From contig CAINLR010000183.1 of assembly GCA_903850425.1 (NCBI GenBank), positions 32,752 to 96,751 of the forward strand: a stretch of 64,000 bases of DNA, in the 5' to 3' direction. Below, one piece after another: positions 1 to 64,000 of this stretch (its first letter is position 1; every line of letters starts with the position of its first letter). The translations under genes were made by a program, and so were the position numbers. The notes under the pieces were generated by a model. It ran no database searches, was not told the origin of the DNA, and saw only the letters and a list, made by a program, of their open reading frames with translations. This DNA comes from an uncultured Verrucomicrobia subdivision 3 bacterium. Lineage in GTDB: Bacteria; Verrucomicrobiota; Verrucomicrobiia; Limisphaerales; UBA11358.

Positions 1-976
1 TCTGCCGAACATGACCTATGATTTTGCCCAGGCCATCCTCGACTGGCGCGGCACCAACGGACAAGTTTCGCTCGATTATACTTCACTCGGTTATTTGCCG
101 AAGAACGCGCCGTTTGAAACCGTGGATGAACTGCGGCTCGTCTATGGCGCCGATGTGGGTTTTCTTGCCGGCGAGGATGTGAACCGCAACGGCGTGCTGG
201 ATGCCAGCGAGAAGGATCTGAACGCCAACGGCGAGCTGGACCCCGGCCTGCTGGGCTATGTGACCGTCTATACGCGCGAACCGAATTTTCATTCCGACGG
301 CGGGTCATTGACCAACGTGAACACGATCCGAAATCAGACTGGTTTTTTGACGTTGTTTCAAAACGACGGCGTCAGCAGTCCGTCCTCACGCGCCGAGGCC
401 ATTTTCCTTTACACCCATCCCCGGGGCAACACCACGCCGCAGAACCAGGTGCGCACGTTCACCAGCATCTTGGATTTTGCGGTGCGCTGCCGCAGCGCCG
501 GCATGTCGGCGGATGATTACGCCAAGATTTCCGCCGACGTGACCATCAGCACCAACAGTTATTTCCGCGGCCGGGTGAACATCAACACCGCCAGCGGCGA
601 CGTGCTGACGGCGCTGTTCGAGGGTTTGACCAACGACGAGCAAACCTCGATTGCGGCGACGCAATCGCTGCTCAATTACCGCGAGCAAAATCCCAACAAT
701 CTGGGCTCGATCGTCTGGATCTATGATGCGCTGGGCAACAACAATGCGGTGCTGACCGCGTTGCGGCGGGGCGATTACATTACGACTCGCAGCTTTCAAT
801 TCACCGCCGACATTGCCGCCGTGGGCGCTTACGGTCGCGGCTATCGCCGGGTGAAATTCATTTTCGACATCAGCGACGGCACGCCGAAGATTCTTTATCG
901 CCAGGACTTGAGCCGGCTCGGCTGGGCCATCGGCGAAAAGGCGCGGCAAACCCTGGTCGCGAACAATACGCAATGA
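1..976 (+). CDS. gspK: Type II secretion minor pseudopilin GspK-like protein, 5' partial (frame open to window edge)
   Basis: The frame is open from nt 2, and listed ORF 11-976 lacks an N-terminal prepilin/TM segment. It has the GspK-type helix-hairpin-helix motif GRVNINTASGDVLTALFEGL and an Asp/Asn-rich loop DVNRNGVLDASEKDLNANGELD. Its stop overlaps the next start (ATGA 973-976). Confidence 0.7.
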   Translation, partial: LPNMTYDFAQAILDWRGTNGQVSLDYTSLGYLPKNAPFETVDELRLVYGADVGFLAGEDVNRNGVLDASEKDLNANGELDPGLLGYVTVYTREPNFHSDGGSLTNVNTIRNQTGFLTLFQNDGVSSPSSRAEAIFLYTHPRGNTTPQNQVRTFTSILDFAVRCRSAGMSADDYAKISADVTISTNSYFRGRVNINTASGDVLTALFEGLTNDEQTSIAATQSLLNYREQNPNNLGSIVWIYDALGNNNAVLTALRRGDYITTRSFQFTADIAAVGAYGRGYRRVKFIFDISDGTPKILYRQDLSRLGWAIGEKARQTLVANNTQ

Positions 977-2430
977 AATCCGATTCCAAAATCAAGTCTG
1001 GGAGAACTAAAAAGCTGACCGCGGTGCTGGGGCTCGCGCTCGACGGCGACAAGCTCGACGGCGTGGTGCTCAAACGCATCAACGGCTCACTGCAACTGGC
1101 GCAAAGTTTTTCCGTGGCGCTGACGCTCGATCCGCTGACGGCGGCCCCGGAACTGGTGGGCCGCGAAATCCGCAACCAGTTGGACGCGGCGGGCGTGCGC
1201 GAACGCAACTGCGTGGTGGCCGTGCCGCTGAAATGGGCGCTGACGGCGCGCGCGGAATTGCCGCCGCTGCCGGACGCAGACGCCGCGAGCCTGCTGCAGC
1301 TCGAAGCTGAACGCGGATTTCCGTGCGATCCGGCGACGCTGAGGATTTCCGATTCGCGCAGCCCGTTGGCGGCGGACAAAAAAAATGTCCTGCTCGCGGG
1401 CATCCCGGCGACGCAGCTCGCCACGCTGGAACAAATTTTGGTGGCCGCGAAATTGAAGCCGGCCAGTTTTGGCCTCGGCATTTCGGCGCTGCAATCGCCG
1501 GCGGACACCAAGTCCAGCGGCGTGATCGCCTTCGTGATCGGCGAGAACCAGGTGTCCCTGCAAATCACTGCCGGTGGCGGAGTGGCGGCGCTGCGCGCGT
1601 TTGAAGGCGCGGTGGAAAACGAAAATGGCCGGCGCGCGCTGCACGCGGATCTGGTGGCGCGCGAAACCCGCATCACGCTCGGGCAGTTGCCGGCGGAACT
1701 GCGGGCGGCATTAAAACGCATCCGCATTTTTGGCCCGCGCGAACTGGCCACGCAATTGGCGGACGAGCTGGAATTGCGTTTTGAGCCGCAGGGGTTCACC
1801 GTCGAAGTGGTGGCAGCCTACGCGCCGGATGAATTTGGCGTGACGTTGCCGGTGGGCGCGTCGGTGTCGGCGGCGTTCAGCCTCGCGGCGCGGGCGCTGA
1901 CGGCGCAGCGGCCGGCCTTTGAGTTTCTGCCACCCAAGCCGACGCTGCTGGAATTGTTCGCCAAGCGTTATTCCTCCGGCCGTTTGCGCACTTCCGGCGC
2001 GATTGCGCTGGCAGTGGTGGCGCTGGTGGCCGGCTTGTTCCTGTTCCAGCAATTCCAATTGTGGCGCTTGCATTCGCAATGGTCGAAGATTTCCACGCGC
2101 GTCGGCGAGCTGCAGGCGATTCAAGATCATATCCGGGTCTATCGGCCGTGGTATGACGATACGTTCCGCAGCCTGACAATTTTGCGGCTGGTCACGCTGG
2201 CGTTTCCCGAAGACGGCGTGGTGACGGCGAAGAGCATTGATATCCGGTCGGGGGGCGCGGTGAGCTGCTCCGGCAATGCGCGGGATAACTCGGCGTTGCT
2301 GGCGATGCAGGCCCGGCTGCGCACGATGGCGGGCATCACGGATCTGCATTTCTCGCAGGTGCGCGGCAAGGCACCGATCCAGTTTACATTTGATTTCCAT
2401 TACGGAAACGGAGGCGGCCATGAAAATTAA
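973..2430 (+). CDS. GspL / fused PilM-PilN-like inner-membrane platform protein
   Basis: 485 aa with a GspL topology: about 320 aa soluble N-terminal domain, one TM (GAIALAVVALVAGLFLFQQF), then about 110 aa periplasmic domain. It lies between the gspK-like and GspM/PilO-like genes. The assignment rests on architecture and context, not on a strong motif. Confidence 0.5.
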   Translation: MKSDSKIKSGRTKKLTAVLGLALDGDKLDGVVLKRINGSLQLAQSFSVALTLDPLTAAPELVGREIRNQLDAAGVRERNCVVAVPLKWALTARAELPPLPDADAASLLQLEAERGFPCDPATLRISDSRSPLAADKKNVLLAGIPATQLATLEQILVAAKLKPASFGLGISALQSPADTKSSGVIAFVIGENQVSLQITAGGGVAALRAFEGAVENENGRRALHADLVARETRITLGQLPAELRAALKRIRIFGPRELATQLADELELRFEPQGFTVEVVAAYAPDEFGVTLPVGASVSAAFSLAARALTAQRPAFEFLPPKPTLLELFAKRYSSGRLRTSGAIALAVVALVAGLFLFQQFQLWRLHSQWSKISTRVGELQAIQDHIRVYRPWYDDTFRSLTILRLVTLAFPEDGVVTAKSIDIRSGGAVSCSGNARDNSALLAMQARLRTMAGITDLHFSQVRGKAPIQFTFDFHYGNGGGHEN

Positions 2431-2956
2431 AAACCGGCAGGATTTTCTTTTGGTGCTGACCATCGCCGCGTTCGCGCTGCTGGTCGGCGTGAACTTTGTC
2501 TGGGAGCCGCTGCAAGGCTGGTGGACGGCGCGCGCGGCGCAGGTCCGGGAGCTGCGCGCGAAGGTCAGCGAAGGCAACCAGTTGATCAAGCGGGAATCGG
2601 CCATTCGCAGCCGCTGGGACGGAATGCACGCGAATGCGCTGCCCGCCAACACCTCGCTGGCGGAGCAGCAATTGCTCACGGCCTTCACCACCTGGTCGCG
2701 GTCGAGTGGCGCGGAGATCACGGGCCTCATGCCGCAGTGGAAAAATGATTCGACGAATTACTGGACGCTTGATTGCCGCGTGGAGGCGGCGGGCGATCTC
2801 AGCGCGTTAAGCAAATTTCTTTACAGTGTGGAAAAAGGCCCGACGGCATTGAAGATTGACTCGCTGGAGTTGAGCGGGCGCGATGCCACCGGCCATGAGC
2901 TGACGCTGGCGCTGCAAATCAACGGACTGGCCTTGCTCCAGCCCAATCAAAAATGA
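2420..2956 (+). CDS. GspM / PilO-like bitopic assembly protein
   Basis: Start chosen at ATG 2420 (MKIKNRQDFLLVLTIAAFALLVGVNFV, a short N-terminus plus one TM), overlapping the upstream stop by 11 nt. The listed ORF start at 2276 lies inside the previous gene in another frame. Size and position are typical of GspM/PilO. Confidence 0.5.
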   Translation: MKIKNRQDFLLVLTIAAFALLVGVNFVWEPLQGWWTARAAQVRELRAKVSEGNQLIKRESAIRSRWDGMHANALPANTSLAEQQLLTAFTTWSRSSGAEITGLMPQWKNDSTNYWTLDCRVEAAGDLSALSKFLYSVEKGPTALKIDSLELSGRDATGHELTLALQINGLALLQPNQK

Positions 2957-3585
2957 ACTTCTCACTTACTAAAAAATGGTTCGTGCTCGGGCTCGCCTCG
3001 GCGAACACCTGGCTGGCCGCCGCGCAGTCGAATGAGGCGGCCGCGACGGATTACGCATCGTTCAGCCGGCTCATCGCCGACCGGAATATTTTCGACCCGA
3101 ACCGCTACGCACACTCGGTGCGCACGACGACGCGCAGCACTTACAAGCCCCGCACCCGCTCGACGGCGGCCCCGACTTTCTCCCTGGTCGGCACCATGAG
3201 CTATGAAAAGGGATTGTTTGCATTCTTCAGCGGGAACAGCGCGGAGTATAAAAAAATTCTCGTGCTGAACGAAGGCATCGCCGGCTATACGATGATCGAA
3301 ATTTCCGCGACCCAGGTGACGTTGGAAACGGCGGACAAGAAGCAGTTGGTGGTGCGGGTGGGCGACCTGCTGCGGCAGGAAGGCGGACGATGGGAATTGG
3401 CCGGTGCGGGCGAGGTGCCCACTGAACCGGCGGCCGTGGCCGCCGAACCGGCCCGGACGGGAACGGAAGAAGGGGCCGCTCCCGCAGCGGCGGAACCGGC
3501 CGGCAATCCGGCGGCCGCGAGCAGCGGCGCCGCCAGTGAAATTTTGAAACGACTCATGCAAAAACGAGAACAGGAATCCAAATGA
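2953..3585 (+). CDS. PilP / GspC-like periplasmic protein (secretin-interacting candidate)
   Basis: Signal/anchor MNFSLTKKWFVLGLASANTWLAAAQS. The beta-rich core FSLVGTMSYEKGLFAFFSGNSAEYKKILVLNEGIAGYTMIEISATQVTLE resembles the PilP/GspC HR-domain pattern. It has an Ala/Pro-rich tail and ATGA overlaps at both ends (2953-2956, 3582-3585). Confidence 0.4.
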   Translation: MNFSLTKKWFVLGLASANTWLAAAQSNEAAATDYASFSRLIADRNIFDPNRYAHSVRTTTRSTYKPRTRSTAAPTFSLVGTMSYEKGLFAFFSGNSAEYKKILVLNEGIAGYTMIEISATQVTLETADKKQLVVRVGDLLRQEGGRWELAGAGEVPTEPAAVAAEPARTGTEEGAAPAAAEPAGNPAAASSGAASEILKRLMQKREQESK

Positions 3586-5009
3586 AAACAGCCACCCAAT
3601 ATTTTATCGCGGCAATTTGTTTTGCCGGCCTCCTCGCCACCGCCGTTGCGCAACCGCAGCCCGATAACGGGCCGCAGCCGACGCCACCCTTGCCGCCACC
3701 GGCGGATGCGAGCAACCCGCCGGTCGTCACGCCCGATGCCCCGGACACCCCCGCCGCGCCGGACGCGGTAGCCGCCGCAGTGGCGGCCGTGCTGGCGGCC
3801 CAAGGCGAAACGCCCACGAACAATGCCCCCGGGGGCACGGTTATTTTACCGACCGAGGTGCTCGGCTCCAGCCGGGACGCCGTGAAATCGGAATTCGTGC
3901 CGCCGGTGACGGGCACCAATGTGAACGAGCTGCGGATGAATTTCCGCAACGCGCCGCTGGAAATGGTCCTGAATTATTTGAGCGACGCGGCGGGCTTCAT
4001 CATCGTGCTGGACACGCCGGTGCGCGGCAACGTGAGCGTCATCAGCAGCCATCCCATGACGCAGGCCGAGGCGGTGGACCTGCTGAATTCCGTCCTGAAC
4101 AAAAACGGCTATGCGGCGATCCAGGACGGGCGGACGCTGACGATTGTCAGCAAGGCCGACGCGAAAACGCGCGACATTCCGGTGAAGGTGGACAACGATC
4201 CGAAGAATATTCCGAAGAACGACGTCATCGTCACGCAGATCATTCCCATCCGGTTTGTTGATGCGGAGCAACTGATGAAGGATTTATCGCCGTTCGTTTC
4301 GTCGCAGGCGACGATCGTGGCGAACACCGCGGGCAACTCCATCCTCATCACCGACACGCAGGCGAACATCCGGCATCTGGCGGAAATCATCCGCGCGGTG
4401 GACAACAGCGCCGAGGCCGAGACGGAGATCCGGGTGTTTCCGCTCAAGCACGCCAATCCCACGGACGTGGCGGCCGAGTTGGCCAGCATTTTTCCGAGCA
4501 GCGGTTCCGGCTCCTCAGCGCAAGCCCCGACCCGTTTTAACGGCGGTTCTCGTGGCGGCAGCCCGTTTGGTGGCGGTGGCCCCGGTGGCATGTTTGCCGC
4601 CATGATGGGCGGCGGCAACAACAGCAGCAGCTCCAATGACCGCATCAAGAAGGCGACGCAAGTCACCGCCGTGGCCGACGCGCGCATTCAATCCGTCATC
4701 GTGAGTGCGCCGAAAGATTTGATGGAAGAGATCGCCGGCATGATGAAGGATCTGGACGTGGCTTCAGATCGCGATCAGGGCGTCTATGTGTTTCAGATGA
4801 AGAACGGCGATCCGCAGCAGGCGGTGCAGGTGCTGCAAAGCATGTTCCAGAGCAGCAGTTCTTCGCGCACCAGCACCAGTTCGTCGGATACCAGCGCACT
4901 CCAGACGCGGGTGAAGAACTCGACCACCTCGATGGGCACGACCTCCACCACCGGCATCGGCGGCAGCACCGGCGGTGGTGGCGGCGGCGGCGGCCGGCAG
5001 CAATTCTAA
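3582..5009 (+). CDS. Secretin N-domain protein (N0/N1-N3-like modules only, no pore domain)
   Basis: Signal peptide MKTATQYFIAAICFAGLLATAVA followed by a Pro-rich linker. Repeated alpha/beta modules are typical of GspD N-domains (ELRMNFRNAPLEMVLNYLSDAAGFIIVLD; IIPIRFVDAEQLMKDLSPFV; IRVFPLKHANPTDVAAELASIF; VYVFQMKNGDPQQAVQVLQSMF). It ends in a Ser/Thr/Gly-rich tail ...GGSTGGGGGGGGRQQF. Confidence 0.6.
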   Translation: MKTATQYFIAAICFAGLLATAVAQPQPDNGPQPTPPLPPPADASNPPVVTPDAPDTPAAPDAVAAAVAAVLAAQGETPTNNAPGGTVILPTEVLGSSRDAVKSEFVPPVTGTNVNELRMNFRNAPLEMVLNYLSDAAGFIIVLDTPVRGNVSVISSHPMTQAEAVDLLNSVLNKNGYAAIQDGRTLTIVSKADAKTRDIPVKVDNDPKNIPKNDVIVTQIIPIRFVDAEQLMKDLSPFVSSQATIVANTAGNSILITDTQANIRHLAEIIRAVDNSAEAETEIRVFPLKHANPTDVAAELASIFPSSGSGSSAQAPTRFNGGSRGGSPFGGGGPGGMFAAMMGGGNNSSSSNDRIKKATQVTAVADARIQSVIVSAPKDLMEEIAGMMKDLDVASDRDQGVYVFQMKNGDPQQAVQVLQSMFQSSSSSRTSTSSSDTSALQTRVKNSTTSMGTTSTTGIGGSTGGGGGGGGRQQF

Positions 5010-5027
5010 AACCTGAATAATTTTTCG

Positions 5028-6311
5028 ATGAAAAGGCAAACTATGAAAAACAACTATTTCAAAACCCGGCTCGGCGTTCTGCTGCTACTGTTATGCGCGG
5101 CGGTTCAACTGCCCGCGCAGCAACGTGGCGGCGGCGGCGGCTTTGGTGGCTTTGGCGGTTTCGGCGGTTTTGGCGGCGGCGGCTTTGGCGGCGGCAACCG
5201 CGGGAACAGTTCGACCACGGCGAGCTACAACAACAATGGCACCGTGGGTAGCGCGGTCATTTCCGTGGACCCGGTGACGCACAACATCATGGTCATCGCC
5301 GACAAGGAGACCAGCGAACAGATTCAGAAAGTGATCGAAAGTCTGGATACCGCATTGGCGCAGGTGCTCATCAAGGTCGTGTTCGTGGAAGTGCAGGACA
5401 ACAAGGCCTCCGCCATCGGGGTGCAGGGCAGCTACAACGGGGTCAACAACAACTTCTCTCAGTTGACCGGTTACGCGACCAATTTCGCCGCCGGCAGCGC
5501 CGCCGGCAGCCCCGGCATCGTCAACCCGGTTTATCAGAGTGTGAACGCCGGTAACAGCTTTGGCCTGCCGCAGGCTTTGGCAGGGGCAACGGGGAATGGC
5601 GGTATTTACCAGGTCCTGGGCAGTGACTTCACGGCGACCATCCAAGCCCTCGCCACCGCCGGCAAGGCGCAGGTGCTGTCGCGCCCATCCATTCTCGCGC
5701 GCGATGGCCAGATGGCGGAGATCGTCGTCGGCCAGAGCATTTATCTGCCCAGCGGCGTCACCTACAGCTCGGTTGGCAACAGCGCCGCCACCGTTCCGAG
5801 CATCAATGGCAGCTATCAAAACGTCGGCATCCAACTGGACGTCACGCCGTTCATCGGGGCGAACAGTCTGGTGCAAATGATTCTCCAGCCGCAAATCACT
5901 TCCATTGACAGCTCGACGCCCGGCCAGGTGATTGAAGGTGGCAGTTTGATCTCCTCCGCCGTCTATGCCCCCAACATTAACAAGCGTTCCGCGAATACAG
6001 TGGTCGTGACGCCGGATGGTCAACCGGTCGTCATCGGGGGGCTTATTTCCAGCCAAAAATCCGTCAATGACAGCAAGGTGCCGATTCTGGGTGACATCCC
6101 CCTGTTGGGCCAACTGTTCAAGTTCAGCGCCAAGTCGGCCGAGAAGAGCGAACTGCTGATATTCCTCACGCCCCACATTGTGCATATGCCTGCCCAACTC
6201 CCGGGCTTGACCGGGAAGGAAACCGATCAGGCGCAACTCATCACGAATTCCGTTTCCGAACGGGAACTGGATCGTTTTCTCGAACGCCTGCCAGTGAAGA
6301 AGGCCAAATAA
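5028..6311 (+). CDS. gspD: Secretin pore-domain protein (GspD/PilQ C-terminal domain) with its own signal peptide
   Basis: Signal peptide LGVLLLLLCAAVQLPAQQ, a Gly-Phe repeat, and one N3-like module (VISVDPVTHNIMVIADKETSEQIQKVIESL). The canonical secretin domain follows: VLSRPSILARDGQMAEIVVGQ ... KVPILGDIPLLGQLFKFSAKSAEKSELLIFLTPHIV. Confidence 0.8.
   Translation: MKRQTMKNNYFKTRLGVLLLLLCAAVQLPAQQRGGGGGFGGFGGFGGFGGGGFGGGNRGNSSTTASYNNNGTVGSAVISVDPVTHNIMVIADKETSEQIQKVIESLDTALAQVLIKVVFVEVQDNKASAIGVQGSYNGVNNNFSQLTGYATNFAAGSAAGSPGIVNPVYQSVNAGNSFGLPQALAGATGNGGIYQVLGSDFTATIQALATAGKAQVLSRPSILARDGQMAEIVVGQSIYLPSGVTYSSVGNSAATVPSINGSYQNVGIQLDVTPFIGANSLVQMILQPQITSIDSSTPGQVIEGGSLISSAVYAPNINKRSANTVVVTPDGQPVVIGGLISSQKSVNDSKVPILGDIPLLGQLFKFSAKSAEKSELLIFLTPHIVHMPAQLPGLTGKETDQAQLITNSVSERELDRFLERLPVKKAK
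5127..5195 (+). repeat. In-frame Gly / Gly-Phe coding microsatellite (imperfect 9-nt unit ggc-ttt-ggy)
   Basis: The DNA ggcggcggcggcggctttggtggctttggcggtttcggcggttttggcggcggcggctttggcggcggc encodes GGGGGFGGFGGFGGFGGGGFGGG immediately after the signal peptide of the pore-domain ORF. Confidence 0.85.
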
Positions 6312-6348
6312 ACCGTGGCGTTTTCCCCCGCCGCCCCGCACCGCGCCG

Positions 6349-7959
6349 ATGAAACCTGTCCGCCGAAGCCAGTTGATGTCCACGCTGCTGGTCAGCGCGT
6401 GGCTGGTGGTCGTGGTCTGGCAGGTGGAGGAGCATTTGCGCGTGGTGGAGGCGGCGCGTTCCGACCTGCGCAACCGCGCGCACGAGATCGCCAGCACCTT
6501 GAGCGCGGTCACGCGGGCGCTCCGGTTTCGCGGCGCGATTTTTCAGGAACGTCTCGAACCGGTCCTCAACGAACTCGTCAATAACCGCACCAACGCGCTC
6601 GTCCGAACGGGCGGTCTCAATGCGCTCGGCTTGTTGAACACGGATGGCGATCCCGTCGTCACCGCCGGCAACACCAATCTGCTCGCCCGGGAAATCCTCA
6701 CCCAACGCGAACGCTGGTCGGATCATTACGTCACCTTCGTGCTTCCGGTGGAGGGGGCGAGCGTCAGTCCCGAAGGTGCCACCAATCCCACCGTGGTCAT
6801 TCCGCCGTTCCCGCGCAACCTCACGAATGGTGGCGGGCCGCGTTCCCGCGATTTCCCCCGCCGCGAACCGCGCCCGGGTGAAACCAGCTTGCCCGGCACG
6901 AATGAATTTGCCGCGACGAATTATCCGCCCCCGCCGACCAACGGCGAAGCTGCCAGCGAACTGTCGCCTCCACCGCCGCCGCGTGATGATAACCGTCCGC
7001 CCGACGATCGCCCGCCCGACAGCGGTGACCGCTCGCGAGGTGGCAACCGGCGTCCGCCATGGATGCGCGGCATGTCCGACACCGAATTCAAGGCACTCAT
7101 CGCCAAGCGCGAGCTGCACGGCCTCGTCCTCGCCATGTCCACCGAGAATTACCGTGAACTTTGCCAGCACGACGTCTGGCTGCGCTGCATCATCGCCTTT
7201 TTCGCGGGCATCTCCGCGCTCGGTGCCGGCCTCGCGCTGAGCAACAACGCCCGCACTGCGGAACTTCAGATTCGCCTCGTGCGCGCCAGCGAACTCAATT
7301 CGCACCTCAAGGAATTGAACCTGGCCGCCGCCGGCCTCGCGCACGAGACGCGCAATCCGCTCAACATCATCCGCGGCCTCGCCCAGATGATTTCGCGCCA
7401 GCCCGCCGCACCCGCCGAAATCCGCGACCAGTCCAAGACCATCGTGGACCAGACTGACAAAGTCACCGCACAGCTCACCGAGTTCATTGACTACTCGCGG
7501 CCGCGCGAAGTCCGCCGCACCAATCTCAACCTCACCGCCGCCATCAACGAAGTCGTCCGCACTGTGAACTTTGACGTGGGCGAAAAGAAGCTTCGCGTGG
7601 ACACGCTGGGCGAAACGCTCACGATCCAAGCGGATGAACAACTGCTGCGGCAAGTATTGTTCAACCTGCTCTTCAACGCCATCCAGGCGGCGGACACCGG
7701 CGGGCACATTCAATTCATCGCCAAGCGCACCAGCGCCACCGAAGGCGAGCTGGAAATCCGCGACGACGGCCCCGGCGTGCCGCCTGAGAACCGGCAGGAA
7801 ATTTTCAAGCCCTACTTCACCACGCATCAAAAAGGCACCGGCCTCGGCCTCGCCGTGGTGCAACAGATCATCCTCGCGCACGGCTGGGAGATCGAATGCC
7901 GCGGCAACGAGCCGCGCGGTGCCGTCTTCCGCATCACGCATTTGAAGATTGGCGCGTGA
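6349..7959 (+). CDS. Membrane sensor histidine kinase
   Basis: TM1 is LMSTLLVSAWLVVVVWQV, followed by about 250 aa of extracytoplasmic region with a Pro/Arg-rich stretch, then TM2 CIIAFFAGISALGAGLAL. Kinase motifs are H-box LAHETRNPLNIIRG, N-box LLFNAIQA, and G-boxes RDDGPGVP and GTGLGLAVVQQI. Confidence 0.9.
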   Translation: MKPVRRSQLMSTLLVSAWLVVVVWQVEEHLRVVEAARSDLRNRAHEIASTLSAVTRALRFRGAIFQERLEPVLNELVNNRTNALVRTGGLNALGLLNTDGDPVVTAGNTNLLAREILTQRERWSDHYVTFVLPVEGASVSPEGATNPTVVIPPFPRNLTNGGGPRSRDFPRREPRPGETSLPGTNEFAATNYPPPPTNGEAASELSPPPPPRDDNRPPDDRPPDSGDRSRGGNRRPPWMRGMSDTEFKALIAKRELHGLVLAMSTENYRELCQHDVWLRCIIAFFAGISALGAGLALSNNARTAELQIRLVRASELNSHLKELNLAAAGLAHETRNPLNIIRGLAQMISRQPAAPAEIRDQSKTIVDQTDKVTAQLTEFIDYSRPREVRRTNLNLTAAINEVVRTVNFDVGEKKLRVDTLGETLTIQADEQLLRQVLFNLLFNAIQAADTGGHIQFIAKRTSATEGELEIRDDGPGVPPENRQEIFKPYFTTHQKGTGLGLAVVQQIILAHGWEIECRGNEPRGAVFRITHLKIGA

Positions 7960-8046
7960 GTTGGCGGCAGGCCGTTGCGCAGTTCGCCGAGCCAGTTCGA
8001 CCAGAGCGCTAGGCCGATCAACCGCTCTGGGACGAACCTCACATTC

Positions 8047-8235
8047 AACCCGAACTCCGAAGTGGAAATGGGAGCGCGCCCGCCTCGGGCGCAGTTTTTC
8101 GCGCCCGCGCGAAAAACCCGCGCGCACAGAAATGTTCCGAGGGTTCGTGGCAACGGCACGCGCCACCAACTGGCCGCGAGGGCGCGACCAGCGACGCCCG
8201 GGGCGGGCGTGCTCCCTAACTTCGGAGTTCGGGTT
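8047..8235. repeat. Long imperfect inverted repeat (MITE/REP-like or structured-RNA element)
   Basis: The 17-nt arm aacccgaactccgaagt (8047-8063) is perfectly complementary to acttcggagttcgggtt (8219-8235). Complementarity continues inward: gggagcgcgcccgcc (8070-8084) pairs with ggcgggcgtgctccc (8202-8216) at 14/15. An inner perfect hairpin is tttttcgcg/cgcgaaaaa (8095-8116). Confidence 0.75.
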
Positions 8236-8582
8236 CAAGCAATGCCAGTCCCCAGCCAATGAATCCCCATCACCGACTGAGGAATTGACCTGCGCCGGAA
8301 AGCAAGCAAGTCACGCAATAAAAAGAGGCGGTTTGGCAAGAAATAAATGACGTATAATAATAAATCAAGCACGTGCAGAAATAAAATTATGCTTGTCCAT
8401 ACGAACGAATAGACGTTGAAGCATAGTGAGACAAGTGATAGTATGAACGTAATACAGTAGAAGAATAGCATTAAGCCGTAACAACATATGGCATAGAATT
8501 ACGAAAATACATTTAACTATTCAAAAACGAAAAAGATCTATTGCAGCGCCCCAATTATCCTCGAAACCCCCTGATTAATCAC

Positions 8583-8912
8583 ATGAACAAGCAAAATGAA
8601 GCACCCAGGAACATGCTCCAGCCCCTGCTACCCAATTTGGATTTGCTGGCCAAGGCGCTGGGTCACCCCGCGCGCTGGCGTATTCTCAAAGAATTGAGCG
8701 GCGGCGAACCGCGCATGGTGCGGGAACTGGCCGTCGTGGCGCGTTGCAGCCCGGACATGACGTCCAAGCATCTGGCCATCCTGCGCAAAGCGGGCGCGGT
8801 GGTGCAAGGTCGCGGACGGCTTTACCAAATTCCGGCGCATCATCTTTCCGCCGCCGGCGAGAACACCGTGGACTTCGGCCACTGCCTGCTGCGCTTGAAC
8901 GTGGCGCAATGA
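8583..8912 (+). CDS. ArsR/SmtB-family winged-helix transcriptional regulator
   Basis: HTH region LAKALGHPARWRILKELSGGEPRMVRELAVVARCSPDMTSKHLAILRKAGAVV. Start placed at the first ATG (8583); the listed ORF begins at a TTG at 8541. No metal-binding CxC motif is obvious. Confidence 0.75.
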   Translation: MNKQNEAPRNMLQPLLPNLDLLAKALGHPARWRILKELSGGEPRMVRELAVVARCSPDMTSKHLAILRKAGAVVQGRGRLYQIPAHHLSAAGENTVDFGHCLLRLNVAQ

Positions 8913-9155
8913 GCGGTCCCCGCGCCAGCGAGTATCGCTCCTTGGTGCCCAGGGAAGAGGTTGGTTGAGGGGTGTATTTGGAGACGGTTCTTGGTAGGGC
9001 GAAGACGCCGCCGCGCGACTTTCAGCGCGCGTTTGAAAATGGGCGCGTGGATTTTTATTGGTGGAACGGCTGTCACTAAAGGCGTTCAAGGAGCTTGTCG
9101 TTTTCTCTTTTGAGGCGCAGTATTTTGCGCAACCGAAAGGGTGGATTGAATCCGC

Positions 9156-9824
9156 TCACCCGCCAACTCGGCTATCGGGCTTTGCCTTCTTTGCGCTGTC
9201 GGCGGTTAAGGAATTAGTGTTCCGGCGCTTGGCACCCCGCCGGGCCACAGGTTCGCTGGATTGCATGGCCTGCACCACGGCAAGCAGGCAAAGCGTGAAC
9301 ATTGGCAGGCAACTGACATAGGTGGCGGCAAGCACCAACCGCCGGCCATCAATGGATTCGCGCGTCCAGATGTCGTCGGTCTTGCCCTTGAAATCAAACA
9401 CCAATTCATCCGTGGAAATTTTCGGATTTGCCACGGCGTAGGCCCGGCCTTGCTGGGTGAATTCCGCGCCCACGATCACTTTGTCTCGGTCGTAAGTGGC
9501 CGTCCACGCCAGCGTCAATTGCTGATAGCGGAAGAACGCGGCCACGCCAATGACCAGCGAACACAGCGCCACGGCTCCCCAACGCAGCGAGTGTCGCGGC
9601 TGGTTCCAACGTCGCGCGGCAAGAATCTCCAAGCCCAGCACGACGGCGACGATGAACTGGCCGAGGCGCAGCCAGATTTTCTCGTCGGCCGCCGTCACCC
9701 CGACCGGCGGCGGGAGCAGGAAACCGCCCAGGATGCCGCCCAGCCACAGCGCGCCCTGGGTCAGCAGCAGCCAGCTTTTACGCGCGGCTTGCAACCAGCG
9801 CACATTCTCGGAGCGTGATTTCAT
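9156..9824 (-). CDS. Hypothetical 4-TM membrane protein
   Basis: Start set at internal Met (MKSRSENVRWLQ...), because the upstream part of ORF 9156-9959 overlaps the neighbouring gene. Hydrophobic helices include WLLLTQGALWLGGILGGFLL, LGQFIVAVVLGLEILAA, WGAVALCSLVIGVAAFF and CLPMFTLCLLAVVQA. No family recognised. Confidence 0.45.
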   Translation of the reverse strand: MKSRSENVRWLQAARKSWLLLTQGALWLGGILGGFLLPPPVGVTAADEKIWLRLGQFIVAVVLGLEILAARRWNQPRHSLRWGAVALCSLVIGVAAFFRYQQLTLAWTATYDRDKVIVGAEFTQQGRAYAVANPKISTDELVFDFKGKTDDIWTRESIDGRRLVLAATYVSCLPMFTLCLLAVVQAMQSSEPVARRGAKRRNTNSLTADSAKKAKPDSRVGG

Positions 9825-9856
9825 TGCGTGTGAGTGGCGTGCGTGCGAACTCCGCA

Positions 9857-10603
9857 CTATTCCGCCGGCACGGTGAGGTCCACTTCCAGATGCGTCTCGC
9901 CGTGGCCGCCGATCCCCATCGCGACGGGTTCGCTCGTAAACTGGTCCTTGCGCACCCAAAGCTTGTAGCCGCCGGGGCAGAGGATTTTTTCGTCGGTCGG
10001 ACTGCTTTGACGGGGAAAGCGGTCGTGCGCGCTTTTCACGTCGAACATGCCCTTGGACACAAAGAAAACTTCGTAGCCGCCGATTTCCTTGCCGCCCGCT
10101 TTCGTGTGGACCTTCACGCGGATTTCCTTGCCCAGGCCGTCGTCGGAATGGCGGCAGTTATCGGCTTTGATTTGCATATCGAGCGCGACGTCGCGCACCA
10201 CGGCGAGCGTTTTCGCGGGATCCTTTTCCTTCTTTAAACCGCTCAATTGCCGGTTGTCGGCCCGCACGCTGAGGAGATACGCATCGGCGGGGGAATAGGT
10301 TTTTGGCCGGACGTGGGTGTTGAACCACGCGTCCCACTTGTCATGCAGAAACACGGCGTTGGTCTGAATCTGCCGCAGCAACAGCGCGGCCTCGGCATTG
10401 GTCGCCCCGATAGTTGTCAGCAGGCGGTCCGTGCTGGCGTGCATGAGCCGCCATTCACCCCAATAATCCGACTGGGCCGTGTTCTGCACCGCATAGCCAG
10501 CGTCCCCAGCCAGATAAATTCGGCCCCCGCCGGTGCGTGGCCCGGCGTGGAGCCAGGAGGTCGCAGCGAGCAGGCCCAGCGCTAACAAATACGAAGGCTT
10601 CAT
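9857..10603 (-). CDS. Hypothetical secreted protein
   Basis: Start set at MKPSYLLALGLLAATSWLHA (signal peptide) rather than the listed 10744. About 248 aa, no recognised domain. Confidence 0.45.
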   Translation of the reverse strand: MKPSYLLALGLLAATSWLHAGPRTGGGRIYLAGDAGYAVQNTAQSDYWGEWRLMHASTDRLLTTIGATNAEAALLLRQIQTNAVFLHDKWDAWFNTHVRPKTYSPADAYLLSVRADNRQLSGLKKEKDPAKTLAVVRDVALDMQIKADNCRHSDDGLGKEIRVKVHTKAGGKEIGGYEVFFVSKGMFDVKSAHDRFPRQSSPTDEKILCPGGYKLWVRKDQFTSEPVAMGIGGHGETHLEVDLTVPAE

Positions 10604-10782
10604 TGTGCGGCCTGAATTTTGCGGCCGCACCCCAGGATGCGGCAGGTCACGGAATAGACAGATTTTCATAAGCACGCCTTTCCTGTTCTCCAAATTCTTC
10701 CGACGTAGCGAGCACCTTTTCCCAACCGTCTCCGGCGCCACCAAGTTAAAAACCCGCGCGCGAGGATTATACCCGCACCTAA

Positions 10783-11550
10783 TTATTCAAAGCTGGAGGC
10801 CCCGGGAGACTTGGCTTTCAGCCAGGCATCGTAGTCGGCCTGGCTTTGGACGACGATAAAGCCGCCGGCCATGGCCGCATGACCGCCCCCGCAAAGCTGC
10901 GCGCATTCAATCTGGTAACGGCCAATCTTCGTGGGCGTAAAGGTGAACGGAATCCGCAGCCCGGGGATGGCATCCTGCGTCACGCGCATGGCGACGAGTT
11001 TGATGGAATGGATCACGTCCTTGGAACTCAAATAAACCAGCACGGGCCGGTTCACGGGAACGTGGATTTCATTCAGGATTTGAATGTCGTCCTTGCCGGC
11101 GGCATCGGCGGGATCCACGCCGAAGACGTTGTCTGAGGCAATGAGTTTCATGTCCTGTCGGCCGAATTTCCCGTCCAGGCCGGGATAGCGCGCGTTCCAC
11201 GCGAACTGTTGCGCCATGATTTGAATGACCGTGGAATCTTCGGGTTTCGGAAATTGATTCACATTTTTCGCCCACAGCGGCACGGCAACGCCGAGCAGCA
11301 AGACCGCCTCGATGGCGACGATGGCGAATTCGACGCCGGTCGGAACTTTGCTGGTGGATCCCTCGTAGCTGGCGGTTTTATTGCGCGCCACATTGAAGCG
11401 CCAAAGGACGTAGCCGAAGTAAATGATCCAGCCGACGAACAGCGCCAGCATCAGCCAGTGAACATAAACCATGAGGTTATCCACGGCCTGGCCATTGGAC
11501 GAGGCGAGTTCGGGCAGGCCGAGGATTTTATGGGCAAACCAGTCTTTCAT
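10783..11550 (-). CDS. coxB: Cytochrome c oxidase subunit II (CuA cupredoxin, no fused cytochrome c)
   Basis: Two N-terminal TMs, then QFAWNARYPGLDGKFG and CuA ligands in HSIKL ... CAQLCGGGHAAM. No CXXCH motif. The start overlaps the upstream stop (ATGA 11547-11550). Confidence 0.9.
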   Translation of the reverse strand: MKDWFAHKILGLPELASSNGQAVDNLMVYVHWLMLALFVGWIIYFGYVLWRFNVARNKTASYEGSTSKVPTGVEFAIVAIEAVLLLGVAVPLWAKNVNQFPKPEDSTVIQIMAQQFAWNARYPGLDGKFGRQDMKLIASDNVFGVDPADAAGKDDIQILNEIHVPVNRPVLVYLSSKDVIHSIKLVAMRVTQDAIPGLRIPFTFTPTKIGRYQIECAQLCGGGHAAMAGGFIVVQSQADYDAWLKAKSPGASSFE

Positions 11551-11792
11551 ACGTCAGAAGGAATTTTTTCGGCGGCTTGGGCGAGCGCCTCGCTTTTGCG
11601 GATCAGATAAATAAAAAAGGCCAGAAAAGTTCCCAGCACCGGCACGATGATGCCCATGAGCGTGAAGATGCCCCAATTCATGCCCTCGGCCATCGGCGAA
11701 TCAGACGCGCCGTAACAGGTGGCGCAGGCGAATAACTGCGCTGGTGCGAACCCGGCGAGGACGAGCAATGATTTTTTAAGCAGCGGCTTCAC
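11547..11792 (-). CDS. Small membrane protein with CxxC motif (oxidase-operon associated)
   Basis: Proposed GTG start at 11792 overlaps the upstream stop (GTGA). The product is VKPLLKKSLLVLAGFAPAQLFACATCYGASDSPMAEGMNWGIFTLMGIIVPVLGTFLAFFIYLIRK..., with a signal-like N-terminus, a Cys pair and one TM. The start codon is uncertain. Confidence 0.4.
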   Translation of the reverse strand: MKPLLKKSLLVLAGFAPAQLFACATCYGASDSPMAEGMNWGIFTLMGIIVPVLGTFLAFFIYLIRKSEALAQAAEKIPSDV

Positions 11793-11974
11793 AGGTAGCT
11801 GATGCGTTTCAGTTTCTTCAAAAAATAAACGCCGTAGAAGATCACCAAAATTCCGGCCACGATGCCCGCCGCGCCCCAGAACGCGTTGCCCGTCGCAAAG
11901 GCCCACGCGGCGCAGCCGAAGGTCAACGCGGTCAGCAGCGTGACAAAAATCAGATGGAAGGCTTTAAGTGACAT
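11789..11974 (-). CDS. Small two-TM membrane protein (oxidase-operon associated)
   Basis: Internal ATG at 11974 gives 61 aa: MSLKAFHLIFVTLLTALTFGCAAWAFATGNAFWGAAGIVAGILVIFYGVYFLKKLKRISYL. It is tightly packed between the ctaF-like gene (stop 11976) and the next small ORF. Confidence 0.45.
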   Translation of the reverse strand: MSLKAFHLIFVTLLTALTFGCAAWAFATGNAFWGAAGIVAGILVIFYGVYFLKKLKRISYL

Positions 11975-11975
11975 T

Positions 11976-12302
11976 TTAGTGCGTGGCTGTTCCGGGCGGA
12001 AAATCATTCATCGCCGCCATCGTCAAACCGACCAGTCCGATGGCGAAAATCACGGTGAAAATCAGCACGGTGTAAACCAGCTTTTTCTCCGACAACAAGT
12101 GCATGAGATAGCCGGCGACGAGGAAGGCGTTCACGACGGCGATGGCGAGAATCAGCGCTACTTTCAGCGTCCAAGTGTCGCCACCAATATGCGCGAAGGA
12201 CGTGCCGATCATCAGGCCGGTGGTGCATAACACGACGGCGAAGACAACCGCACAGAGGCGAATATAGCTGTTCAAACTAACCGGTTGTTCGGAGTCGCTC
12301 AT
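11976..12302 (-). CDS. ctaF: Cytochrome c oxidase subunit IV (prokaryotic COX4 family)
   Basis: 108 aa with 3 TMs. LILAIAVVNAFLVAGYLMHLLSEKK matches the conserved FMHL-type motif of bacterial subunit IV. It lies directly downstream of subunit III. Confidence 0.7.
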   Translation of the reverse strand: MSDSEQPVSLNSYIRLCAVVFAVVLCTTGLMIGTSFAHIGGDTWTLKVALILAIAVVNAFLVAGYLMHLLSEKKLVYTVLIFTVIFAIGLVGLTMAAMNDFPPGTATH

Positions 12303-12309
12303 AAAATCT

Positions 12310-13113
12310 TCAGGTCAAATAAAGCACAGGGAACAGAAAAATCCAGACCAGATCCACGAAATGCCAGAACAGGCCGGAGACTTCGATGCGGTTGGTGAAG
12401 CGTTCAGGTTCGGTCTGCCACATTTTTCGGCCCGGTCCCCAAAAATAAAAAATGACCAGCGTGCCGCCCAGAATGTGCAGCGCGTGCAGGCCGGTGAGCG
12501 TGAAATAAATCGCGGTGAACGTATTGTGGCGCGGGCCGTAATTTTCCATGTGCTTGATTTCCGACGCAGGAATAATCAGTTCGGCATGGACGGCTTTCTT
12601 GGCCTCTTCACTGCGCAAATCCATCAGTTCCGCGTGCGTTTCCACCTCGTGACCGTGCAAGGTGACGCTGCCAGTTTTTTTGGCGAGGTTGAAGTCGGCC
12701 GATTTCTCCACGAGATGGCCGTCGGCGATTTTGCCGTTGTTCAACTGGATTTCGTAGTGAACCAGCTTGTCGTGATACTCATAGGATTTGATGCCGAGGA
12801 ACGTCAACGCGAGCAGAATGGTGCAGGCGTGGAAAAATTTGAATTTGCCGAACTCGCGCACTTTGCACGAAGCCCACGCGAGCAACGTGGTGATGGCCGA
12901 GAGCGCCAGCAATAGCGTGTTCACGGTGCCGAGCCGGACATCGAGCCAGCCGTGGGGCCAGGTGCCCGTCGGCGCGCCGACACGCAGCAATATGTAGGCG
13001 GAGAAAAGTCCGCCAAACAACATCACTTCCGACGCCAGAAACAGCCAGACGCCCAGCTTGGCGTTGTAAAGGCCGGTATCCGGGCGGTTCTTAATGGTGT
13101 AAGGAATGTCCAT
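12310..13113 (-). CDS. ctaE: Cytochrome c oxidase subunit III (with large hydrophilic loop insertion)
   Basis: Start set at MDIPYTIKNRPDTG (13113); the listed extension to 13305 overlaps ctaD. Motifs are LASEVMLFGGLFSAY, YFTLTGLHALHILGG and GLFWHFVDLVWIFLFPVLY. Confidence 0.85.
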   Translation of the reverse strand: MDIPYTIKNRPDTGLYNAKLGVWLFLASEVMLFGGLFSAYILLRVGAPTGTWPHGWLDVRLGTVNTLLLALSAITTLLAWASCKVREFGKFKFFHACTILLALTFLGIKSYEYHDKLVHYEIQLNNGKIADGHLVEKSADFNLAKKTGSVTLHGHEVETHAELMDLRSEEAKKAVHAELIIPASEIKHMENYGPRHNTFTAIYFTLTGLHALHILGGTLVIFYFWGPGRKMWQTEPERFTNRIEVSGLFWHFVDLVWIFLFPVLYLT

Positions 13114-13123
13114 GGAAAAATAT

Positions 13124-14986
13124 TCAGTGCGCGGTTGTGGGTTTGTCTGCCGGGGCATCTTGCGGTGTGAAATCGGCGGCAGCACCGGGCGCGCTGTATT
13201 CGTAAGGCCCGTGGGCGACGTGCGGTTCGTGGGTAAAATTTCCGTGCGGCGGCGGCGTGGGCGTCTGCCAGTCGAGCGTGGTGGCGCGCCAGGGATTCGT
13301 GCCAACTTTTTCGCCGTGGCTGATACTCCAGAATAAATTGATGATGAAAGGAATTTGCGCGATGCCCAGACAGACTGCCGCCCACAAAATGATGCCGTTC
13401 ATCTGCATCGCCGAGCCGGGCAGCGCGTCAATGGCATTCGGCACGCGCGCGGCGGAGTAATTGACGCCGCCGTCGGACATGCGGCGCAACATGCCTTTGA
13501 TGCCCTGCACAAACATCGGCATGAACACGATGTTCATGAACGCAAACGAACACCAGAAATGCACGCGCCCCCAGAACTCATTCATCTTTCGCCCGGTCAT
13601 TTTGGGATACCAGAAATAGACGCCGGCAAACAGGGCGAAAATGGTTCCCGGCGCCACGACGTAATGGAAGTGTGCGATGATGTAATAAGTGTCGTGCAGA
13701 TACAAATCGCACGCGGCGAGCCCGAGCGGCAATCCGGTCAAACCGCCGATGCCGAACATGGGCAGAAAGCCGAGCGCGAAAAGCATGGGCGTGTTGATGC
13801 GGATGGCCCCGCCCCACAGTGAGAGAAACATGCACGTCAAAATGATCACGGACGGAACGGAAATCATCATCGTGGTTGCCTGGAAGAACGTTGCGATTTT
13901 CTGGCCCATGCCAGTGAGATACATGTGATGCGCCCAGACGATGAATGACAGGAAACCCACAGCCAGCACGGAATAGACGAGCGATTTGTAACCCCAGATC
14001 GGCTTGCGCGTGTTGTTGGCAATGACTTCGCAGACGATGCCCATCGCCGGCAAAATCAAAACGTAAACTTCGGGATGGCCGAGAAACCAGAACAAATGCT
14101 GCCACAAGAGCGGACTGCCGCCGCCGCTGCGATCGGCGAGTTGGCCACCCACGGCGAGGCCGGTCGGCAGGAAGAAACTCGTGCCCGCGAGGTTGTCCAT
14201 CAATTGCAAAACACCGGCGGCTTCGAGCGGCGGAAAGGCGAGCAACAAAATAAAGGCGGTTACGAACTGCGCCCAAACAAACCACGGCAGGCGCATCCAC
14301 GTCATGCCCGGCGCGCGCAGTTGAATGATCGTGGCGATGAAATTCACCGCGCCGAGCAAAGACGAGGTGATGAGCAGCACCATGCCCACGAGCCAGAACG
14401 CCTGGCCATTGGTCGCAATGGTGGTGGCCAGCGGCGAATATGAAGTCCAGCCCGCCTGCGCCGCGCCGCCGGGAATGAAAAAGCTCACCAGCATCACCAC
14501 GCCACCCAGGAAAAACGCGTGAAAACTCGCCATGTTGATGCGGGGAAAGCACATGTCCGGCGCGCCAATCATCAGCGGCACGACGTAATTGCCAAACGCG
14601 GCGAACGCCAGCGGCACCACGCCGAGAAACACCATGATGGTGCCATGCATCGCGCCGAAGGAATTGTAAAGCTCCGGCGAAATCGAGCCGCCCGCCGCCG
14701 GTTGGCCAAGAATTCTTTCCAGAATCGGCCCGAAGACCGGCACCGGCACGCCCGGATGCGCGATCTGCCAGCGCATCAGCAGCATGAGGAAAAATCCGAA
14801 CAACATGAAGCAAAGCGACATGAATCCGTATTGGATGCCGATGACTTTGTGGTCGGTGGAGAAAATATATTTCTGCCAGAAATTCGGCTCGGCATGTTCG
14901 CCGTGGCCGTGGTCATCGTGGCTGGCGTGGCTGTGATCAGCCGCGCCTTCGCGAAACGGTGGAAATTGTTGAACGGTCGTTTCCAT
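13124..14986 (-). CDS. ctaD: Cytochrome c oxidase subunit I (heme-copper oxidase)
   Basis: 620 aa polytopic protein with GAPDMCFPRINMASFH, WAHHMY (CuB histidines) and IIAHFHYVV. It has a His-rich N-terminal tail HSHASHDDHGHGEH. Confidence 0.95.
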   Translation of the reverse strand: METTVQQFPPFREGAADHSHASHDDHGHGEHAEPNFWQKYIFSTDHKVIGIQYGFMSLCFMLFGFFLMLLMRWQIAHPGVPVPVFGPILERILGQPAAGGSISPELYNSFGAMHGTIMVFLGVVPLAFAAFGNYVVPLMIGAPDMCFPRINMASFHAFFLGGVVMLVSFFIPGGAAQAGWTSYSPLATTIATNGQAFWLVGMVLLITSSLLGAVNFIATIIQLRAPGMTWMRLPWFVWAQFVTAFILLLAFPPLEAAGVLQLMDNLAGTSFFLPTGLAVGGQLADRSGGGSPLLWQHLFWFLGHPEVYVLILPAMGIVCEVIANNTRKPIWGYKSLVYSVLAVGFLSFIVWAHHMYLTGMGQKIATFFQATTMMISVPSVIILTCMFLSLWGGAIRINTPMLFALGFLPMFGIGGLTGLPLGLAACDLYLHDTYYIIAHFHYVVAPGTIFALFAGVYFWYPKMTGRKMNEFWGRVHFWCSFAFMNIVFMPMFVQGIKGMLRRMSDGGVNYSAARVPNAIDALPGSAMQMNGIILWAAVCLGIAQIPFIINLFWSISHGEKVGTNPWRATTLDWQTPTPPPHGNFTHEPHVAHGPYEYSAPGAAADFTPQDAPADKPTTAH

Positions 14987-14992
14987 AATATT

Positions 14993-15895
14993 TTATTTCA
15001 ACTTGTCGCCCACCAGCGCCGCGAGCAGGAGCGGCAAATAAATGATCGAGGCCAGAAAAAGCTGCCGCGCGCGGATGAGCGTGAGCTGGCGCGAAAACTG
15101 GATGGCAAAGAATAAAAATCCCGCGCCCAAAAGTATGGCCGAGACGAGATAAAATGTTCCGGCCATCTTGAAAAAGAATGGAACCAGGCTCGCCACCAAC
15201 AACACGACCGTATTGAACACCGCTTGCTGGCCGGTGCGACTGCCATCGGCGTCAATGTTCGGCAACATCACGAAACCAGCTTTGGCATATTCCTCGCGAT
15301 ACATCCACGCGATGGCAAAAAAATGCGGCAGTTGCCAGAACGTCAGGATCGCAAACAATGCCCAGCCATCGCCGCCCAATTCGTTGCGCGCAGCGGTCCA
15401 GCCCATCAGCGGCGGCAACGCGCCGGGGATTGCGCCAACCAGAGTGTTGGTCCAGGTCACGCGTTTCAGCGGCGTGTAAATAAACAGGTAGCTCACCAGC
15501 GTCACCGCGCCGAGCACGCTCGTCAGCAGGTTCACCAGCAGCGCGAGATAAACCAGGCCGACCACGGAACACACGCCGCCAAATATCGCAACGGTCGCCG
15601 GCTGCAAACGGCCCGACGGCAGCGGCCGCGTCGCCGTGCGGCGCATCTTCGCGTCGTATTCGCGTTCGAGCAATTGGTTCAAAGCCGCCGCGCCCGCCGC
15701 GACCAGGGCGGTGCCGAACAGCGTGTTGAACATCAGCGCATAATTCAGCGCGCCGCGTCCGCCCACATAGAAACCCACATAAGTCGTCAGCAGCACCAGC
15801 GTCGTGAGCCGGGCTTTAACGAGGTCTGCAAATACTGCCGGCCAACTTTTTTCGGTGGAACCAGGGTTTAAAATTTCTGCTGAGACTTCTTTCAT
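14993..15895 (-). CDS. ctaB: Protoheme IX farnesyltransferase (heme O synthase)
   Basis: UbiA-type polytopic protein with the motif LNQLLEREYDAKMRRTATRPLPSGRL. It lies between ctaA and ctaD. Confidence 0.9.
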   Translation of the reverse strand: MKEVSAEILNPGSTEKSWPAVFADLVKARLTTLVLLTTYVGFYVGGRGALNYALMFNTLFGTALVAAGAAALNQLLEREYDAKMRRTATRPLPSGRLQPATVAIFGGVCSVVGLVYLALLVNLLTSVLGAVTLVSYLFIYTPLKRVTWTNTLVGAIPGALPPLMGWTAARNELGGDGWALFAILTFWQLPHFFAIAWMYREEYAKAGFVMLPNIDADGSRTGQQAVFNTVVLLVASLVPFFFKMAGTFYLVSAILLGAGFLFFAIQFSRQLTLIRARQLFLASIIYLPLLLAALVGDKLK

Positions 15896-15960
15896 TGATC
15901 CTATTTTGGGGCGCAGGAAAACCGCGCCTAATTCATCCTATTTTGGCCTGCCTTGGCAAA

Positions 15961-16947
15961 TTAAGTCAATGCTGTTCGCCGGGCGGCTACGAGCCACCAC
16001 AACGCCCCGACCAGCAAAGCGAGCGCGCCGACCATGACGTGGCCGGTGGCGATGTCGGCGGCTTTGTTCATCCAGATCGTCGCGGCCCCAAGCAGGATTT
16101 GCAGCGTGAGCAGGCCGAACCAGAGAAACGCCAGCTTGGTCAAGAAATCGCCTCCCCCGAGCCGTTTCCGCGACAGAATGGCCGCCATGGCGACGCCCAG
16201 AAAAATGAAGTAAGCCACGAGCCGGTGGATCATCTGCAGATTGACCTGAAATGCGGTGATGGGATTGGCGTTGTTGATTTCGACGCGCTGGGCGTTGTAG
16301 CGTGCGATGGCTTCCGGGCTGGTGTCCGGCCAGATTTTTCCGTGCGCGAGCGGGAAGTCAGAAATTGCCAGGCCCGCGTGCTGATGCCTCATGGTCGCAG
16401 CAATGAGCAGTTGGATGAAAATGATGATCGTGACAGCCAGCACATGGCCGCGCAGTCCGATGCGCACAGGGATTTGTTTTTCCGCCGCCGAATTATGCCA
16501 CCAGCGGCTCGTGAACAGTGCAAGGGCACAGGTCAAAACCAAAAACGCCTGCGCCACGGCACCGTGCGGGACGCCCAGCCAGTCCAACTGCCATTTCACG
16601 CGGAGACCGCCAAGAATTCCCTGAGCAACCACGAGCAGAAACGCTGCGATACCAAGCCAAGTCAGCCATTTGCGGGCATCTTTGGCCCACAGCCAGACTG
16701 CGAGAATCGTGGTCAACAGACCAACGACCGATGCGAGCAACCGGTGCGTATGCTCAAAAAAAGCGCCGCCGGTCCAGAATTTGATCGGCAACGCAAACAT
16801 GTTGTAGCCGTAGCTCGTGGGCCAGTCGGGCACGGACATGCCGGCTTCGTGACTGGTCACGAGACCGCCAAGGCCGATGAGTAGAAACGTGGCGACCGCA
16901 TTCAGCACGGCGAACCAAAACAGCGCGGGGTTGTATTTATTGTTCAT
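15961..16947 (-). CDS. ctaA: Heme A synthase (COX15/CtaA family)
   Basis: Start set at MNNKYNPALFWFAVL (16947). It has 8 predicted TMs with paired conserved His contexts (FEHTHRLLA, VPHGAVAQA, MRHQHAGL, QMIHRLVA). Confidence 0.85.
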   Translation of the reverse strand: MNNKYNPALFWFAVLNAVATFLLIGLGGLVTSHEAGMSVPDWPTSYGYNMFALPIKFWTGGAFFEHTHRLLASVVGLLTTILAVWLWAKDARKWLTWLGIAAFLLVVAQGILGGLRVKWQLDWLGVPHGAVAQAFLVLTCALALFTSRWWHNSAAEKQIPVRIGLRGHVLAVTIIIFIQLLIAATMRHQHAGLAISDFPLAHGKIWPDTSPEAIARYNAQRVEINNANPITAFQVNLQMIHRLVAYFIFLGVAMAAILSRKRLGGGDFLTKLAFLWFGLLTLQILLGAATIWMNKAADIATGHVMVGALALLVGALWWLVAARRTALT

Positions 16948-17007
16948 TTTGCAAAAAGAAAGACCGCTGCGGTTTTCGCCCGCAGCGGTCAACGGGAAAA
17001 CGAAAAG

Positions 17008-17706
17008 CTATTTTACTTCAAACGCGAAACTCTGCGTAGCACCGCTGTCTTTGACTTCGATTTCGGCCGTCTGCGTGCCGAGTTTGCGGTGCGTGGCTTC
17101 CAGCGTGTATTTGCCGGGCGGGACATCCTTGATGGTGAATTTGCCGTCCGCGCCACTCACGGCAAAATACGGATGATCCATGACCGAGACCCACGCAAAC
17201 ATCCACGGATGCACATCGCATTGAAATTTCAGGAACGGCTCGGGCTTGTCAAACGTGAAGGTCAAATCCGCGCCGCCCGGCATCTGGACCATGTTTTGCG
17301 ACGCATTTTCCTTGGGGACGGTATGCACATTATGCACGCACGGGTCGGAATTTTTCACGATGATTTTCTGGCCGGTCTGCACCGCGAGAATTTGTGGATA
17401 ATAAAGGCAGCCTTTCTGGTCCATGATGAGCGGAGCCGCACTCGCGCCGGTGGACTTGCCGGTAATTCCCTTGAGCGACACCACCACGTCGGCGAGCTCG
17501 CCGCCCGCGCCGACCACATAAAACTTCGTCTTCGGCAAGCCGTTAGGATACATCGCGGAACAGTTCGGGTCGTCTTTGATCGGGGTGAGCTCCTTTTCGG
17601 CCGGCGCGGAGCCTTTGAGGGTGATGCTGCCGGTAATATCCGCCGCGCGGGACAGTTGCAGCGTGCCAAACGCGGCCAGAGTCAGAATTAAAAGAGACTT
17701 TTTCAT
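17008..17706 (-). CDS. Secreted cupredoxin-like protein fused to a carboxypeptidase-regulatory-like beta-sandwich
   Basis: Start at MKKSLLILTLAAFGTLQLSRA (signal peptide). Candidate type-1 Cu ligands are DPCVHNVH ... FQCDVHPWM. The C-terminal SGADGKFTIKDVPPGKYTLEATHRKLG is typical of a CarboxypepD_reg-like fold. It is the first gene of the oxidase operon. Confidence 0.5.
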   Translation of the reverse strand: MKKSLLILTLAAFGTLQLSRAADITGSITLKGSAPAEKELTPIKDDPNCSAMYPNGLPKTKFYVVGAGGELADVVVSLKGITGKSTGASAAPLIMDQKGCLYYPQILAVQTGQKIIVKNSDPCVHNVHTVPKENASQNMVQMPGGADLTFTFDKPEPFLKFQCDVHPWMFAWVSVMDHPYFAVSGADGKFTIKDVPPGKYTLEATHRKLGTQTAEIEVKDSGATQSFAFEVK

Positions 17707-17847
17707 AATTAATTTGTTAAGTGATAAACGGGCAGAAACTAGCATCGCCCCACCCCTCCAGCAAGCGGTTTGTGAATTAATTCACAATGGTTAGCGGGCA
17801 GCAATTCATGCGAAGTTAAAGTCGGTTTTGCCGCAGCCAGGGTTCGG

Positions 17848-18312
17848 CTAGAGGTCTTGCATCACCCGCGCCATGGCCAACGCGGTTTGAGCGGCTTCGG
17901 TGCCGCGGTTGTGCTTCTGGTCCAGGCACCGCTCGCGCGCCTGCTGCTCGTTTTCCAGCAGCAAGACTTCATGGATGACCGGCACCTCATGCTCGATTTG
18001 GATTTGCACCAACGCGGTGCTCACGGCTTCGCCAATATGCTGCGCGTGCGTCGTCGCGCCGCGCAAAATCACGCCGAGGCAGATGATACCTGAAAGTTTT
18101 GGCGAACTGGTGCGCGCGAGTCTGGCCGCAACTACCGGAATTTCATACGCGCCCGGCACGCGCACGACTTGCACTTGGCCGCCGGCGCGGATGATTTCCG
18201 CTTTCGCCGCGCGCAACATGGCGTCCACATAGCGCGCATTATATTTTGACGCCACGATGGCAAAGGTGCCGCCCGTGAGGTGGATTTTTTTGGTGTTAAC
18301 AGGTTTCAGCAT
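17848..18312 (-). CDS. ribH: 6,7-dimethyl-8-ribityllumazine synthase
   Basis: FAIVASKYNARYVDAMLRAAKAEI, VRVPGAYEIPVVAARLA, and ICLGVILRGATTHAQHIGEAVSTAL. Confidence 0.95.
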   Translation of the reverse strand: MLKPVNTKKIHLTGGTFAIVASKYNARYVDAMLRAAKAEIIRAGGQVQVVRVPGAYEIPVVAARLARTSSPKLSGIICLGVILRGATTHAQHIGEAVSTALVQIQIEHEVPVIHEVLLLENEQQARERCLDQKHNRGTEAAQTALAMARVMQDL

Positions 18313-18373
18313 ACTAAATCAGTTAATCGTGTCGGAGCGGAAATTGTGGTGGTCACACATCAACAATCGTAAA

Positions 18374-19573
18374 TTACAGCAGATGCCCCATCTTCTCACG
18401 CTTGGTTTTCAGGTAGCGCGCGTTGTGCGGATTGGGCTGCACGCGGATCGGCACCTGCTCGACTATTTCCAATCCGTAGCCTTCCAGCCCGACGAGCTTC
18501 TTGGGATTGTTGGTCAGTAGCCGGATGGTTTTCAGGCCGAGATCACAGAGGATTTGCGCGCCGAGGCCGTATTCGCGCAGGTCCATGTCGAAGCCGAGTT
18601 TTTCGTTCGCTTCGACCGTGTCGTAGCCCTGCTCCTGCAATTTGTAGGCTTTGATTTTCGGCCCGAGCCCGATGCCGCGTCCTTCCTGCCGCATGTAAAG
18701 CACCACGCCGCAGCCGGCGTCGGCCACCAACTGCATGGCGCGATGGAGTTGTGGTCCGCAGTCACAACGGCGGGAGCCGAAGACGTCGCCGGTGAGACAT
18801 TCGCTGTGGACACGCACCAGCACATTTTTTTTGCCGATGATTTCTCCACGCACGAGAGCAAGATGATGCTGGCCGTCAATCTTGGAACGATACAAATGCA
18901 GATCAAAATCACCGAAGTCCGTGGGCATTTTGATGACTTCAATCGGCTCGACGAGTTTTTCGCCGGCGCGGCGGAATTTGATCAACTCCTCGATGGTGCA
19001 AATTTTCAGGCGATGCTTTTTGCCGAACTTCATCAGCTCGGGCAGGCGGGCCATCGCGCCGTCGTCGCGCATGATTTCGCAGATAACACCGATGGGACGG
19101 CAGCCGGCGAGCTTCACGAGATCCACGGCGGCTTCGGTGTGGCCAGCGCGCTGGAGCACGCCGCCAGAGCGGGCGCGCAGCGGGAAAATATGGCCGGGCT
19201 GCACCAGATCATCCGGCACGGCGGTCGGGGAAGACATGACTTCGATGGTTTTGGCGCGGTCGGCGGCGCTGATGCCGCTGCCAATACCGTGGGCAGCATC
19301 CACGCTGACTTGGAAATCGGTGCGGAAACTCTCGCGGTTCTGCTGCACCATGCGATCAATGCCGAGCTGTTGCAGGCGTTCGCCGGTGGTCGGCACACAG
19401 ATGAGGCCGCGCCCGAACTTGGCCATGAAGTTCACGGCCGCCGGCGTGACGTGCTGGCCGGCCATGACGAGGTCGCCCTCGTTCTCGCGGTCGGCGTCGT
19501 CCACGACGATGACCATTTTGCCTTTGCGCAAATCGGTGATGACGGATTCTATGGCATCAAAGCGTGTTTTCAT
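18374..19573 (-). CDS. ribBA: Bifunctional 3,4-dihydroxy-2-butanone-4-phosphate synthase / GTP cyclohydrolase II
   Basis: The DHBP synthase half has [20 protein letters not shown]. The GCH-II half has [24 protein letters not shown] and [11 protein letters not shown]. Confidence 0.95.
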
Positions 19574-19705
19574 CGGCGAACAGGCTAAGGGCCGCGCGGT
19601 GAAATGTCACCCCATTCGTGGAGCCGATGCAGCGCGGTGTTTTTTGTTGGTTACCGGCCGAAGTTTGACTAAAGTAACGCTTCAGTTAAACCAATTGGTC
19701 TGGCG

Positions 19706-20482
19706 ATGGATGCACGGTGCCGCAAACACAAAATGTCCTCCAATGCACATGAAAAAGCGACCGGTCGCCCCGCCGCGAAGGTGCGCGCCGACACGCCTGA
19801 TTTGCAGGAAAATCTTCGCCGGCTCGACCGGCTGGCCAACCTCGGCCTCGTCGCGGCCAGCGCCGCCCATGAAATCAAAAACGGCCTCGTGGCTGTCAGC
19901 ACGTTCGTCGAACTGGTGGCCGACAAAAGCGATGAGCCGGCGATGGCGGCCATGGTCCGGCGCGAATTGCAGCGGATCAACAAGCTGGTGACCCAGATGC
20001 TGCGTTTCGCCTCGCCCAATCCGGCGGCGCACAGCACGGTCTGCGTGCATGATCTGCTCGACCATTCGCTCCAACTGCTGGAACACCAGCTGGGCGGGCA
20101 GGTGATCGAGGTGAAGCGGGATTATGCCGCCACGCCGGGCAAGGTTCATGGCGACGAATCACAGTTGCAACAGGCGTTCATGAACCTGCTGCTCAATGCG
20201 GTTGAAGCCATCGGCCAGCACGGCGAACTCGCCATCTCCACGCAAACCACCACCGATGGCCAGGGCCGCCGCTGGCTAAACCTCTGCATCCGCGATTCCG
20301 GGCCAGGGATCGCGGCGGAAAATCTGCCGCGCCTGTTCGAGCCTTTTTTCACCACCAAGAAAAACGGGACCGGTTTGGGCCTGGCCATCTGCCGGCGCGC
20401 CATCGAAGACCATCACGGCACGATTGAAATCCAGAGCGAAGCCGGCTGCGGTGCGATCTTCCTCATATCCCTGCCGGCGTAA
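19706..20482 (+). CDS. Soluble histidine kinase (HisKA + HATPase only)
   Basis: No TM or sensory domain in 258 aa. Motifs are H-box AASAAHEIKNGL, N-box LLLNAVEA, and G-boxes IRDSGPGI and GTGLGLAICRRAIEDHHG. Confidence 0.85.
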   Translation: MDARCRKHKMSSNAHEKATGRPAAKVRADTPDLQENLRRLDRLANLGLVAASAAHEIKNGLVAVSTFVELVADKSDEPAMAAMVRRELQRINKLVTQMLRFASPNPAAHSTVCVHDLLDHSLQLLEHQLGGQVIEVKRDYAATPGKVHGDESQLQQAFMNLLLNAVEAIGQHGELAISTQTTTDGQGRRWLNLCIRDSGPGIAAENLPRLFEPFFTTKKNGTGLGLAICRRAIEDHHGTIEIQSEAGCGAIFLISLPA

Positions 20483-20599
20483 TCGTCGGGGGTGCCGTTT
20501 CCGCCATTTTCGGGATAGACACGGGCGCGCCACCCCGCCGTTGCCGTCACCAATGCCGTCAGCCAACTCGTTTCCGCCCCCGTGCCCGTGGAGGAATTT

Positions 20600-21241
20600 C
20601 TAATCCGCCAGCGGCTCCAATTTGGCAATCGCCGCCATGATTTCATCGGCGACCTGCTGATAAATTTCCTTTAGCCGGGGCTTGGAGCAGGTTTTTGCCT
20701 CCGCGCGCAAAGCCTCAAAGTTCATCGGCCGGCCGTATTTCACCATCACGCGATGCGGGCGCGGAATCTTGTGCCGCCGTCCGTAGGCTTCAAATGTTCC
20801 GAACACGCGCACCGGGACCACCGGCGCGGTGGATTTGATCACCGTCAGACCAATGCCCGAACGCGCCGACTGCAGGTTTCCATCGAGTGTCCGCGTGCCT
20901 TCGGGAAACAAAATGATGCCGCCGCCCGCAAGCAGACGGTTGAGAATCTCGCGCAGCCCTTTCGCTCCGCCGCCGCCGTCGCGATCCACCGGCACGGCGT
21001 TCCACGACCGCATCAGCGCGCCAATCACGGGAAAACGGAACAGGCTTTCGCGCCCGATGTAGTTGATGTCGCGCTTCAGGCCGCAACCCACCAGCGGCGG
21101 ATCCAAAATGCTTGCGTGGTTGGCGGCCAGAATGACGCTGCCGGTCAGTGGCACGCGCTCAGGATTGAACACGCGCCAACGGAAATACGTCGCGAACATG
21201 GCGCGAAACGTCAGCCAGGCAATATTGTAGCTGACGTTCAT
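20600..21241 (-). CDS. plsC: 1-acyl-sn-glycerol-3-phosphate acyltransferase
   Basis: HxxxxD motif ANHASILDPP, then ILFPEGTRT. The start overlaps the cmk stop region (21238-21241). Confidence 0.85.
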   Translation of the reverse strand: MNVSYNIAWLTFRAMFATYFRWRVFNPERVPLTGSVILAANHASILDPPLVGCGLKRDINYIGRESLFRFPVIGALMRSWNAVPVDRDGGGGAKGLREILNRLLAGGGIILFPEGTRTLDGNLQSARSGIGLTVIKSTAPVVPVRVFGTFEAYGRRHKIPRPHRVMVKYGRPMNFEALRAEAKTCSKPRLKEIYQQVADEIMAAIAKLEPLAD

Positions 21242-21906
21242 TGGGCCGGCAGCCGGGCGCGGATTTCTTTCAACAGTAGGCCGCTGGTCTGCTCGGAAGT
21301 CAGGTGCGAATTATTGATCACCTTGGCGCCGAGGGCGATCATCAGCGGCGCGCTGGCCCGCTGGCTGTCGCGCTGGTCCCGCGCCGCGAGATTTTCGTTC
21401 ACGCCGTCGGCCGCGCGGCGGGCCGTCCGTTCCTCCAGCTTGGCGTCGAGGTAAAATTTATAATCCGTCTCGGGGAAAACATTCGTGCCGATGTCGCGGC
21501 CTTCCATCACCAGATCGCCAAACTGGATGCACTCGCGCTGCTTTTTCTTCATCCAGTCGCGCACCTTGGGCACGGCGGCGATGAGCGACGTGGCCCCGCT
21601 GACTTCCGCCGTGCGGATTTCATTGTCCGGAAAATAGCCGTCCACCAGCAAATGCACCGCGCGCAAATGGCTTTTCACCTCGACGCATTCGAAGGAGGTT
21701 TTCCATTTGCGGCACGCAGCGGCGACCGCCTTGGCGTCGTGGATGTCCACGCTTTTTTGGAGACAATACCAGGCGAGCGTGCGATACATCGCGCCCGTGT
21801 CCACATAGACATAGCCGAGCGCCTTGGCCACGAGCTTGGCGTTCGTGCTCTTGCCGCTGGCGCTCGTGCCGTCAATCGCAATGACAATGGGATATTTCGT
21901 TTTCAA
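21238..21906 (-). CDS. cmk: Cytidylate kinase
   Basis: P-loop IAIDGTSASGKST, then YVDTGAMYRTLAW. Confidence 0.9.
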   Translation of the reverse strand: MKTKYPIVIAIDGTSASGKSTNAKLVAKALGYVYVDTGAMYRTLAWYCLQKSVDIHDAKAVAAACRKWKTSFECVEVKSHLRAVHLLVDGYFPDNEIRTAEVSGATSLIAAVPKVRDWMKKKQRECIQFGDLVMEGRDIGTNVFPETDYKFYLDAKLEERTARRAADGVNENLAARDQRDSQRASAPLMIALGAKVINNSHLTSEQTSGLLLKEIRARLPAQ

Positions 21907-21915
21907 AATAAATTT

Positions 21916-21966
21916 TGTAGCGGCGGACCGTGACCGCCCAAGCGACGCTCACAGAGCGCCGCTACA
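21916..21966. repeat. Intergenic GC-rich hairpin (10-bp perfect stem)
   Basis: tgtagcggcg (21916-21925) is complementary to cgccgctaca (21957-21966), with a 31-nt loop. It lies between the aroA stop (21970) and the cmk start (21906) on the minus strand. Confidence 0.6.
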
Positions 21967-21969
21967 GCT

Positions 21970-23475
21970 TTAATCCGCGAACAAATCGTCGCCGCTCAAC
22001 TTCCGCGTGCGCTGGCCGTTTTTGATTTCCCAAATCTCCGCGCCCAGGCCGTGCGGCGGCGCGGCGGCGAGCTTTTGGAAAAAATTCGGGAATGTCTTCT
22101 TCACGCAGGCAGGATTGTTAATTTTTATGCCGGGAACTTTCAATCCCAGAATGGCAAAACACATCGCCATGCGATGGTCGTTGTAGGTCTCAATCTCCGC
22201 GCCGTGCAATGACGAAGGCCAAACTGTCAGCGTGTCGCCTTCCTCGACCACTTTCGCGCCGCATTTGGTTAACTCTGTTTTTAAAGAATAGACGCGCTCA
22301 CATTCCTGGACGCGCAAGCGGCCAAGGTCGGTGAATTTAACTGGTTGATTATTGAATGGCGCAAGCGTGATTGCAGTCATGATGCTATCGCCCAAATCAT
22401 GAGAGCGCGAGATTTCAACCGGAATCGGACCGGTTCCCCATCGAACAAAAATTGTGAAATCAGCATCAATCTGCCACTGACTATCAGGCCACATAGAAAC
22501 CACAACCCGGCTTTCTCGGGAGCACATTTTCAGCAATTCATCCCTCAGCAATTTCCTTTCAAATTTCAACCGCAATCCTTCAATTTCTTCCTGTAGATTC
22601 CTCTTTTCATCTGAACTTGTGGGAAACAACCAACCCGCACCCCAAAAATAACTCCCGCTGCTCGCGTCCGGCTCGATTTGAAACGTGCCGCCTTGCTTTG
22701 GAAAAACTTCCACCAGTTTTGAAGTCATCGCCACATACGGCGATTCGTCTGCGTTCTCGCCGACGATTTCAATCTGCCAGTGGCTAATACCCGCGCTCAA
22801 CAGCAGCGCCGACGCAAACTGCGAGCTTTCCTCAATGCTGACTTTGCACGAGCGCTCAGGCCGGAGCGCGGGTCTGTGATCCGCAGCAGCTTCGCTTGAA
22901 ACGATAACTTCAGAAGCAAGAGACGCCTTTGCGTTTTCGGAGGTGCTGCGGGTCAAAGACCCGCGCTCCGCGCCATAAATCCGCGCCGGTAATTTGTCGT
23001 TATCAAATTCCGATTCGACGCGATAGCCGAGCTCGCGCAACGCCGCAAACAGCGCCGCCTGGGGACGTTCATGCATCCGCGGCACGCCGTGCAAGCGATA
23101 CACTCCGCTGCCCAGACACAAAAATGGAGCCAGAAATCGCGCCGCCGTGCCGGCATTGCCCACGAATAATTCCAGTGGCCCTGTCTCCGTGCCGCCGGGC
23201 GGCACCGCGCCGCTGTTGCCATAGACCGTGATGGTGCGGTTGCACGCCTCGCCCGGGTCCGGCCCCACGTTTACCATGAAGCCGAGTTCCTGCAAACACG
23301 CGACCATGATCTGGGTGTCCTCGCTCCAGAGCGCGCCTTGGAGCGTCACTTCGCCCTCGGCCAGCGCCGCCAGAATCAGCGCGCGGTTCGTGATGCTTTT
23401 CGAACCGGGCACGGTGATCTCCGCGCGCACCGGCGCGGTGAGCGGCACAATTTCGATGAGGTCGGGCAAAGCCAT
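21970..23475 (-). CDS. aroA: 3-phosphoshikimate 1-carboxyvinyltransferase (EPSP synthase), unusually long
   Basis: VPGSKSITNRALILAALAEGEVTLQGAL, ASSGSYFWGAG, LRVQECERV and NDHRMAMCFAILGL. At 501 aa it is longer than the roughly 430-450 aa I recall as typical. Confidence 0.9.
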   Translation of the reverse strand: MALPDLIEIVPLTAPVRAEITVPGSKSITNRALILAALAEGEVTLQGALWSEDTQIMVACLQELGFMVNVGPDPGEACNRTITVYGNSGAVPPGGTETGPLELFVGNAGTAARFLAPFLCLGSGVYRLHGVPRMHERPQAALFAALRELGYRVESEFDNDKLPARIYGAERGSLTRSTSENAKASLASEVIVSSEAAADHRPALRPERSCKVSIEESSQFASALLLSAGISHWQIEIVGENADESPYVAMTSKLVEVFPKQGGTFQIEPDASSGSYFWGAGWLFPTSSDEKRNLQEEIEGLRLKFERKLLRDELLKMCSRESRVVVSMWPDSQWQIDADFTIFVRWGTGPIPVEISRSHDLGDSIMTAITLAPFNNQPVKFTDLGRLRVQECERVYSLKTELTKCGAKVVEEGDTLTVWPSSLHGAEIETYNDHRMAMCFAILGLKVPGIKINNPACVKKTFPNFFQKLAAAPPHGLGAEIWEIKNGQRTRKLSGDDLFAD

Positions 23476-23498
23476 GTATTAAAATGTCGCGCGAAGGC

Positions 23499-23546
23499 CG
23501 CGCAGTTGGCGAAGGCAAAGAAATAATTCCCTTCGCGACCTGCGCG
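23499..23546. repeat. Intergenic two-segment hairpin between tyrA and aroA
   Basis: cgcgcag (23499-23505) pairs with ctgcgcg (23540-23546), and gcgaagg (23509-23515) pairs with ccttcgc (23530-23536). There is a 3x3 internal loop and a 14-nt apical loop. Confidence 0.45.
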
Positions 23547-23564
23547 CGATTCTGGAACAGGTTT

Positions 23565-24509
23565 TCATTCGGATGAAGTTGAAGCCAGACACGCGCACCA
23601 GTTGTCGCGGCGCTGCTTGGCGGTTGCAAAAAAAATTTCGACGGCTTTGGCGTCACCGCTTTTGAGCGCAGTTTGGAATTTTTTAAATTTGTTCACAAAC
23701 GCGTCGAGCGAGCGGGAAAGGTTTTTGCGGTTGGCCAGCGCGATGTCGCGCCACATCTCCGGCGAACCGGAGGCGATGCGCGTGGTGTCGCGGAAACCCG
23801 TGGCGCAGAGTCTGACCTGCGCCTTCGGCTGCTTTGGGTCCAACACCAGGTTCGCCAGCGTCGCCGCGACGACGTGCGGCAGATGACTCGATCGGCTCAC
23901 GAGCAAATCATGTTCGCCCGCGGCGAGGCAATGCGTGCGTGCGCCCAGGGATTTCCAAAATTGCTCCAGCTGGCGGACGGCTGCCGCATTGGATTTTTTC
24001 GTCGGCGTGACGATGCAGACGGCGTGCTCGAATAAATCCGCCCGCGCGGCGACCACGCCCATCTTTTCGCCGCCGGCCATCGGATGACTGCCCACAAAAT
24101 GCGCTCCGGATTTGGCGATGCCTGATTCGAGTTCGCGCACCACATCCGCTTTCACGCTGCCCACGTCGGTAACGATCGCGTCGGATTTGAGTGCGGGAAT
24201 AATTTGTTGCGCGAGCGCCCGCATCTGCGCCAGCGGCGTGCAAAGGATGACGAGGTCAGCATTCGAAACGGCGGCGAGCAGATCGGTGGTGGCATAATCC
24301 ACCGCGCCGGCCCGTTCGCAATCTTTCAGACTCGCGGCCCGCCGGACAAACCCGGCCACCTCACGCGCCAGCTTGCGGTCTTTGACCGCCAGCCCGATGG
24401 AGCCGCCGAGCAATCCGACACCAACGATGGTTATTTTCTGAAACTGCACGCCGGTCAGGATAGCGGAAGCGACTTTCTTGACAAACCTCGAAATGCACAA
24501 AATACACAC
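23565..24509 (-). CDS. tyrA: Prephenate dehydrogenase
   Basis: Rossmann motif KITIVGVGLLGGSIGLA, then FVGSHPMAGGE. The true start may be the GTG at 24449 (VQFQKITIVG) rather than the listed ATG at 24509. Confidence 0.85.
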   Translation of the reverse strand: MCILCISRFVKKVASAILTGVQFQKITIVGVGLLGGSIGLAVKDRKLAREVAGFVRRAASLKDCERAGAVDYATTDLLAAVSNADLVILCTPLAQMRALAQQIIPALKSDAIVTDVGSVKADVVRELESGIAKSGAHFVGSHPMAGGEKMGVVAARADLFEHAVCIVTPTKKSNAAAVRQLEQFWKSLGARTHCLAAGEHDLLVSRSSHLPHVVAATLANLVLDPKQPKAQVRLCATGFRDTTRIASGSPEMWRDIALANRKNLSRSLDAFVNKFKKFQTALKSGDAKAVEIFFATAKQRRDNWCACLASTSSE

Positions 24510-24726
24510 CCGTGAAAATTCTTTCGTGTCGTTGGCGGATGCGCGCGGCGAATCTCAGCCACTTGGAACCAAGTGCCCCACGCGCAGCCCGGCGCACCCT
24601 CGTTCGCTTCAGCGGCGTTATCCACATTGCCACCAAGCGTTAAAACGGCTCGATCGCAATGGCGCTGCGGCACACCGGGCTGAAGCCCGGCGCTAATGAT
24701 AAGTTGAACTTTAAATCGCATTAGAA

Positions 24727-27700
24727 TTAGTAAGGCGACACCAGCCGGAAGAAGATGCTTGGGCTGGATGGATCGCAGGGCAACGCCAACTGGTTGGTGA
24801 GGTCTGAGTTCAGCACGGGGAACCAACCGCTGCCCAGTCCGCTGGTCAGCGAGTTGGTCTGCGCCTGCAGGAGCCAGCCCGTGTGATCCCCTGGCCAGGT
24901 GAGTTGCAGTTGATTGGCGTTGAATAAAACGCTGAGTTCCGTTGGCGCGGCCGACACGGGAAGCGCGCTGACTTGAATTGAGTTGGCACTCTCCGTCACG
25001 GCGTTCGTGGCGTTGGCCACATAGTAGTATCTCGTGCCATTGGTGAGTCCGAGGTCGGTGAAATTCAAGGTCGGCAAATTTGTTCCAACCAAGCTATAAG
25101 GTCCGCTGCTGGTCGTCGCGCGCCTGAGGTTGTAACCATTCGCCACCGGTGCGGCATTCCAGGTTAAGGCGGCTTGCGCATCGCCGCGCGTGGCGGCCAG
25201 CCCGGTGGGCGCGGCCAGCGGCGTGACGAAACTCGCCACATCCGAGGCGCTCAAGGTGCCGTTGTAGATGCGGAAGTCATCCACGGCGGCATTCAAATAT
25301 GGGTCGGAATACTGGGAGCGACCAATCCAGTTCTGCGTAGTGTTCCCCAAGTCGGCGGGAGTTAAGGTGATGGCATTGTTAGTTCCCACGGCCACGCCGT
25401 CCAGATAGAGAATGCCGCAGCCCGCACCCAGGGTGACGGCGACATGATGCCAGACGCCGGTCGTGAGCGTAGTGTTGTAGTTGATCTGCTGTTCGCCCGC
25501 GCCGGCCGTGGTGGTGATGGCAAAGCGCAACGTGTTGCCACTGCCGACTGGCGACAGAAACATATAGTTGGTCATGCCCGTGCCGAAATCAAAAACGCGC
25601 GCCCAAGCGCCGTTGGTATTTAATTTCACCCAGGCGGTGATGGAAAAACCGGAGAGATTACTGACGACTCCATTTGGCAGGCTGACATAGTTGCTCCCGC
25701 TACTATTCAGACTAACCGCGTTGCCAGTATGTCCAGCAACCCACGTTGGGCCGTTCCGCAAGGTGCCCGCCCAGCCGTGCCCGGTGGCGTCGGCAGCGCT
25801 GGTGCCGGTCGCCTCATCGAACTTCAACTGCGCCAGCGCGGCGGGCTGGACGAGCAACTGCGCCAGCGAGTTGGTGTCGAGCCAGCCGTTGTAAAGCCGA
25901 ACCTCCTCGAGCACGCCGTTGTAAAACTTACCGGCGGCACCGGTCTGCAAACTGCCGAGCCGCAGAAACGGCGGGGCCACGCGCGCGCCGATGGGGCCAA
26001 CGGTATTCGTGTTGAGATTACCATCGAGGTATAGCGCCATCCGGCCGTCGAAGCCATTGCGCGTGGCGATGACCTGATGCCATTGGCCGTCGTTGACGGT
26101 GACGGTGGATTGCAGCGTCGTGTCAGGATTGCCGATGCCAAAGGCGATTTTCCCATTAAGCAGGGTGAGTCCGAAATCGTTCATCACCCCGGAGACTTCA
26201 CCATCCACCAAGCCGGCGCCGTTATACCAGTAGGAACCGAAGCCACCGCTCGAACTCGTCTTCATCCAAAGAGCTATCGTGAGGTAACTGCCCCCGCCAA
26301 TCGAGCGGGGAATTTGGACGTAGCTATCCACGCCGTTGAATTGCAGCGCTCGGGTGCCGAGCCGGCCCGCCACATAATTCGTGGCACTCGTGCTCGGCGT
26401 GCCGTCGTTACCATTGCCGCTGTTGTCCAAAGTATTTCCGTCGAGCGCATAGACCGCGCCCAGCGCGATGCCCGGCTGTGAGGGAAACCAGTTTTGTTCC
26501 GACGTGGCCGTGTTCGTGGCGAGGACCAACGCCGCGCCGGGGCTGGTTGCGGCGTTGGTAACCGCCACCACCAAACCGGCATTAACATTGATGAGTTTCC
26601 ACGCGCCATTGCCCAGCGGCCGGAGCTTGAATTGCTGCACCGGGAGACCATTGTAGTCCCATTGCTCCAGCATGGTGCCAGCGTTCGTGCCCCAGCCGGT
26701 ATCATCCCAGGCGAGTAGATTTCCGGGATTAGTGATCGTCCAGACATTGTTCCCCAAATCGTTGAACTTCCATTTCTGAGCCGGCCCACCGTTGAGACTA
26801 TTTTGCTGCAAGCCGATGCCATGCGCGGCGGCATTGCCGGGAATCTCCAGCGCGAGTCCACTCTTTTGATTGGATAGAGTATAAATTGATCCGGGCAAGA
26901 TCAGTTGCGCGCGGCCCACCAGCATCTGGTTATTGTTAGTATTACCACCGACCGTGATCTGCGAACTGACCAACTGGATGATGCCCTTGCCGTCGGCGGT
27001 CGGAATCATGCCCTGGCTCCAGCCGGTTAAGTTATTGCCGCCGCCCTGCCACTGGACCGGCGCTGGAATCATGGTCCAACTGCCTTGACCCAGGTTCTGG
27101 TTGATGAGGAGTTGACGGTCGGTGTTGGGGCTGTTTCGTAAGAACTGGCCGGAGATGATCAAGGTTCCATTCGGCCCGCCGGCGGGACTCCAAAGGATAT
27201 ATGGACACGCGCCGACATACGCACCGCTCGCGGTCTGCACGGGGGTGCCGAGGTCGGCGGGGCCGCTGCCCCAGTTTGTCCCATCGCTCGAGAACTTGAC
27301 ATACACCTGACTCCACCCGCCATAAGCGACCCCTTCATAGCTCATGATATATTGACCATTCGGCAGTCTGGCCGTGATGGCCATGCCCGGGCGCTTGACG
27401 CCGTCGGCGATGGCGCAAGCATAGAATTCGGCGCCCCATGTCAATCCACCATCCGGCGAAACGCGACCGCCGAGCAGTTGATTGTAGCCACTGGAAGCAA
27501 AGCGCTCATCCGAGTAGTAGCAGACCAGTTGACCGGCGCTGGTCGAGCCAAGGCGCGGTTCCCACAAGCCCAGATTCGTGCTTTGATCCGCCACGCCCCG
27601 ATACTGCCAGGTCACCCCGTGGTCCAGGCTATACCAAATTTCCATGCGATGGTTGTTGCCTGCACCGGGCGTTTCCGAATTGCCTGCACAGAGAATGGTC

Positions 27701-28119
27701 CCTGCCGGCAGATTGCCCATCGCCGCCGGCAGTTCGTATAAATCCGGTTCCGCCTTCATCACCCACCCGGTGGCTGAAACCATGACGGGCGCGGCAATTT
27801 GCACCCAGTTGAAGCCGTCGTCCGTGCTCTTGTAAATCCGGAAGTCATTCGGCCACGACTCAAAGGTGGCGATTAAGGTGCCATTGACGCTGCCGCTGTT
27901 CTGGAGGCGGATGATGCGGCCATAACGCGTGCCGCCGCCCACCAGCGAATCGGACGTGATTTTGGTGCCGGTAGGATAAGGCAGCACCGTGCCCATGTCA
28001 GAATCGGCGAAGCTGGCGGACACCCCGCCGAGACTCAGTGCGCCGCCGAGCAGGAGCAACTTCAGGGCTTTTCTTAGCAGGATGATGGCGGCGCGAATGC
28101 TTGTCATGGTGGCGTGCAT
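24727..28119 (-). CDS. Large secreted multidomain glycan-binding protein (BNR/sialidase-like propeller, ricin-B lectin, 2x LamG, FN3, C-terminal sorting-like domain)
   Basis: Signal peptide ...LLLLGGALSLGGVSASFA. Asp-boxes are STDDGFNW, SLDHGVTW, SPDGGLTW and SSDGTNW. The ricin-type motifs are QKWKF/QQFKL. The LamG-type modules are ...LYLDGNL...VRLYNGWL and ...LYLDGVAVG...FRIYNGTL. The FN3 module is LTWNAAPVANGYNLRRA...RYYYV. Confidence 0.75.
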   Translation of the reverse strand: MHATMTSIRAAIILLRKALKLLLLGGALSLGGVSASFADSDMGTVLPYPTGTKITSDSLVGGGTRYGRIIRLQNSGSVNGTLIATFESWPNDFRIYKSTDDGFNWVQIAAPVMVSATGWVMKAEPDLYELPAAMGNLPAGTILCAGNSETPGAGNNHRMEIWYSLDHGVTWQYRGVADQSTNLGLWEPRLGSTSAGQLVCYYSDERFASSGYNQLLGGRVSPDGGLTWGAEFYACAIADGVKRPGMAITARLPNGQYIMSYEGVAYGGWSQVYVKFSSDGTNWGSGPADLGTPVQTASGAYVGACPYILWSPAGGPNGTLIISGQFLRNSPNTDRQLLINQNLGQGSWTMIPAPVQWQGGGNNLTGWSQGMIPTADGKGIIQLVSSQITVGGNTNNNQMLVGRAQLILPGSIYTLSNQKSGLALEIPGNAAAHGIGLQQNSLNGGPAQKWKFNDLGNNVWTITNPGNLLAWDDTGWGTNAGTMLEQWDYNGLPVQQFKLRPLGNGAWKLINVNAGLVVAVTNAATSPGAALVLATNTATSEQNWFPSQPGIALGAVYALDGNTLDNSGNGNDGTPSTSATNYVAGRLGTRALQFNGVDSYVQIPRSIGGGSYLTIALWMKTSSSGGFGSYWYNGAGLVDGEVSGVMNDFGLTLLNGKIAFGIGNPDTTLQSTVTVNDGQWHQVIATRNGFDGRMALYLDGNLNTNTVGPIGARVAPPFLRLGSLQTGAAGKFYNGVLEEVRLYNGWLDTNSLAQLLVQPAALAQLKFDEATGTSAADATGHGWAGTLRNGPTWVAGHTGNAVSLNSSGSNYVSLPNGVVSNLSGFSITAWVKLNTNGAWARVFDFGTGMTNYMFLSPVGSGNTLRFAITTTAGAGEQQINYNTTLTTGVWHHVAVTLGAGCGILYLDGVAVGTNNAITLTPADLGNTTQNWIGRSQYSDPYLNAAVDDFRIYNGTLSASDVASFVTPLAAPTGLAATRGDAQAALTWNAAPVANGYNLRRATTSSGPYSLVGTNLPTLNFTDLGLTNGTRYYYVANATNAVTESANSIQVSALPVSAAPTELSVLFNANQLQLTWPGDHTGWLLQAQTNSLTSGLGSGWFPVLNSDLTNQLALPCDPSSPSIFFRLVSPY

Positions 28120-28181
28120 GAAAGCTTACTGCACGAAGGCGGGCCTGTCAGGTGGCATGAATTGGCCATAGCCAAGGGCCA

Positions 28182-28655
28182 TTAAATCTGTGTGTGTTTG
28201 GAATTGGATGGGCTGGCTCGTTCGCGTCCATCAGGTGATCTGCGTTGGACGTCGCTTCTGAAACGACGCGGCGGGAACCGCCACCAACTGCCGACCACCG
28301 CCAGGCCAAATAGAGAATAGCCAGCGATGAAAACCCACGCCGGGGCTTCGTAATAGAGCAGGCTTTGCAGCCAGTGCGCGATGAAGCCGCCGCCATAGGT
28401 CGCCTCACCGGCGCGTTCGCGGAGGTGCATCTCCAGCGTGGTCAGCGGGCAAGTGACGCCGAGCCACGCCTGCACGACGACCAGACCAATCCCGGCAAGA
28501 TGGAGGACTCGAAACCAGGGATTGCGAATCCAGTTCCAACTGCGGAATCCACCGATGGAGATCAACCCCAAGCCCGCCACGACCACCACGACAAAGGCCA
28601 CATGCGCGATGAGCACCAAGTCAGCCAACGCGTGATAGAGACCGGTGTGGGTCAT
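28182..28655 (-). CDS. DUF2784-like small membrane protein
   Basis: Start set at MTHTGLYHALADLVLIAHVAFVVVVVAGL (28655); the listed extension overlaps the upstream gene. It has 4 TMs, and the CPLTTLE motif is typical of the family as I recall it. Confidence 0.55.
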   Translation of the reverse strand: MTHTGLYHALADLVLIAHVAFVVVVVAGLGLISIGGFRSWNWIRNPWFRVLHLAGIGLVVVQAWLGVTCPLTTLEMHLRERAGEATYGGGFIAHWLQSLLYYEAPAWVFIAGYSLFGLAVVGSWWRFPPRRFRSDVQRRSPDGRERASPSNSKHTQI

Positions 28656-28657
28656 CT

Positions 28658-31600
28658 TCAATAGTTTGATTCGAGGAGTTTCACCGGCCCCATCAAACCG
28701 GATTTCAACAATGGAGTTTCCTTGGTGAACGGTTCCCACGAACTCCAGGTGAATCGCTGGGCCGCCGGCAGCGCGGCGTCGCCGATCATCCGGTTCGGCC
28801 ACAGGTTGGCGACGGAAATTTCCAGTCGGTTTTCGCCGCGCCGGAGCGCCTGAGTCACTTCCACTTGATACGGCTGCTTCCACGCGATGCCGCAATCCTG
28901 TCCGTTGAGCTTCACCCGCGCCATCACTTGCACTTCGCCGAGCGCAAGGAGGAATTTTGAAGTTTTCATTTCTGGTTTTGCGCCTTGGAAACTAAATGTC
29001 GTTGCATATGTCGCCGTGCCGGAGAAATGTTTCACGCCGTCGTCCGCCACGTCGCTCCATGAAACCAAGTTGGTCAGCATTACCTCTGCCGGTGCGCCCC
29101 GCTTGGGCGGAAAACTCAACTGCCACGGCCCGGTGATTTCTCTGGGTGACACGACCGTAGTGATTTCGGCGCGGCTCGTCCGGCCGGAAGCGGTGGTCCA
29201 TTCGTAGTTGCCTGGTTCATGGGCGACGAGATGCAAATGACTGGCGGAATCGCCGACGATCTCCGCCGGCCGCTCGGGTGCCGACACCACGGGCTGGAGG
29301 CTGACGGTTTCAGGATCTTTGCCAGACGCTTGCAAGGTCTTTCCATCCACGGAGTATTCCACGGAAAAAGTTTTCACCACGCCGTAAGCCGGATCGCCTG
29401 CCCCAGCCAGTTCCGCGACCTGAAAAGTAGTCTGGCCGTCATTGACCATGGTCTGCACTTGGGCGCGCACATCCCGCGTGCGCTGGGCATCGCCGGGCAC
29501 GCCATAGGTGGCGCGTTGAATCTCCAAGCGGGCCGAGGCCGCGAGCGGCTCCGGCACAGACTGACCGTTGCGCCGTAAACTCACGACGGGATCAAAGCCT
29601 TGGGTGCTTTGGCGGAAGACGATGAAGGCCGACGCACTTGGCTCAAAACGCCATGGCACCGTGATGGCGGTTGAGGTTTTCTCGTAAGTCGCCAGCGGAG
29701 AAATGGCACCCGTCTCAGGATTCCACAATTCCGGTCGCAATCCTCGCACACGAAACGTGCAGCGGGTTTCCACGGCGACACCGGCGGGGTTCGCCACGAA
29801 ATAAATCTCCGCGCCATCCAATTGACGGTGAATCCAGTTCAAGCTGACGTTCGCGGTGAAATCTGCCGACGCATGCAAGCCTGCCAGAACGGTGGTCAGC
29901 GGCTGGCCCAAAATGAGTTTACCTTTGCCAAGAGTGTGAGCGGTCACCGTCTTGCCGTCACAATCGCCCCAGACTTCACGGCCAAGCTGGATCACCTGGT
30001 CGTCGCACTGGGGAAAGCCCTGCAAACTCGGCGAGGTGGTGGGGCTTTGCGTGCTGGCCAGAACGGTGGCCCCAGCAGAAACCAGGTCGCGAATTTTCCG
30101 GGCCAGCGCCGGCGTCATGTTCTTTTCCGACGGGAGCACCAGCACGCGATAATTGATTCCGTCGGGTAGCACGAGCCTCCCCTTTTTGACGGACACGCGC
30201 TGCATCAAAGCTTCCGCGCTGATTTCGTCAAACCGATAACCAAGCGGCGGCGGCGGGTTGGGATTGAAGTAAGTCTGGTTGGGCGCTTCGGGCCGCAGGT
30301 AGAGCAGGTCGGCCACAAATTTTCCCTGGCGCAGCAGGAACTGGCAGCGGGCCAGATACGCGTGCCACGCGCCGGACATTTCCCACCAGGTCTGCGTGCG
30401 CTCGTAGTGCAGCCCCCACGGCCCCATCGTCGCACCGGGCACGCGGTCGAGATATGGCTGGTGCGCGTAGCGATGGACCACGAATCGGTTTATGCCCTGC
30501 GCAAACTCGAAGTCACCCAGCGCCTTGATATCCGCGGGCGTGAGCTTCCACATCTCATTGTCGCCGGAGGTGAACGCCTCCGCCCCGACAATCGCGCGGC
30601 CATAGACATGCGCCACCGACGCCATCTGCGCGGCCTTGCGATACGTTTCGTTCTGGCCCGGCCGGGTGGCGGTCCAAAATTCCGACATCGGCTCATCGGC
30701 GCGCGCGGTGAAAGTGAACTCGTCGCCGAACGGCAAATTATAACCTTCCAACGAATAGCGCAGCCCGTGCTGATGCGCCAGCTCGCCCAGCCTTCCGGAA
30801 TAATTCTCCGCCAGCAGCTCGGCAATGGTCTGGTTGAAATCCCAGCGGAACCGCGCGGTCGCTGCCGCATCGCCAAGCATAATCGCCTTCTTATGGTCGC
30901 TCACTCCGGCTCGCAGCGTATCGGTCAGGCACGGCAGCCACGGCAGCGGATCGTAGCCGCGCCGCTGCAAAAACTCCGCGCGGAATTTCGGCGTCCAGTT
31001 CTGGCTCCCCACTTCCCAACTGTCAATGTGCGTGGCGGTGAGTGACTTGCCCGCGAGCGGCCCAGCCGTCTGGATGAGCTTGGCCATCATGCCGGCAAAA
31101 TGCGCGTCGATCCCGGCCCGACTGAGCTTGTCGCACTCCAGGCCATTGCCGCCCGCCACCGGCGGACGCGTCGAGGAACCGGTCGGTGTGTGGCCGATGC
31201 GCTGCAGCACCCACTCGCCCGGTGGCACGGCCCATGTCAATTTCCCATCCGCCATCAACTGTTTGCTTAAATTCACCACCGCGCTGGTGGCGACCACCTG
31301 ATTCGTCGTCGCCGGAAAAGCCAGCAGCGCGATGTCGGCGTAGTAGTCCTTGAATAGAACTTGGGAATCAAAGCCGTCGCGGTTGCGATTGCCAAAGTTC
31401 GGCACTGGCAGAGCCATGGAAAGATTCGTCGGACCGGTCACCACCAGATTCGTCCAGACGAGTTTCTGCATGGACAACTCGGGCGTGATCCACGGCCCGC
31501 TGCTGCCGCACCAACCCGGCCCGTTGGCCATGTTGATTTCCAAGCCGAGACGCGCGGCCTCTGACACCGAGAATTGAAACAGCCGCTGCCATTCCGGATT

Positions 31601-31864
31601 CATGAATTCAGCGGAGCCGCGCGGCGGCGCGAACCGTTCCAGCACGTCCATGATGAGCACGCCGCCGATGCCCACGCGCCGCATTGCTTCGAGGTCGGCG
31701 GTGATGCCGTTGGAGGTGACATTGCCGTTGTTCCAAAACCAATAGACCCACGGCCGCGCGAAATCTGGCGGCTGCTGAAACTGTTTTGCCGTCCCATCCA
31801 GCGGTTTCGCCGGCAGCGAAAAAATCGCCGCCGCCCAAGTCATCAGGACCAATAATCGCTGCAT
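28658..31864 (-). CDS. Secreted glycoside hydrolase (GH106-like / jelly-roll glycosyl hydrolase family; specificity unknown)
   Basis: Start set at MQRLLVLMTWAAAIFSLPA (signal peptide). The N-terminal PWVYWFWNNGNVTSNGITADLEAMRRVGIGGVLIMDV and the C-terminal sugar-binding-type module (FSGTATYATTF ... VKLNGQDCGIAWKQPYQVEV ... ISVANLWPNRMIGD) match this large hydrolase family from memory. Confidence 0.6.
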   Translation of the reverse strand: MQRLLVLMTWAAAIFSLPAKPLDGTAKQFQQPPDFARPWVYWFWNNGNVTSNGITADLEAMRRVGIGGVLIMDVLERFAPPRGSAEFMNPEWQRLFQFSVSEAARLGLEINMANGPGWCGSSGPWITPELSMQKLVWTNLVVTGPTNLSMALPVPNFGNRNRDGFDSQVLFKDYYADIALLAFPATTNQVVATSAVVNLSKQLMADGKLTWAVPPGEWVLQRIGHTPTGSSTRPPVAGGNGLECDKLSRAGIDAHFAGMMAKLIQTAGPLAGKSLTATHIDSWEVGSQNWTPKFRAEFLQRRGYDPLPWLPCLTDTLRAGVSDHKKAIMLGDAAATARFRWDFNQTIAELLAENYSGRLGELAHQHGLRYSLEGYNLPFGDEFTFTARADEPMSEFWTATRPGQNETYRKAAQMASVAHVYGRAIVGAEAFTSGDNEMWKLTPADIKALGDFEFAQGINRFVVHRYAHQPYLDRVPGATMGPWGLHYERTQTWWEMSGAWHAYLARCQFLLRQGKFVADLLYLRPEAPNQTYFNPNPPPPLGYRFDEISAEALMQRVSVKKGRLVLPDGINYRVLVLPSEKNMTPALARKIRDLVSAGATVLASTQSPTTSPSLQGFPQCDDQVIQLGREVWGDCDGKTVTAHTLGKGKLILGQPLTTVLAGLHASADFTANVSLNWIHRQLDGAEIYFVANPAGVAVETRCTFRVRGLRPELWNPETGAISPLATYEKTSTAITVPWRFEPSASAFIVFRQSTQGFDPVVSLRRNGQSVPEPLAASARLEIQRATYGVPGDAQRTRDVRAQVQTMVNDGQTTFQVAELAGAGDPAYGVVKTFSVEYSVDGKTLQASGKDPETVSLQPVVSAPERPAEIVGDSASHLHLVAHEPGNYEWTTASGRTSRAEITTVVSPREITGPWQLSFPPKRGAPAEVMLTNLVSWSDVADDGVKHFSGTATYATTFSFQGAKPEMKTSKFLLALGEVQVMARVKLNGQDCGIAWKQPYQVEVTQALRRGENRLEISVANLWPNRMIGDAALPAAQRFTWSSWEPFTKETPLLKSGLMGPVKLLESNY

Positions 31865-32106
31865 AATATCAAGTTGTTGCGGCCAGATTGTAAACGATTC
31901 ACCGGCGACTGCACTGACAAATACCCGGTGCGGGCCGACGCAATCATCAATGCATTCGAATAAATCCCCTTTGGCTTGCTCCGAACCACCGAACCGGATA
32001 TTGCTGAGGGCATGGGTTTGCACGGTGGTTGCGCTGGTTGCAACCGCACGGTTTGCAACCGGTATTCATCAGCCGAACGATCGTAATTATCCGTGGTTAA
32101 TTTCCT

Positions 32107-32847
32107 GTGAGCATCGCCCCAGAAAACATCACCGCCGTCATCCTGGCCGGCGGCTTTGGCACACGCATCAAACATCTGCTGGGCGATCTGCCCAAGCCGA
32201 TGGCCCCGGTGAACGGCAAGCCGTTTGTCGAATGGGTGGTCCGCTATCTCGCCGCGCAGGGTATCCGCAATGTCATCCTCTCCACCGGCTACCTCGCAGC
32301 GACGGTGGAAAATCATTTTGCGCCGCAACCGGTGAAAAATGTCCGCGTCACCGGCGTGCCGGAAACCACGCCGCTCGGAACGGCGGGCGGTTTTCTGAAT
32401 GCAGCACAGAGCACGGAAAAAAATCCGGAAGCCTGGCTCGTGCTGAATGGCGATTCGCTGGCGGTAGCGCCTCTCGAAAAATTGTTCCGATCACTCGACC
32501 AACCGGAAATCGCCGGCGGCATCCTCGGTGTGCCGATGGCGGACGCCTCGCGTTTCGGCACTCTTTCGCAGAATGCGCAGGGCGAACTGGCGGGTTTCAA
32601 CGAAAAGAAACCAGGCGCGGGCAACATCAACGCCGGTGTGTATCTTTTCCGCGCAGACACGCTGAAAGAGTTTCCTGCGAAGTCGCCGCTGAGTTTCGAG
32701 ACCGACGTGTTTCCCGCGTTGATCGGCAGCAGGGTGCGCTTGAAAACGATCGTGAGCGACGCGCCTTTCCTCGACATCGGCACGCCCGACTCGCTGCCAC
32801 AGGCGGAAGATTTCGTTCGAAATAATCTCGCGCACTTTGCGCTCTGA
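32107..32847 (+). CDS. Sugar-1-phosphate nucleotidyltransferase (HddC / mannose-1-P guanylyltransferase-like)
   Basis: GTG start. Motifs are AVILAGGFGTRIKHLLGDLPKPMAPVNGKPF and NAGVYLF. Confidence 0.8.
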   Translation: MSIAPENITAVILAGGFGTRIKHLLGDLPKPMAPVNGKPFVEWVVRYLAAQGIRNVILSTGYLAATVENHFAPQPVKNVRVTGVPETTPLGTAGGFLNAAQSTEKNPEAWLVLNGDSLAVAPLEKLFRSLDQPEIAGGILGVPMADASRFGTLSQNAQGELAGFNEKKPGAGNINAGVYLFRADTLKEFPAKSPLSFETDVFPALIGSRVRLKTIVSDAPFLDIGTPDSLPQAEDFVRNNLAHFAL

Positions 32848-32853
32848 TCCGTT

Positions 32854-33372
32854 ATGGCCACTCCCAATCCCGAACGCAAAACCGTTTTCGCCACGCCGTG
32901 GTTCCAGGTGCTGGAAGCGCCCAGTGGCGGCAAGCACCCGAATTATTCCATCAACTCGCCGGACTTCGTCTGCATCATCGCGGTGACGGAGAACCATGAA
33001 TTACTGCTGGTCCGGCAGTTTCGTCATGCGGTCGGCACGTTCACGCTGGAACTGCCGGCCGGCCACGTCGAAAAGGACGAAACGCCGGTGCAGGCGGCGC
33101 GCAAGGAATTGCTCGAAGAGACAGGTTATGTGGCGGACACCTTTGAGTTGATCGCCGACCTGTCGCCCTCGCCGGCGCGGTTCACGAACCGGATGTGGTG
33201 CTATTTTGCCGCGAACGCCCGACGTGCTCCCGAGGCTGAACTGGAGGCCGGTATGAGTTGCGTTCTGCACACGCAAGGACTGCCAGCGCTGCTTCGCGAA
33301 CCAGATTTTTACAGCATGGGCAACTGGGCGGCAATCATGGCGGCGGTGGCCCAGGGAAAGCTGCAGCTGTGA
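32854..33372 (+). CDS. NUDIX hydrolase (NDP-sugar hydrolase candidate)
   Basis: Nudix box GHVEKDETPVQAARKELLEETGY. Confidence 0.85.
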   Translation: MATPNPERKTVFATPWFQVLEAPSGGKHPNYSINSPDFVCIIAVTENHELLLVRQFRHAVGTFTLELPAGHVEKDETPVQAARKELLEETGYVADTFELIADLSPSPARFTNRMWCYFAANARRAPEAELEAGMSCVLHTQGLPALLREPDFYSMGNWAAIMAAVAQGKLQL

Positions 33373-33383
33373 GTTTTTTTTTA

Positions 33384-33452
33384 CCACGAAACACACGAAC
33401 TACACGAAAGAATTTGCCCAGACCATTTTCGGGTGGTTCGTGTATTTCGTGG
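33384..33452. repeat. Intergenic 17-bp inverted repeat built from cacgaa units
   Basis: ccacgaaacacacgaac (33384-33400) against gttcgtgtatttcgtgg (33436-33452) is complementary at 16/17. The left arm region contains cacgaa three times, and a T9 run (33372-33382) precedes it. Confidence 0.65.
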
Positions 33453-33532
33453 TTGGCGCTTCCCGCTTTCCGCTTGTGGCAAAATTTCGCAGCCGTTAGC
33501 TTTCGCCACAACACAATCTTGAATCCGCAACC

Positions 33533-34606
33533 ATGATCATCAGCAGAACTCCATTTCGCATCTCGTTTTTTGGCGGCGGCACGGATTACCCGGCGTGGTA
33601 TCGGCAGCACGGCGGCGCGGTGCTGGCGGCGACCATCAACAAGTATTGCTACCTGACGTGCCGTTACCTGCCGCCGTTTTTTGAGCACCGCATCCGCGTC
33701 GTCTATTCCAAGATCGAGAACTGTCAGAAGCCGGAGGAAATTCAGCATCCATCGGCGCGCGAGACGCTGCGCTTTTTGAAAATCGCGCGCGGCATTGAAA
33801 TTCATCACGACGGCGATTTGCCCGGTCGCAGCGGCATGGGCTCGAGTTCGGCGTTTACCGTCGGGTTGTTGAACGCGCTTTACGCCTTGCAAGGTCGCGC
33901 GGTTGGCAAAAAGCAGCTCGCCTCGGAGAGCATCCACATCGAGCAGGACATCTTGAAAGAAATGGTCGGCTCACAGGATCAGGTCTGCGCGGCTTACGGC
34001 GGCTTGAACCGCATCAGCTTTCTGCAGAACGGCGAATTTTCGGTGCAGCCCATGACGCTGACGCATGAGCGGGTGGAGGAATTGACCTCGCATCTGATGC
34101 TGTTTTACACCGGCATCAAGCGCACAGCGGCTTCGGTGGCGACGAGTTTTGTGCCGAGCATCACCGAGCGCTCGGCATTGCTGAACAAGATGCGCGACTG
34201 CGTGGACCAAGGCTGTGAAATCCTAAACGGCAACGGCGACCTAGCGCCGTTCGGCGACCTGCTGCATGAGGCGTGGCTCGCGAAGCGCGGTTTGAGCGAC
34301 AAGATTTCCAACGAGCAAGTGGATGCGGCTTACGATGCCGCCCGGGCGGCGGGCGCGCTTGGCGGAAAGCTGCTGGGCGCGGGCGGTGGCGGATTTTTGC
34401 TGGTATTCGCCCCACCGGCTAAACACGCCAAGATCAAGAAACAGTTGAACCGGCTGATTCACGCGCCCTTCAAGTTCGAGTTCGGCGGCAGCCAGGTGAT
34501 TTTCCACGAATTGGAGGAAGATTATTCAGCGCATGACAAGGCCCGCGACAAACAACAGATCGAGGCGTTCCGTGAGTTGGACGCGAGTGCGCCGGGGGCG
34601 AGCTGA
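33533..34606 (+). CDS. GHMP-family sugar kinase (HddA / D-glycero-D-manno-heptose-7-phosphate kinase-like)
   Basis: MIISRTPFRISFFGGGTDYPAWY, GHMP motif GDLPGRSGMGSSSAFTVG, and C-terminal GGKLLGAGGGGFLL. Confidence 0.8.
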   Translation: MIISRTPFRISFFGGGTDYPAWYRQHGGAVLAATINKYCYLTCRYLPPFFEHRIRVVYSKIENCQKPEEIQHPSARETLRFLKIARGIEIHHDGDLPGRSGMGSSSAFTVGLLNALYALQGRAVGKKQLASESIHIEQDILKEMVGSQDQVCAAYGGLNRISFLQNGEFSVQPMTLTHERVEELTSHLMLFYTGIKRTAASVATSFVPSITERSALLNKMRDCVDQGCEILNGNGDLAPFGDLLHEAWLAKRGLSDKISNEQVDAAYDAARAAGALGGKLLGAGGGGFLLVFAPPAKHAKIKKQLNRLIHAPFKFEFGGSQVIFHELEEDYSAHDKARDKQQIEAFRELDASAPGAS

Positions 34607-34735
34607 ATTGTCTTTGGCCACTTATTTTTTCCCTCGCCCCTCCGCAGGCGAGGGAAGCCGGAAAAACTCCGCCCAACCCGTTTTGCCCGCGTCAAAACTT
34701 GACCCCATTCCATTGCTGCGGCAAGCTATCCGCTC

Positions 34736-35335
34736 ATGACCGCCCAAGATTTGATCGCCTTTGAGACGGAGATTGCGGATTTGTTTAATGCCGCAAAAAT
34801 CCGCGCGCCCATCCATCTTTACTACGGCAACGAGGAAAAGATGATTGAGCTGTTCCGTGATGTGAAGCCGGAAGACTGGGTGTTCTGCTCCTGGCGCAGT
34901 CACTATCAGTGCCTGCTGAAAGGCGTGCCGCCGGAAGAATTGAAGGCGGAAATTCTCGCGGGCCACTCCATTTCACTCTGCTTCCCGAAACAGCGCGTGG
35001 TGTCGTCGGCGATTGTCGGCGGCATCATCCCCATTGCGGTCGGTGCGGCGCTGGGTCTCAAACGCAGCGGCCAAGAAGGCATGGTGCATTGCTTCGCCGG
35101 CGAAATGACGAGCGAGACGGGAATCTTCCACGAGAGCGTGAAGTATTCTTACAATCACCAACTCCCGATCCGCTTCATTGTCGAGGACAATGGCAAATCC
35201 GTCTGCACGGACACGCGCGAGGCGTGGAACCAGCCGGTGTTGAGCTATGAAAACAACACCCATCCGCTGGTAACCTTCTACAAGTATCAAACCAAATATC
35301 CGCACGCCGGAGCCGGCTCGCGCGTTCAATTTTAA
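34736..35335 (+). CDS. ThDP-dependent enzyme, E1 alpha-like PP-domain subunit (short form, 199 aa)
   Basis: The ThDP-binding-type segment GGIIPIAVGAALGLKRSGQEGMVHCFAGEMTSETGIFHESVKYSYNHQLPIRFIVEDNG has the spacing of GDG-X26-NN but reads GEM...DN. It is much shorter than the E1 alpha lengths I recall. Confidence 0.6.
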   Translation: MTAQDLIAFETEIADLFNAAKIRAPIHLYYGNEEKMIELFRDVKPEDWVFCSWRSHYQCLLKGVPPEELKAEILAGHSISLCFPKQRVVSSAIVGGIIPIAVGAALGLKRSGQEGMVHCFAGEMTSETGIFHESVKYSYNHQLPIRFIVEDNGKSVCTDTREAWNQPVLSYENNTHPLVTFYKYQTKYPHAGAGSRVQF

Positions 35336-35347
35336 TTTTATTTTTGC

Positions 35348-35884
35348 ATGAAGTATTTTGACGAACTTTGCCGCGCGATGGAATACCTCGCGCGCGACCA
35401 GCGGACGATGTTTCTCGGCCAGGCGGTCGCCTGCCCTGGAACGGCGATGACGAACACGCTGAAGAATGTGGCACGGGAAAAACTCTTGGAACTGCCCGTC
35501 ACGGAAGATTTACAGATGGGCATGTCCACCGGCCTCGCACTCACGGGCATCGTGCCGGTGAGCATTTATCCGCGCTGGAATTTTCTGCTCTGCGCGGTGA
35601 GCCAACTGGTCAGCCATTTGGACAAGCTGCCCGCCATGTCTGCCGGCGGCTACCAGCCGAAGGTGATTATCCGCACGGGCATCGGTTCGGAGCGCCCGCT
35701 GCACCCGCAGCAACAGCACGTCGGCGATTTCACGGACGCGTTCCGGCTGATGTGCAAAAACATCGAGGTCATCCGCCTCGACGAACCTGAACACATTTTC
35801 CCGGCCTACCAAAAAGCATTGGAACGCGAGGACGGCAAGAGCACAATCATTGTTGAATATGGCGACTACTACAGCGAAAAGTGA
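35348..35884 (+). CDS. ThDP-dependent enzyme, E1 beta-like Pyr-domain subunit (short form, 178 aa)
   Basis: FLGQAVACPGTAMTNTLKNV ... ELPVTEDLQMGMSTGLALTGIVPV resembles the transketolase/E1-beta pyrimidine-binding domain (catalytic Glu context PVTED). No C-terminal transketolase_C domain is present. Confidence 0.6.
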   Translation: MKYFDELCRAMEYLARDQRTMFLGQAVACPGTAMTNTLKNVAREKLLELPVTEDLQMGMSTGLALTGIVPVSIYPRWNFLLCAVSQLVSHLDKLPAMSAGGYQPKVIIRTGIGSERPLHPQQQHVGDFTDAFRLMCKNIEVIRLDEPEHIFPAYQKALEREDGKSTIIVEYGDYYSEK

Positions 35885-37070
35885 ACCCGTGACCGCAGCA
35901 AACCTGCGCGACTGGCCCCTGATGTCCAACAACATCACGCGCGGCGACTTGGATGCCCTGATTGAATTCCTCAAGCAGGACGATCCGATTCTCACACAAT
36001 CAAAGAACGTCATCGCCTTCGAGCAGGAATGGTCCGAATGGGTGGGCGTGAAGCACAGCGTCTTCGTCAACTCCGGTTCCTCCGCGAACCAGATCACGAT
36101 GGCCGCCCTCCGCGAGCGTTTCGGCCCCGGCGAAGTCATCGTGCCAACGCTGACGTGGGTTTCGGACATCGCCTCCGTGCTGCAAGCGGGCTTTGATCCG
36201 GTGTTTGTGGATATCAATCCGCGCACGCTCGGCATGGACACGGCGCAAGTCATCGCTGAATTAAACAGCAGCACGCGCGCGGTATTCCTCACGCACATCC
36301 TCGGCTACAACGCGCTCGATCAGGTTTTACTCGACGAGTGCCAGAAGCGCAACATCCCGATCATCGAGGACGTCTGCGAATCGCACGGCGCGACGTTCAA
36401 AGGCAAACGCCTTGGCGCCTATGGCTTCGCCTCGAATTTCTCGTTTTACTACGCGCACCACATGAGCACCATTGAAGGTGGCATGGTGTGCACGAATGAC
36501 TACGAGTTCTACGAAATGCTCCGCATGTTCCGCTCGCATGGCATGGTGCGCGAGAGCAAGGACGCGGCCCTGAAGGCGCGCTACCAATCTGAATTCCCGG
36601 ATTTGAACCCCGATTTCATCTTCGCGTTTCCGGCCTACAACGTCCGCAGCACGGAAATCAACGCCGTGCTGGGTCGCACGCAATTGAAGCGTCTTGACGC
36701 CAACAACGCGAAGCGCACGCGCAACCTGAATTGCTTCCTCGACAATCTGGACCCGAAGAAGTTCTACACCGACTTCGACCGCGAGGGCAGTTGCAACTAC
36801 GCCTTCACGCTCGTTCTGCGGGAAGCGGATCAGGCGCTCTGGGATCGCGTCGAAAAAACGTTGCGTGGACGCAAGATTGAATTCCGTCGCGGCACGTCCG
36901 GCGGCGGCAATCAGCTGCGCCAGCCGTTCCTGCGCAAACTGCTCGGCGACGAGTTTGAAAAGTATCCGGCCGTCAACCACGTCCATTTCTTCGGTGCCTA
37001 CATCGGCAATTATCCCGACCTCGAAACCGATCGCATCGCGGCGCTCTGTCAGTTGCTCAATTCCATTTGA
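35850..37070 (+). CDS. DegT/DnrJ/EryC1-fold PLP/PMP enzyme of the sugar 3-dehydratase type (ColD / E1-like, His replaces Schiff-base Lys)
   Basis: FVNSGSSANQ, EDVCESHGA, and SNFSFYYAHHMSTIEGG, where the paralog at 43283-44392 has CFSFYPGKNLGAAGEGG. The start is uncertain (35850 or 35859); either overlaps the upstream gene by 26-35 nt. Confidence 0.7.
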   Translation: MLNMATTTAKSEPVTAANLRDWPLMSNNITRGDLDALIEFLKQDDPILTQSKNVIAFEQEWSEWVGVKHSVFVNSGSSANQITMAALRERFGPGEVIVPTLTWVSDIASVLQAGFDPVFVDINPRTLGMDTAQVIAELNSSTRAVFLTHILGYNALDQVLLDECQKRNIPIIEDVCESHGATFKGKRLGAYGFASNFSFYYAHHMSTIEGGMVCTNDYEFYEMLRMFRSHGMVRESKDAALKARYQSEFPDLNPDFIFAFPAYNVRSTEINAVLGRTQLKRLDANNAKRTRNLNCFLDNLDPKKFYTDFDREGSCNYAFTLVLREADQALWDRVEKTLRGRKIEFRRGTSGGGNQLRQPFLRKLLGDEFEKYPAVNHVHFFGAYIGNYPDLETDRIAALCQLLNSI

Positions 37071-37073
37071 TTT

Positions 37074-38597
37074 ATGAATCGCCCGCTGGATGTCCTTTTT
37101 GTAAACGCCGATTCGTCGGCCCTGGCTTATCAAGATTTGAGCAAGGATTTCTCAGCGATTGAACCGCCCACGTGGGCGCTGCTGCTCGCGCAAGCCTGCC
37201 GTTCCAATGGTTTTGGCGTGGCCATCCTCGACTGCGGCGCAGAACGGCTCTCGGAGGAACAATCCGTCAAGCGAATTGAAGAAATGCCCGCACGGCTAGT
37301 TTGCTTTGTGGTTTACGGCCAGAATCCGAATTCCGGCACGACCAACATGATCGGCGCGACTTCGCTGGCCCGAAAACTGAAGGCAGCGAAGCCGGACACC
37401 AAGACCTGTTTTGTCGGCTCGCACACCAGCGCATTGCCGATGGAAGTAATCTCGCTCAAGGAAGTGGATTTCATCCTGCTAAATGAAGGCGTTTATGCGC
37501 TGCAGAATCTGTTGCGGACGGATTTGCAGTCCAGCCTCGACCAGGTCAAAGGCATCGGCCACAAGCAAGGCGGCGCGCCCATGCTGAACGCGCCAGAGAT
37601 GGTCGTGCCGAACGAGCGGATGGATATTGATCTGCCGGGCTATGCGTGGGATCTGCTGCCCTACAAGAATACGCCGCTGGATTTGTATCGCGCCCACTTC
37701 TGGCACGCGGAGTTCAACCACGATCTGCGCACACCGTTCGCCGCGATCTATACGTCGCTGGGCTGCAAATTCAAATGCGATTTCTGCATGATCAACATCG
37801 TCAACCGCACGGACAATGCGGATGGCGTGGTCTCGGCAAATTCGCCGAACATGCGGTTCTGGTCGCCGCAGTTCATGCTCAAGGAATTTGAAAAGCTTGC
37901 CGCGATGGGCGCAAAGACCATCCGCGTCTCGGACGAGATGTTCTTCCTGAACAAGAACTATTACGAGCCGCTGCTGGACGGACTCATCGAACGCCAGTTG
38001 GACTTGCGGATGTGGACCTATTCCCGCATTGACACCGTGCGTCCGCAGTATCTGGAGAAATTCCGCAAGGCGGGCATCAACTGGCTGGCACTGGGTGTCG
38101 AGGCCGGCAACCAACTGGTGCGCCGCGAAGTTTCCAAAGGCAGTTTTCAGGACGTCAACATCCGCGAAGTCATCAAGACCGTCCGCGAATCCGGCTTGTA
38201 TGTCATTTCCAATTACATCTTCGGCTTTCCCGAAGATACGCACGACACGATGCAGCAAACGCTCGATCTCGCACTGGAACTGAACACGGAGATGGCCAAC
38301 ATGTATCCGTGCCAGGCGCTGCCGGGCAGCCCGCTTTATTACACGGCCAAGGCGAACGGCTGGAAACTCCCCTCCTCGCCGAGCGGCTATGGATTCCTTT
38401 CCTACGACAGCGAACCGTTGCCGACGAAGCATCTCTCCGCCGCACAGGTGCTGAAATTCAGAGATGAAGCCTGGAAGACCTATTTCACCAATCCGGCTTA
38501 CTTGCAGTCGGTGGAAAAAACCTTCGGCCCGCAGCAGCGCAAAAATGTCGAGGCCATGGCCAGTTTCCGGTTGAAACGGAAATTGCTGGGCGATTAA
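37074..38597 (+). CDS. B12-binding-domain radical SAM enzyme (class B, methyltransferase-like)
   Basis: N-terminal Rossmann-like B12 domain (VLFVNADSS...AILDCGAE...FVVYGQNP), then a CX3CX2C cluster SLGCKFKCDFCMI. 507 aa. Confidence 0.8.
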   Translation: MNRPLDVLFVNADSSALAYQDLSKDFSAIEPPTWALLLAQACRSNGFGVAILDCGAERLSEEQSVKRIEEMPARLVCFVVYGQNPNSGTTNMIGATSLARKLKAAKPDTKTCFVGSHTSALPMEVISLKEVDFILLNEGVYALQNLLRTDLQSSLDQVKGIGHKQGGAPMLNAPEMVVPNERMDIDLPGYAWDLLPYKNTPLDLYRAHFWHAEFNHDLRTPFAAIYTSLGCKFKCDFCMINIVNRTDNADGVVSANSPNMRFWSPQFMLKEFEKLAAMGAKTIRVSDEMFFLNKNYYEPLLDGLIERQLDLRMWTYSRIDTVRPQYLEKFRKAGINWLALGVEAGNQLVRREVSKGSFQDVNIREVIKTVRESGLYVISNYIFGFPEDTHDTMQQTLDLALELNTEMANMYPCQALPGSPLYYTAKANGWKLPSSPSGYGFLSYDSEPLPTKHLSAAQVLKFRDEAWKTYFTNPAYLQSVEKTFGPQQRKNVEAMASFRLKRKLLGD

Positions 38598-38603
38598 CTC
38601 GCC

Positions 38604-39557
38604 ATGAAAAAGGTTCTCGTCACCGGCGGCACCGGCTTTGTCGGCAAACACCTGCAATCGGAACTCACGCGACGCGGCATCGCCCACTTCGCGTTTGGCG
38701 GACGTCAGTTCGACCTGACCAAATGGGATCAAGCCAAAGCCGTCTTCCAGCAACATCAGGATGTGGATTTGATTCTGCACCTGGCCAGTTTTCAAGCGGC
38801 GGGAGAATTTCCCGGCCAGCACACGGCGGAACAATACTTCGTCAATACTCTCATCCACAGCCACACGCTGGAGGCTTGGCGGAAGTTTATTCCCGGTGCC
38901 AAGCTGATCACCGTTGGCGCTTCGTGCGCGTATCCGAGCGCGGCGCAGGGGATGACCGAGGATAAGTTTTTCGAGGGTGCCATCCACGGCAGCGTTTATT
39001 CCTACGGCGCGACCAAGCGAATGCTTTATACCGGCATCCTTGCTTACAACGACCAATACAAACTGAACGGCAGCTACGTTGTTCCGGCCGCGATGTATGG
39101 CGAAGCTGACGATTTTAACGAGGCGACGGCGCACGTTCCGGCCGCGCTAGTCGGGCGTTTTGCCCGCGCGGTGAAGTCCAACGCGCCGGAAGTGGAGATC
39201 TGGGGCGACGGCTCCCAGGTGCGCGATTTCATGGACGTGAAGATATTTGTAAATGGGCTGCTCGACATCGCGCCACGCCTGGATCACGATTTGATTAACC
39301 TCGTCCCGCATGGCGGAAAAACTGTGAAGGAGCTGGCACTCACCGTCTGTGAAGCTTCGGGCTATCAAGGCAAAGTGGTATTCAACGCCAACCGTTACAC
39401 CGGTGCTAAGGAAAAATTTCTGGATGCCAACAAGCTGCGGGAAAAGTTCGGCATGGTCATCAATGGCGACCTCGCCCCCGGCATCCGCCGCACGATGGAT
39501 TGGTATTTCGCAAATTACGAAGCCGTGAAGGACCGGCGAAAGTTTCCGAAAACATGA
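38604..39557 (+). CDS. NAD(P)-dependent sugar epimerase/reductase (GDP-L-fucose synthase / ColC-like SDR)
   Basis: KVLVTGGTGFVGKHL, with catalytic YSYGATK (YxxxK). Confidence 0.8.
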   Translation: MKKVLVTGGTGFVGKHLQSELTRRGIAHFAFGGRQFDLTKWDQAKAVFQQHQDVDLILHLASFQAAGEFPGQHTAEQYFVNTLIHSHTLEAWRKFIPGAKLITVGASCAYPSAAQGMTEDKFFEGAIHGSVYSYGATKRMLYTGILAYNDQYKLNGSYVVPAAMYGEADDFNEATAHVPAALVGRFARAVKSNAPEVEIWGDGSQVRDFMDVKIFVNGLLDIAPRLDHDLINLVPHGGKTVKELALTVCEASGYQGKVVFNANRYTGAKEKFLDANKLREKFGMVINGDLAPGIRRTMDWYFANYEAVKDRRKFPKT

Positions 39558-40735
39558 GTTCGCCAACCATTCATCCGGGCGAGATCACCATCATTATGGC
39601 CACGCGCGGCCGGCCAGAGATGCTCGCGCAGGTTTTCGCCTCACTCAAAGCCCACACCGCACAGAAAGACAAGGTCTGCATCTGGCTTTATGTGGACGAG
39701 GACGATCGGGTGACACGGGATGCGATTGAGGCGGGGAAATTGAGCGATGCCGGCATCAAGATCAACTGGCACTTCGGCGGCCAGACTGCCGGCCTTTGTG
39801 AAACACAGCACACGCTCTGGCACAATTCCGGCCACACGTCCGAGATCTACATGATCACCTGCGACGACGCCGTTTACAGCACGCCCGGCTGGGACGACGT
39901 GCTGCGCGACGCTTCCAAACAATTTCCCGATGGCATATTTGTGGCCAGTCCGCATGACCCGATGACGGCGGACACCTGCACGTATCCCATCTTCGGCTGG
40001 CGCTGGCTGGAAACGTTGCAGACGATTTTCCCCGGGCATTTTCCCTACTGGTATGATGACCGCTGGGTGCATCAAATTGGTGAGCTGAGCGGAAGGTTTG
40101 TCTGGCTTTCCATTGTGATGAATGGCATTCGGGGCAAGGGAAAAACCCGGCGCATGCGTGACTTGCCGTTTTGGGCACGTTTCTTCCAACTCGCGCTCGA
40201 CGAACGAAAAACTTCTGCGAAAAAACTGATTGAAGCCATGAATCTTGACCCTGCAAACAAGCAAGCCGCTCTCGCAAAAGCGGACCAACGCGCGACGGAA
40301 ATTGAGGCGCAACAGGACAAGAAATTCTCCGACCTTTACGCGGTGTTTCAGGAAGAACGGTTCACGTTGCATACTCCGGAGGAGCGGCGCGCGTGGAATC
40401 CGGCTTATTTCCAGAAGGAATCCGCCGCCGTGGCGCAAATGCTTGGCTATGCCCAGCAGCGCATCGCTGAAAAAAAATTCGAGGAGGCGCTGAAGTTCAT
40501 TGATGCCACGTTCATGTCCAATCTGCGCGTCCGGCAGGCGCAGGACATGAAGGTGGCATGCCTCCGCGCGCTGGGCAGAAACGCCGAAGCGGACAAACTC
40601 GCCGGTGAAGTTCTGGCTGCGTGGCCTGAAATGAATGCCGCCCGCCGCCTGTTTCGTTTTCTCGGCATGGTTGCCAGCGACGGCAAAGCCATGGTCGTCG
40701 GTTTTCTTTCCGGCGGCGGCAAGAAAAAGAAATGA
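39554..40735 (+). CDS. GT-A-like glycosyltransferase candidate with helical C-terminal half
   Basis: ATG 39554 overlaps the upstream stop (ATGA). N-terminal EITIIMATRGRPEML ... LYVDEDD ... ITCDDAV resembles a GT2-like fold with acidic motifs. The C-terminal roughly 180 aa is helical and TPR-like. The family call is weak. Confidence 0.4.
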   Translation: MSSPTIHPGEITIIMATRGRPEMLAQVFASLKAHTAQKDKVCIWLYVDEDDRVTRDAIEAGKLSDAGIKINWHFGGQTAGLCETQHTLWHNSGHTSEIYMITCDDAVYSTPGWDDVLRDASKQFPDGIFVASPHDPMTADTCTYPIFGWRWLETLQTIFPGHFPYWYDDRWVHQIGELSGRFVWLSIVMNGIRGKGKTRRMRDLPFWARFFQLALDERKTSAKKLIEAMNLDPANKQAALAKADQRATEIEAQQDKKFSDLYAVFQEERFTLHTPEERRAWNPAYFQKESAAVAQMLGYAQQRIAEKKFEEALKFIDATFMSNLRVRQAQDMKVACLRALGRNAEADKLAGEVLAAWPEMNAARRLFRFLGMVASDGKAMVVGFLSGGGKKKK

Positions 40736-41931
40736 CTTACGACACGGTCATTGTGGGCGGCGGGATCGTCGGACTGGCGACGGCTTTTCGGTTATTGGAA
40801 GCGAGGCCGCAGTTGAAAATTTTGCTGCTTGAGAAAGAGGCGAAACTCGCCGCGCATCAGACCGGCAACAACAGCGGTGTCCTCCATTCGGGACTTTACT
40901 ACAAACCCGGTTCGGAGAAGGCGCGTCTGAGCGTCAGCGGACTGCAACAGATTATCGCCTTCTGCCGCGAGCACGGCATCGCGCACGAGCAGTGCGGAAA
41001 AATCGTGGTCGCGACCACCAAGGAAGAAGTGGAACAGCTTGAAAATTTATGGACGCGGGGCAACGCGAACGGGCTCCTCGGCTTGCGGAAACTGAATCCC
41101 GCGCAGATCAAGGAGATCGAACCTCATGCCACCGGGCTGGCGGCGATTCATGTGCCGCAGGAAGGCATCGTGGATTATCCCGCGGTTTGCGAGAAACTCG
41201 GCGAACTCATCCGCCTGCGCGGCGGCGAAATCAAGCTCAACACCCGCGTGGAAAAAATTCTTCCCGCTGGCGGCGAAAAGGTGGTTGAAACTTCCGCTGG
41301 AACATTTCGCGCCAAGTTCGTCATTGCGTGCGGCGGGTTGCACGCGGACCGGCTCGTGAAAGCCGCCGGGCAAAAACCGACCGCCAAGATCATTCCGTTT
41401 CGCGGCGAATATTTTCAGATCAAAAAAGCGCGGCAGCATCTGGTCCGGCATTTGATCTACCCCGTGCCCGATCCGAAGTTTCCCTTCCTCGGCGTGCATT
41501 TCACCCGCTTGGTGCATGGCGGCATTGAAGCCGGACCCAATGCCGTGCTCGCCTTCGCGCGCGAAGGCTACAAATGGACGGACGTGAACGTGCGCGATCT
41601 GGCGGAATCGCTGTGCTTTCCCGGCTTGTGGAAATTTCTGGCGAAATATCCAAGCCTGTGCGGCTACGAAATTCGCCGCTCGCTCTCCAAAGCTGAGTTC
41701 TGCCGATCCTTGCAAAAGCTCGTGCCGGACATCCGCGAGGACGATTTGGAAACGGGCGGGGCCGGCGTGCGCGCACAGGCGATGCTGCCGGACGGAAAAC
41801 TGGTGGAAGATTTTCACTTCGACGAGGCCCCCGGCATTCTGCACGTCGTCAACGCGCCATCGCCCGCCGCCACGGCGTCGCTCGCGATCGGGCAGACGAT
41901 TTGCCAGCGGGTATTGCCTTCGCTGAGTTAG
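40732..41931 (+). CDS. lhgO: FAD-dependent L-2-hydroxyglutarate oxidase-like protein
   Basis: MTYDTVIVGGGIVGLATAFRL ... LLLEKEAKLAAHQTGNNSGVLHSGLYYKPGS closely follows the LhgO N-terminus as I recall it. The start overlaps the upstream stop (ATGA 40732-40735). Confidence 0.75.
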   Translation: MTYDTVIVGGGIVGLATAFRLLEARPQLKILLLEKEAKLAAHQTGNNSGVLHSGLYYKPGSEKARLSVSGLQQIIAFCREHGIAHEQCGKIVVATTKEEVEQLENLWTRGNANGLLGLRKLNPAQIKEIEPHATGLAAIHVPQEGIVDYPAVCEKLGELIRLRGGEIKLNTRVEKILPAGGEKVVETSAGTFRAKFVIACGGLHADRLVKAAGQKPTAKIIPFRGEYFQIKKARQHLVRHLIYPVPDPKFPFLGVHFTRLVHGGIEAGPNAVLAFAREGYKWTDVNVRDLAESLCFPGLWKFLAKYPSLCGYEIRRSLSKAEFCRSLQKLVPDIREDDLETGGAGVRAQAMLPDGKLVEDFHFDEAPGILHVVNAPSPAATASLAIGQTICQRVLPSLS

Positions 41932-41934
41932 CCT

Positions 41935-42008
41935 CACGCCAAGAGCGCGAAGGACGCAAAGGGAAAAATAGGGACCCAACTTTGCGGCCTTGGTGACCTT
42001 TGCGTGAA
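41935..42008. terminator. Nested imperfect hairpin between convergent genes (candidate bidirectional terminator)
   Basis: tcacgc (41935-41940) pairs with gcgtga (42003-42008), ccaag (41940-41944) with cttgg (41990-41994), and cgcaaag (41956-41962) with ctttgcg (41981-41987). An A-run follows on the plus strand (gtgaaaaatc). Confidence 0.35.
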
Positions 42009-42011
42009 AAA

Positions 42012-42773
42012 TCAAAGCCCCGTCGGATGGTCCAGAAATTCCCACGGCAGCTTGAATGTTTTGGAAAGTTCCGCCGCCAGAGCCTTCACGCCAAAAGTCT
42101 CCGTCGCGTAATGGCCGCCGTAGAAAACATTCAAGTCCAGCTCCTCGGCGAGCGCGTAAGTCCAGTGCGGGCCTTCGCCGGTGATGAAGGTATCCACGCC
42201 CTCGCTCGCTGCCACCTTCAAATCGCCACCCGCGCCACCGGTGACCACACCGATGCAATCGCAAATTTCCTTTCCACCGGGAAGGATCGTGGGCTTTGCG
42301 CCAGTCGCGCGTTCCAGTCGTGCCGCCAGTTCGTTTCGGGAAATTCTAGTTTGCGACTTGAACCCGATGGTCTGTCCATGGCTGGCAAAGAACGGCTTCA
42401 ATTTTCTTAGGCCAAGCGCGGCACACAACTGCGCGTTGTTGCCAAACTTGGGATGCGCGTCGAGCGGCAGATGGGAGCTGTAAACCGCGAGCTTGTTCTC
42501 AATGAGGAGTTGGACCAGCTCATATTTCTTACCCGTCCACGGCTGTGCCGGATTCCAAAACAGGCCGTGATGCACGATCAACAGATCTGCCTTGGCCGCG
42601 ATTGCCAGCTTCACCGTGGCCAGGCTGGCATCCACCGTCGCCGCGATGCGGGTGACCGTGCCGGAGTTTTCCACCTGCAAACCGTTGACCGCACCGTCGT
42701 AGTCGCCAATTTCACTGGTGCGAAGAACTTGGTCACAGTAATTGACGATGGTGGCAAGTGCGGCTTTCGGCAT
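42012..42773 (-). CDS. Nif3-family dinuclear metal-centre protein (GTP cyclohydrolase 1 type 2 homolog)
   Basis: DLLIVHHGLFW, and C-terminal FITGEGPHWTYALAEE ... YGGHYATE, typical of NIF3/YqfO. Confidence 0.8.
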   Translation of the reverse strand: MPKAALATIVNYCDQVLRTSEIGDYDGAVNGLQVENSGTVTRIAATVDASLATVKLAIAAKADLLIVHHGLFWNPAQPWTGKKYELVQLLIENKLAVYSSHLPLDAHPKFGNNAQLCAALGLRKLKPFFASHGQTIGFKSQTRISRNELAARLERATGAKPTILPGGKEICDCIGVVTGGAGGDLKVAASEGVDTFITGEGPHWTYALAEELDLNVFYGGHYATETFGVKALAAELSKTFKLPWEFLDHPTGL

Positions 42774-42880
42774 GGGTGGATGAAATCAAATCGGCCGTAT
42801 TCTGAAAAGCGGGAAACACCGATGAAAAAAGGCTCCCACGAAAAGAAGCCGATGGCCCGGAAAAACTGGCGCGGTTTTTT

Positions 42881-43126
42881 CTACTCACTGTGGTGAAACT
42901 TCGCGGCCGGATTTTGGATGAAGATGGTGGTGTCGCCGCTGTGCTGGACGCCATCCAGCCGGATCATGGCTTGGCACAACGTCTGGTTGATATTGAAGGG
43001 CGGGCCGTGCAATTCATAGCCGGCCTTGAGCTTGCGGTTCACCTTGTCGGCAAAGTGATGAAAGCCAGCGTGAAAATCATCTTCGTTGCTGACCACGACA
43101 ATATAATCGGCAGAGTGGGTTGACAT
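42881..43126 (-). CDS. Small hypothetical protein (DUF1737-like?)
   Basis: 81 aa: MSTHSADYIVVVSNEDDFHAGFHHFADKVNRKLKAGYELHGPPF.... The pattern and size resemble DUF1737, but this is from memory only. Confidence 0.35.
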   Translation of the reverse strand: MSTHSADYIVVVSNEDDFHAGFHHFADKVNRKLKAGYELHGPPFNINQTLCQAMIRLDGVQHSGDTTIFIQNPAAKFHHSE

Positions 43127-43282
43127 AAGGCGATTGGCTGAAAATAAATCGTGAACGCGCCTGCGGCAAATGAAATCCGGCGGAAAATCTTTCGCTTGCC
43201 TGACCTTGCCCTTGGCGTAGCATCCCGCCAGTTAATATATTTTAGTGTTTCAGCCGCTCCAATATTCACCGATAATCCTCAA

Positions 43283-44392
43283 ATGTCTGAACCGATCCCC
43301 TACCTCGATTTGCGCGCGCAAATGAAACCGTTGCGTGCGGAACTGGACGCCGCCATCGCCCGAACGCTGGACAACTGTTCCTTCTGCCTGGGCCCCGACG
43401 TGGTGCAATTTGAAAAAGATTTCGCGAAGTTTTGCGGCGCGCAACATTGCGTCGCCTTCAATAGCGGCACCTCCGCCCTGCACATTGCGCTGCTGTTGCT
43501 CGGCGTCGGGCCGGGAGATGAGGTGATCACCACGCCGTTTACCTTTGTGGCGACGAGTTGGGCAATTTCCTACGTTGGCGCCAAGCCGGTGTATGTGGAT
43601 ATTGACGATGCGACCTTCAACCTCGATCCGAAGTTGATTGAAAAAGCCATCACGCCGAAAACCAAGGCAATTATGCCGGTGCATCTTTACGGCCAGCCGT
43701 TCGACGTGGGGGCGATTCTAGAAATCTGTCGCCAACATAAATTGCCGCTGGTGGAAGACGCGGCGCAGGCGCACGGCGCAAAATTCCAAGGCAAAGTTAT
43801 CGGCACGTTTGGTGAAATATCCTGCTTCAGCTTTTATCCCGGGAAAAATCTGGGGGCCGCCGGCGAAGGCGGCGCCCTGGTGACCAACAATGCCGACTTC
43901 GCAAAACGGGCGCGCGCCCTGCGTGAGCACGGTTCCACCGTGCGCTATTATCACGATGAGATCGGCTATAATTATCGCATGGAAGGCATCCAGGGCGCGG
44001 TGCTGGGCGTAAAGCTGCCCCACCTGGAAAAATGGACCCAAGCGCGGCGGCGGGTGGCGCACCGCTACCATCAATTGTTGCAAGACACGCCGTTGCAATT
44101 GCCATTGGAAGCCAGCTTTGCCGAAAGCGCTTATCATTTATTTGTGGTCCGGCATCCGCGCCGCGATGACTTGAAGGCGCACCTTGATGCCAACGGTGTC
44201 GGCTGCGCCCTGCATTATCCGCTGCCGCTGCATCTGCAAAAATGCTACGCCAGCCTCGGCTACCAGGCCGGCGACTTTCCGATTTCCGAAAAGGCCGGGC
44301 GGGAATGCTTGAGCCTGCCGATTTACCCGGAGCTAACAGATCCGCAGCTCGAGCGCGTGGCGGCGGTGGTCAAAGACTTCTTCAGCAAGTAA
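43283..44392 (+). CDS. DegT/DnrJ/EryC1/StrS-family sugar aminotransferase (WbpE-like)
   Basis: Start at MSEPIPYLDLRAQ (ATG 43283). Motifs are FNSGTSALHIALL, EDAAQAHGA and SFYPGKNLGAAGEGG, with the catalytic Lys present. Confidence 0.9.
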   Translation: MSEPIPYLDLRAQMKPLRAELDAAIARTLDNCSFCLGPDVVQFEKDFAKFCGAQHCVAFNSGTSALHIALLLLGVGPGDEVITTPFTFVATSWAISYVGAKPVYVDIDDATFNLDPKLIEKAITPKTKAIMPVHLYGQPFDVGAILEICRQHKLPLVEDAAQAHGAKFQGKVIGTFGEISCFSFYPGKNLGAAGEGGALVTNNADFAKRARALREHGSTVRYYHDEIGYNYRMEGIQGAVLGVKLPHLEKWTQARRRVAHRYHQLLQDTPLQLPLEASFAESAYHLFVVRHPRRDDLKAHLDANGVGCALHYPLPLHLQKCYASLGYQAGDFPISEKAGRECLSLPIYPELTDPQLERVAAVVKDFFSK

Positions 44393-44722
44393 GCTTTGCC
44401 CCTGGGCCAAACTTCAGGCGACCAGTTAATTAACTGGCCGCTTATTTGTTGGCGCGGGCTAGTTTGAAACCGTGTTCTTTTTCAAGACATCGCGGGACAC
44501 GGCTGTCTTGAAGGGTTGATTTGGGCGCCGATCGCTAAGCGGATCCAAAAAAGAACCGAATTATTTTCAGATCAGCCCGGCGCTCAAAACCGCCGAAAAA
44601 CCCCTGTTTTTATGCTGGTTTTCCCAACCAGCACCGTTGACTTTCAGTTGACTTAAGTGATTTTCAGAAGGTTGCCCCGCGGCAAAAACCGAGTTGGCAA
44701 CCCTTATGCGTAAGCACGGTTA

Positions 44723-45964
44723 ATGTCGTGCAACGCAAACAACTTTCGGGCGAGACCCTTCACCTTCAGTTCACTTCTGTGGCTGTGGTTAGCGGTAGTT
44801 TCGCAACTGTCTGCGGCGGCAACCCAGAGCGTGTCGCTAAAATGGAATCCGAGCGCGGATACGAACGTGGCGGGCTATCGGATTTATTACGGCACAACCA
44901 GCTTCAACTACAAAAATGTGGTGACCGTCGGGAATGTCACCAATGCGGTCATTTCAGGCCTGGCGGATGAAACAACTTTTTTCTTTGCCGCCACCACCAC
45001 GGATGCGGCAGGCAACGAAAGTGATTTCTCCAATGAGGCGACCTTCACCACGGCGGCGGCGGTAGCGCCAGTGATGGGCAACCAGCCGCCCACCTTGAAT
45101 GATCTCGCCGCACTGACGGTTTATCAAAACGCGGGGTTCCAAACTATTCCTTTATCCGGCATAACTTCTGGATCGGCCAGCGAAAAACAGTTGCTCAAGG
45201 TGACCGCTACCTCCAGCAATCCAAATCTCATCGCCAACCCCACGGTGAATTACACCAGTCCCAATACCAACGGCGCGTTGGTGTTTAAGCCTTCAACAAC
45301 TCTCACCGGAACTTCGATAATCAACGTTACTGTTAATGACTGCGGTAAAACCAACAACCTCACCATCAAACATTTTTCCATTACGGTTATCGCGCCACCC
45401 AATTTACTGATTCCACGATTTGCAACACCATTGACCAATACAACTGCGGTTGTTGGACAAATGGTCACATTCAATGCGGCGGTCACGGGCAAGGCCCCCT
45501 TTAAATTCCAATGGAAATTCAACGGCCTGAACTTGTCCGGAGCAACCGGGGCAACGCTCACGCTTAAAACGGTTAAAACCAATCAGTCGGGCGCTTATTC
45601 GGTTTTAGTTTCCAATTCGGCTGGTTCTACAAATGGCATCGTTCAATTGTCGGTCAAAGCCGCAACCGCTTCCAAAGCGAAGGCGCAGGCAGTCGTTCCG
45701 ACGATCAACCCCTTGGCCACGGCAGCTACCTTGACGTCGGTCAAACAGGCAAACGGACAATTGGCCATTGCCGTGTCCGGAATCGCGGGGTGCAAGTATG
45801 TGGTGCAAGCCTCCAGCGATTTAGAAAATGGTCGGACCTACAAACCAACACTGCTCCCTTCATCTTTTCTGAGCCGAATGCAGGCAGCTTCCAACAACGC
45901 TTTTACCGCACCTATTATTTACCATAGAAAACAGTTCAGTTTGATTTGGCATAGCCGATGCTAA
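44723..45964 (+). CDS. Secreted FN3 / Ig (I-set)-domain protein, probably frameshifted near the 3' end
   Basis: Signal peptide FTFSSLLWLWLAVVSQLSAA. The FN3 module is VSLKWNPSADTNVAGYRIYYG...FFFAATTTDAAGNESDFS. The Ig module is VVGQMVTFNAAVTGKAPFKFQWKFNG...GAYSVLVSNSAGS. From nt 45829 another frame encodes WSDLQTNTAPFIFSEPNAGSFQQRFYRTYYLP* (stop 45925-45927). Confidence 0.65.
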   Translation: MSCNANNFRARPFTFSSLLWLWLAVVSQLSAAATQSVSLKWNPSADTNVAGYRIYYGTTSFNYKNVVTVGNVTNAVISGLADETTFFFAATTTDAAGNESDFSNEATFTTAAAVAPVMGNQPPTLNDLAALTVYQNAGFQTIPLSGITSGSASEKQLLKVTATSSNPNLIANPTVNYTSPNTNGALVFKPSTTLTGTSIINVTVNDCGKTNNLTIKHFSITVIAPPNLLIPRFATPLTNTTAVVGQMVTFNAAVTGKAPFKFQWKFNGLNLSGATGATLTLKTVKTNQSGAYSVLVSNSAGSTNGIVQLSVKAATASKAKAQAVVPTINPLATAATLTSVKQANGQLAIAVSGIAGCKYVVQASSDLENGRTYKPTLLPSSFLSRMQAASNNAFTAPIIYHRKQFSLIWHSRC

Positions 45965-46341
45965 AGATATTTTATGACATACAAACATTCATTAGCGATT
46001 AACAAGTCTTGGTTTCACCATGGAGCCATTGGCTTCACATTTTCTGGCATGATCGCCAAGCTTCGCAATGCAGTAAGCATTGAGATTCCAGTTGGTTATC
46101 AAGATGAAACCGGTTTTCACACCGGTGTGAAGTCGGCGGTAAAAGAAGTGAAATGGCCGTCAACTTGGTAGCCTGGGTTCACGGTCTGTCCAGTTAACAG
46201 GCACGCAACTGTTTAAACATTGGACACTTTGCGGTTCCCGATCAAAACAGCTCTCTTTCTGGGGCAAGAGCTCCCCGGCAATATTCTCCTGCCGACTCCC
46301 TTGCTAATTTTCTTCCGGCTTCAAATCCATCGGCAACCACG

Positions 46342-46371
46342 AAATGTTAGATTCAGTAGATTCTAACATTT
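46342..46371. promoter_or_regulatory. Perfect 10-bp palindromic hairpin/operator candidate in the AT-rich leader of the polysaccharide locus
   Basis: aaatgttaga (46342-46351) is complementary to tctaacattt (46362-46371), with a 10-nt spacer. It lies about 255 nt upstream of the NusG-like gene start. Confidence 0.35.
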
Positions 46372-46625
46372 TGAAAATCAGAGTCCCGTGTGCGTGCCTT
46401 GTTTTTTATGGACAAGCTTGGCACTTTTGTCTAATTTAGGGACATGGAGTCTCGTTTCATCAAGACAACAACAATTTATTTGCGGCGAGCAGCAGTTTTT
46501 GCGGTTTTAAGTTAATCATGTTTGTGGATGAATTGGCTTATTCCAAACTCATGGCCTATCCGTTTGATTGACGATGATGCTTTGGTTTAACTTTATTTAA
46601 TTGCATCCGAAGCCTGATTCTCTAA

Positions 46626-47204
46626 ATGCAAACCACAAACCCAGCTTGGTATGGTGCCCGGACGAAGCTGAAACATGAGCACATCGCGGCTGCGAACCTG
46701 TGTAAAAATTTGGACTTGGAGGTGTTTTTTCCGAGGCTGCGTCTTGAAAAGATCACTCGGCGCGGCGTGATGCGGGTGTTGGAACCTTTGTTTCCTTGTT
46801 ATATTTTCGTGCATTGCGTCATTGAGGATCGCATCAATGAGATCCAACACTCGGCTGGCATTAGCAGCATTGTTCATTTTGGCAGCAAAATCCCTTTTAT
46901 TCCGGACTCCATCATTGAGGAGCTTCAGTCATGCTTTGAAATAGACGATATTATCACGGTGGAAAGCCGGCTTTCACCAGGCGATGTGGTCACGGTGACT
47001 GATGGAGCCTTCGCAGGAATGCCGGCTCGGGTCTTAAAAAACCTGCCCGCCAAGAAAAGGGTGCAGATCTTGCTGGAGATACTCGGGCGGCGAACCACGG
47101 TTGAGGTTGGCCAAAATGCGGTGATGCAGCAAAAGATCAGCTTGGCAGAGATGGTGCCGGTCCTAGCTTCGGCACCAATCGGTCAGAAGACATTACGGCC
47201 TTGA
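46626..47204 (+). CDS. NusG-paralog transcription antiterminator (RfaH / UpxY-like)
   Basis: The NGN domain is WYGARTKLKHEHIAAANL...FFPRLRLEK...EPLFPCYIFVH. The KOW motif is GDVVTVTDGAFAGMPARVLK. It is the first gene of a long co-directional polysaccharide gene array. Confidence 0.8.
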   Translation: MQTTNPAWYGARTKLKHEHIAAANLCKNLDLEVFFPRLRLEKITRRGVMRVLEPLFPCYIFVHCVIEDRINEIQHSAGISSIVHFGSKIPFIPDSIIEELQSCFEIDDIITVESRLSPGDVVTVTDGAFAGMPARVLKNLPAKKRVQILLEILGRRTTVEVGQNAVMQQKISLAEMVPVLASAPIGQKTLRP

Positions 47205-47303
47205 AGAACATGAATACACCGCCGCCCATCGCGGGGTTCAGCGTTCGTTTTGGAAAACGATCCAAACGAGCATTTGCGGAGCCTTGCTGAAATTCAGGCA
47301 TCC

Positions 47304-48008
47304 ATGAAAAATCACAAACACAACGTAATTCCCCGCTGGAAGCGCGCTTTGGATATGGTTGCCATTTTATTGGCGATGCCAATCTTGCTGCCGCTGTCAG
47401 TGGTCATCGCGGGGGCCATACGAACGACCTCCACCGGTCCGTTTTTGTTCCAGCAGGAGCGTGTCGGTTATCGAGGGCGGCGGTTCATGTGTCTCAAATT
47501 CCGCACGATGTATTGCGGATCCGAGACAGTCACGCATCAAGGACATTTGATGAACCTCATGGACTCGGACGCGCCCATGGTAAAGATGGATGCCACCGGC
47601 GATGCCCGGATTATTCCCGTGGGCAAGCTGCTGCGGTCGTCCGGGCTGGATGAACTGCCGCAACTAATCAACGTCCTCAAAGGCGAAATGAGCCTGGTTG
47701 GCCCGCGTCCGTGTCTGCCATACGAAGCGGAAAAATATCTGCCCTGGCAACAAGAGCGATTCGATGCCGTGCCTGGTCTGACTGGATTATGGCAGGTCAG
47801 CGGCAAGAACCGCACCACGTTTACGCGGATGATGCAGTTGGACATTGAATACGCTCGAACCAAAAACCTCGGGCTGGACTTGAGAATCATTTTAAAAACC
47901 ATTCCTGCCCTCCTCGTGCAAATGTCCGACCAGCGGCAAAAAAAGAAAGCGCGGCCCCACTTGGTAACACCGGAGACCGCCATGTCCGTGCGCATTACCA
48001 ATAGTTGA
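47304..48008 (+). CDS. Undecaprenyl-phosphate sugar-1-phosphate transferase (bacterial sugar transferase, WbaP/EpsB C-terminal type)
   Basis: RWKRALDMVAILLAMPILLPL (TM), then GPFLFQQERVGYRGRRFMCLKFRTM and DELPQLINVLKGEMSLVGPRP. ATG 47304 is preferred over the listed TTG at 47250. Confidence 0.9.
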   Translation: MKNHKHNVIPRWKRALDMVAILLAMPILLPLSVVIAGAIRTTSTGPFLFQQERVGYRGRRFMCLKFRTMYCGSETVTHQGHLMNLMDSDAPMVKMDATGDARIIPVGKLLRSSGLDELPQLINVLKGEMSLVGPRPCLPYEAEKYLPWQQERFDAVPGLTGLWQVSGKNRTTFTRMMQLDIEYARTKNLGLDLRIILKTIPALLVQMSDQRQKKKARPHLVTPETAMSVRITNS

Positions 48009-48084
48009 CTGTTTACAAGACCGGCATTCCGGTTGCTTTTGATGTTGATAAACAAACCAGAATCAAATCCTTAACCTAACTGTT

Positions 48085-49251
48085 ATGTCAAAAAAAATTC
48101 GCGTCGGGGTGGCAGGCTGCGGTTACTGGGGCCCCAACCTGATTCGCAACTTCCGCGCCTTGCCTGATTGCCACCTTAAGATGATGTGCGATCTCAACAC
48201 CGGACGCCTCCGTCACCTCAAGGCTCTTTATCCGGAAGTCGAAGGCGAAACCAATTACACGCACATGCTCAACGGCGTGAATCTCGACGCCATCGTCATC
48301 GCCACCAGCGTGGCCAACCACTTTCCGATGGCCAAAGCCGCGCTGCTCGCCGGCAAGCATACCTTCATCGAAAAACCCATGGCTAGTTCGGTTGAGCACT
48401 GCGAGGAACTGGTTGAAATCGCCAATCACAAAGGGCTTATTTTGATGACCGGCCATACGTTTCTTTACTCGCCGGTCGTCCGCAAAATTCAGGAGATCAT
48501 CAACAAAGGCGACATCGGCGAAATCCGATACATCTGTGCGCGCCGACTCAATTTGGGGCTGTTTCAGAAAGACATCAATGTCGCCTGGGACCTGGCCCCC
48601 CACGATTTGTCCATCATCATGGCTATCATGGGCGAACAACCCATCAGCGTGAACTGCCACGGCAGCGCGCACGTCACGCCCGGCATTGAAGACGTGACGG
48701 CCATGTGCCTGACCTTCGCCAAACAGCGCTCGGCCATCATTCACAGCAGTTGGCTGGATCCGCGCAAAGTCCGCGAAATGACCATCGTCGGCAGCAAGCG
48801 GATGATTGTTTACGACGATCTGGCCCCGCTCGAAAAAATTCGTGTCTTTGATACCCGCGTCGAGCGTCCGCCGCATTATGATACGTTCGGTGAATTCCAA
48901 TATGCCTATCACTATGGCGACATGTATGCGCCCTACGTGAAACAAGAAGAACCGCTGAAGACCGAGTGCCAGCATTTTCTGGATTGCATCAAACAAAACA
49001 CAAAACCCTTGAGTTGCGGCACGCGCGGGCTCGAACTGGTGAAAATTCTGGAAGCCTCGTCCGAATCTTTGCGACGCGGCGGTGCGGCGGTGGAGCTTTC
49101 TAACGGGCGCATCCAAGTTGCCCCCAAACCCAATCCTAAACGGACCCCAACCGTGAAGTCGTTGACGAATGGCTTGAACCACAAATCGCGCGTGTCCAAA
49201 ACCAACGGCAAGACTCCGATAAAATTTGTCCAGAACGGAAACGGACACTGA
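48085..49251 (+). CDS. Gfo/Idh/MocA-family NDP-sugar oxidoreductase (WbpB-like)
   Basis: IRVGVAGCGYWGPNLIRNF Rossmann motif, then EKPMASS. The roughly 50-aa C-terminal tail is Lys/Pro/Asn-rich. Confidence 0.8.
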   Translation: MSKKIRVGVAGCGYWGPNLIRNFRALPDCHLKMMCDLNTGRLRHLKALYPEVEGETNYTHMLNGVNLDAIVIATSVANHFPMAKAALLAGKHTFIEKPMASSVEHCEELVEIANHKGLILMTGHTFLYSPVVRKIQEIINKGDIGEIRYICARRLNLGLFQKDINVAWDLAPHDLSIIMAIMGEQPISVNCHGSAHVTPGIEDVTAMCLTFAKQRSAIIHSSWLDPRKVREMTIVGSKRMIVYDDLAPLEKIRVFDTRVERPPHYDTFGEFQYAYHYGDMYAPYVKQEEPLKTECQHFLDCIKQNTKPLSCGTRGLELVKILEASSESLRRGGAAVELSNGRIQVAPKPNPKRTPTVKSLTNGLNHKSRVSKTNGKTPIKFVQNGNGH

Positions 49252-49260
49252 TTCGCCCTG

Positions 49261-49758
49261 ATGAATCCACCCGAACAACCGCTCCAGCGGATTGCGCCTG
49301 ACGTCAAGCTGGGGACAAATGTCCGCATTTTCAGTTTCACAAATCTTTACGGCTGTGAAATTGGAGACGATGTAAAAATCGGCACTTTTGTTGAAATCCA
49401 GAAAGGTTCAAAAATCGGGAACCGCTGCAAAATTTCCAGTCACACTTTTATCTGCGAAGGGGTGACGCTCGAAGATGAGGTGTTTGTCGGCCACAACGTT
49501 GTTTTCACCAATGACCGCTATCCGCGTTCCACTAATGGCACGGGCCAACTCCAATCTGAAGCCGATTGGGCGTGCATCCCGACCCTCATCAAACGCGGGG
49601 CGTCCATCGGTTCCGGCGCGGTGCTGCTGTGCGGCATAACCGTGGGCGAAAATGCGATGATTGGCGCGGGCAGCGTGGTCACCAAAGACGTGCCCGCCGG
49701 CGCGACCGTAGTCGGCAATCCCGCGCGCCTCGTCAAACTGCGACCGCCGAAAAACTGA
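49261..49758 (+). CDS. Left-handed beta-helix (hexapeptide-repeat) sugar N-acetyltransferase (WbpD/WlbB-like)
   Basis: Hexapeptide repeats run throughout (VKLGTNVRIFSF, IGDDVKIGTFVEI, IGNRCKISSHTFI, IGSGAVLLCGITVGENAMIGAGSVV). Confidence 0.8.
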   Translation: MNPPEQPLQRIAPDVKLGTNVRIFSFTNLYGCEIGDDVKIGTFVEIQKGSKIGNRCKISSHTFICEGVTLEDEVFVGHNVVFTNDRYPRSTNGTGQLQSEADWACIPTLIKRGASIGSGAVLLCGITVGENAMIGAGSVVTKDVPAGATVVGNPARLVKLRPPKN

Positions 49759-49779
49759 CGGTGGCCGCGCAAATAAATT

Positions 49780-50838
49780 GTGGTCACGGAAAACTTTGCG
49801 TCGAACCGGGTGCGGCGGATTCATCCGCTGGAAATCTCAAATTGGGACGCGCTGTTCACCAGTCGCCCCGATTTTTCATTTTTCCACGGCGCGGCGTGGG
49901 TTCGGGTGTTGGCTGACACCTACGGTTTTACCCCGGTTTATCTGGCGACAGGGGCACCGCACGCCCCGGAAGCAATCTTCCCGTTGATGGAGGTGGCCAG
50001 TTGGCTGACCGGACGACGCGGGGTGGCCCTGCCCTTCACGGACGAGTGCGCGCCGCTGACCACTGATCGGACGGAGAACGAAAAGCTGTTTCAAAGCGCG
50101 CTGGAACTCGGCCGGGAGCGGGGTTGGAAATACCTCGAGTGTCGCGGCGGCCGGAAGTTGTTTGGAGCGGTTCCCGCCGCGCTTTCATTTTACGGACATC
50201 GGCTGGAGCTCATGGCGGATGAGGAAAAACTATTTGGCGGGCTGGAGAGTTCCGTGCGCCGCGCGATCCGCAAATCGCAGAAGGACGGGGTGACTGTTGA
50301 GATTTCGCAAGGGCTGGCCGCCGTGCGAATTTTTTACAAGTTGCAATGTGCCACGCGCAAACGGCACGGGCTGCCACCGCAGCCATTTGATTTTTTTGTG
50401 AACATCCACCGGCATATCATGTCCCAGAACCAGGGAATTGTGGCCGTGGCGAGTTACGCAGGAAAGGCCGTCGCCGCTGCGATTTACTTTTTTCTTGGAG
50501 GTCGGGCGATTTACAAATACGGCGCGTCGGATCGGGCCCAGCAGCATTTGCGGGCGAATAATTTGGCGATGTGGGAAGCCATCCGCTGGCTAGCGGGCCA
50601 CGGGGCGACGCAATTGCATTTCGGTAAAACCGCGCTGGCCAACGACGGGTTGCGGCGGTTCAAGCTGGCCTGGGGCACCACCGAGGAAGCCATCGAGTAT
50701 GTGAAGTATGATTTGCGGCAAAATAAATTTGTTACGGACACGGACGCGCTCAGCGGCTGGCATAACGCCGTCTTCCGGTCGCTGCCGGGCGGCTTGTCGC
50801 GGGCGGCGGGGAAGCTGCTCTACAAACATTGGGCGTGA
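49780..50838 (+). CDS. FemAB-like / GNAT-fold acyl- or aminoacyl-transferase (PEP-CTERM-locus FemAB-related type)
   Basis: GTG start. SVRRAIRKSQKDGVTVEI, KRHGLPPQPFDFF, GKAVAAAIYFFLGGRAIYKYGASD and RRFKLAWG fit the FemAB-related family found in exopolysaccharide loci. Confidence 0.65.
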   Translation: MVTENFASNRVRRIHPLEISNWDALFTSRPDFSFFHGAAWVRVLADTYGFTPVYLATGAPHAPEAIFPLMEVASWLTGRRGVALPFTDECAPLTTDRTENEKLFQSALELGRERGWKYLECRGGRKLFGAVPAALSFYGHRLELMADEEKLFGGLESSVRRAIRKSQKDGVTVEISQGLAAVRIFYKLQCATRKRHGLPPQPFDFFVNIHRHIMSQNQGIVAVASYAGKAVAAAIYFFLGGRAIYKYGASDRAQQHLRANNLAMWEAIRWLAGHGATQLHFGKTALANDGLRRFKLAWGTTEEAIEYVKYDLRQNKFVTDTDALSGWHNAVFRSLPGGLSRAAGKLLYKHWA

Positions 50839-50874
50839 TTTTTCGCCGACAAACCAGTTTAATATAGACTATAA

Positions 50875-53157
50875 ATGAATAACAGCCGACCCGTCGAATC
50901 GCCTCCGGGGATCAACCTGGGAGACGTGTATTTTGTGGTGTTCCGCCACAAGTGGAAAATCATCATTTTGTCCCTCCTCGGCCTGGTGGGAGCCACGACC
51001 TATTATCTGCTCAAGACGCCGCCCTTTCAAACCGAGGTGAAGTTGATGATCCGTTACGTTTCGGACAGCCATTCGAAAAATCCATCAGAGATGAATACGC
51101 AGGTCACCTCGATGACCGAAGCGCAGAGCATCATGAATTCAGAAATGGAGATTCTGACCAGCTTTGATCTCGCGGCGAAGGTGGCCACCAACATCGGCCC
51201 GGAAAAAATCCTGGCCCAGATCGGCGGAGGCAAGAATGCCACCGTGGCCGCTGCGGTCATTCATGGCAATCTCAAGGTCGTAGGTTCGAAAGACAGCAGC
51301 GTCATCCATGTCACCTTCAGCCATGCTGACCCCACGATTGTGCAGCCGGTGTTGAATGATTTGATTACGGAATATCTGGCCAAACATCTGCAGGTTCACT
51401 CGGCTGTCAGTCTTTCGGAGGACACGCTCACTGAGGTAACCACCCAGCTCAAGGGTCAGATTACACAGATCGAGGACGAATTGCGCATGATCCGAACCAA
51501 TGCGGGCATCATCTCCGTGGAAGACTCGGAAAAATCCTACTCGGAGGAAATCGCGCGCATCCGCCGAGATCTTTTCCAGGCCGAGATCCAAATGGAGGAG
51601 CATCGCGCCAACCTGAACGAACTGGCCGGGCGAAAAACCGCCGGCGCCGCGACCAACTCGGCCAACTCGACCGACTCGACCACATCCCTCGCCAATGTTC
51701 CGGCTGAAGATCTGGCGAAATATAAGAGCGCGTGCGGACGAATTGACAGTGCCCAAAAACAGGAGGAGTCCTATTTGTATCAACAGAATTTCACTGACGA
51801 AAACAAGCTCGTGGTCGCCGTGCGCGAGCAGAAGGCGGTGGCCACGAAAATCAAGCAGGAGTTGGAAGCACAATTCCCCGCCTTGGCGGACTTGGATGTG
51901 CCGCCGCCGCCAGTGTATTCGCCCGCTCCGGCGGGCGACAATAATGATGGCCGGCTGACCATTTCGCTGCCGGTGCGAATCAAAAGTTTGGAACAGCAGC
52001 TCGCCCAAATGCAGGTGGAAGCCGCCCGACTGGAGACGGCGAAGGCCAAAATCTCCGACCTCATCCGCACCAAACAAATTGAGGAAGAAAACTATAAATC
52101 CTACAAAACCATCCTGGAACAGGCGCATATTGACCAAACGCTCGGTCCAGGGGGCCGCGGCAACAACATCAGCGTCATCCAGCAGCCGTCGCCGGTGTCC
52201 AAAGATTTTGGAAAGTTTTACAAAGCCATCGGCCTGTTATTCGCGGGCGGCGTGGGACTTGGCCTGGGCTGGGCGTTCCTCATTGAATTCGTCCTTGACC
52301 GCTCGATCAAGCGGCCGATTGAAATCCAGACGAAGCTGCACATCCCGTTCTTTTTGTCCATTCCCGACCTGAATCAAAACCGCCGCACCCGGCTGGCCGC
52401 ACCCAAACGCGCGCAGTTGGCCTACAACAATAATGGCAAGACCAAAGCCGAGGCCGGCCCCGTTCCGGCGATGCCGAGCGGAGCGCTCGAACTGACCTCC
52501 ACCGAAGTCAACCGGCGCTTGCAGTCGCACTACGACGCCTTGCGCGACCGGCTGGTGATCTATTTTGAATCCATCAACCTCACGCGCAAGCCCAAGCTGG
52601 TGGCCGTCACCAGCACGCACGAAGGCGCGGGCGTCAGCACCATCGCCGCCGGTCTGGCTGCCTCCCTTTCGGAGACCGGCGATGGCCGCGTGCTGCTCGT
52701 GGATATGAATCTCGAACACGGCGCGGCGCAGCAGTTTTTCAACGGCAAACCCAGCCTGCAAATTGACGATGCGCTGCATAATGAAAAACGGGACGAAGCG
52801 CTGGTGCAGGAAAATTTGTATGTCGTCTCCGAAGGTTCCAATACCGAAAAACTGCCGCGCGCCCTGCCCAAACGGTTCGCCTCGCTCATTCCCAAACTCA
52901 AGGCCAGCGATTACGATTACATCATCTTCGACATGCCGCCCGTCAGCCCCACCAGCGTGACCACCCGCCTCGCCGGCTACATGGACAACGTCATGCTCGT
53001 CGTTGAATCCGAGCAGACCGATCAGCAGGTGGCGCTGCAGGCGAAAGCCCTGCTCGCGCAGTCCAACGCCAACGTCACCGCCGTGCTCAACAAGACGCGC
53101 CAATACATTCCCGCCTACCTGCACAAGGATATTATTCTCGGCGGCGAACAGTTCTGA
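50875..53157 (+). CDS. Polysaccharide co-polymerase (Wzz/GumC-type) fused to a degenerate BY-kinase-like P-loop domain
   Basis: An N-terminal TM (WKIIILSLLGLVGATTYYLL) is followed by long coiled-coil periplasmic region and a second TM (IGLLFAGGVGLGLGWAFLIEFVL). The C-terminal MinD/BY-kinase-like domain has Walker A reading STHEGAGVST (no Lys) and Walker B YIIFDMPP. Confidence 0.8.
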   Translation: MNNSRPVESPPGINLGDVYFVVFRHKWKIIILSLLGLVGATTYYLLKTPPFQTEVKLMIRYVSDSHSKNPSEMNTQVTSMTEAQSIMNSEMEILTSFDLAAKVATNIGPEKILAQIGGGKNATVAAAVIHGNLKVVGSKDSSVIHVTFSHADPTIVQPVLNDLITEYLAKHLQVHSAVSLSEDTLTEVTTQLKGQITQIEDELRMIRTNAGIISVEDSEKSYSEEIARIRRDLFQAEIQMEEHRANLNELAGRKTAGAATNSANSTDSTTSLANVPAEDLAKYKSACGRIDSAQKQEESYLYQQNFTDENKLVVAVREQKAVATKIKQELEAQFPALADLDVPPPPVYSPAPAGDNNDGRLTISLPVRIKSLEQQLAQMQVEAARLETAKAKISDLIRTKQIEEENYKSYKTILEQAHIDQTLGPGGRGNNISVIQQPSPVSKDFGKFYKAIGLLFAGGVGLGLGWAFLIEFVLDRSIKRPIEIQTKLHIPFFLSIPDLNQNRRTRLAAPKRAQLAYNNNGKTKAEAGPVPAMPSGALELTSTEVNRRLQSHYDALRDRLVIYFESINLTRKPKLVAVTSTHEGAGVSTIAAGLAASLSETGDGRVLLVDMNLEHGAAQQFFNGKPSLQIDDALHNEKRDEALVQENLYVVSEGSNTEKLPRALPKRFASLIPKLKASDYDYIIFDMPPVSPTSVTTRLAGYMDNVMLVVESEQTDQQVALQAKALLAQSNANVTAVLNKTRQYIPAYLHKDIILGGEQF

Positions 53158-53218
53158 TGCGCCCACGCCCGGCCCGACGCGTGACGGCTTCCGCCACGCG
53201 TCCGCACCTCTGACCCCA

Positions 53219-55417
53219 ATGCTGACCAATCGGATTTATTACCGTTTCAAACCCTATCTGCCGTGGCGGTTGCGGATGGGCGTGCGGCGGATTCTGGCCC
53301 GGCAGCAGCGGCGGCAGCACGCGCTGACCTGGCCGATTAATCCCGCCGCCGGCCTGACGCCGGCGGGCTGGCCGGGCTGGCCGGAAGGGAAGAAATTCGC
53401 GCTCGTCCTCACCCACGATGTCGAAGGCCCCAGCGGCCTGGCCAAATGCCAGCAACTCATGCAGCTTGAGCAGTCGCTGGGGTTCCGCTCGTCCTTCAAT
53501 TTTATTCCCGAAGGCAAATACAAAGTGACACCCGAACTGCGCGCCGAGTTGCGCCAGAACGGATTCGAGGTTGGCGTCCATGATTTGCGCCATGACGGAA
53601 AACTTTACTGGCGGCGCTCGGAGTTTGCGGAAAACGCCCACAGCATCAATGGCTATTTGAACGAGTGGGGCGCGCGCGGCTTCCGTTCCGGCTTCATGCT
53701 GCACAACCGCGAATGTCTGCACGAGCTGGACATCGAATATGACGCCTCGACCTTCGACACCGATCCGTTTGAGCCGCAGCCGGACGGCGTCCAGACCATT
53801 TTCCCGTTCTGGGTGACGCGCCCCAGTGGCGGCGGCTACGTCGAACTGCCATACACCTTGCCCCAGGATTCCACGATGTTCCTTGTCCTTCGGGAAACGT
53901 CGTCGGACATCTGGAAGAAAAAACTGGATTGGATCGTCCAGCGCGGCGGCATGGCACTCGTCAACACGCATCCGGACTATTTGGATTTTGGCGGCTCGAA
54001 GCGGCAGGCCTCTGAATACCCCGTGGCTTTTTACGCAGAATTTCTCCAACACATCGCGAAAACCTACGGCGCGGATTACTGGCAGGCGCTACCGCGCGAA
54101 GTCGCGAGTTGGTATCGCAAAACGTGTGTGGAGGCTAACCCGCGGACGCAAAGCGCAGCGCTCAACTTTGAGTCCCCCACCGAAACCATCCGCAAAACGT
54201 CGCTCAAGGGCAAGCGCGCGGCCGTGGTTTTATATTCCTATTTTGCCACCGATCCTCGACCGCGCCGGGAGGCGGAGTCCTTGCATCGTGCAGGGATGTC
54301 CGTGGACGTGTTTTGCCTGCGGCCGAATTCCCAGACGCCTTGGCGGCAGCAGATCAACGGGGTCAACGTGTTTCACATGCCGCTGCGCCGACGCCGCGCA
54401 GCCAAATTGGTTTACATGGCGCAATATGGGTGGTTCTTGACCTGCTCCTTTTTCTCGGTGTCGGTCTTGAATTTCAAACGGCGCTACGATCTGGTCCACG
54501 TTCACAACATGCCCGATTTTCTGGTGTTCAGCGCCCTCGTGCCCAAGTTATGCGGAGCCAGAGTCATTTTGGATCTGCATGACCCGATGCCAGAATTATT
54601 CCGCAGCATCTATGGGTTGCCGGCGGAGCATTACGTCGTGCGCTGGTTGAAAAAAATGGAGCAACGCAGCATTGGGTTCGCTCATTTGGTGCTGACACCA
54701 AACCGGGCATTTCAAGAGTTGTTTACTTCCCGCAGTTGTCTGCCGGGAAAAATCCAGACGGTGATGAACTCGCCGGAAACGACGATTTTCGATCCGAAGC
54801 GGCACGCGCCTTCTGCCCCCGGGACCGGCCCGATGCGACCATTTATCTTGATGTATCATGGCCTACTCGTGGAACGGCATGGTTTGGATCTGGCCATCCG
54901 GGCCGTCGCAAAACTGCGGACGGAAATTCCGGGGATTCAGTTGCACATGTATGGCGAGACGACCGATTATGTGACGAAGATTCACGAACTGATCCGGGAG
55001 CTTGGTCTGGAAGGAATTGTCCAGGCGCACGGCTTCAAACCGCTGGATGAAATCGCCAAAGACATCTCGCAGATTGACCTGGGGCTGATTCCCAACCGCT
55101 CCAGCTCGTTCACGCAGATCAATTTTCCCACCCGCATTTTTGAATACCTGGCGATGCACAAACCGGTCATCGTGCCGAACACCAAGGGCATTCAGGATTA
55201 TTTTGAGGAAGCGGACATGCTGTTTTTTGAGGCTGGCAATGCCGAGGATCTTGCCACCAAAATCAAGTGGGCCTTTCAACATCCCCAGGAACTCGCGCAA
55301 AGGCTGGCCAGAGGCCGGGCGATTTACATTGAACACAATTGGAACGCCGAGGAAAAGAGGTTCGTGAATCTGGTGGCCAATCTGGTTGACCGGAAATTAA
55401 CCGCACCAACTGCCTGA
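53219..55417 (+). CDS. Fusion protein: polysaccharide deacetylase-like (CE4-type) N-domain + GT4-type glycosyltransferase C-domain
   Basis: Start set at MLTNRIYYRFKPYLPWRL (ATG 53219); the listed 53003 start overlaps the upstream gene. The N-domain has FALVLTHDVEGPSG...GFEVGVHDLRHDG...VNTHPDY. The C-domain has VHVHNMPDFLV ... ILMYHGLLVERHGLD ... PTRIFEYLAMHKPVIV. Confidence 0.7.
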   Translation: MLTNRIYYRFKPYLPWRLRMGVRRILARQQRRQHALTWPINPAAGLTPAGWPGWPEGKKFALVLTHDVEGPSGLAKCQQLMQLEQSLGFRSSFNFIPEGKYKVTPELRAELRQNGFEVGVHDLRHDGKLYWRRSEFAENAHSINGYLNEWGARGFRSGFMLHNRECLHELDIEYDASTFDTDPFEPQPDGVQTIFPFWVTRPSGGGYVELPYTLPQDSTMFLVLRETSSDIWKKKLDWIVQRGGMALVNTHPDYLDFGGSKRQASEYPVAFYAEFLQHIAKTYGADYWQALPREVASWYRKTCVEANPRTQSAALNFESPTETIRKTSLKGKRAAVVLYSYFATDPRPRREAESLHRAGMSVDVFCLRPNSQTPWRQQINGVNVFHMPLRRRRAAKLVYMAQYGWFLTCSFFSVSVLNFKRRYDLVHVHNMPDFLVFSALVPKLCGARVILDLHDPMPELFRSIYGLPAEHYVVRWLKKMEQRSIGFAHLVLTPNRAFQELFTSRSCLPGKIQTVMNSPETTIFDPKRHAPSAPGTGPMRPFILMYHGLLVERHGLDLAIRAVAKLRTEIPGIQLHMYGETTDYVTKIHELIRELGLEGIVQAHGFKPLDEIAKDISQIDLGLIPNRSSSFTQINFPTRIFEYLAMHKPVIVPNTKGIQDYFEEADMLFFEAGNAEDLATKIKWAFQHPQELAQRLARGRAIYIEHNWNAEEKRFVNLVANLVDRKLTAPTA

Positions 55418-55654
55418 GCCAGCGTGTTTCATTGCCTTCACTTTTGTAAGCTGTGCACTCCGCCAAATGGTCTGATCTTGCTGCTCATCGCGATGGGCGC
55501 GGGTTGTTTGATCCGGCATATGTGGACCGCGCGGCACGCCACGATGGTTGGCACTGCGGACAACTGCCAACCAGTGCGATGGCTTCAGCTCGGGCGAAGC
55601 GATCAGGCCGTTCGCTGCGGAAACTCAGCGATCTAAAATAATTACCGCCACCAG

Positions 55655-57043
55655 ATGCCTTCCCAACTAGCGCTTCTGATCTACGTTACCGGAATAGCTT
55701 GGCTGTTTCGGAGGGATTTTCGTGAAAAACCCAATGTAACCAAAGCCTTGTGGATTCCGTTTTTCTGGCTGTTCATCAGTATGACGCGGGCAGTCTCCGA
55801 GTGGTTGAGCATCTTCGGCTTGAACGTGGGTGGCGCATCGTTGGAAGAGGGAAGCCCCGTGGACGCGTTGGTGTCATTTGGGCTCATTGTAGCCGGTTTT
55901 TTCATATTATCTAGACGACGGGTCAGCCTGGCGGAAATCGCCCGGAACAATCGGTGGCTCACGATCTTTTTTGTGTATTGCTTTCTGGCGGTCTTTTGGT
56001 CGGATTTCCCATTTGTGGCCTTCAAACGCTGGATCAAAGTCATAGGCCATCCAATCATGGTGCTCATCATCTTCACCGAGCCTGATTTTGAGGTGGCCCT
56101 GACGACGCTTCTGAAACGCAGTGCGTATATCATGATTCCAGTGTCTATTTTGTTCATCAAATATTTCCCTGAACTCGGCCGCGGATATTCCGACTGGACG
56201 GGTGGTGTTTCGTATTCGGGGATCACTCTGGGCAAAAACGCCCTTGGGGTTGACTGCCTGATCCTAGGGTTCTTTTTATTCTGGTATTTGCTCAAAGTTT
56301 GGCAGTTTGAGAAAAGCAAATTTCGCCGGAACGAACTGATTTTTTGCGTCCTCTTTTTGGGGATGATTGGATGGCTGATCACGATGGCGCAAAGCTCCAC
56401 CTCGCTGGTTTCGCTCATGATTGGCGTCACCCTGATCATTGGCCTTGGGCTTCGCTTCGTGAAGAACGAGTATGTCGGTTCCTACTTTGTGTTTGGCATA
56501 CTGATCTGCGCCGTAGCCGAATTTGGCTTTGGCGCCTCCAACTGGCTTTTGGAAATATTGGGCAAAGATCCGACCCTGACCGACCGGACGGAAGTCTGGC
56601 ACGACTGCCTGAAAATCCCCATCAATCCAATTCTGGGAGCCGGTTTTGAGAGCTTTTGGCTGGGAGATCGATTGAAGATCATGTGGGCCAAATGGTATTG
56701 GCGTCCCAATCAGGCCCACAACGGTTATATTGAAACCTATTTGAATCTAGGGTTGGTGGGTTTGATTCTCTTGATCGGGCTGCTGTTGTCTACGTTCTGG
56801 AAGTCCCGTCGCGAACTGCTAACCCACTTCCATTTCGGGCGGTTACGCATCGCGTTTTTAAGCCTGCTGGTGGCTTACAATTGGACAGAAGCGAGCTTCA
56901 AGGCGCTTCACCCAATGTGGTTTATGTTTTATATTATCGCACTGGACTACCCGAAAGCTGCCGGACATACCCCCCGACAGTCAACTGACCTATACGTTGG
57001 ACCTGAAGAGGAAAGCCACCTGGATGAGGCTCACCAAACGTAG
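55655..57043 (+). CDS. O-antigen ligase / Wzy-like polymerase family membrane protein
   Basis: About 11 TMs. The periplasmic loop has GAGFESFWLGD...WRPNQAHNGYIETYLNLGLVGL, characteristic of Wzy_C / O-antigen-ligase-like proteins. Confidence 0.8.
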   Translation: MPSQLALLIYVTGIAWLFRRDFREKPNVTKALWIPFFWLFISMTRAVSEWLSIFGLNVGGASLEEGSPVDALVSFGLIVAGFFILSRRRVSLAEIARNNRWLTIFFVYCFLAVFWSDFPFVAFKRWIKVIGHPIMVLIIFTEPDFEVALTTLLKRSAYIMIPVSILFIKYFPELGRGYSDWTGGVSYSGITLGKNALGVDCLILGFFLFWYLLKVWQFEKSKFRRNELIFCVLFLGMIGWLITMAQSSTSLVSLMIGVTLIIGLGLRFVKNEYVGSYFVFGILICAVAEFGFGASNWLLEILGKDPTLTDRTEVWHDCLKIPINPILGAGFESFWLGDRLKIMWAKWYWRPNQAHNGYIETYLNLGLVGLILLIGLLLSTFWKSRRELLTHFHFGRLRIAFLSLLVAYNWTEASFKALHPMWFMFYIIALDYPKAAGHTPRQSTDLYVGPEEESHLDEAHQT

Positions 57044-57167
57044 CCTCAAGGACATTTGAATTGTGAAAAACATCAACCTTGGCTAGGATACAAATTCAGG
57101 GCGCAATTGCGCCGGCGAAACATAAGCATTGGCTCAAATACTGCTGCGAAATGCACAATTATATTTT

Positions 57168-58802
57168 ATGCTCAAACATTATTTTACAACGCTGACGACT
57201 GCCGCCGTCCTGATTATTGGCAGCTTTTGTGAAGCGGCTGTGATCCCTGCTGCAAGCCCCGCTTTCAAGGATGTCAGTGACGCCGTCGCCCAAGCCAGTC
57301 CGGGCGATACCGTAACAGTCCCAGCAGGAACCGCCGTATGGACCAACGGGTTGACTATCAATAAAGACATTCATTTGGTGGGAGCCGGTATCGGCCAGAC
57401 GGTCCTCATAGATGAAGAATATCGCATCCCGTGGTCATTTGCCTTTTTGATAGCCTGGCACCCCGTCGCCAATGGAAGCGTGCAGTTAAGCGGATTTACC
57501 TTTCAAGGTGGCGTCACCAATAAAACCTCGCCGCAAAATGGTGCGCTTTACTTTGGTGGTTTTTGCTCCAACGTCCGCATTGACCACTGCCGACTTGAGA
57601 ATCTGCACAATGAAGGAATTTGGATTGAAGGAGCGGTATTTGGCGTGATTGATCATTGTGAGTTTTACCAAACGAATTGGGACAACGCTATTTCAATAGA
57701 AAACGGCGGTATCGGCGGCGATACGGGAAATGGCGGTCTGGGTTATGGCGACAAGTCGTGGGCCACGCCGGTGCTGTGGGGACAGACCAACGAATTCGTT
57801 TATATCGAAGACTGCTCATTTTACAATCCAGCCGGACCGGCGGTTGACGACTTTGCGAAAGGCTCCCGGGTGGTGTTCCGTTACAACTCCTGCACAAATA
57901 CTTTTTTTCAAAACCACGGAACCGAGTCCAGTCAACGCAACCGTGGCGGACGGGCATTCGAAGTCTATGGCAATAAATTTATTGTGAACAATAACGTGGG
58001 ACAACCAAACACCCCGTTGTTCTTCCGCAGCGGTTCTGGATTGATCTTCAGCAACACTTTTTCGGGTTACTCCCAATTTTGGTCCTTGGTGAACTTCCGT
58101 TCCGTGGATGCGTATGACCCTTGGGGTTCGGCCAATGGGCAAAACCCGTGGGACTCCAACAATCCTACGATGCTGCAAAGTGGCACCCATACCGGCAGCA
58201 CAGCAACGGGGCATCTTACCGATGACAACGCGAACTGGATTGTTAATCAATGGGTGGGCGGATACACAGTGCAGAACACCAGCCTAGGCGGCACCAATCG
58301 GGGAGGTTACTCGCTGATCTATTCTAACGACGCGCATAACATTTATTATTTGGCATCGGTTTATAGTGGCTTTATGAATTTCGCAACTGGACAGACTTAT
58401 GCGATTTATCAAACCTACGCCCAGCTTGACCAAATTGGACGGGGACAAGGCAATTTGATCGCGGATAGCTCATTTGGTAACGGGATACCGGTTAACACCG
58501 TAACTGGACAACCCAGCTGGCCGAATGAAGTTTCAGATCCAGTTTATCAGTGGGCCAACAGTTATAATGGGGTAGCCAACTATGCCTATGGTGAAACCGT
58601 GGCGGGGTATGACATCCGATTGAATCGTGACTACTACGACAACACGCCGAAGCCCGGCTACACGCCGCTGGCTTATCCGCATCCGCTGGTATCGGGCTTG
58701 ACGCCGCCGAACTCCTTCCCCCCCACAGCCAGCCCGCCAACCAACACGGTCCCCGAAAATCCACTCGCGCCGCCCTCCGGCTTGAGCGTGTTCAAGCACT
58801 GA
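57168..58802 (+). CDS. Secreted right-handed beta-helix (pectate-lyase-fold) protein, candidate polysaccharide-processing enzyme
   Basis: ATG 57168 is preferred (MLKHYFTTLTTAAVLIIGSFCEAAV signal peptide). AVAQASPGDTVTVPAGTAVWTNGLTINKDIHLVGAG and repeated Gly/Asn/His-rich turns fit the fold. The C-terminal tail is Pro-rich. No catalytic motif recognised. Confidence 0.5.
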   Translation: MLKHYFTTLTTAAVLIIGSFCEAAVIPAASPAFKDVSDAVAQASPGDTVTVPAGTAVWTNGLTINKDIHLVGAGIGQTVLIDEEYRIPWSFAFLIAWHPVANGSVQLSGFTFQGGVTNKTSPQNGALYFGGFCSNVRIDHCRLENLHNEGIWIEGAVFGVIDHCEFYQTNWDNAISIENGGIGGDTGNGGLGYGDKSWATPVLWGQTNEFVYIEDCSFYNPAGPAVDDFAKGSRVVFRYNSCTNTFFQNHGTESSQRNRGGRAFEVYGNKFIVNNNVGQPNTPLFFRSGSGLIFSNTFSGYSQFWSLVNFRSVDAYDPWGSANGQNPWDSNNPTMLQSGTHTGSTATGHLTDDNANWIVNQWVGGYTVQNTSLGGTNRGGYSLIYSNDAHNIYYLASVYSGFMNFATGQTYAIYQTYAQLDQIGRGQGNLIADSSFGNGIPVNTVTGQPSWPNEVSDPVYQWANSYNGVANYAYGETVAGYDIRLNRDYYDNTPKPGYTPLAYPHPLVSGLTPPNSFPPTASPPTNTVPENPLAPPSGLSVFKH

Positions 58803-59040
58803 TCGCCAATTAGCATAATCAAGCAATTCATTGCGCCGCGATGCTCATGACTTGCTTCGCGTAGTGCTTGAACGGCACCCTCCAACCAGCGAACGAAGTA
58901 GAACGGCTTGCGCGCACGAGTAACAGCATGGGACGCGGCAAGAGACACCACTCATGACTCAGTTGCGGATGCCGCCACCGTCTGCGACCATTGGCTCTAT
59001 TGCGCTGTGGCAGACCCTCAGCCGCAACCGTCCCATTTGA

Positions 59041-60057
59041 ATGTCCCCTAAGAAACAACTTGGTTTCATCGTAGTTGCGACCTTGCTGCTGACCGCCGTC
59101 GGCAGCCATTTCGTCGCGGGCTGGATTGGCTTGCCCAAACCAGGCGCTGCGTTCCGCCGGATCGGGCCGCAAAGCGGACCGCAAGTCTTCTGTGCCGGAT
59201 CGTCACTGCTCCAATTTGGCCTCGCTTGGCCTGAAATTTCCAAAGCCCTCGGTCAAGGCATGGAAAACTGGGGCATCGGTGGATCCTCGCCGTCCGAGTG
59301 GGAATTTTCACAGCCATTGGCTACCAATGCCAATTTGATGATCATCGGCATATCCGTCTATGATTTGAATGAGCTTCATCTGGCCAACTCCCGGGCCAAT
59401 GTCGTTCCCCTTAGCCAGACAATTCAGGATTTATGGAGTGCTGGGATGAGCCGGCAATTTTCCAAGCGCCTGCTGAGCCAGTATCCCTTGGCCTACTTGC
59501 GGCAAGTTTTCCCCACTGCTGGGAACTCTGATGCCGTTCTCGTGGGTTTGCGGCGAAAATTGCCCAGCAAAATGAGGTCCGCCGCCGCCGCCGAAGACAG
59601 TGCCAACTCCATGGTGCTGCCCAAAGAAGCGGTTTTTGAATTCGGCGGCTCAACCGACAAACTCTCCGAGTGGGATACCGCAAAAAAATTACGGCGACTA
59701 GCCTTGATGCGGAGTGAAACCCAAGGAGAGCACACTTTTGGCGGGCCCAAACAACTGGCCCTTCACCGAATGTTGCAGCGCGCACAAGCAAGCGGCGGCA
59801 ATATAGTAGTAGTCCTGCCCGTGGCTCCCCTTTATGCCCATGAATTCCTGACGCCGGAAGTAAATCTCAATTTCGAAAAAGCTCTGACTGAGGTGCAGCG
59901 CGCTTTTCCCGCCGCCCAATTCGTGCGGCTGGACCAAGACACGCCCCTCCAATCAGACGCCTATTTCAGCGATCCAGTGCATATGAATGGTGCTGGCCGG
60001 GACATCGCCACTGAGGCTTTTCTGAAAGCGCTGGAACTACCAAGCCAGAAGCTGTGA
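59041..60057 (+). CDS. SGNH/DltD/AlgJ-like periplasmic partner of the MBOAT acyltransferase
   Basis: N-terminal anchor LGFIVVATLLLTAVGSHFVAG. Block-I-like VFCAGSSLL and block-V-like SDPVHMNGAG (DxxH). The stop overlaps the MBOAT start (GTGA 60054-60057). Confidence 0.55.
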   Translation: MSPKKQLGFIVVATLLLTAVGSHFVAGWIGLPKPGAAFRRIGPQSGPQVFCAGSSLLQFGLAWPEISKALGQGMENWGIGGSSPSEWEFSQPLATNANLMIIGISVYDLNELHLANSRANVVPLSQTIQDLWSAGMSRQFSKRLLSQYPLAYLRQVFPTAGNSDAVLVGLRRKLPSKMRSAAAAEDSANSMVLPKEAVFEFGGSTDKLSEWDTAKKLRRLALMRSETQGEHTFGGPKQLALHRMLQRAQASGGNIVVVLPVAPLYAHEFLTPEVNLNFEKALTEVQRAFPAAQFVRLDQDTPLQSDAYFSDPVHMNGAGRDIATEAFLKALELPSQKL

Positions 60058-61478
60058 TCTTTACCTCCTTCGAATTCGTCCTCTTCTTCGCGCTGGTGCT
60101 GGCAGGGCGCAGCCTGTGTCGAAGTCTGCCCGCAGAGAAATGGTTTTTGCTGGTGGCCAGCTATGTTTTTTACATGAGCTGGAGCGTGCCGTTTGGCCTG
60201 CTCATTCTGGCCACCTCGCTGGTGGATTATGGCGTCGGCTTGGGCTTGAACGGGATCGTGGACCAGCGGAAGCGAAAGCTGCTGTTAACCATCAGCCTGG
60301 TGGCAAATCTGGGCGTGCTGGCCTTTTTCAAATACACTAATTTTCTGTTAGCCAACGTGGAATCGGTGGCAACGATGTTTGGCCTGCACCTTGCCCGTTG
60401 GCACTATGACATCATCCTGCCCGCCGGCATTTCGTTTTTCACGTTCCAGAGCATGAGTTACACGATCAGCGTTTATCGGCGGCAAATCGAGCCGTGCCGC
60501 AGCCTTCGTGATTTTCTTTTGTTCGTGGCGTTCTTCCCTCAGTTGCTGGCCGGCCCCATCGTGCGCGCGGCAGACTTGCTGCCGCAAATTTACCGCCGCG
60601 TGCGTGCGAACATTTATGAGATCGAATCCGGCCTGGCCCAGTTCGCCGTGGGTGCGGTTAAAAAAATCGTCATCTCGGATCAAATTGCGCCGAACGTGGA
60701 CCTCATTTTCAACGCGCCTGGAAATTACGACGGCTTTACGTTATTTCAGGGCGTTCTGGGTTATGCCGTGCAAATTTATTGTGATTTCTCGGGTTATTCC
60801 GACATGGCGATCGGTTGCGCCCGCATCATGGGATTCCATTTCCCCGAGAATTTTCAGATGCCATACAGCGCGGCGAGCATCACTGAATTCTGGCAACGCT
60901 GGCACATTTCACTTTCTTCGTGGTTCCGCGATTACCTCTACATTCCTCTCGGCGGAAATCGAAAAGGCGAGACCCGCACTTATGTCAACCTGCTCGTGAC
61001 CATGCTGCTTTGCGGCCTGTGGCACGGCGCGAGTTGGAACTTTGTTTTGTGGGGCGGCTTGCACGGCGTCTCACTAGCCATCCATCGGATCTGGAAGCAC
61101 TGGAATCCGCTGGGCTCGCTCATGAAACAGCCGGCGTTTCGGTTCTTTTGGACGCCATTCGCCCATTTGCTGACGCTCGGCATCGTTTTGGTGGGCTGGG
61201 TTCTCTTCCGGGCCCAGAACTGGCCGCTGGCCGTTCAGTATCTAAGCCGCATGTTGAGTTGGAGCCATGAAGGCGTTCATTTGGTTTCGCCGTATATTCT
61301 GCCCGCCGTGACCGCCGTTTTCATCACCCATCTGCTGGTGCAAAAAGACCGGAACTGGTCGCTCGAAATACCGAAGCGCGCCACGCACATCCGCATTGGT
61401 TTTTATTCAGCCTTGGTGCTGCTAATCTGCCTGTTGGGCGTGACCGATTCCGTTCCGTTCATTTACTTCCAGTTCTAA
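60054..61478 (+). CDS. MBOAT-family membrane O-acyltransferase (AlgI/DltB-like)
   Basis: GTG start. Motifs are FWQRWHISLSSWFRDYLYIPLGGNR and LLCGLWHGASWNFVLWG (conserved His). About 11 TMs. Confidence 0.9.
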   Translation: MIFTSFEFVLFFALVLAGRSLCRSLPAEKWFLLVASYVFYMSWSVPFGLLILATSLVDYGVGLGLNGIVDQRKRKLLLTISLVANLGVLAFFKYTNFLLANVESVATMFGLHLARWHYDIILPAGISFFTFQSMSYTISVYRRQIEPCRSLRDFLLFVAFFPQLLAGPIVRAADLLPQIYRRVRANIYEIESGLAQFAVGAVKKIVISDQIAPNVDLIFNAPGNYDGFTLFQGVLGYAVQIYCDFSGYSDMAIGCARIMGFHFPENFQMPYSAASITEFWQRWHISLSSWFRDYLYIPLGGNRKGETRTYVNLLVTMLLCGLWHGASWNFVLWGGLHGVSLAIHRIWKHWNPLGSLMKQPAFRFFWTPFAHLLTLGIVLVGWVLFRAQNWPLAVQYLSRMLSWSHEGVHLVSPYILPAVTAVFITHLLVQKDRNWSLEIPKRATHIRIGFYSALVLLICLLGVTDSVPFIYFQF

Positions 61479-61484
61479 AGCCTC

Positions 61485-62537
61485 ATGTCACCGAACAACA
61501 TCATTTCATCCGCCGACCGCATATTGGTCACCGGCTCCAATGGCTTCATTGGTGCCAAGGTGGTAGAAATCCTGCTGGAATACGGCTTCAGCAATGTGCG
61601 CTGTTTCGTGCGGCCATCCAGCAAACTGGATCGCCTGAAACAAATGCTCGCGAAATATCCGGCTGGCAAAACCGCCGAGATCGTCGCCGGCGATTTGTTG
61701 TCGCGCGAGGATTGTCAGAAGGCGGCGGATGGAGTCTCGGTCATCTATCACCTCGCGGCCGGCATGGAAAAATCCTTTGCCGGCGCGTTCATGAATTCCG
61801 CCCTGACGACGCGTAATTTGATGGACGCTTTCCTGGAGCACGGCCGTCCCGCGCGATTCGTGAACGTCAGTTCTTTCACGGTCTATTCCAATTTGAAAAT
61901 GGAGCGGGGCGCGTTGCTTGACGAAACTTGCGCGCTCGAAGACAACGCGCAGGAACGGTTTGACGCCTACTGTTTCGGCAAACTCAAGCAGGAGGAACTG
62001 GTCCGGCAATACGGCGAAAAGCGCAAGCTGCCTTATGTAATCCTGCGTCCCGGCGCGGTTTTTGGTCCTGGAAAAAAAGCGCTCAGCGGCCGCGTGGGCA
62101 TTGATACTTTTGGCTTTTTCATTCATCTCGGCGGCGAGAACCAACTGCCGTTGACCTTCGTGGACAATTGCGCCGACGCGATTGTGCTGGCCGGACTCAA
62201 GCCCGGTGTGGATGGCGAAATTTTCAATGTGGTGGATGACGATTTGATCAGCAGTGGAGAGTTTTTGTCGGCCTACAAACGCAAAGTAAAACCGTTCTTC
62301 TCAGTGCGCGTGCCCTTCTTCGTCGCGAACGCGATGTGCTCGTTGTGGGAGCAATATTCCAAACGATCCCAGGGCCAGCTCCCGCCGGTGTTCAATCGTC
62401 GCCGCGCCGCCGCCGAATGGAAAGGCAACCGATTTTCCAATCAGAAGCTGCATGAGCGGCTGGGCTGGAAGCCGCGCGTGAACATGGAGCAGGCCATGAA
62501 CGCTTTTCTCGCGCAATACGAATCGCGAACTCCATAA
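61485..62537 (+). CDS. NAD-dependent epimerase/dehydratase-family protein
   Basis: ILVTGSNGFIGAKVVEIL, with YCFGKLK (YxxxK). Confidence 0.8.
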   Translation: MSPNNIISSADRILVTGSNGFIGAKVVEILLEYGFSNVRCFVRPSSKLDRLKQMLAKYPAGKTAEIVAGDLLSREDCQKAADGVSVIYHLAAGMEKSFAGAFMNSALTTRNLMDAFLEHGRPARFVNVSSFTVYSNLKMERGALLDETCALEDNAQERFDAYCFGKLKQEELVRQYGEKRKLPYVILRPGAVFGPGKKALSGRVGIDTFGFFIHLGGENQLPLTFVDNCADAIVLAGLKPGVDGEIFNVVDDDLISSGEFLSAYKRKVKPFFSVRVPFFVANAMCSLWEQYSKRSQGQLPPVFNRRRAAAEWKGNRFSNQKLHERLGWKPRVNMEQAMNAFLAQYESRTP

Positions 62538-62545
62538 ACTGACTT

Positions 62546-63667
62546 TTGAAATCCGAATCCAAGAACCTGCGCATTGCCATCATCGGCTGCGGGAAAATTG
62601 CCGATCAGCATGTCTTCGCGGCCCGGCGTATCGGCGGCTGCGAAGTCGTCGCGCTGTGCGACCGCGAAGTGCTCATGGCCCGCCAGCTTGGCGAACGCTT
62701 TGGCGTCACGGCTTGTTTTGCCGACGCGGGCGAAATGTTGCGCCTCGCCAAGCCCGAGGTCGTGCATATCACCACGCCACCGCAAGGCCACTATTCGCTG
62801 GCCAAGCAATGTCTCGAAGCAGGCAGCCATGTTTATCTGGAAAAGCCTTTCACCGTCACCGCGCCGGAAGCGGAGGAGCTGATCTGTCTCGCCGAACGTC
62901 GCGGACTGAAACTAACAGCCGGCCACAATTTGCAGTTCACGCCGGAGATGCTTGAAATGCGCCGGCTGGTGAAGCTGGGATTTCTCGGCGGCAAACCCGT
63001 GCATCTGGAAAGTCATTTTTCCTACGGCCTCGGCGACGCCAGCTACGTCGGCCCGCTCCTCGGTAATCGCCAGCATTGGGTGCGGCAACTGCCGGGTCAG
63101 TTGCTGCACAATATTTTGAGCCACGGCCTCGCCAAGCTGTGCGAATTCCTGGATGACGATCAGGTCGAAGTCATTGCTTCGGCCCATCAGAGCGAGCAAC
63201 TACGCAGCCTCGGCGGCGCGGAAATTCTGGACGAACTCCGCGTGCTGATTCGGGCCGCGTCCGGCACGACGGCGTTCTTCTGTTTTTCCACTCAGATCAA
63301 ACCCGGGCGCAACGAGCTGAGAATTTGCGGACCGGTCAATTCCATCACGGTGGACCACGCCAGCGGCAGTTTGATCCGCCACGAAAACCGCTCCTACAAA
63401 AGTTACCTGACTTTTTTTGCGCCACCGCTGGTAAATGCCCGGCAGCATTTCCGCAACGCGTGGATCAATTTCAAGAATTTCCTGACCGGCAAACTGCATC
63501 AGGATTCTGGCATGAAGGAATTGGTCGAATGCTTCTACCAGAGCATTAAGAATGACAGCGCACCGCCACTGTCGTATCGCGAAATCTTGCTTACCGCGCG
63601 CATCATGGACGAGATCTTCGCCCAAATTTACAAACCGAAACCGCCCGTATCCAAACCATCGCCATGA
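62546..63667 (+). CDS. Gfo/Idh/MocA-family oxidoreductase
   Basis: LRIAIIGCGKIADQHV Rossmann motif, then LEKPFTVT. It has an apparent TTG start at 62546. Confidence 0.75.
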   Translation: MKSESKNLRIAIIGCGKIADQHVFAARRIGGCEVVALCDREVLMARQLGERFGVTACFADAGEMLRLAKPEVVHITTPPQGHYSLAKQCLEAGSHVYLEKPFTVTAPEAEELICLAERRGLKLTAGHNLQFTPEMLEMRRLVKLGFLGGKPVHLESHFSYGLGDASYVGPLLGNRQHWVRQLPGQLLHNILSHGLAKLCEFLDDDQVEVIASAHQSEQLRSLGGAEILDELRVLIRAASGTTAFFCFSTQIKPGRNELRICGPVNSITVDHASGSLIRHENRSYKSYLTFFAPPLVNARQHFRNAWINFKNFLTGKLHQDSGMKELVECFYQSIKNDSAPPLSYREILLTARIMDEIFAQIYKPKPPVSKPSP

Positions 63668-64000
63668 AATACGTGCTCATCACGCCCTCGCGCAACGAGG
63701 AGAAGTTCATCCAGAAGACGCTGGATTCCATGGTGGGGCAGACCTTGTTGCCCGTGCGCTGGGTCATCGTGGACGACGGCTCCACGGATCGCACCGGCGC
63801 AATTGCCGACGATTACGCTCGGCGCTTTCCGTGGATCGAAGTCGTGCATCGGTCGCTGCAGCAGGACCGCAGTTTCGCCGGCAAGGTTCACGCTTTCAAT
63901 GCCGGTTTCGACAAAGTCCGCGCACTGGACTTTGAAGTCATTGGCAATCTGGATTCGGATCTTTCGTTTGACGCCGACTATCTCGCGTTCCTGATGCAGA
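63664..64000 (+). CDS. Family-2 glycosyltransferase, 3' partial (runs off window)
   Basis: Not in the ORF track because there is no stop inside the window. My own translation from ATG 63664 (ATGA overlap with the upstream stop) gives MKYVLITPSRNEEKFIQKTLDSMVGQTLLPVRWVIVDDGSTDRTGAIADDYARRFPWIEVV...NLDSDLSF, the classic GT2 N-terminus. Confidence 0.8.
   Translation, partial: MKYVLITPSRNEEKFIQKTLDSMVGQTLLPVRWVIVDDGSTDRTGAIADDYARRFPWIEVVHRSLQQDRSFAGKVHAFNAGFDKVRALDFEVIGNLDSDLSFDADYLAFLMQ

What the first reader, a model, noticed from the sequence alone, without database searches (positions are those of the whole stretch)
3582..6311. Secretin split into two adjacent ORFs, each with its own signal peptide
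ORF 3582-5009 has a signal peptide, a Pro-rich linker and four or so secretin N-domain-like alpha/beta modules, but it stops before any pore domain. Eighteen nt later, ORF 5028-6311 starts with a second signal peptide (LGVLLLLLCAAVQLPAQQ). It then has one more N3-like module and the canonical secretin pore domain (VLSRPSILARDGQMAEIVVGQ ... KVPILGDIPLLGQLFKFSAKSAEKSELLIFLTPHIV). In the characterised T2SS, T4P and T3SS secretins I know, these parts form one polypeptide. The second signal peptide argues against a simple nonsense mutation or pseudogene. It suggests a genuinely two-component outer-membrane channel with a detachable periplasmic vestibule.
Basis: partly seen in the sequence, partly recalled or inferred. 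Interest (0 to 1): 0.65.

Follow-up and report, generated by a model that had tools for sequence, protein, structure and literature searches.

The report
Two-gene secretin split inside a domain
The outer-membrane channel protein (GspD secretin) of a type II secretion system in a group of Verrucomicrobia is encoded by two adjacent genes, each with its own export signal. The break lies in the middle of a small folded domain, so the two proteins probably have to rebuild that domain together to make a working channel.

Summary
ORF1 (3582-5009) has a signal peptide, N0, N1, N2 and only the first third (beta1-alpha1) of N3. ORF2 (5028-6311) has its own signal peptide, a (GGF)n tract, the rest of N3 (beta2-beta3-alpha2) and the secretin pore.

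It is not a pseudogene or an assembly error. Independent assemblies reproduce the junction. About 37 species-level genomes of Limisphaerales (Verrucomicrobiota) keep the same two-gene layout, 18 of them with the genes in different frames. More than 100 homologues of each half have the same short lengths. Three split loci only 39-43% identical break at the same place.

The nearest one-piece relatives (Phycisphaerae, Planctomycetota) sit in the same operon order. They carry a low-complexity loop of about 100 aa exactly where the break lies.

Best reading: an old gene fission of GspD inside the N3 loop, with the two exported halves reassembling N3 in the periplasm. The fission is shown. The reassembly is inferred.

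The rhizobial T3SS "split secretin" is a precedent in name only, because its parts are whole domains of different origin. I found no report of a split GspD. I rate this a new variant of a known kind, of moderate interest.

The parts
11..976 (+). GspK-like minor pseudopilin gene. Its true start may lie upstream of the window.
   Evidence: NCBIfam T2SS_GspK E 2.9e-9 (36.9 bits, below the 130 cut-off). Weak Pfam T2SSK hits. The same position is held by T2SSK genes in L048 and L051.
973..2430 (+). 485-aa protein at the GspL position. No family hit.
   Evidence: No Pfam or NCBIfam hit. Proteins of 469-485 aa without hits occupy the same place in L048 and L051. The assignment rests on position only.
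2420..2956 (+). GspM/PilO-like protein
   Evidence: NCBIfam T2SS_GspM_XpsM E 4e-10 (39.6 bits, below the 60 cut-off). Pfam T2SSM_b and PilO weak.
2953..3585 (+). 210-aa exported or anchored protein just upstream of ORF1. Candidate GspC/PilP-type partner of the N0 domain.
   Evidence: Conserved upstream of ORF1 in more than 35 loci. A profile of 23 orthologues gives only a weak PilP hit (2y4x, E 0.22). Inconclusive.
3582..3650 (+). ORF1 signal peptide (residues 1-23, ...AVA|QP)
   Evidence: Heuristic; sequence.
3936..4130 (+). ORF1 N0 domain (residues 119-183)
   Evidence: Pfam type_II_gspD_N0, 56.9 bits. Aligns to N0 of GspD structures 5wq7 and 5zdh. AF2 pLDDT above 90.
4221..4412 (+). ORF1 N1 domain (about residues 214-277)
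   Evidence: Aligns to GspD N1 in 5wq7 and 5zdh. AF2 gives a beta-alpha-beta-beta-alpha pattern with pLDDT above 90.
4431..4769 (+). ORF1 N2 domain (residues 284-396), with a Gly-rich insertion of about 55 aa between alpha1 and beta2
   Evidence: Pfam Secretin_N, positions 2-68 of 69. AF2.
4779..4856 (+). N3a: the first third of N3 (beta1-alpha1, residues 400-425, GVYVFQMKNGDPQQAVQVLQSMF)
   Evidence: Pfam positions 2-26. Aligns to the start of N3 in 5wq7. Conservation 0.75, the same as the intact domains. AF2 strand plus helix, pLDDT about 80.
4857..5006 (+). ORF1 Ser/Thr/Gly-rich tail with an SALxxR motif and a terminal aromatic residue
   Evidence: 119 of 120 homologues have the motif and 117 of 120 end in F or Y. 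Disordered in AF2. Collinear with the first half of the N3 loop of fused relatives.
5007..5027 (+). TAA stop plus an 18-nt spacer. No promoter-like or terminator-like site.
   Evidence: Confirmed by independent contigs.
5028..5117 (+). ORF2 signal peptide (residues 1-30, ...LPA|QQR). The real start may be the ATG at 5043.
   Evidence: Heuristic passes in 34 of 34 homologues. An AxA|Q site is also present in distant split forms, and the Cys is not conserved there.
5118..5225 (+). ORF2 mature N-terminal (GGF)n / Gly-rich tract ending in YNNNG
   Evidence: 113 of 120 homologues have at least two GGF units and 119 of 120 have YxNNG. Collinear with the second half of the N3 loop of fused relatives.
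5226..5363 (+). N3b: the rest of N3 (beta2-beta3-alpha2, residues 67-112)
   Evidence: Pfam positions 25-69. AF2 pLDDT about 90. Conservation 0.71.
5646..6182 (+). Secretin pore domain (residues 207-385)
   Evidence: Pfam PF00263, 158 bits. Best PDB sequence matches are XcpQ 5wln (E 8e-36) and GspD 5wq7.
6183..6308 (+). C-terminal helices (S-domain-like; conserved ...SERELDRFLERLP)
   Evidence: AF2 helices at model residues 724-737 and 747-756. Conservation. The function is inferred.

Best explanation
ORF1 and ORF2 together are the GspD secretin of a type II secretion system of a Limisphaerales (Verrucomicrobiota) bacterium.

An ancestral one-piece gspD had a long disordered loop between alpha1 and beta2 of its N3 domain. 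That gene underwent fission inside the loop. The upstream piece kept the original signal peptide and N0-N1-N2-N3(beta1-alpha1). The downstream piece gained a start codon and its own Sec signal peptide and kept N3(beta2-beta3-alpha2), the pore domain and the C-terminal helices.

Both are co-transcribed and exported separately. I infer that in the periplasm the two N3 fragments fold together (fragment complementation). That would tie the periplasmic N0-N2 rings of ORF1 to the outer-membrane pore of ORF2, while N0 contacts the inner-membrane platform, as in ordinary GspD.

Shown: the domain content, the position of the break, its age and conservation, and collinearity with fused relatives in the same operon. 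Inferred: separate export, N3 reassembly, stoichiometry, and any benefit of the split.
For: 1. Complementary halves.
- Pfam Secretin_N: ORF1 tail matches positions 2-26, ORF2 N-terminus matches 25-69, and the joined fragments match 2-69 at 41.4 bits, above the cut-off.
- NCBIfam GspD model TIGR02517: ORF1 covers positions 1-300 (190.7 bits) and ORF2 covers 281-596 (224.1 bits). Each is below the 351 cut-off alone, but together they span the whole model.
- ORF1 residues 362-431 align to E. coli GspD 5wq7 residues 206-275, which by that chain's N0-to-pore order I read as the end of N2 and the start of N3.

2. Conservation of the layout.
- ORF1-like lies directly upstream of ORF2-like in every locus that holds the upstream DNA.
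- 37 intact pairs were found, 18 of them in different frames, with gaps of -20 to 37 nt.
- 120 listed homologues of each half are 411-464 aa and 388-500 aa long.
- The half-domains are as conserved as whole domains: N3a 0.75 and N3b 0.71, against 0.72-0.78 for N0-N2.

3. Age.
- Loci L049, L050 and L051 (39-43% identity to ORF2) have a gene with the N domains but no pore domain directly upstream, broken at the same point after N3 beta1-alpha1.
- Complete short forms make one clade in an NJ tree.

4. Ancestral state.
- Fused relatives of 800-860 aa at 37-40% identity are Phycisphaerae GspD.
- They sit in the same gene order, gspE-F-G-...-K-(L)-M-(C)-D.
- Their N3 carries a Gly/Ser-rich loop of about 100 aa that aligns with ORF1 tail plus ORF2 N-terminus.

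5. The junction is real: independent contigs show no differences, and no promoter-like or terminator-like site lies between the genes.

6. AF2 on a virtual fusion with an alignment gives the beta-alpha ... beta-beta-alpha order, with pLDDT about 80 and about 90 for the two N3 pieces and disordered tails between. The best structural match is PulD 6hcg (E 2.7e-26).

7. The new termini carry conserved motifs: terminal F or Y in 117 of 120, SALxxR in 119 of 120, and GGF repeats in 113 of 120.
Against: - No direct evidence that the two proteins bind, or that N3 is rebuilt. The AF2 run was on an artificial single chain whose alignment was partly made of fused homologues. Neither coordinates nor PAE were available, so the N3a-N3b contact could not be checked.
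- No expression data. No RNA runs were found.
- Signal peptides were judged only by a home-made heuristic.
- All relatives are metagenome-assembled genomes. No cultured organism with this layout was identified here.
- The neighbouring GspL-like and GspC-like assignments rest on position alone.
Confidence: 0.72

Rival explanations
1. Two independent partners. ORF2 alone forms a minimal secretin, like short secretins such as phage pIV or MshL. ORF1 is a separate periplasmic ring or adaptor protein that docks reversibly by other means, for example through its conserved tail and terminal aromatic residue, without rebuilding N3.
For: The new termini carry their own conserved motifs, which could be docking elements. 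Other systems build the channel from a secretin plus separate periplasmic proteins. In the rhizobial case, NolW carries only N0 and N1 while the pore protein is a complete Tad-type secretin.
Against: ORF2 starts N3 at beta2 and ORF1 ends it after alpha1. Each fragment matches only its part of the Secretin_N profile, and together they match all of it. Both fragments are conserved as strongly as whole domains, which is hard to explain if they were unfolded leftovers. From general knowledge of this small beta-alpha-beta-beta-alpha fold, neither piece should fold alone.
Confidence: 0.2
2. One polypeptide is still made, by stop-codon read-through or recoding at the junction, so the split is only apparent.
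For: In this window the two ORFs are in the same frame with a single TAA and six sense codons between them.
Against: In 18 of 37 related genomes the two genes are in different frames, and gaps range from -20 to 37 nt. A conserved signal peptide sits at the start of ORF2 in all relatives, and it would become an internal hydrophobic segment in a read-through product. ORF1's terminal F/Y is conserved in 117 of 120, which implies a free C-terminus.
Confidence: 0.02
3. Pseudogene or assembly artefact: a nonsense mutation or indel in a normal gspD.
For: None beyond the bare fact of a stop codon inside what is elsewhere one gene.
Against: Three independent metagenome assemblies give the identical junction. 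An identical 475-aa ORF1 is on record elsewhere (P0121). The layout is conserved across dozens of species and down to about 40% identity. There is no decay in either half.
Confidence: 0.01

Closest known systems
[quoted passage not shown] PDB 5wq7, 5wln, 6hcg)
   Same: Same domain order when the two ORFs are read in series: N0-N1-N2-N3-secretin-C-terminal helices. The best sequence and fold matches are GspD structures. The best NCBIfam model is GspD. The genes lie at the end of a gsp-like operon.
   Different: It is encoded by two genes with two signal peptides, and the break lies inside N3. Neither protein alone reaches the GspD model cut-off. The N2 and N3 domains carry very long Gly/Ser/Thr-rich insertions.
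Fused GspD of Phycisphaerae (Planctomycetota), e.g. P0307 in locus L048 and the Humisphaera borealis homologue
   Same: These are the closest one-piece relatives, 37-40% identical to ORF2. They have the same operon order and are collinear over the whole length, including a low-complexity loop of about 100 aa in N3.
   Different: A single 800-860-aa polypeptide. The loop is closed, with no internal signal peptide.
Rhizobial Rhc T3SS 'split secretin' RhcC1 (NolW) / RhcC2
   Same: It is described in the literature as a secretin encoded by two ORFs, with unknown functional significance (PMC3574062, PMC3973906). Its N-terminal part also carries only N-domains.
   Different: On pNGR234a, NolW (234 aa) is T3S N0 plus one Secretin_N. 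RhcC2 (475 aa) is T2SS-T3SS_pil_N + BON + Secretin, a Tad/RcpA-like architecture, next to a CpaD-family gene. Its parts are therefore whole domains, apparently of different origin, about 11.6 kb apart on opposite strands. It belongs to a T3SS, not a T2SS. It is not a break inside a domain.
Tad pilus RcpA secretin with separate periplasmic partners (PDB 8odn RcpA-TadD)
   Same: A short secretin of about 420-460 aa, with the rest of the envelope-spanning conduit supplied by other proteins. ORF2 matches RcpA at E 1.5e-22.
   Different: The partners of RcpA are not homologous to GspD N-domains. This statement rests on my own knowledge and was not tested here. No shared, split domain is involved.

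Membership tests
Secretin superfamily (Pfam PF00263) | C-terminal secretin pore domain above the gathering score | tested here: met
   ORF2: 158 bits against a 27.5 cut-off, residues 207-385. ORF1: no hit.
Secretin superfamily | Periplasmic N-domains (N0 plus ring-building Secretin_N repeats) on the same polypeptide as the pore | tested here: not met
   N0, N1, N2 and N3a are on ORF1. Only N3b is on ORF2.
T2SS secretin GspD (NCBIfam TIGR02517, equivalog) | Whole-protein score at or above 351.35 bits | tested here: not met
   ORF1 scores 190.7 bits (model positions 1-300) and ORF2 scores 224.1 bits (positions 281-596). Each is below the cut-off. As a pair they cover the whole model.
T2SS secretin GspD | Encoded in a gsp operon with GspE/F/G, minor pseudopilins and GspK/L/M | tested here: inconclusive
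   The window holds only weak GspK and GspM hits because it starts inside the operon. The split locus L051 has T2SSJ and T2SSK upstream. The fused relative L048 has the full E-F-G-J-K set.
T2SS secretin GspD | Forms an SDS-resistant multimer of about 15 subunits in the outer membrane and secretes folded proteins | not testable with these tools
   Needs biochemistry or cryo-EM.
Type IV pilus secretin PilQ (TIGR02515) | Score at or above 284 bits, with AMIN domains and pilMNOP neighbours | tested here: not met
   ORF2 scores 151.9 bits and ORF1 44.5 bits. No AMIN hit. GspD scores higher.
Rhc-type split T3SS secretin (RhcC1/RhcC2) | T3S-type N0 on the first part, and a T2SS-T3SS_pil_N + BON + Secretin second part, within a T3SS cluster | tested here: not met
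   ORF1 has a GspD-type N0. ORF2 lacks pil_N and BON, unlike the pNGR234a proteins.
Lipoprotein secretins (self-piloting, e.g. HxcQ/BfpB type) | Lipobox with an invariant Cys at the cleavage site | tested here: not met
   The Cys in the ORF2 signal peptide is preceded by L, F or W, and it is absent from the hydrophobic core in several distant split forms (for example P0266, P0267, P0308). An AxA|Q site is conserved instead.

The most novel reading that the evidence does not exclude
The split is adaptive because it opens a closed loop of about 100 residues per subunit into two free tails, roughly 15 copies of each if the ring is GspD-like. One tail is Ser/Thr-rich and ends in a conserved aromatic residue. 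The other is a conserved (GGF)n tract. The free tails could act as a disordered, FG-like plug or gate at the N3 level, which a substrate or pseudopilus can push aside more easily than closed loops. Alternatively, they could let the periplasmic vestibule and the outer-membrane pore be assembled on opposite sides of the cell wall and then zipped together through N3. That would give a secretin whose two halves dock in a regulated way.
Probability: 0.12. Interest if true: 0.8.

Novelty: new variant of a known kind. Interest (0 to 1): 0.58.

Why it matters
Secretins are the shared outer-membrane gates of type II and III secretion, type IV pili and filamentous phage export. They are studied as single giant polypeptides that must cross the periplasm and the cell wall to assemble.

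Here a whole bacterial lineage makes GspD from two separately exported chains cut inside the N3 ring domain. This offers:
- a ready-made system for asking how the periplasmic rings and the pore find each other;
- a test of whether N3 can fold from two chains;
- a handle on what the very long disordered loops of PVC-group secretins do;
- a route to learning how secretins pass the peptidoglycan.

It also matters for annotation. Neither half reaches the GspD model threshold, so automatic pipelines name them generically and may score the T2SS of these abundant soil and freshwater Verrucomicrobia as lacking its secretin.

Tried and rejected
- AF2 on the virtual fusion without an alignment gave pLDDT 33 and was useless.
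The alignment actually used mixed fused homologues with unpaired halves, so it cannot give independent co-evolution evidence across the break.
- The Foldseek output gives no residue ranges, and TM-scores are low (0.2-0.36) because a monomer model was compared with protomers from rings. It confirms the GspD fold class but not N3 assembly.
- The search for RNA runs found none.
- A profile of the 210-aa upstream protein against PDB sequences gave only E 0.2 to PilP.
- 'Joints' that skip 135 or 177 nt have 21-24-nt anchors in GGC repeats. I take them as cross-matches of other Gly-rich genes.
- The Akkermansia PilQ (Amuc_1098) literature was checked. It is a different, one-piece, TPR-bearing secretin (NCBIfam Amuc_1098_fam only 73 bits).
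- Taxonomy of the most distant split loci (L049-L051) could not be established.
Full report
**1. What is there**

ORF1 (3582-5009, 475 aa) and ORF2 (5028-6311, 427 aa) lie on the + strand. They are separated by TAA and 18 nt.

Upstream, with overlapping stops and starts, are four genes:
- a GspK-like gene (11-976);
- a 485-aa gene with no family hit (973-2430);
- a GspM/PilO-like gene (2420-2956);
- a 210-aa gene (2953-3585).

A histidine kinase follows at 6349-7959.

Pfam finds a GspD-type N0 (residues 119-183) and Secretin_N repeats in ORF1, but no pore domain. In ORF2 it finds the Secretin pore (207-385, 158 bits) and a sub-threshold Secretin_N hit limited to profile positions 25-69. No promoter-like or terminator-like site lies between the two ORFs.

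**2. Where exactly the break is**

The end of ORF1 (DQGVYVFQMKNGDPQQAVQVLQSMF) looks like the first strand and helix of a ring-building N-domain. The start of mature ORF2 (GSAVISVDPVTHNIMVIADKETSEQIQKVIESLD) looks like the last two strands and helix.

I tested this with Pfam:

| Sequence | Bits | Secretin_N positions matched |
|---|---|---|
| ORF1 fragment alone | 17.2 | 2-26 |
| ORF2 fragment alone | 22.4 | 25-69 |
| Both joined, low-complexity linker removed | 41.4 | 2-69 of 69 |

The cut-off is 28.2 bits, so only the joined sequence passes.

Against solved structures, ORF1 residues 362-431 align with E. coli GspD 5wq7 residues 206-275. By that chain's N0-to-pore order I read this as the end of N2 and the start of N3. 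ORF2 from about residue 56-76 aligns with the rest of N3 and the pore of XcpQ and GspD.

The NCBIfam GspD equivalog model (600 positions, cut-off 351 bits) is matched at positions 1-300 by ORF1 (190.7 bits) and at 281-596 by ORF2 (224.1 bits). The gene is therefore cut inside N3, in the alpha1-beta2 loop, not between modules.

**3. Artefact or pseudogene?**

- Contigs of three lake-water metagenome runs cover the junction with zero differences.
- An identical ORF1 product is on record from other assemblies (P0121).
- The 120 best homologues of ORF2 (67-81% identity) are all 411-464 aa. Those of ORF1 (59-100% identity) are 388-500 aa.
- A scan of one genome per species returned 46 related loci. 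By their titles these are mostly Verrucomicrobiae, subdivision 3 or Limisphaerales metagenome-assembled genomes.
- In every locus that includes the upstream DNA, an ORF1 homologue lies directly before the ORF2 homologue.
- In 37 loci with intact reading frames, the two genes are in different frames in 18, and the gap ranges from -20 to 37 nt.
- Five loci show frameshifts in both genes. I take these as assembly indels.
- Per-region conservation across 36-40 homologues: N0 0.78, N1 0.74, N2 0.72-0.75, N3a 0.75, N3b 0.71, pore 0.81. The half-domains are under the same constraint as whole domains.

**4. How old, and what came before**

A search of 50%-identity representatives shows complete short forms (about 400-480 aa, with their own N-terminus) down to 39% identity. 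One-piece forms of 800-860 aa appear at 37-40% identity.

Three of the distant short forms were looked up. Each has a gene with N0 and Secretin_N but no pore domain immediately upstream (664, 542 and 414 aa). Each of those genes ends just after an N3 beta1-alpha1 and a Ser/Thr-rich tail.

In a neighbour-joining tree of the pore cores, the complete short forms make one clade and the long forms another. The few short sequences that fall among the long forms lack a normal N-terminus and look like fragments. The tree has no bootstrap support values.

The one-piece relatives are GspD of Phycisphaerae, including Tepidisphaeraceae and Humisphaera borealis. One of them (L048) sits in the order gspE, F, G, pseudopilins, K, a 469-aa gene, an M-like gene, a 201-aa gene, then the 826-aa secretin. 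This matches the order in the window.

Aligning split pairs with fused proteins shows full collinearity. The fused N3 carries a Gly/Ser/Thr-rich loop of about 100 residues between alpha1 and beta2. The ORF1 tail plus the ORF2 mature N-terminus occupy that loop.

The simplest history is a single old fission inside this loop, with a start codon and a signal peptide evolving in the second half.

**5. The new ends**

ORF2-like proteins pass a simple signal-peptide test in 34 of 34 cases, and ORF1-like proteins in 35 of 38. Distant split forms also have AxA|Q-type sites, and the Cys in the hydrophobic core is not conserved among them. This argues against a lipoprotein.

The ends created by the split are not random:
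- 117 of 120 ORF1-like proteins end in F or Y;
- 119 of 120 have an S(A/L/P)LxxR motif in the tail;
- 113 of 120 ORF2-like proteins begin with at least two GGF units;
- 119 of 120 have YxNNG just before beta2.

**6. Structure prediction**

A single-sequence AF2 run failed (pLDDT 33).

The second run used a virtual fusion (ORF1 110-475 plus ORF2 31-427). Its alignment was made of fused homologues and unpaired halves. Results:
- mean pLDDT 68.9;
- N0 and N1 above 90;
- N3a as a strand plus a helix at about 80;
- the tails disordered;
- N3b as two strands plus a helix at about 90;
- the pore at 76-92.

Foldseek puts PulD 6hcg first (E 2.7e-26), followed by other GspD structures.

The tool gives no coordinates or PAE, so I could not verify that N3a packs on N3b. 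This step remains an inference. It rests on the complementary profile matches, on the equal conservation of the two fragments, and on the established beta-alpha-beta-beta-alpha fold of this domain, in which neither piece should be stable alone.

**7. Mechanism proposed**

The two genes are co-transcribed and both products are exported by Sec. ORF2 forms the outer-membrane multimer. ORF1 forms the N0-N2 periplasmic rings and is joined to ORF2 by rebuilding N3 from two chains. N0 contacts the inner-membrane platform, perhaps through the 210-aa upstream protein, whose resemblance to PilP is only weak (E 0.2).

Rivals:
- independent partners without N3 reassembly (0.2);
- read-through (0.02), contradicted by the different frames and the conserved free ends;
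- pseudogene or artefact (0.01).

**8. Comparison with what is known**

Literature searches for a split secretin returned only the rhizobial Rhc T3SS. There the secretin is said to be split into RhcC1 (NolW) and RhcC2, with unknown significance (PMC3574062, PMC3973906).

I examined that case on pNGR234a:
- NolW (234 aa) is T3S N0 plus one Secretin_N.
- RhcC2 (475 aa) is T2SS-T3SS_pil_N + BON + Secretin, next to a CpaD-family gene. This is a complete Tad-type secretin.
- The two genes lie about 11.6 kb apart on opposite strands.

It is therefore a two-protein channel built from whole domains, not a break inside a domain.

The Akkermansia PilQ is a different, one-piece secretin.

I found no description of a split GspD. 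Databases simply name the halves "secretin N-terminal domain-containing protein" and "general secretion pathway protein D".

**9. Verdict**

It is a genuine two-chain secretin. The cut runs through a domain, which argues for a tight junction rather than a loose, detachable vestibule. It is a new variant of a known kind, of moderate interest (0.58). The interest would be higher if the free tails or the two-step assembly prove functional.

Noticed in passing
window 4857-5006 and 5118-5225: The protein ends created by the split carry conserved motifs. The ORF1 tail has SALxxR (119 of 120) and a terminal F or Y (117 of 120). Mature ORF2 starts with (GGF)n (113 of 120) and YxNNG (119 of 120). Their function is unknown.
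   Followed up: partly
window 5007-5027: In this genome the two ORFs are in the same frame, with a single TAA and six codons between them. In 18 of 37 relatives the frames differ, so the shared frame here is incidental.
   Followed up: yes
window 6349-7959; L050 5038-5988: A histidine kinase gene directly follows the pore gene in the window. A HisKA gene also follows it in a distant split locus. This could be a conserved regulatory neighbour.
   Followed up: no
window 4497-4655 (ORF1 residues 306-358): N2 also carries a Gly-rich insertion of about 55 aa at the same alpha1-beta2 position as the N3 loop. Fused Phycisphaerae relatives have even longer Gly/Phe-rich insertions, and some homologues reach 1,000-1,350 aa.
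   Followed up: no
L009, L018, L038, L045, L046: The hits in these loci are broken across frames in one or both of the two secretin genes. I suspect assembly indels rather than decay.
   Followed up: no
L025, L026, L028, L032, L039, L044 (record titles): Public records that carry this Verrucomicrobia-type locus are titled Bifidobacteriaceae, Candidatus Acidoferrum or Aquilonibacter. The taxonomic labels look wrong.
   Followed up: no
L055 17373-18077 and 29670-31097 (pNGR234a): The rhizobial 'split secretin' consists of an N0+N1 protein (NolW) and a complete Tad/RcpA-type secretin (pil_N + BON + Secretin) beside a CpaD-family gene. It is not two halves of one broken gene.
   Followed up: yes
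window 10783-14986 (- strand) and 8541-8912 (+): By eye, the - strand carries a cytochrome c oxidase subunit cluster (a 620-aa subunit I-like ORF and a 255-aa subunit II-like ORF). The + strand carries a small ArsR-like HTH protein. Neither was checked with tools.
   Followed up: no
window 973-2430 and 2953-3585: Two conserved operon genes, at the GspL and GspC/PilP positions, have no Pfam or NCBIfam hit. They may be divergent PVC-specific versions of these T2SS parts.
   Followed up: partly

What the first reader, a model, noticed from the sequence alone, without database searches (positions are those of the whole stretch)
32107..41931. Ten-gene NDP-sugar operon combining a ColD-type 3-dehydratase, a split mini-E1 ThDP enzyme, a B12-radical-SAM enzyme and an LhgO-like flavoenzyme: candidate pathway to an undescribed branched or C-alkylated deoxysugar
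All ten genes are co-directional, with gaps of 3-160 nt and three overlapping junctions (35850/35884, ATGA 39554-39557, ATGA 40732-40735).

The activation module has an HddC-like nucleotidyltransferase, a NUDIX hydrolase and an HddA-like GHMP kinase.

The tailoring module has:
- E1-alpha-like (199 aa) and E1-beta-like (178 aa) ThDP subunits
- a PLP-fold enzyme with His in place of the catalytic Lys (3-deoxygenation chemistry)
- a class-B B12 radical SAM enzyme (CKFKCDFC)
- a GDP-fucose-synthase/ColC-like SDR
- a GT-A-like protein
- an FAD oxidase

Precedents exist for the pieces separately. ColD/ColC make colitose. The E1-like pair AviB1/AviB2 is proposed to add a two-carbon branch in avilamycin. 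ThDP-dependent YerE acts in yersiniose synthesis. B12-rSAM enzymes C-methylate sugars in antibiotic pathways. I know of no characterised pathway that combines them. The operon has no 4,6-dehydratase, GmhA or GmhB.
Basis: partly seen in the sequence, partly recalled or inferred. Interest (0 to 1): 0.75.

Follow-up and report, generated by a model that had tools for sequence, protein, structure and literature searches.

The report
Conserved GDP-heptose tailoring operon, product unknown
This ten-gene operon is one copy of an uncharacterised gene set, found in at least five bacterial phyla, that most likely turns an activated seven-carbon sugar into a 3-deoxy, carbon-branched surface sugar using thiamine-, PLP- and B12/radical-SAM-dependent enzymes.

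Summary
The ten co-directional genes are real, at the stated coordinates, and all under purifying selection.

The radical-SAM gene has orthologs of 68-95% identity in at least 275 species-level genomes. These span Verrucomicrobiota, Planctomycetota, Nitrospirota, Pseudomonadota and a cyanobacterium. Homologs of 38-41% identity sit on plasmids of cultured Solidesulfovibrio magneticus RS-1 and Azospirillum argentinense Az39.

Next to it recur a heptose-type GHMP kinase, a nucleotidyltransferase, a ThDP enzyme and a ColD-type 3-dehydratase. Often there is also a close homolog of Campylobacter Cj1427 (GDP-heptose C4-dehydrogenase), a fucose-synthase-like reductase, GmhA/GmhB, a NUDIX hydrolase and LhgO.

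So the substrate is most likely GDP-D-glycero-D-manno-heptose, not a hexose. That explains why no 4,6-dehydratase is present. Cj1427 uses 2-oxoglutarate as oxidant and makes L-2-hydroxyglutarate, so LhgO is best read as a recycling partner, not a tailoring oxidase.

The window's own locus lacks the C4-dehydrogenase that its closest relative carries.

What the ThDP and radical-SAM enzymes do is inferred only: a two-carbon branch at C4, then C-methylation or ring closure.

I found no paper describing this gene set.

The parts
32107..32847 (+). g1, sugar-1-phosphate nucleotidyl (probably guanylyl) transferase, HddC/ManC-like, 246 aa
   Evidence: Pfam NTP_transferase 97 bits. NCBIfam HddC 131 bits and mannose-1-P guanylyltransferase 148 bits, both below the equivalog cut-offs. 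A homolog lies near the rSAM gene in 31 of 43 complete loci. Synteny with L006 starts exactly at its start codon.
32854..33372 (+). g2, NUDIX hydrolase, 172 aa
   Evidence: Pfam NUDIX 60.8 bits. A NUDIX gene recurs in 15 of 43 complete loci, and also in L082 and in S. magneticus pDMC1.
33533..34606 (+). g3, GHMP sugar-phosphate kinase, HddA-like (heptose 7-phosphate 1-kinase type), 357 aa
   Evidence: NCBIfam HddA 136 bits (cut-off 600). Best PDB matches are heptose-phosphate kinases: 3k85 (134 bits), WcbL 4usk, 4n3o. Present in 37 of 43 complete loci at 54-92% identity.
34736..35335 (+). g4, minimal E1-alpha-like ThDP (diphosphate-binding domain) subunit, 199 aa
   Evidence: Pfam E1_dh 57 bits, covering profile positions 6-175 of 300. 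It aligns to 2-oxo acid dehydrogenase E1-alpha. The canonical GDG...ENN reads GEM...EDN; G122, E150 and N152 are >=95% conserved in 43 orthologs.
35348..35884 (+). g5, minimal E1-beta-like ThDP (pyrimidine-binding domain) subunit, 178 aa, no Transketolase_C domain
   Evidence: Pfam Transket_pyr 31.8 bits. Aligns to PDH E1-beta. The putative cofactor-activating Glu53 in 'PVTEDLQMG' is >=95% conserved in 40 orthologs.
35859..37070 (+). g6, ColD-type PLP/PMP-dependent NDP-4-keto-sugar 3-dehydratase, 403 aa (406 aa from TTG 35850)
   Evidence: DegT 216 bits. Best PDB match is ColD/WbdK 2gms (153 bits). His replaces the catalytic Lys, and the 'HH' is invariant in 62 family members. Present in 41 of 43 complete loci.
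37074..38597 (+). g7, B12-binding-domain radical-SAM enzyme, 507 aa, reaction unknown
   Evidence: Pfam B12-binding 44 bits and Radical_SAM 70 bits. CxxxCxxC is invariant. Every NCBIfam hit is far below cut-off (best HpnJ 112 bits vs 577.6). Best PDB match by sequence is AprD4, 38-46 bits. Orthologs of 68-95% identity occur in 275 species genomes.
38604..39557 (+). g8, GDP-L-fucose-synthase-like extended SDR (probable keto-reductase, possibly also epimerase), 317 aa
   Evidence: NCBIfam Fcl 138 bits (cut-off 500). PDB GDP-fucose synthetase 1bsv 115 bits. A homolog is present in 18 of 43 complete loci.
39554..40735 (+). g9, GT-A-fold glycosyltransferase-like protein with a helical C-terminal half, 393 aa
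   Evidence: No Pfam, NCBIfam or PDB sequence hit. 285 homologs; every source name given is 'hypothetical protein', and the few with an organism name are Verrucomicrobia or Akkermansiaceae. In the AF2 model, residues 1-130 average pLDDT about 90 and confidence falls beyond that. Foldseek top hits are GT2 enzymes (hyaluronan synthase, PcManGT, TarP, SpsA), E 7e-8. Other clades carry a different GT2-like gene next to the rSAM gene.
40732..41931 (+). g10, L-2-hydroxyglutarate oxidase/dehydrogenase (LhgO), 399 aa
   Evidence: NCBIfam NF008726 546.6 bits, above the 299 cut-off, full length. An LhgO gene is in 24 loci; 21 of these also have the Cj1427-like SDR, and in 14 the two are immediate neighbours, in three different gene orders. 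It is also in the S. magneticus pDMC1 locus.

Best explanation
The operon is this genome's copy of a widespread, uncharacterised pathway that tailors GDP-D-glycero-D-manno-heptose for a cell-surface glycan.

Proposed steps, with the status of each:
1. Sedoheptulose 7-phosphate is isomerised by GmhA (encoded elsewhere here). It is phosphorylated at C1 by g3, dephosphorylated at C7 by GmhB (elsewhere) and guanylylated by g1. This is inferred from homology and from relatives whose operons contain GmhA and GmhB.
2. A Cj1427-type SDR oxidises C4, using 2-oxoglutarate to re-oxidise its bound NADH and releasing L-2-hydroxyglutarate. The enzymology is known for Cj1427. The gene is present in most relatives but absent from this window.
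3. LhgO (g10) oxidises L-2-hydroxyglutarate back to 2-oxoglutarate, so the oxidant is catalytic. This is my inference from gene linkage.
4. The ColD-type enzyme (g6) removes the C3 hydroxyl to give GDP-3-deoxy-4-keto-heptose. This rests on the His-for-Lys signature, and on the Campylobacter HS:5 C3-dehydratase doing exactly this in vitro.
5. The two-subunit ThDP enzyme (g4/g5) adds a two-carbon unit to the C4 ketone. This is by analogy with YerE and with AviB1/AviB2 and Pau11/Pau12, and is inferred only.
6. The B12-domain radical-SAM enzyme (g7) modifies the branched intermediate, by C-methylation or by a radical C-C ring closure. The reaction is unknown.
7. The fucose-synthase-like SDR (g8) reduces a remaining ketone. 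The GT-A protein (g9) transfers the finished sugar. NUDIX (g2) hydrolyses a GDP-sugar, as Gmm does in GDP-fucose loci (from my own knowledge of that family).
For: Cross-phylum linkage:
- A genome scan with rSAM peptide patterns found 275 species genomes.
- In 43 loci with at least 8 kb on both sides of the rSAM gene, the counts are: ColD-type 41, ThDP enzyme at least 39, GHMP kinase 37, Cj1427-like SDR 33, nucleotidyltransferase 31, Fcl-like SDR 18, LhgO 17, NUDIX 15, GmhB 10, GmhA 4.

Heptose origin:
- The L082 operon reads ManC-rSAM-GHMP-Fcl-like-TktN-TktC-ColD-NT-GmhA-Cj1427-like-LhgO-NUDIX-GmhB.
- g3's best solved relatives are heptose-phosphate kinases.
- Nitrospira loci sit next to three GT9 heptosyltransferase-like genes and GmhB.

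C4 oxidation:
- The recurrent SDR matches PDB 6VO6/6VO8 over its full length (375 bits, E 2e-111). No other PDB chain reaches E 1e-20.
- That 6VO6 is Cj1427 comes from my own knowledge. The depositor's molecule name fits.
- Cj1427 chemistry, including formation of L-2-hydroxyglutarate, is described in PMC10680097.

3-deoxygenation:
- PMC10680097 reports that Cj1427 plus the HS:5 C3-dehydratase give GDP-D-glycero-3-deoxy-4-keto-heptose (m/z 616.08).

ThDP step:
- A ThDP enzyme is almost always next to the rSAM gene, but in three interchangeable forms: mini-E1, full-length E1 alpha/beta, and split transketolase.
- The cofactor motifs are conserved.
- The E1-pair precedent for a C4 acetyl branch is cited in PMC4753412.
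- The Fcl-like reductase is optional (18 of 43 loci). That fits a C4 ketone consumed by carboligation rather than by reduction.

The linkage holds at 38-41% rSAM identity in cultured strains: S. magneticus RS-1 pDMC1 has the whole set plus lhgO, and A. argentinense Az39 p5 has the core.
Against: - The window itself has no Cj1427-like gene within 64 kb. Step 2 therefore needs a gene elsewhere in the genome, or this copy is incomplete.
- GmhA and GmhB are also outside the window.
- g1 and g3 score well below NCBI's HddC and HddA equivalog cut-offs, so heptose specificity is not proven.
- Nothing here shows which substrate the ThDP enzyme or the rSAM enzyme uses, or in what order they act.
- Displacement of the E1-type enzyme by split transketolase could mean a different donor, or a sugar-phosphate-level reaction.
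- A few loci lack the ColD-type gene (L019, L028, L060) and A. lipoferum 4B lacks a nearby ThDP gene. The steps are therefore separable.
- LhgO is absent from many loci, including most Nitrospira loci.
- MAG taxon labels are as deposited and several look mis-binned.
Confidence: 0.55

Rival explanations
1. Same early steps, but the radical-SAM enzyme is an AprD4-like radical dehydratase acting on the heptose C6-C7 diol (or another diol). The ThDP enzyme then acts like a transketolase on the new carbonyl, extending the chain to a higher-carbon deoxysugar instead of branching at C4.
For: AprD4 is the best PDB sequence match of g7 and is among the top fold matches. Some lineages use a genuine split transketolase, with 190 bits to a transketolase model. 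The Fcl-like SDR often lies directly beside the rSAM gene, as the AprD3 reductase partners AprD4 (the AprD3 pairing is from my own knowledge).
Against: The AprD4 match is weak (38-46 bits) and lower than the HpnJ match of 112 bits. The rSAM model is low-confidence (pLDDT 61), so fold matches are not discriminating. Most loci have E1-type rather than transketolase-type ThDP enzymes. The Fcl-like SDR is absent from more than half of complete loci.
Confidence: 0.12
2. LhgO is a tailoring oxidase that acts on the sugar itself. For example, it could oxidise a hydroxy-acid-like or glycerol-phosphate-like side chain of the heptose. On this reading it does not recycle L-2-hydroxyglutarate.
For: g10 is translationally coupled to g9 by an ATGA overlap. 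The family also resembles glycerol-3-phosphate oxidases (119 bits), and heptose 7-phosphate has a glycerol-phosphate-like tail.
Against: g10 and the proteobacterial copy both exceed NCBI's curated LhgO equivalog cut-off over the full length (546 and 363 bits vs 299). LhgO is immediately adjacent to the Cj1427-like gene in 14 of 24 loci and in three different gene orders. The known by-product of that enzyme is exactly LhgO's substrate.
Confidence: 0.12
3. The pathway starts from a hexose (GDP-mannose) and makes a colitose- or yersiniose-like 3,6-dideoxyhexose derivative. The 4,6-dehydratase would be encoded elsewhere.
For: g1 scores slightly higher against a mannose-1-phosphate guanylyltransferase model than against HddC. 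The ColD and Fcl-like pair is the colitose pair.
Against: No Gmd-type gene turned up in the window, or among the recurrent gene families and called genes that I examined in related loci (I did not query for Gmd specifically). Instead, a Cj1427-type C4-dehydrogenase, GmhA, GmhB and a heptose-type GHMP kinase recur. A GHMP kinase has no role in the GDP-mannose route.
Confidence: 0.07
4. In this particular genome the operon is an incomplete remnant. Loss of the upstream C4-dehydrogenase (and the YfhO-like gene) by rearrangement has cut the pathway, so no final sugar is made.
For: Synteny with L006 breaks exactly at the g1 start. L006 has the YfhO-like and Cj1427-like genes there, while the window has a divergent GH106 rhamnosidase gene 84 nt away.
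Against: All ten genes are intact and show purifying-selection signatures. Other genomes also keep the cassette in two places; for example L001 and L010 lack the activation genes nearby. Only 64 kb of the genome is visible.
Confidence: 0.12

Closest known systems
Campylobacter jejuni capsular GDP-heptose modification pathways: GmhA/HddA/GmhB/HddC, Cj1427 C4-dehydrogenase, HS:5 C3-dehydratase, Cj1428-type C4-reductases (PMC10680097)
   Same: HddA-like kinase and HddC-like transferase. A Cj1427 homolog of about 57% identity in relatives. A ColD-type C3-dehydratase. A fucose-synthase-like reductase. GDP as the carrier. The predicted intermediate, GDP-D-glycero-3-deoxy-4-keto-heptose, was made in vitro by mixing Cj1427 with the HS:5 dehydratase.
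   Different: The paper's list of modification enzymes for those pathways has no ThDP enzyme, radical-SAM enzyme or LhgO. The 3-deoxy sugars it reports as made by C. jejuni itself are 3,6-dideoxy heptoses made through a 4,6-dehydratase. The 3-deoxy (6-hydroxy) series was presented as made by mixing enzymes in vitro. Here the gene content implies that it is made naturally. The window's own locus lacks the C4-dehydrogenase.
Colitose pathway (GDP-mannose, then Gmd, ColD, ColC)
   Same: ColD is the best solved match of g6 and shares the His-for-Lys active site. g8 is of the ColC/Fcl type. The carrier is GDP.
   Different: No Gmd and no hexose route. There is a heptose-type kinase instead. ThDP, radical-SAM and LhgO genes are added.
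C4 two-carbon branching of deoxysugars: YerE in yersiniose A; E1-like pairs AviB1/AviB2 (avilamycin) and Pau11/Pau12 (paulomycin) (PMC4753412)
   Same: 3-deoxygenation followed by ThDP-dependent attachment of a pyruvate-derived acetyl group to a 4-keto sugar, with optional later ketoreduction. An E1 alpha/beta-type pair is used.
   Different: Those act on CDP- or TDP-hexoses in O-antigen or antibiotic pathways. The pair here is cut down to the two cofactor-binding domains (199 + 178 aa), and in other lineages is swapped for full-length E1 or split transketolase. Activity on a GDP-heptose is untested.
B12-domain radical-SAM enzymes that act on sugars: class B C-methyltransferases (GenK, Fom3; from my own knowledge) and the proposed cyclopentane-forming enzyme HpnJ. 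The radical-SAM enzyme calditol synthase Cds is a related precedent (PMC9092360).
   Same: N-terminal B12-binding domain plus a CxxxCxxC radical-SAM core. HpnJ is the best curated family hit.
   Different: The 112-bit HpnJ score is far below the 577.6 cut-off. No curated family or solved structure is close. The family has 359 representatives at 50% clustering with E <= 1e-30, and I found no member with a specific functional name (the names seen are generic).
E. coli-type L-2-hydroxyglutarate oxidase LhgO
   Same: g10 passes the curated equivalog model over its full length.
   Different: It is embedded in, and translationally coupled to, a sugar operon. Its proposed role as recycling partner of a ping-pong sugar dehydrogenase has not been described, as far as I could find.

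Membership tests
ColD-type NDP-4-keto-sugar 3-dehydratase | DegT/aspartate-aminotransferase-fold sugar enzyme | tested here: met
   PF01041 216.5 bits. The best PDB hits are the four ColD/WbdK entries, 147-153 bits.
ColD-type NDP-4-keto-sugar 3-dehydratase | His in place of the Schiff-base Lys | tested here: met
   'FSFYYAHHMSTIEGG' aligns with ColD 'FSSFYSHHIATMEGG'. HH is >=95% conserved in 62 relatives. The His is retained in S. magneticus and Az39.
ColD-type NDP-4-keto-sugar 3-dehydratase | Glutamate-dependent C3 dehydration activity | not testable with these tools
   Needs an enzyme assay.
GDP-D-glycero-D-manno-heptose activation (GmhA, HddA, GmhB, HddC) | HddA and HddC equivalogs | tested here: inconclusive
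   HddA 136 bits vs cut-off 600; HddC 131 bits vs cut-off 300. The best solved relatives of g3 are heptose-phosphate kinases.
GDP-D-glycero-D-manno-heptose activation (GmhA, HddA, GmhB, HddC) | GmhA isomerase and GmhB phosphatase present | tested here: not met
   Absent from the 64 kb window. Present inside the operon in L065, L080, L082 and L066, and GmhB in Nitrospira loci. They may be shared with ADP-heptose synthesis elsewhere in the genome.
Cj1427-type C4-dehydrogenase route to 4-keto-heptose | Cj1427 homolog in the locus | tested here: not met
   No tblastn hit in the window at E < 1e-5. Present in 33 of 43 complete related loci and in the closest relative L006 (375 bits to 6VO6).
Colitose / GDP-6-deoxyhexose pathways | GDP-mannose 4,6-dehydratase | tested here: not met
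   None in the operon. The only other extended SDR in the window (61485-62537) is HpnA/reductase-like.
Class B (cobalamin) radical-SAM enzymes | CxxxCxxC cluster motif and N-terminal B12-binding domain | tested here: met
   PF04055 69.8 bits and PF02310 44.4 bits (cut-off 32.1). C231, C235 and C238 are invariant.
Class B (cobalamin) radical-SAM enzymes | Membership of a curated methyltransferase (or other) subfamily | tested here: not met
   All 29 NCBIfam hits are far below cut-off. The top ones are HpnJ 112, BchE 78 and PhpK 71 bits. PDB sequence hits are at most 46 bits.
E1 (2-oxo acid dehydrogenase) / transketolase ThDP enzymes | Diphosphate-binding and pyrimidine-binding domains with cofactor motifs | tested here: met
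   E1_dh 57 bits and Transket_pyr 31.8 bits, both above cut-off. There is a variant metal motif, G-E...E-D-N, and a conserved Glu53.
E1 (2-oxo acid dehydrogenase) / transketolase ThDP enzymes | Full-length alpha (~320-370 aa) and beta (~325 aa with a Transketolase_C domain) architecture | tested here: not met
   g4 covers only profile positions 6-175 of 300. g5 has no Transketolase_C domain. Full-length versions occupy the same position in L001.
L-2-hydroxyglutarate oxidase (LhgO) | Score above the curated equivalog cut-off over the full length | tested here: met
   NF008726: 546.6 bits vs 299, protein residues 3-392 aligned to profile positions 1-389.
GT-A (GT2-like) glycosyltransferase | GT-A fold with an acidic DxD-type motif | tested here: inconclusive
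   The fold is supported: AF2 N-terminal domain pLDDT is about 90, and Foldseek gives GT2 enzymes at E 7e-8 with TM only 0.3-0.6. D48, D50, D51 and D104, D105 are invariant. There is no sequence-family hit, and the donor and acceptor are unknown.

The most novel reading that the evidence does not exclude
The cassette may make a carbocyclic nonose of the caryose type. [quoted passage not shown]

The gene set maps one-to-one onto that structure:
- C1-C7 come from GDP-heptose.
- The 3-deoxy position comes from the C4-dehydrogenase plus the ColD-type dehydratase.
- C8 and C9 (a methyl, hence '9-deoxy') come from a pyruvate-derived acetyl group that the E1-like ThDP enzyme adds at C4.
- The C7-C8 bond that closes the cyclopentane is made by the radical-SAM enzyme, whose nearest curated relative is HpnJ, the proposed cyclopentane-forming enzyme of hopanoid cyclitol ethers.

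A 2022 review states that the biosynthetic origin of caryose is unknown (PMC9092360). If this reading is right, it would give the first genes for carbocyclic LPS sugars. It would also show that they are made in many phyla, not in one plant pathogen.

Probability: 0.2. Interest if true: 0.88.

Novelty: new variant of a known kind. Interest (0 to 1): 0.7.

Why it matters
- It defines a discrete, strongly conserved and unnamed nucleotide-sugar pathway. The rSAM gene is 68-95% identical across phyla. The pathway occurs in abundant environmental lineages (Verrucomicrobiota, Planctomycetota, Nitrospira, methylotrophs) and in at least two cultured, sequenced strains where it could be tested.
- It predicts that GDP-3-deoxy-4-keto-heptose, so far made only by mixing Campylobacter enzymes, is a natural intermediate.
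- It gives a physiological answer to where the L-2-hydroxyglutarate from the unusual ping-pong dehydrogenase Cj1427 goes: a linked LhgO.
- It exposes a minimal two-domain E1-type ThDP enzyme.
- It presents a B12-domain radical-SAM family whose reaction on a primary-metabolism sugar nucleotide is unknown.
- It offers a concrete candidate for the unsolved biosynthesis of branched or carbocyclic higher sugars of LPS.

Tried and rejected
- Literature searches found no description of the cassette. I tried combinations of 3-dehydratase, radical SAM, cobalamin, GDP, GHMP kinase, transketolase, heptose, LhgO and O-antigen.
- PDB id 6VO6 could not be tied to Cj1427 through the held papers. That link rests on my own knowledge plus the depositor's molecule name.
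- The AF2 model of the radical-SAM enzyme was poor (pLDDT 61). Its Foldseek hits (TsrM, AprD4, OxsB, TokK; TM about 0.3) only confirm the general class, so I draw no functional conclusion from them.
- The all-library representative search showed that the rSAM family grades from 69% down to about 30% identity with no sharp gap (359 representatives at E <= 1e-30). It gave no functional anchor.
- My first greedy ORF clustering let antisense shadow ORFs displace true genes, including the window's rSAM gene. I replaced it with tblastn family maps.
- I searched for a remnant of the C4-dehydrogenase in the window and found none. Only 84 nt separate g1 from the divergent GH106 gene.
- The last protein search, with a betaproteobacterial ortholog and aimed at Trinickia caryophylli, saturated at 80% identity. 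The only named cultured hit was Chitinivorax sp. B.
- I rejected the reading that the second DegT (43151-44392) belongs to the pathway. It is separated by a minus-strand NIF3 gene and is not co-conserved.
- The promoter and terminator scans were not informative, with counts close to the shuffle expectation.

Full report
**Observation**

The region 32107-41931 holds ten + strand ORFs.
- Intergenic distances in gene order are 6, 160, 129 and 12 nt, an overlap (g5/g6), 3 and 6 nt, and two ATGA stop/start overlaps. I read both ATGA overlaps directly at 39554-39557 and 40732-40735.
- Independent gene calls on metagenome contigs that carry the identical rSAM protein give g6 as 403 aa. Its start is therefore probably ATG 35859, not TTG 35850.
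- Homolog lengths of 388-395 aa place the g9 start at ATG 39554.
- Against the closest relative (L006, 72-86% nucleotide identity per gene), every gene is much more conserved at codon positions 1+2 (84-95%) than at position 3 (47-70%). All ten are real genes under constraint.

**What the genes are**

- g1 is an HddC/ManC-like nucleotidyltransferase.
- g2 is a NUDIX hydrolase.
- g3 is an HddA-like GHMP kinase. Its best solved relatives are heptose-phosphate kinases (3k85, WcbL 4usk, 4n3o).
- g4 and g5 are the diphosphate-binding and pyrimidine-binding domains of an E1-type ThDP enzyme and nothing more.
  - g4 covers profile positions 6-175 of 300.
  - g5 lacks the Transketolase_C domain.
  - The metal motif reads G-E...E-D-N instead of G-D-G...N-N.
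  - G122, E150, N152 and the beta-subunit Glu53 are at least 95% conserved among 40-43 orthologs.
- g6 is closest to ColD/WbdK (153 bits). It has His at the Schiff-base Lys position, invariant in 62 relatives.
- g7 has a B12-binding domain and an invariant CxxxCxxC, but fits no curated family. HpnJ scores 112 bits against a cut-off of 577.6, then BchE 78 and PhpK 71. PDB sequence matches are at most 46 bits (AprD4).
- g8 is GDP-fucose-synthase-like.
- g9 has no sequence-family hit. Its first ~130 residues model confidently (mean pLDDT about 90) as a GT-A fold, with confidence falling beyond that, and match GT2 enzymes.
- g10 passes NCBI's L-2-hydroxyglutarate oxidase equivalog model (546.6 bits vs 299).

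**Context**

- The window is chromosomal: secretin, histidine kinase, cytochrome oxidase and aromatic amino acid genes lie upstream.
- A GH106 rhamnosidase gene is divergent from g1, 84 nt away.
- A NIF3 gene on the minus strand follows g10.
- A separate polysaccharide cluster with its own NusG-like gene starts at 46.6 kb.

**Co-conservation**

- The rSAM protein has more than 7,000 database homologs. The top 120 are all at least 73% identical. The few that carry an organism name are mostly Verrucomicrobiota.
- A scan of one genome per species found 275 genomes with a relative. The 80 best loci (68-95% identity) are labelled Verrucomicrobiota, Planctomycetota, Nitrospira, Beta- and Gammaproteobacteria and a Spirulina isolate, plus a few labels that look mis-binned.
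- tblastn family maps and counts in the 43 loci with at least 8 kb on each side give:

| Gene family | Loci out of 43 |
|---|---|
| ColD-type dehydratase | 41 |
| ThDP enzyme | at least 39 |
| GHMP kinase | 37 |
| ~312 aa SDR (Cj1427-like) | 33 |
| Nucleotidyltransferase | 31 |
| Fcl-like SDR | 18 |
| LhgO | 17 |
| NUDIX | 15 |
| GmhB | 10 |
| GmhA | 4 |

- Gene order differs between phyla, so the linkage is not a single inherited arrangement.
- The ThDP enzyme comes in three interchangeable forms at the same place: mini-E1 (most loci), full-length E1 alpha/beta (L001, L018, L021, L024, L025, L029, L030, L033) and split transketolase (L019, L052, L065, L080, L082).
- Different GT2-like genes abut the rSAM gene in different clades. 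Nitrospira loci lie beside three GT9 heptosyltransferase-like genes.

**Cultured carriers**

- Solidesulfovibrio magneticus RS-1 plasmid pDMC1 encodes GT2-GT2-rSAM(38%)-NUDIX-kinase-E1alpha-E1beta-Fcl-like-DegT(His form)-Cj1427-like-NT, then a GT-C-type transferase and lhgO.
- Azospirillum argentinense Az39 plasmid p5 has split transketolase, rSAM (41%), a Cj1427-like SDR (67% to L006's), kinase, NT and a ColD-type DegT.
- RefSeq names for all of these genes are generic.
- A. lipoferum 4B has only Fcl-like-rSAM-kinase-NUDIX nearby.

**The key recurrent gene that the window lacks**

- The ~312 aa SDR matches PDB 6VO6/6VO8 over its full length (375 bits, E 2e-111, about 57% identity). No other chain reaches E 1e-20.
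- From my own knowledge these entries are Cj1427, the GDP-D-glycero-D-manno-heptose C4-dehydrogenase of C. jejuni. The depositor's molecule name agrees, but I could not confirm it in a held paper.
- PMC10680097 describes the chemistry:
  - Cj1427 holds NADH tightly and is re-oxidised by 2-oxoglutarate, which becomes L-2-hydroxyglutarate.
  - Cj1427 plus the HS:5 PLP-dependent C3-dehydratase convert GDP-heptose into GDP-D-glycero-3-deoxy-4-keto-heptose in vitro.
- The window has no such SDR.
- Synteny with L006 starts exactly at g1. L006 carries a YfhO-like membrane protein and the Cj1427-like gene immediately upstream, where the window has the GH106 gene.

**Inference**

*Heptose, not hexose.*
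- The substrate is most likely GDP-D-glycero-D-manno-heptose.
- This explains the GHMP kinase, the occasional in-operon GmhA and GmhB (for example L082: ManC-rSAM-GHMP-Fcl-like-TktN-TktC-ColD-NT-GmhA-Cj1427-like-LhgO-NUDIX-GmhB) and the absence of any 4,6-dehydratase.

*LhgO as a recycling partner.*
- It passes the LhgO model in both Verrucomicrobia and Proteobacteria.
- It co-occurs with the Cj1427-like gene in 21 of 24 loci and is its immediate neighbour in 14, in three gene orders.
- Its substrate is the dehydrogenase's by-product.
- I therefore read it as a recycling enzyme that makes 2-oxoglutarate catalytic. This is my inference, and I found no paper proposing it.

*Status of the first half.* The route GDP-heptose, 4-keto, 3-deoxy-4-keto rests on characterised homologs. 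It is not shown for these proteins.

**The second half is open**

- The near-obligatory pairing of a ThDP enzyme with the rSAM enzyme argues for carboligation at C4.
  - So does the optional status of the Fcl-like reductase.
  - There are precedents of E1-like pairs and YerE adding a pyruvate-derived acetyl group to a 4-keto-3-deoxy sugar (PMC4753412).
- The rSAM enzyme could then methylate, which is the usual class B chemistry.
- Alternatively it could form a C-C bond. Its nearest curated relative, HpnJ, is a proposed cyclopentane-forming enzyme (PMC9092360).
- If it closes C7 onto the acetyl carbonyl, the product would be a 4,8-cyclo-3,9-dideoxy-nonose. That is the skeleton of caryose from B. 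caryophylli LPS, whose biosynthesis the 2022 review calls unknown. I rate this at about 0.2, because I could not test whether that organism has the cassette.
- A third option is an AprD4-like radical dehydration followed by transketolase-type chain extension.

**Comparison and novelty**

- The system works like the Campylobacter GDP-heptose tailoring pathways joined to yersiniose/avilamycin-type branching. It adds a radical-SAM step and a cofactor-recycling flavoenzyme.
- It is not a colitose pathway (no Gmd).
- It is not a member of any curated B12-rSAM subfamily.
- Its ThDP enzyme lacks the full E1 architecture.
- I file it as a new variant of a known kind (NDP-sugar tailoring). The product is unknown and one enzyme has an unknown reaction.

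**Limits**

- The genome scan used two peptide patterns and kept 80 of 275 loci.
- tblastn thresholds can miss divergent members.
- MAG taxonomy is as deposited.
- Only 64 kb of the source genome is visible.
- Nothing here is biochemical evidence for these particular proteins.

Noticed in passing
window 32023-32107; L006 1544-5171: Synteny with the closest relative breaks exactly at the g1 start codon. L006 has a YfhO-like 894 aa membrane protein and the Cj1427-like C4-dehydrogenase there. The window instead has a divergent GH106 alpha-L-rhamnosidase gene (28658-32023, minus strand) only 84 nt away.
   Followed up: yes
L001 6716-8720; L082 13459-15266; window 34736-35884: Three non-orthologous ThDP enzymes occupy the same slot next to the rSAM gene in different lineages: mini-E1 (199 + 178 aa), full-length E1 alpha/beta (318 + 348 aa) and split transketolase (278 + 324 aa). 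The mini-E1 is an unusually small two-domain ThDP enzyme.
   Followed up: partly
window 46626-63667: A separate polysaccharide (EPS/O-antigen-type) cluster. It contains a NusG-like paralog, an initiating polyprenyl glycosylphosphotransferase, a Gfo/Idh/MocA sugar dehydrogenase, a hexapeptide acetyltransferase, a FemAB-like GNAT, a Wzz/tyrosine-kinase-like protein, a GT4, a Wzy-like polymerase/ligase, an MBOAT, an HpnA-like SDR and a second Gfo/Idh/MocA enzyme.
   Followed up: partly
window 43151-44392: A second DegT-family protein scores 423 bits against the Pfam DegT family. By NCBIfam it is PseC-like, 293 bits, below cut-off. It is separated from the operon by a minus-strand NIF3 gene (42012-42773) and is not co-conserved with the cassette.
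   Followed up: partly
window 3582-6311: A secretin appears as two same-frame ORFs: N0 + Secretin_N domains at 3582-5009 and the Secretin domain at 5028-6311. They are separated by a TAA stop and 18 nt. This is either two genes or a secretin interrupted by a stop codon.
   Followed up: no
window 24727-28119: An 1130 aa minus-strand protein with ricin-type lectin and laminin-G/concanavalin-like domains lies beside the GH106 rhamnosidase. The pair suggests a glycan-degrading function next to the sugar-synthesis operon.
   Followed up: no
P0243, P0245-P0249 and similar: Many representatives of the wider rSAM family are 640-940 aa long and match the query in two stretches. They carry a large insertion or fusion near query residue 233, between the B12 domain and the radical-SAM core.
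   Followed up: no
L087 10135-11880 and 8913-10001 (A. argentinense Az39 p5): Beside the Azospirillum copy of the cassette lie a second 'cobalamin-dependent protein' (581 aa) and a class I SAM methyltransferase. Several transposases surround the locus, which suggests a mobile and possibly more elaborate version.
   Followed up: no
L019, L028, L060 (and the short contigs L021, L038, L046, L054): Some loci keep the rSAM and ThDP genes (and the kinase) but have no ColD-type gene nearby. The 3-deoxygenation step therefore seems dispensable in some variants.
   Followed up: partly
window 34591-34618: A terminator-like hairpin (11 pairs) spans the g3 stop codon, ahead of the 129 nt gap before g4. 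It could be an internal attenuation point between the activation genes and the tailoring genes.
   Followed up: no

What the first reader, a model, noticed from the sequence alone, without database searches (positions are those of the whole stretch)
34736..35884. Minimal two-subunit ThDP enzyme (PP-domain + Pyr-domain only) with a variant cofactor motif
The alpha-like subunit is 199 aa and the beta-like subunit 178 aa, each roughly half the length I recall for 2-oxoacid dehydrogenase E1 subunits. The beta-like protein has no transketolase C-terminal domain. The ThDP-Mg motif has canonical spacing but reads GEM-X26-DN (CFAGEMTSETGIFHESVKYSYNHQLPIRFIVEDNG) instead of GDG-X(25-30)-NN. The pair looks like a stripped-down carboligase or transketolase-type catalyst. 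It is plausibly a transferase that adds a two-carbon (or larger acyl-anion) unit to a keto-sugar.
Basis: partly seen in the sequence, partly recalled or inferred. Interest (0 to 1): 0.55.

Follow-up and report, generated by a model that had tools for sequence, protein, structure and literature searches.

The report
Minimal two-subunit thiamine enzyme, heptose cassette
Two small adjacent genes encode an intact, stripped-down relative of the pyruvate-dehydrogenase E1 enzyme that sits in a widely shared gene set for modifying a seven-carbon sugar, where it most likely attaches a short carbon branch to make a cell-surface sugar nobody has yet described.

Summary
ORFs 34736-35335 (199 aa) and 35348-35884 (178 aa) are true E1-alpha and E1-beta homologues, about half the usual length, and the motif reads GEM-X26-DN.

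They are not remnants. These lengths recur in thousands of database proteins. AlphaFold models are confident (pLDDT 96 and 93). They superpose on human E1-alpha residues 37-268 (Z 20.6) and on E1-beta residues 3-179 (Z 24).

The residues known to be catalytic in E1 are kept:
- alpha H27, R54, D/E123, N152 and H190;
- beta E53 and H124.

The "variant" motif is minor. The family consensus is G-D-M, and D and E interchange among close relatives.

The beta gene follows the alpha gene in 71 of 73 related loci from many phyla. The pair travels with:
- an HddA-like kinase and a nucleotidyltransferase;
- a ColD-type 3-dehydratase;
- an SDR that closely matches PDB 6vo6, which I recall to be the heptose C4-dehydrogenase Cj1427;
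- a B12-radical-SAM enzyme;
- sometimes GmhA and GmhB.

Cyanophages carry a fused alpha-beta form next to a different heptose-activation set.

Best reading (confidence about 0.55): an E2-independent carboligase that adds an acyl-anion unit, probably two carbons from pyruvate, to a nucleotide-activated keto-heptose. The function is inferred, not shown.

Earlier follow-ups of this scan reached the same reading on other genomes. Verdict: a new variant of a known kind.

The parts
34736..35335 (+). Mini-E1 alpha: the ThDP diphosphate-binding (PP) domain subunit, 199 aa. Key residues: H27, R54/H56, G122-E123-M124 (nt 35099-35107), E150-D151-N152 (nt 35183-35191), P189-H190 (nt 35300-35305).
   Evidence: Pfam E1_dh 1.8e-15. 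AF2 pLDDT 96.4. Residues 1-195 superpose on human E1-alpha 37-268, Z 20.6, rmsd 2.1 A over 191 residues. Profile alignment to human E1-alpha maps H27 to H63, R54 to R90, position 123 to D167 and N152 to N196.
35348..35884 (+). Mini-E1 beta: the aminopyrimidine-binding (Pyr) domain subunit, 178 aa. Key residues: E53 (nt 35504-35506) and Q123-H124 (H at nt 35717-35719). No C-terminal E2-binding domain.
   Evidence: Pfam Transket_pyr 1.4e-7, with no Transketolase_C. AF2 pLDDT 92.9. Residues 1-178 superpose on E1-beta 3-179, Z 24, rmsd 1.6-1.7 A over 172 residues. E53 aligns with human beta-E59. Q123-H124 align with human beta Q127-H128. E53 and H124 are invariant in 38 sequences.
32107..32847 (+). 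Context: HddC-like / mannose-1-phosphate-type sugar-1-phosphate guanylyltransferase.
   Evidence: NCBIfam man1P_GTase 3.6e-43 and HddC 5.1e-38, both below the curated cut-offs. A homologue is present in 43 of 73 related loci.
32854..33372 (+). Context: NUDIX hydrolase.
   Evidence: Pfam NUDIX 1.9e-16. Found in only 4 of 73 related loci, so it is not part of the core.
33533..34606 (+). Context: HddA-like GHMP sugar kinase (anomeric kinase).
   Evidence: GHMP_kinases_N and _C. NCBIfam HddA 1.7e-39, below cut-off. Present in 54 of 73 related loci, usually right next to the pair.
35850..37070 (+). Context: ColD-type PMP-dependent sugar 3-dehydratase (DegT fold, His in place of the Schiff-base Lys). 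The true start is probably some 20-25 codons downstream of 35850.
   Evidence: Best solved relative is ColD/WbdK, 2gms, at 1.3e-43. The query's 'AHH' aligns with ColD's 'SHH'. Present in 52 of 73 loci.
37074..38597 (+). Context: B12-binding radical SAM enzyme.
   Evidence: Pfam B12-binding plus Radical_SAM. Best NCBIfam match is HpnJ, far below cut-off. Present in 39 of 73 loci.
38604..39557 (+). Context: Fcl-like SDR (GDP-4-keto-sugar epimerase/reductase type).
   Evidence: NCBIfam GDP-L-fucose synthase 3.2e-40, below cut-off. Best PDB match is GDP-fucose synthetase 1bsv at 4.7e-32.
39500..40735 (+). Context: 411-aa protein without any family match.
   Evidence: No Pfam or NCBIfam hit. No hit covering at least 60% of this protein in the 73 related loci. 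Short 24-28% matches occur in three loci.
40732..41931 (+). Context: L-2-hydroxyglutarate oxidase (LhgO). Its start overlaps the stop of the preceding gene.
   Evidence: NCBIfam PRK11728 2.7e-164, above the cut-off. Also present in five related loci, four of them at 59-61% identity.

Best explanation
The two genes encode the PP-domain and Pyr-domain subunits of a minimal, catalytically competent E1-type thiamine-diphosphate (ThDP) enzyme. By analogy with E1 it is presumably an alpha2beta2 assembly. It has lost everything that couples E1 to a lipoyl-E2 core: the beta C-terminal domain, and the alpha N-terminal 36 and C-terminal ~93 residues. It works as a free-standing carboligase inside a horizontally mobile cassette that tailors a nucleotide-activated heptose.

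Proposed steps:
1. ThDP, activated by beta-E53 and held through Mg2+ by alpha-E123 and alpha-N152, attacks a 2-oxo acid. Pyruvate is the most likely donor.
2. Decarboxylation gives the hydroxyethyl-ThDP enamine.
3. This acyl-anion equivalent adds to a carbonyl carbon of the activated sugar. The most likely acceptor is C4 of a (3-deoxy-)4-keto-heptose, made by a C4-dehydrogenase that closely matches PDB 6vo6 (recalled as Cj1427) and by the ColD-type 3-dehydratase. Alpha-H27, alpha-H190 and beta-H124 would serve as acid/base groups.
4. The product is a C-acetyl-branched heptose, which the SDR(s) and the B12-radical-SAM enzyme process further before transfer to a surface glycan.

Shown here: homology, fold, residue conservation, alpha-beta coupling, and cassette composition. 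Inferred: the donor, the acceptor position, the order of steps and the product.
For: Real and conserved:
- One search found 7,873 hits; the best 120 are mostly 199 aa.
- One search found 110 clusters (at 50% identity) with E <= 1e-30, mostly 195-220 aa.

Catalytic kit intact:
- Alpha residues H27, G103, G122, N152 and H190 are invariant; D123 is more than 90% conserved.
- Beta residues E53, R76, H90, Q123 and H124 are invariant.
- D and E swap at position 123 among close relatives.

Confident complete domains.

The two subunits act together:
- Beta directly follows alpha in 71 of 73 loci.
- Natural alpha-beta fusions exist: P0183, P0208, P0279, P0280 and the cyanophage P-TIM68 CDS.

Sugar context in the 73 loci: GHMP kinase 54, ColD-type DegT 52, nucleotidyltransferase 43, SDR matching PDB 6vo6 in 41, B12-rSAM 39. 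GmhA-like SIS proteins, an HddC-GmhB fusion, an RmlC-like epimerase, Wzm/Wzt and GT2 genes also occur.
- The Nitrospira SDR matches PDB 6vo6 at 4e-109.
- An SDR-alpha fusion exists, P0278.
- Cyanophages pair the enzyme with a non-homologous activation set, a PfkB kinase plus a cytidylyltransferase-like enzyme. The record also annotates a phosphoheptose isomerase there.

No E2 partner:
- No E2 or E3 gene lies in the operon.
- P0001 finds no second E1-alpha-like gene in the genome at E <= 0.001.

Precedent: E1 alpha/beta pairs are the proposed installers of C2 branches on keto-sugars. KbDH-alpha/beta has been shown to couple pyruvate to ketone sugar analogues in vitro (PMC12247030, PMC4425429, PMC4753412).
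Against: - No biochemical data exist for any member of the mini family. The donor, acceptor and product are unknown.
- The specific tie to heptose rather than hexose pathways hints that the C6/C7 side chain could be the target instead of C4.
- A minority of loci lack the 3-dehydratase (for example L069 and L071).
- This operon has no C4-dehydrogenase or 4,6-dehydratase of its own. The only close homologue of the 6vo6-matching SDR lies on another contig.
- Kinship of the mini family to the AviB/KbDH clade was not tested, because no sequences were on hand.
- No heteromer model with ThDP could be made.
- That PDB 6vo6 is Cj1427 rests on my memory.
Confidence: 0.55

Rival explanations
1. This is a ThDP carboligase or ketol-transferase acting elsewhere on the heptose skeleton. 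It could extend the chain at an oxidised C6/C7 side chain. Alternatively it could do transketolase- or DXS-like chemistry on a sugar phosphate before the kinase and nucleotidyltransferase steps. The product would be a higher-carbon (C8-C9) sugar rather than a C4-branched one.
For: - The pair is tied to heptose activation by two non-homologous routes: GHMP kinase plus NTP-transferase in bacteria, and PfkB kinase plus cytidylyltransferase-like enzyme in cyanophage.
- In SAR11 and phage loci it lies among the early genes, next to GmhA and the kinase.
- Aldehydes are better acceptors than ketones for ThDP enzymes (general knowledge).
- Several cassette SDRs weakly resemble the heptose 6-epimerase.
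- An APH kinase-alpha fusion exists, P0221.
Against: - Sequence and fold are clearly closer to E1 (Z 20.6 and 24) than to transketolase or DXS (Z 14-19).
- The strongest partners, the ColD-type dehydratase and the SDR matching PDB 6vo6, both make or need a 4-keto nucleotide sugar.
Confidence: 0.22
2. This is a plain 2-oxo-acid decarboxylase or an acyloin-cleaving enzyme. It would only supply or remove a small aldehyde/acyl unit for the pathway, like the minimal sulfopyruvate and phosphonopyruvate decarboxylases or acetoin-cleaving E1. It would form no C-C bond on the sugar.
For: - The PP + Pyr-only architecture is the one used by the ComDE and Ppd decarboxylases (own knowledge).
- LhgO in this operon produces 2-oxoglutarate, a possible substrate.
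- E1-family enzymes include acetoin-cleaving ones (PMC12247030).
Against: - No enzyme that would use a free aldehyde is conserved in the cassette.
- LhgO is present in only 5 of 73 loci. It is better explained as recycling the L-2-hydroxyglutarate that the Cj1427 reaction produces (PMC10680097).
- The tight, cross-phylum coupling to nucleotide-sugar enzymes and the SDR-alpha fusion point to the sugar as the substrate.
Confidence: 0.12
3. The pair is a degenerate, non-catalytic remnant of a 2-oxo-acid dehydrogenase E1, or a conventional E1 that still serves an E2 core.
For: Both proteins are about half the canonical length, the GDG motif is altered, and both score far below the NCBIfam PDH cut-offs.
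Against: - The lengths and all catalytic residues are conserved across phyla, archaea and phages.
- Identity between phyla is high, at 65-72%.
- The models are confident.
- Some members carry inteins. From general knowledge, inteins favour conserved sites of functional proteins.
- The E2-binding domain is absent and no E2/E3 genes are nearby.
Confidence: 0.03

Closest known systems
E1-alpha/beta-type ('alphaKADH2') sugar C-branching enzymes of actinomycete antibiotic pathways: AviB1/AviB2 (avilamycin), Pau11/Pau12 (paulomycin), AlmDI/DII (aldgamycin), KbDH-alpha/beta (kibdelomycin)
   Same: These are two-subunit E1-like ThDP enzymes encoded inside deoxy/keto-sugar clusters, with no E2. They use pyruvate to place a C2 (acetyl) branch on a keto-sugar. 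KbDH-alpha/beta has been shown in vitro to couple pyruvate to ketone analogues (PMC12247030, PMC4425429, PMC4753412).
   Different: - Those subunits are full length (Pau11 325 aa, Pau12 345 aa). The pair here is 199 + 178 aa, with no beta C-terminal domain.
- The context here is primary surface-glycan loci, with a heptose pathway, Wzm/Wzt and GT2 genes, in Gram-negative bacteria, CPR bacteria, archaea and cyanophages. It is not actinomycete secondary metabolism.
- Direct sequence kinship to that clade was not tested.
Heterotetrameric 2-oxo-acid dehydrogenase E1 (PDH/BCKDH E1 alpha2beta2; e.g. human 1ni4, Thermus 1um9, Geobacillus 1w85)
   Same: This is the best sequence and fold match. It shares the ThDP-Mg motif spacing, the cofactor-activating beta-Glu, and the equivalents of alpha-His63, alpha-His263 and beta-His128.
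   Different: - The pair lacks alpha residues 1-36 and 269-361, plus about 40 internal residues.
- It lacks the whole beta C-terminal domain that docks E2.
- No E2 or E3 genes are present.
- It scores far below the NCBIfam equivalog cut-offs (89.7 bits against 393.85).
YerE / ErwE-type ThDP carboligases (decarboxylase/acetolactate-synthase superfamily) of yersiniose, erwiniose and caryophyllose pathways
   Same: They share the proposed chemistry: an acyl-anion from a 2-oxo acid is added to C4 of a nucleotide-activated 3,6-dideoxy-4-keto sugar made by a 3-dehydratase (PMC9306805).
   Different: They belong to an unrelated ThDP superfamily. They are single-chain, with domains in the order Pyr-middle-PP, and YerE is a flavoprotein. 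Their substrates are CDP-hexoses.
Campylobacter jejuni GDP-heptose modification pathways (GmhA, HddA, GmhB, HddC, Cj1427 C4-dehydrogenase, C3-dehydratase, epimerases, C4-reductases)
   Same: The surrounding cassette uses homologues of these enzymes. These include an SDR matching PDB 6vo6 (recalled as Cj1427), a ColD-type 3-dehydratase and Fcl-like SDRs (PMC10680097).
   Different: None of the 20 heptose-pathway enzymes listed for C. jejuni in PMC10680097 is a ThDP enzyme or a B12-radical-SAM enzyme. Those two are the additions here.
Minimal PP+Pyr ThDP enzymes (sulfopyruvate decarboxylase ComDE, phosphonopyruvate decarboxylase) and split transketolase (PDB 6yak/6yaj)
   Same: They show the same idea of a ThDP catalyst reduced to, or split into, PP and Pyr modules. 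The split transketolase is a lower-ranking structural match (Z 15.7 and 18.2).
   Different: ComDE and Ppd belong to the decarboxylase superfamily, with Pyr preceding PP (own knowledge). The split transketolase's Pyr-domain chain is 303 residues against 178 here, and by my recollection it keeps the transketolase C-terminal domain. The pair here is an E1-lineage minimal form.

Membership tests
2-oxo-acid dehydrogenase E1, heterotetrameric type (Pfam E1_dh + Transket_pyr + Transketolase_C) | ThDP-Mg2+ motif GDG-X(25-30)-NN in the alpha subunit | tested here: met
   GEM-X26-DN has the human spacing. The carboxylate at position 123 is D in 78 and E in 4 of 82 sequences. N152 aligns with human N196.
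2-oxo-acid dehydrogenase E1, heterotetrameric type (Pfam E1_dh + Transket_pyr + Transketolase_C) | Cofactor-activating Glu and catalytic His in the beta Pyr domain; catalytic His residues in alpha | tested here: met
   Beta E53 aligns with human E59, and Q123-H124 with Q127-H128. Alpha H27 aligns with H63. The match of H190 to H263 is inferred from the superposed ranges 1-195 and 37-268.
2-oxo-acid dehydrogenase E1, heterotetrameric type (Pfam E1_dh + Transket_pyr + Transketolase_C) | Beta C-terminal (Transketolase_C) domain that binds the E2 peripheral-subunit-binding domain | tested here: not met
   The protein ends at residue 178, equivalent to E1-beta residue 179. There is no Transketolase_C hit. 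Beta has a median length of 180 aa in 53 loci.
2-oxo-acid dehydrogenase E1, heterotetrameric type (Pfam E1_dh + Transket_pyr + Transketolase_C) | Full-length alpha subunit and a score above the curated family cut-offs | tested here: not met
   Only E1_dh profile positions 6-175 of 300 are covered. TIGR03182 scores 89.7 bits against a cut-off of 393.85. The beta NF006667 scores 38.7 against 321.
2-oxo-acid dehydrogenase E1, heterotetrameric type (Pfam E1_dh + Transket_pyr + Transketolase_C) | Partner E2 (lipoyl acyltransferase) and E3 genes | tested here: not met
   None of the ten operon genes is an E2 or E3. The rest of the genome was not searched for E2.
E1-type sugar C-branching enzymes (AviB1/B2, Pau11/12, AlmDI/II, KbDH-alpha/beta) | Adjacent E1-alpha-like and E1-beta-like genes inside a keto/deoxy-sugar biosynthetic cluster, without E2 | tested here: met
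   The pair is adjacent in 71 of 73 loci. It lies with a ColD-type dehydratase, SDRs, a kinase and a nucleotidyltransferase.
E1-type sugar C-branching enzymes (AviB1/B2, Pau11/12, AlmDI/II, KbDH-alpha/beta) | Full-length subunits (about 325 and 345 aa) | tested here: not met
   199 and 178 aa here, against Pau11 at 325 aa and Pau12 at 345 aa (PMC4425429).
E1-type sugar C-branching enzymes (AviB1/B2, Pau11/12, AlmDI/II, KbDH-alpha/beta) | Sequence clade membership with the characterised enzymes | not tested
   No AviB, Pau or KbDH sequence was available through the tools, so no tree was built.
E1-type sugar C-branching enzymes (AviB1/B2, Pau11/12, AlmDI/II, KbDH-alpha/beta) | Pyruvate-dependent carboligation onto a ketone acceptor | not testable with these tools
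   This needs an enzyme assay.
YerE-type ThDP carboligases (decarboxylase superfamily) | Single chain with TPP_enzyme_N / _M / _C domains | tested here: not met
   The only Pfam families found for the two window proteins are E1_dh and Transket_pyr, on two chains.
Transketolase / split transketolase | Transketolase-type PP and Pyr domains plus a C-terminal domain; best similarity to transketolases | tested here: not met
   E1 chains outrank transketolase and DXS chains (Z 20.6 against 14-16 for alpha; Z 24 against 17-19 for beta). There is no C-terminal domain.

The most novel reading that the evidence does not exclude
The pair is the smallest natural E1-lineage ThDP catalyst. Together with the B12-radical-SAM enzyme, it would make a heptose-derived, C-branched or carbon-extended deoxy sugar that has not been described. 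That sugar would decorate the surfaces of very abundant environmental microbes (SAR11, SAR116, Nitrospira, Verrucomicrobiota, CPR bacteria and archaea). It is also carried by cyanophages, which implies a role in host-surface remodelling or phage-host recognition.
Probability: 0.45. Interest if true: 0.72.

Novelty: new variant of a known kind. Interest (0 to 1): 0.58.

Why it matters
If the reading is right, several things follow.

- E1-type ThDP chemistry needs only about 380 residues in all (a PP core plus a Pyr core). That makes the pair an attractive small scaffold for enzymatic formation of tertiary alcohols.
- ThDP-dependent sugar branching, so far known from a few enterobacterial and mycobacterial LPS sugars and from actinomycete antibiotics, would extend to heptose pathways across much of the microbial world, including SAR11, Nitrospira and cyanophages.
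- There would be an undescribed class of surface sugars. Such sugars could matter for phage recognition, grazing resistance and O-antigen capping.

The question is directly testable with the published C. jejuni GDP-heptose enzyme toolbox.

Tried and rejected
- **Erwiniose / caryophyllose idea.** I considered that the cassette makes these sugars (heptose plus a radical-SAM methyl plus a C2 branch). I rejected this. PMC9306805 shows they are hexoses branched with long 2-oxo acids by YerE-type enzymes.
- **Pseudogene remnants.** Rejected on conservation.
- **A conventional PDH E1.** Rejected: no beta C-terminal domain and no E2/E3 genes.
I took gene context from the search for related loci and the genome search instead.
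- **Alignment A1** was too diverse to seed search for related loci. A narrower alignment, A2, worked.
- **Plasmid collection:** no homologue at E <= 1e-15.
- **Unexplained fusion partners.** The N-terminal ~300 residues of the ~500-aa alpha fusions P0274-P0277 match nothing in the operon or the loci.
- **PDB 6vo6.** I could not confirm from a held paper that it is Cj1427. That identity rests on my memory.
- **Literature.** Searches linking heptose with ThDP found no relevant paper.
Full report
**1. The observation**

The window has two co-directional ORFs, 34736-35335 (199 aa, P0001) and 35348-35884 (178 aa, P0002), separated by 12 nt.
- P0001 matches Pfam E1_dh (E = 1.8e-15), but only profile positions 6-175 of 300.
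- P0002 matches Transket_pyr (E = 1.4e-7) over almost the whole 174-position profile. It has no Transketolase_C domain.
- The NCBIfam PDH E1-alpha and E1-beta models match far below their cut-offs.
- The best solved relatives by sequence are heterotetrameric E1 subunits.
- The motif is G122-E123-M124, 26 residues, D151-N152. This is the spacing of human GDG-X26-NN.

The description is correct at the stated coordinates.

**2. Not remnants**

- A word-indexed search returned 7,873 hits. The best 120 are at least 77% identical and nearly all exactly 199 aa. Sources name them only 'thiamine pyrophosphate-dependent enzyme' or 'E1 alpha'.
- An exhaustive search of 50%-identity representatives gave 110 clusters at E <= 1e-30 and 643 at E <= 1e-10. 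The full-length ones are mostly 195-220 aa.
- In 82 representatives position 123 is D in 78 and E in 4. Position 124 is M, G or A. N152 is present in 77 of the 82 and is invariant in the 49 full-length sequences of alignment A1.
- Among close relatives of this window's protein, GEM (73) and GDM (15) alternate; 32 of the 120 did not fit my pattern. The 'variant' is therefore a conservative Asp/Glu swap on a family motif G-D-[M/G/A]...[D/N]-N.
- Invariant alpha residues are H27, G103, G122, L143, N152 and H190.
- Invariant beta residues include E48, E53, R76, H90, Q123 and H124.

**3. Structure and catalytic residues**

AlphaFold2 gives pLDDT 96.4 for alpha and 92.9 for beta.

Alpha subunit:
- Residues 1-195 superpose on human E1-alpha 37-268 (Z 20.6, rmsd 2.1 A over 191 residues). 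Transketolase and DXS rank lower, at Z 14-16.
- The subunit is an E1 PP domain without the first 36 and last ~93 residues, and with ~40 internal residues removed.
- It ends just after the position of the catalytic His263. Conserved P189-H190 corresponds to that His; this is inferred from the matching ranges.
- Profile alignment maps H27 to human H63, R54/H56 to R90/H92, position 123 to D167 and N152 to N196.

Beta subunit:
- Residues 1-178 superpose on E1-beta 3-179 (Z 24, rmsd 1.6-1.7 A over 172 residues). This is a complete Pyr domain that stops at the domain boundary.
- E53 aligns with the cofactor-activating Glu59, and Q123-H124 with Q127-H128.

Everything needed for ThDP activation and acid/base catalysis is kept. 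Everything that serves E2 docking is gone.

**4. The two genes act together**

- Among 73 related loci fetched from species-representative genomes, beta follows alpha in 71.
- Natural alpha-beta fusions exist: P0183, P0208, P0279 and P0280.
- Other fusions join alpha to an SDR (P0278) or to an APH-type kinase (P0221).
- Two members carry inteins.

**5. Context**

In the window the pair lies in a ten-gene, co-directional operon:
- HddC-like guanylyltransferase;
- NUDIX hydrolase;
- HddA-like GHMP kinase;
- alpha and beta;
- ColD-type 3-dehydratase (best PDB match 2gms at 1.3e-43, with 'AHH' aligned to ColD's 'SHH');
- B12-radical-SAM enzyme;
- Fcl-like SDR;
- an unassignable 411-aa protein;
- LhgO.

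Across the 73 loci the recurrent partners are:
- GHMP kinase: 54;
- ColD-type DegT: 52;
- nucleotidyltransferase: 43;
- an SDR at least 45% identical to a Nitrospira protein that matches PDB 6vo6 at 4e-109: 41;
- B12-rSAM: 39.

From memory, 6vo6 is Cj1427, the GDP-heptose C4-dehydrogenase. I could not confirm this from a held paper.

Also seen are GmhA-like SIS proteins, an HddC-GmhB fusion (SAR11), an RmlC-like epimerase, Wzm/Wzt transporters and GT2 enzymes. This is the enzyme repertoire of the C. jejuni GDP-heptose pathways (PMC10680097), with a ThDP enzyme and a radical-SAM enzyme added.

The window's genome has its homologue of the 6vo6-matching SDR (60% identity) in another sugar locus on a different contig, and a GmhA-like gene elsewhere.

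The LhgO at the operon's end fits this picture. Cj1427 re-oxidises its bound NADH with 2-oxoglutarate and releases L-2-hydroxyglutarate (PMC10680097), which LhgO would recycle. That link is an inference.

**6. Distribution**

- Carriers include Verrucomicrobiota, Nitrospira, Burkholderiales (including the cultured Herbaspirillum sp. NPDC101397 and Massilia sp. LXY-6), SAR11, SAR116, Planctomycetota, Bacteroidota, Gemmatimonadota, Actinomycetota, Chloroflexota, Desulfobacterota, CPR bacteria, Woesearchaeota and Methanosarcinales.
- Identity between phyla reaches 65-72%.
- Within the window's own phylum only 3 of 301 sampled genomes carry it. Together these points indicate a horizontally mobile cassette.
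- The T4-like cyanophages P-TIM68 and S-SM2 encode a fused alpha-beta form. It sits next to a PfkB kinase, a cytidylyltransferase-like enzyme, SDRs, a Zn-dependent alcohol dehydrogenase and glycosyltransferases. The record also annotates a phosphoheptose isomerase, which Pfam did not confirm. This looks like an HldE-type heptose activation route that is not homologous to the HddA/HddC route. It gives independent support for a link to heptose.

**7. Mechanism**

The best-supported reading is an E2-independent carboligase. ThDP decarboxylates a 2-oxo acid, most likely pyruvate. The resulting acyl-anion equivalent then adds to a carbonyl of the activated keto-heptose, most likely at C4.

- Full-length E1 alpha/beta pairs are proposed to do this in avilamycin, paulomycin and aldgamycin pathways. 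For kibdelomycin, KbDH-alpha/beta has been shown in vitro to couple pyruvate to ketone sugar analogues (PMC12247030, PMC4425429, PMC4753412).
- YerE does the analogous reaction on a 3,6-dideoxy-4-keto sugar (PMC9306805).
- The donor, the acceptor position, the order of steps and the role of the radical-SAM enzyme are all inferred.
- Chain extension at the heptose side chain, or plain decarboxylation, remain possible.

**8. Comparison and novelty**

- The pair works like the E1-type sugar-branching enzymes. It fails their length criterion, and its clade relationship to them is untested.
- It fails three defining features of dehydrogenase-complex E1: the beta C-terminal domain, full-length alpha, and E2/E3 partners.
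- I found no paper describing this short form or linking ThDP to heptose pathways.
- I rate it a new variant of a known kind.

Earlier follow-ups in this scan, on other genomes (e1-866082, e1-1039271), reached the same reading. I worked out the cassette and the heptose link before reading them. I took only the phage lead from those notes, and I tested it.

Noticed in passing
window 40732-41931 (+): A bona fide L-2-hydroxyglutarate oxidase gene (NCBIfam 2.7e-164) has a start that overlaps the stop of the previous gene. It recurs in five related cassettes, four of them at 59-61% identity. It may recycle the L-2-hydroxyglutarate made by a Cj1427-type, 2-oxoglutarate-dependent heptose C4-dehydrogenase (PMC10680097).
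   Followed up: partly
window 39500-40735 (+): A 411-aa ORF inside the operon has no Pfam or NCBIfam match. No related locus has a hit covering most of it. Short 24-28% matches occur in three loci.
   Followed up: no
proteins P0158 and P0185 (database relatives of the alpha subunit): Some mini-E1 alpha genes carry inteins (Intein_splicing/Hint and LAGLIDADG domains). In P0158 the intein sits after about residue 141, just before the strand that leads to the Mg-binding E-D-N.
   Followed up: partly
L093 (Prochlorococcus phage P-TIM68, KM359505.1 167767-168912) and Synechococcus phage S-SM2: T4-like cyanophages encode a fused alpha-beta mini-E1, annotated 'transketolase central region-containing protein'. 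It lies in a block with a PfkB kinase, a cytidylyltransferase-like enzyme, SDRs, a Zn-dependent alcohol dehydrogenase and glycosyltransferases.
   Followed up: partly
own genome, G000:C131:132496-133425 (L094:8994-9926, -): The genome's only close homologue of the 6vo6-matching SDR (60% identity to the Nitrospira cassette copy) lies on another contig. It sits in a separate sugar locus with further SDRs, a UDP-glucose/GDP-mannose dehydrogenase and large unassignable proteins.
   Followed up: partly
whole genome G000: P0001 finds no second E1-alpha-type gene at E <= 0.001. The organism apparently has no conventional heterotetrameric E1.
   Followed up: no
proteins P0274-P0277 (about 500 aa): In these relatives the mini-E1 alpha is fused behind an N-terminal region of about 300 residues. 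That region matches nothing in the operon or in the 80 loci.
   Followed up: partly
window 24727-32023 (-): Upstream of the operon lie two large glycan-active proteins. One is a 1,121-aa GH106 alpha-L-rhamnosidase-like protein. The other is a 1,130-aa protein with laminin-G and ricin-B lectin domains.
   Followed up: no
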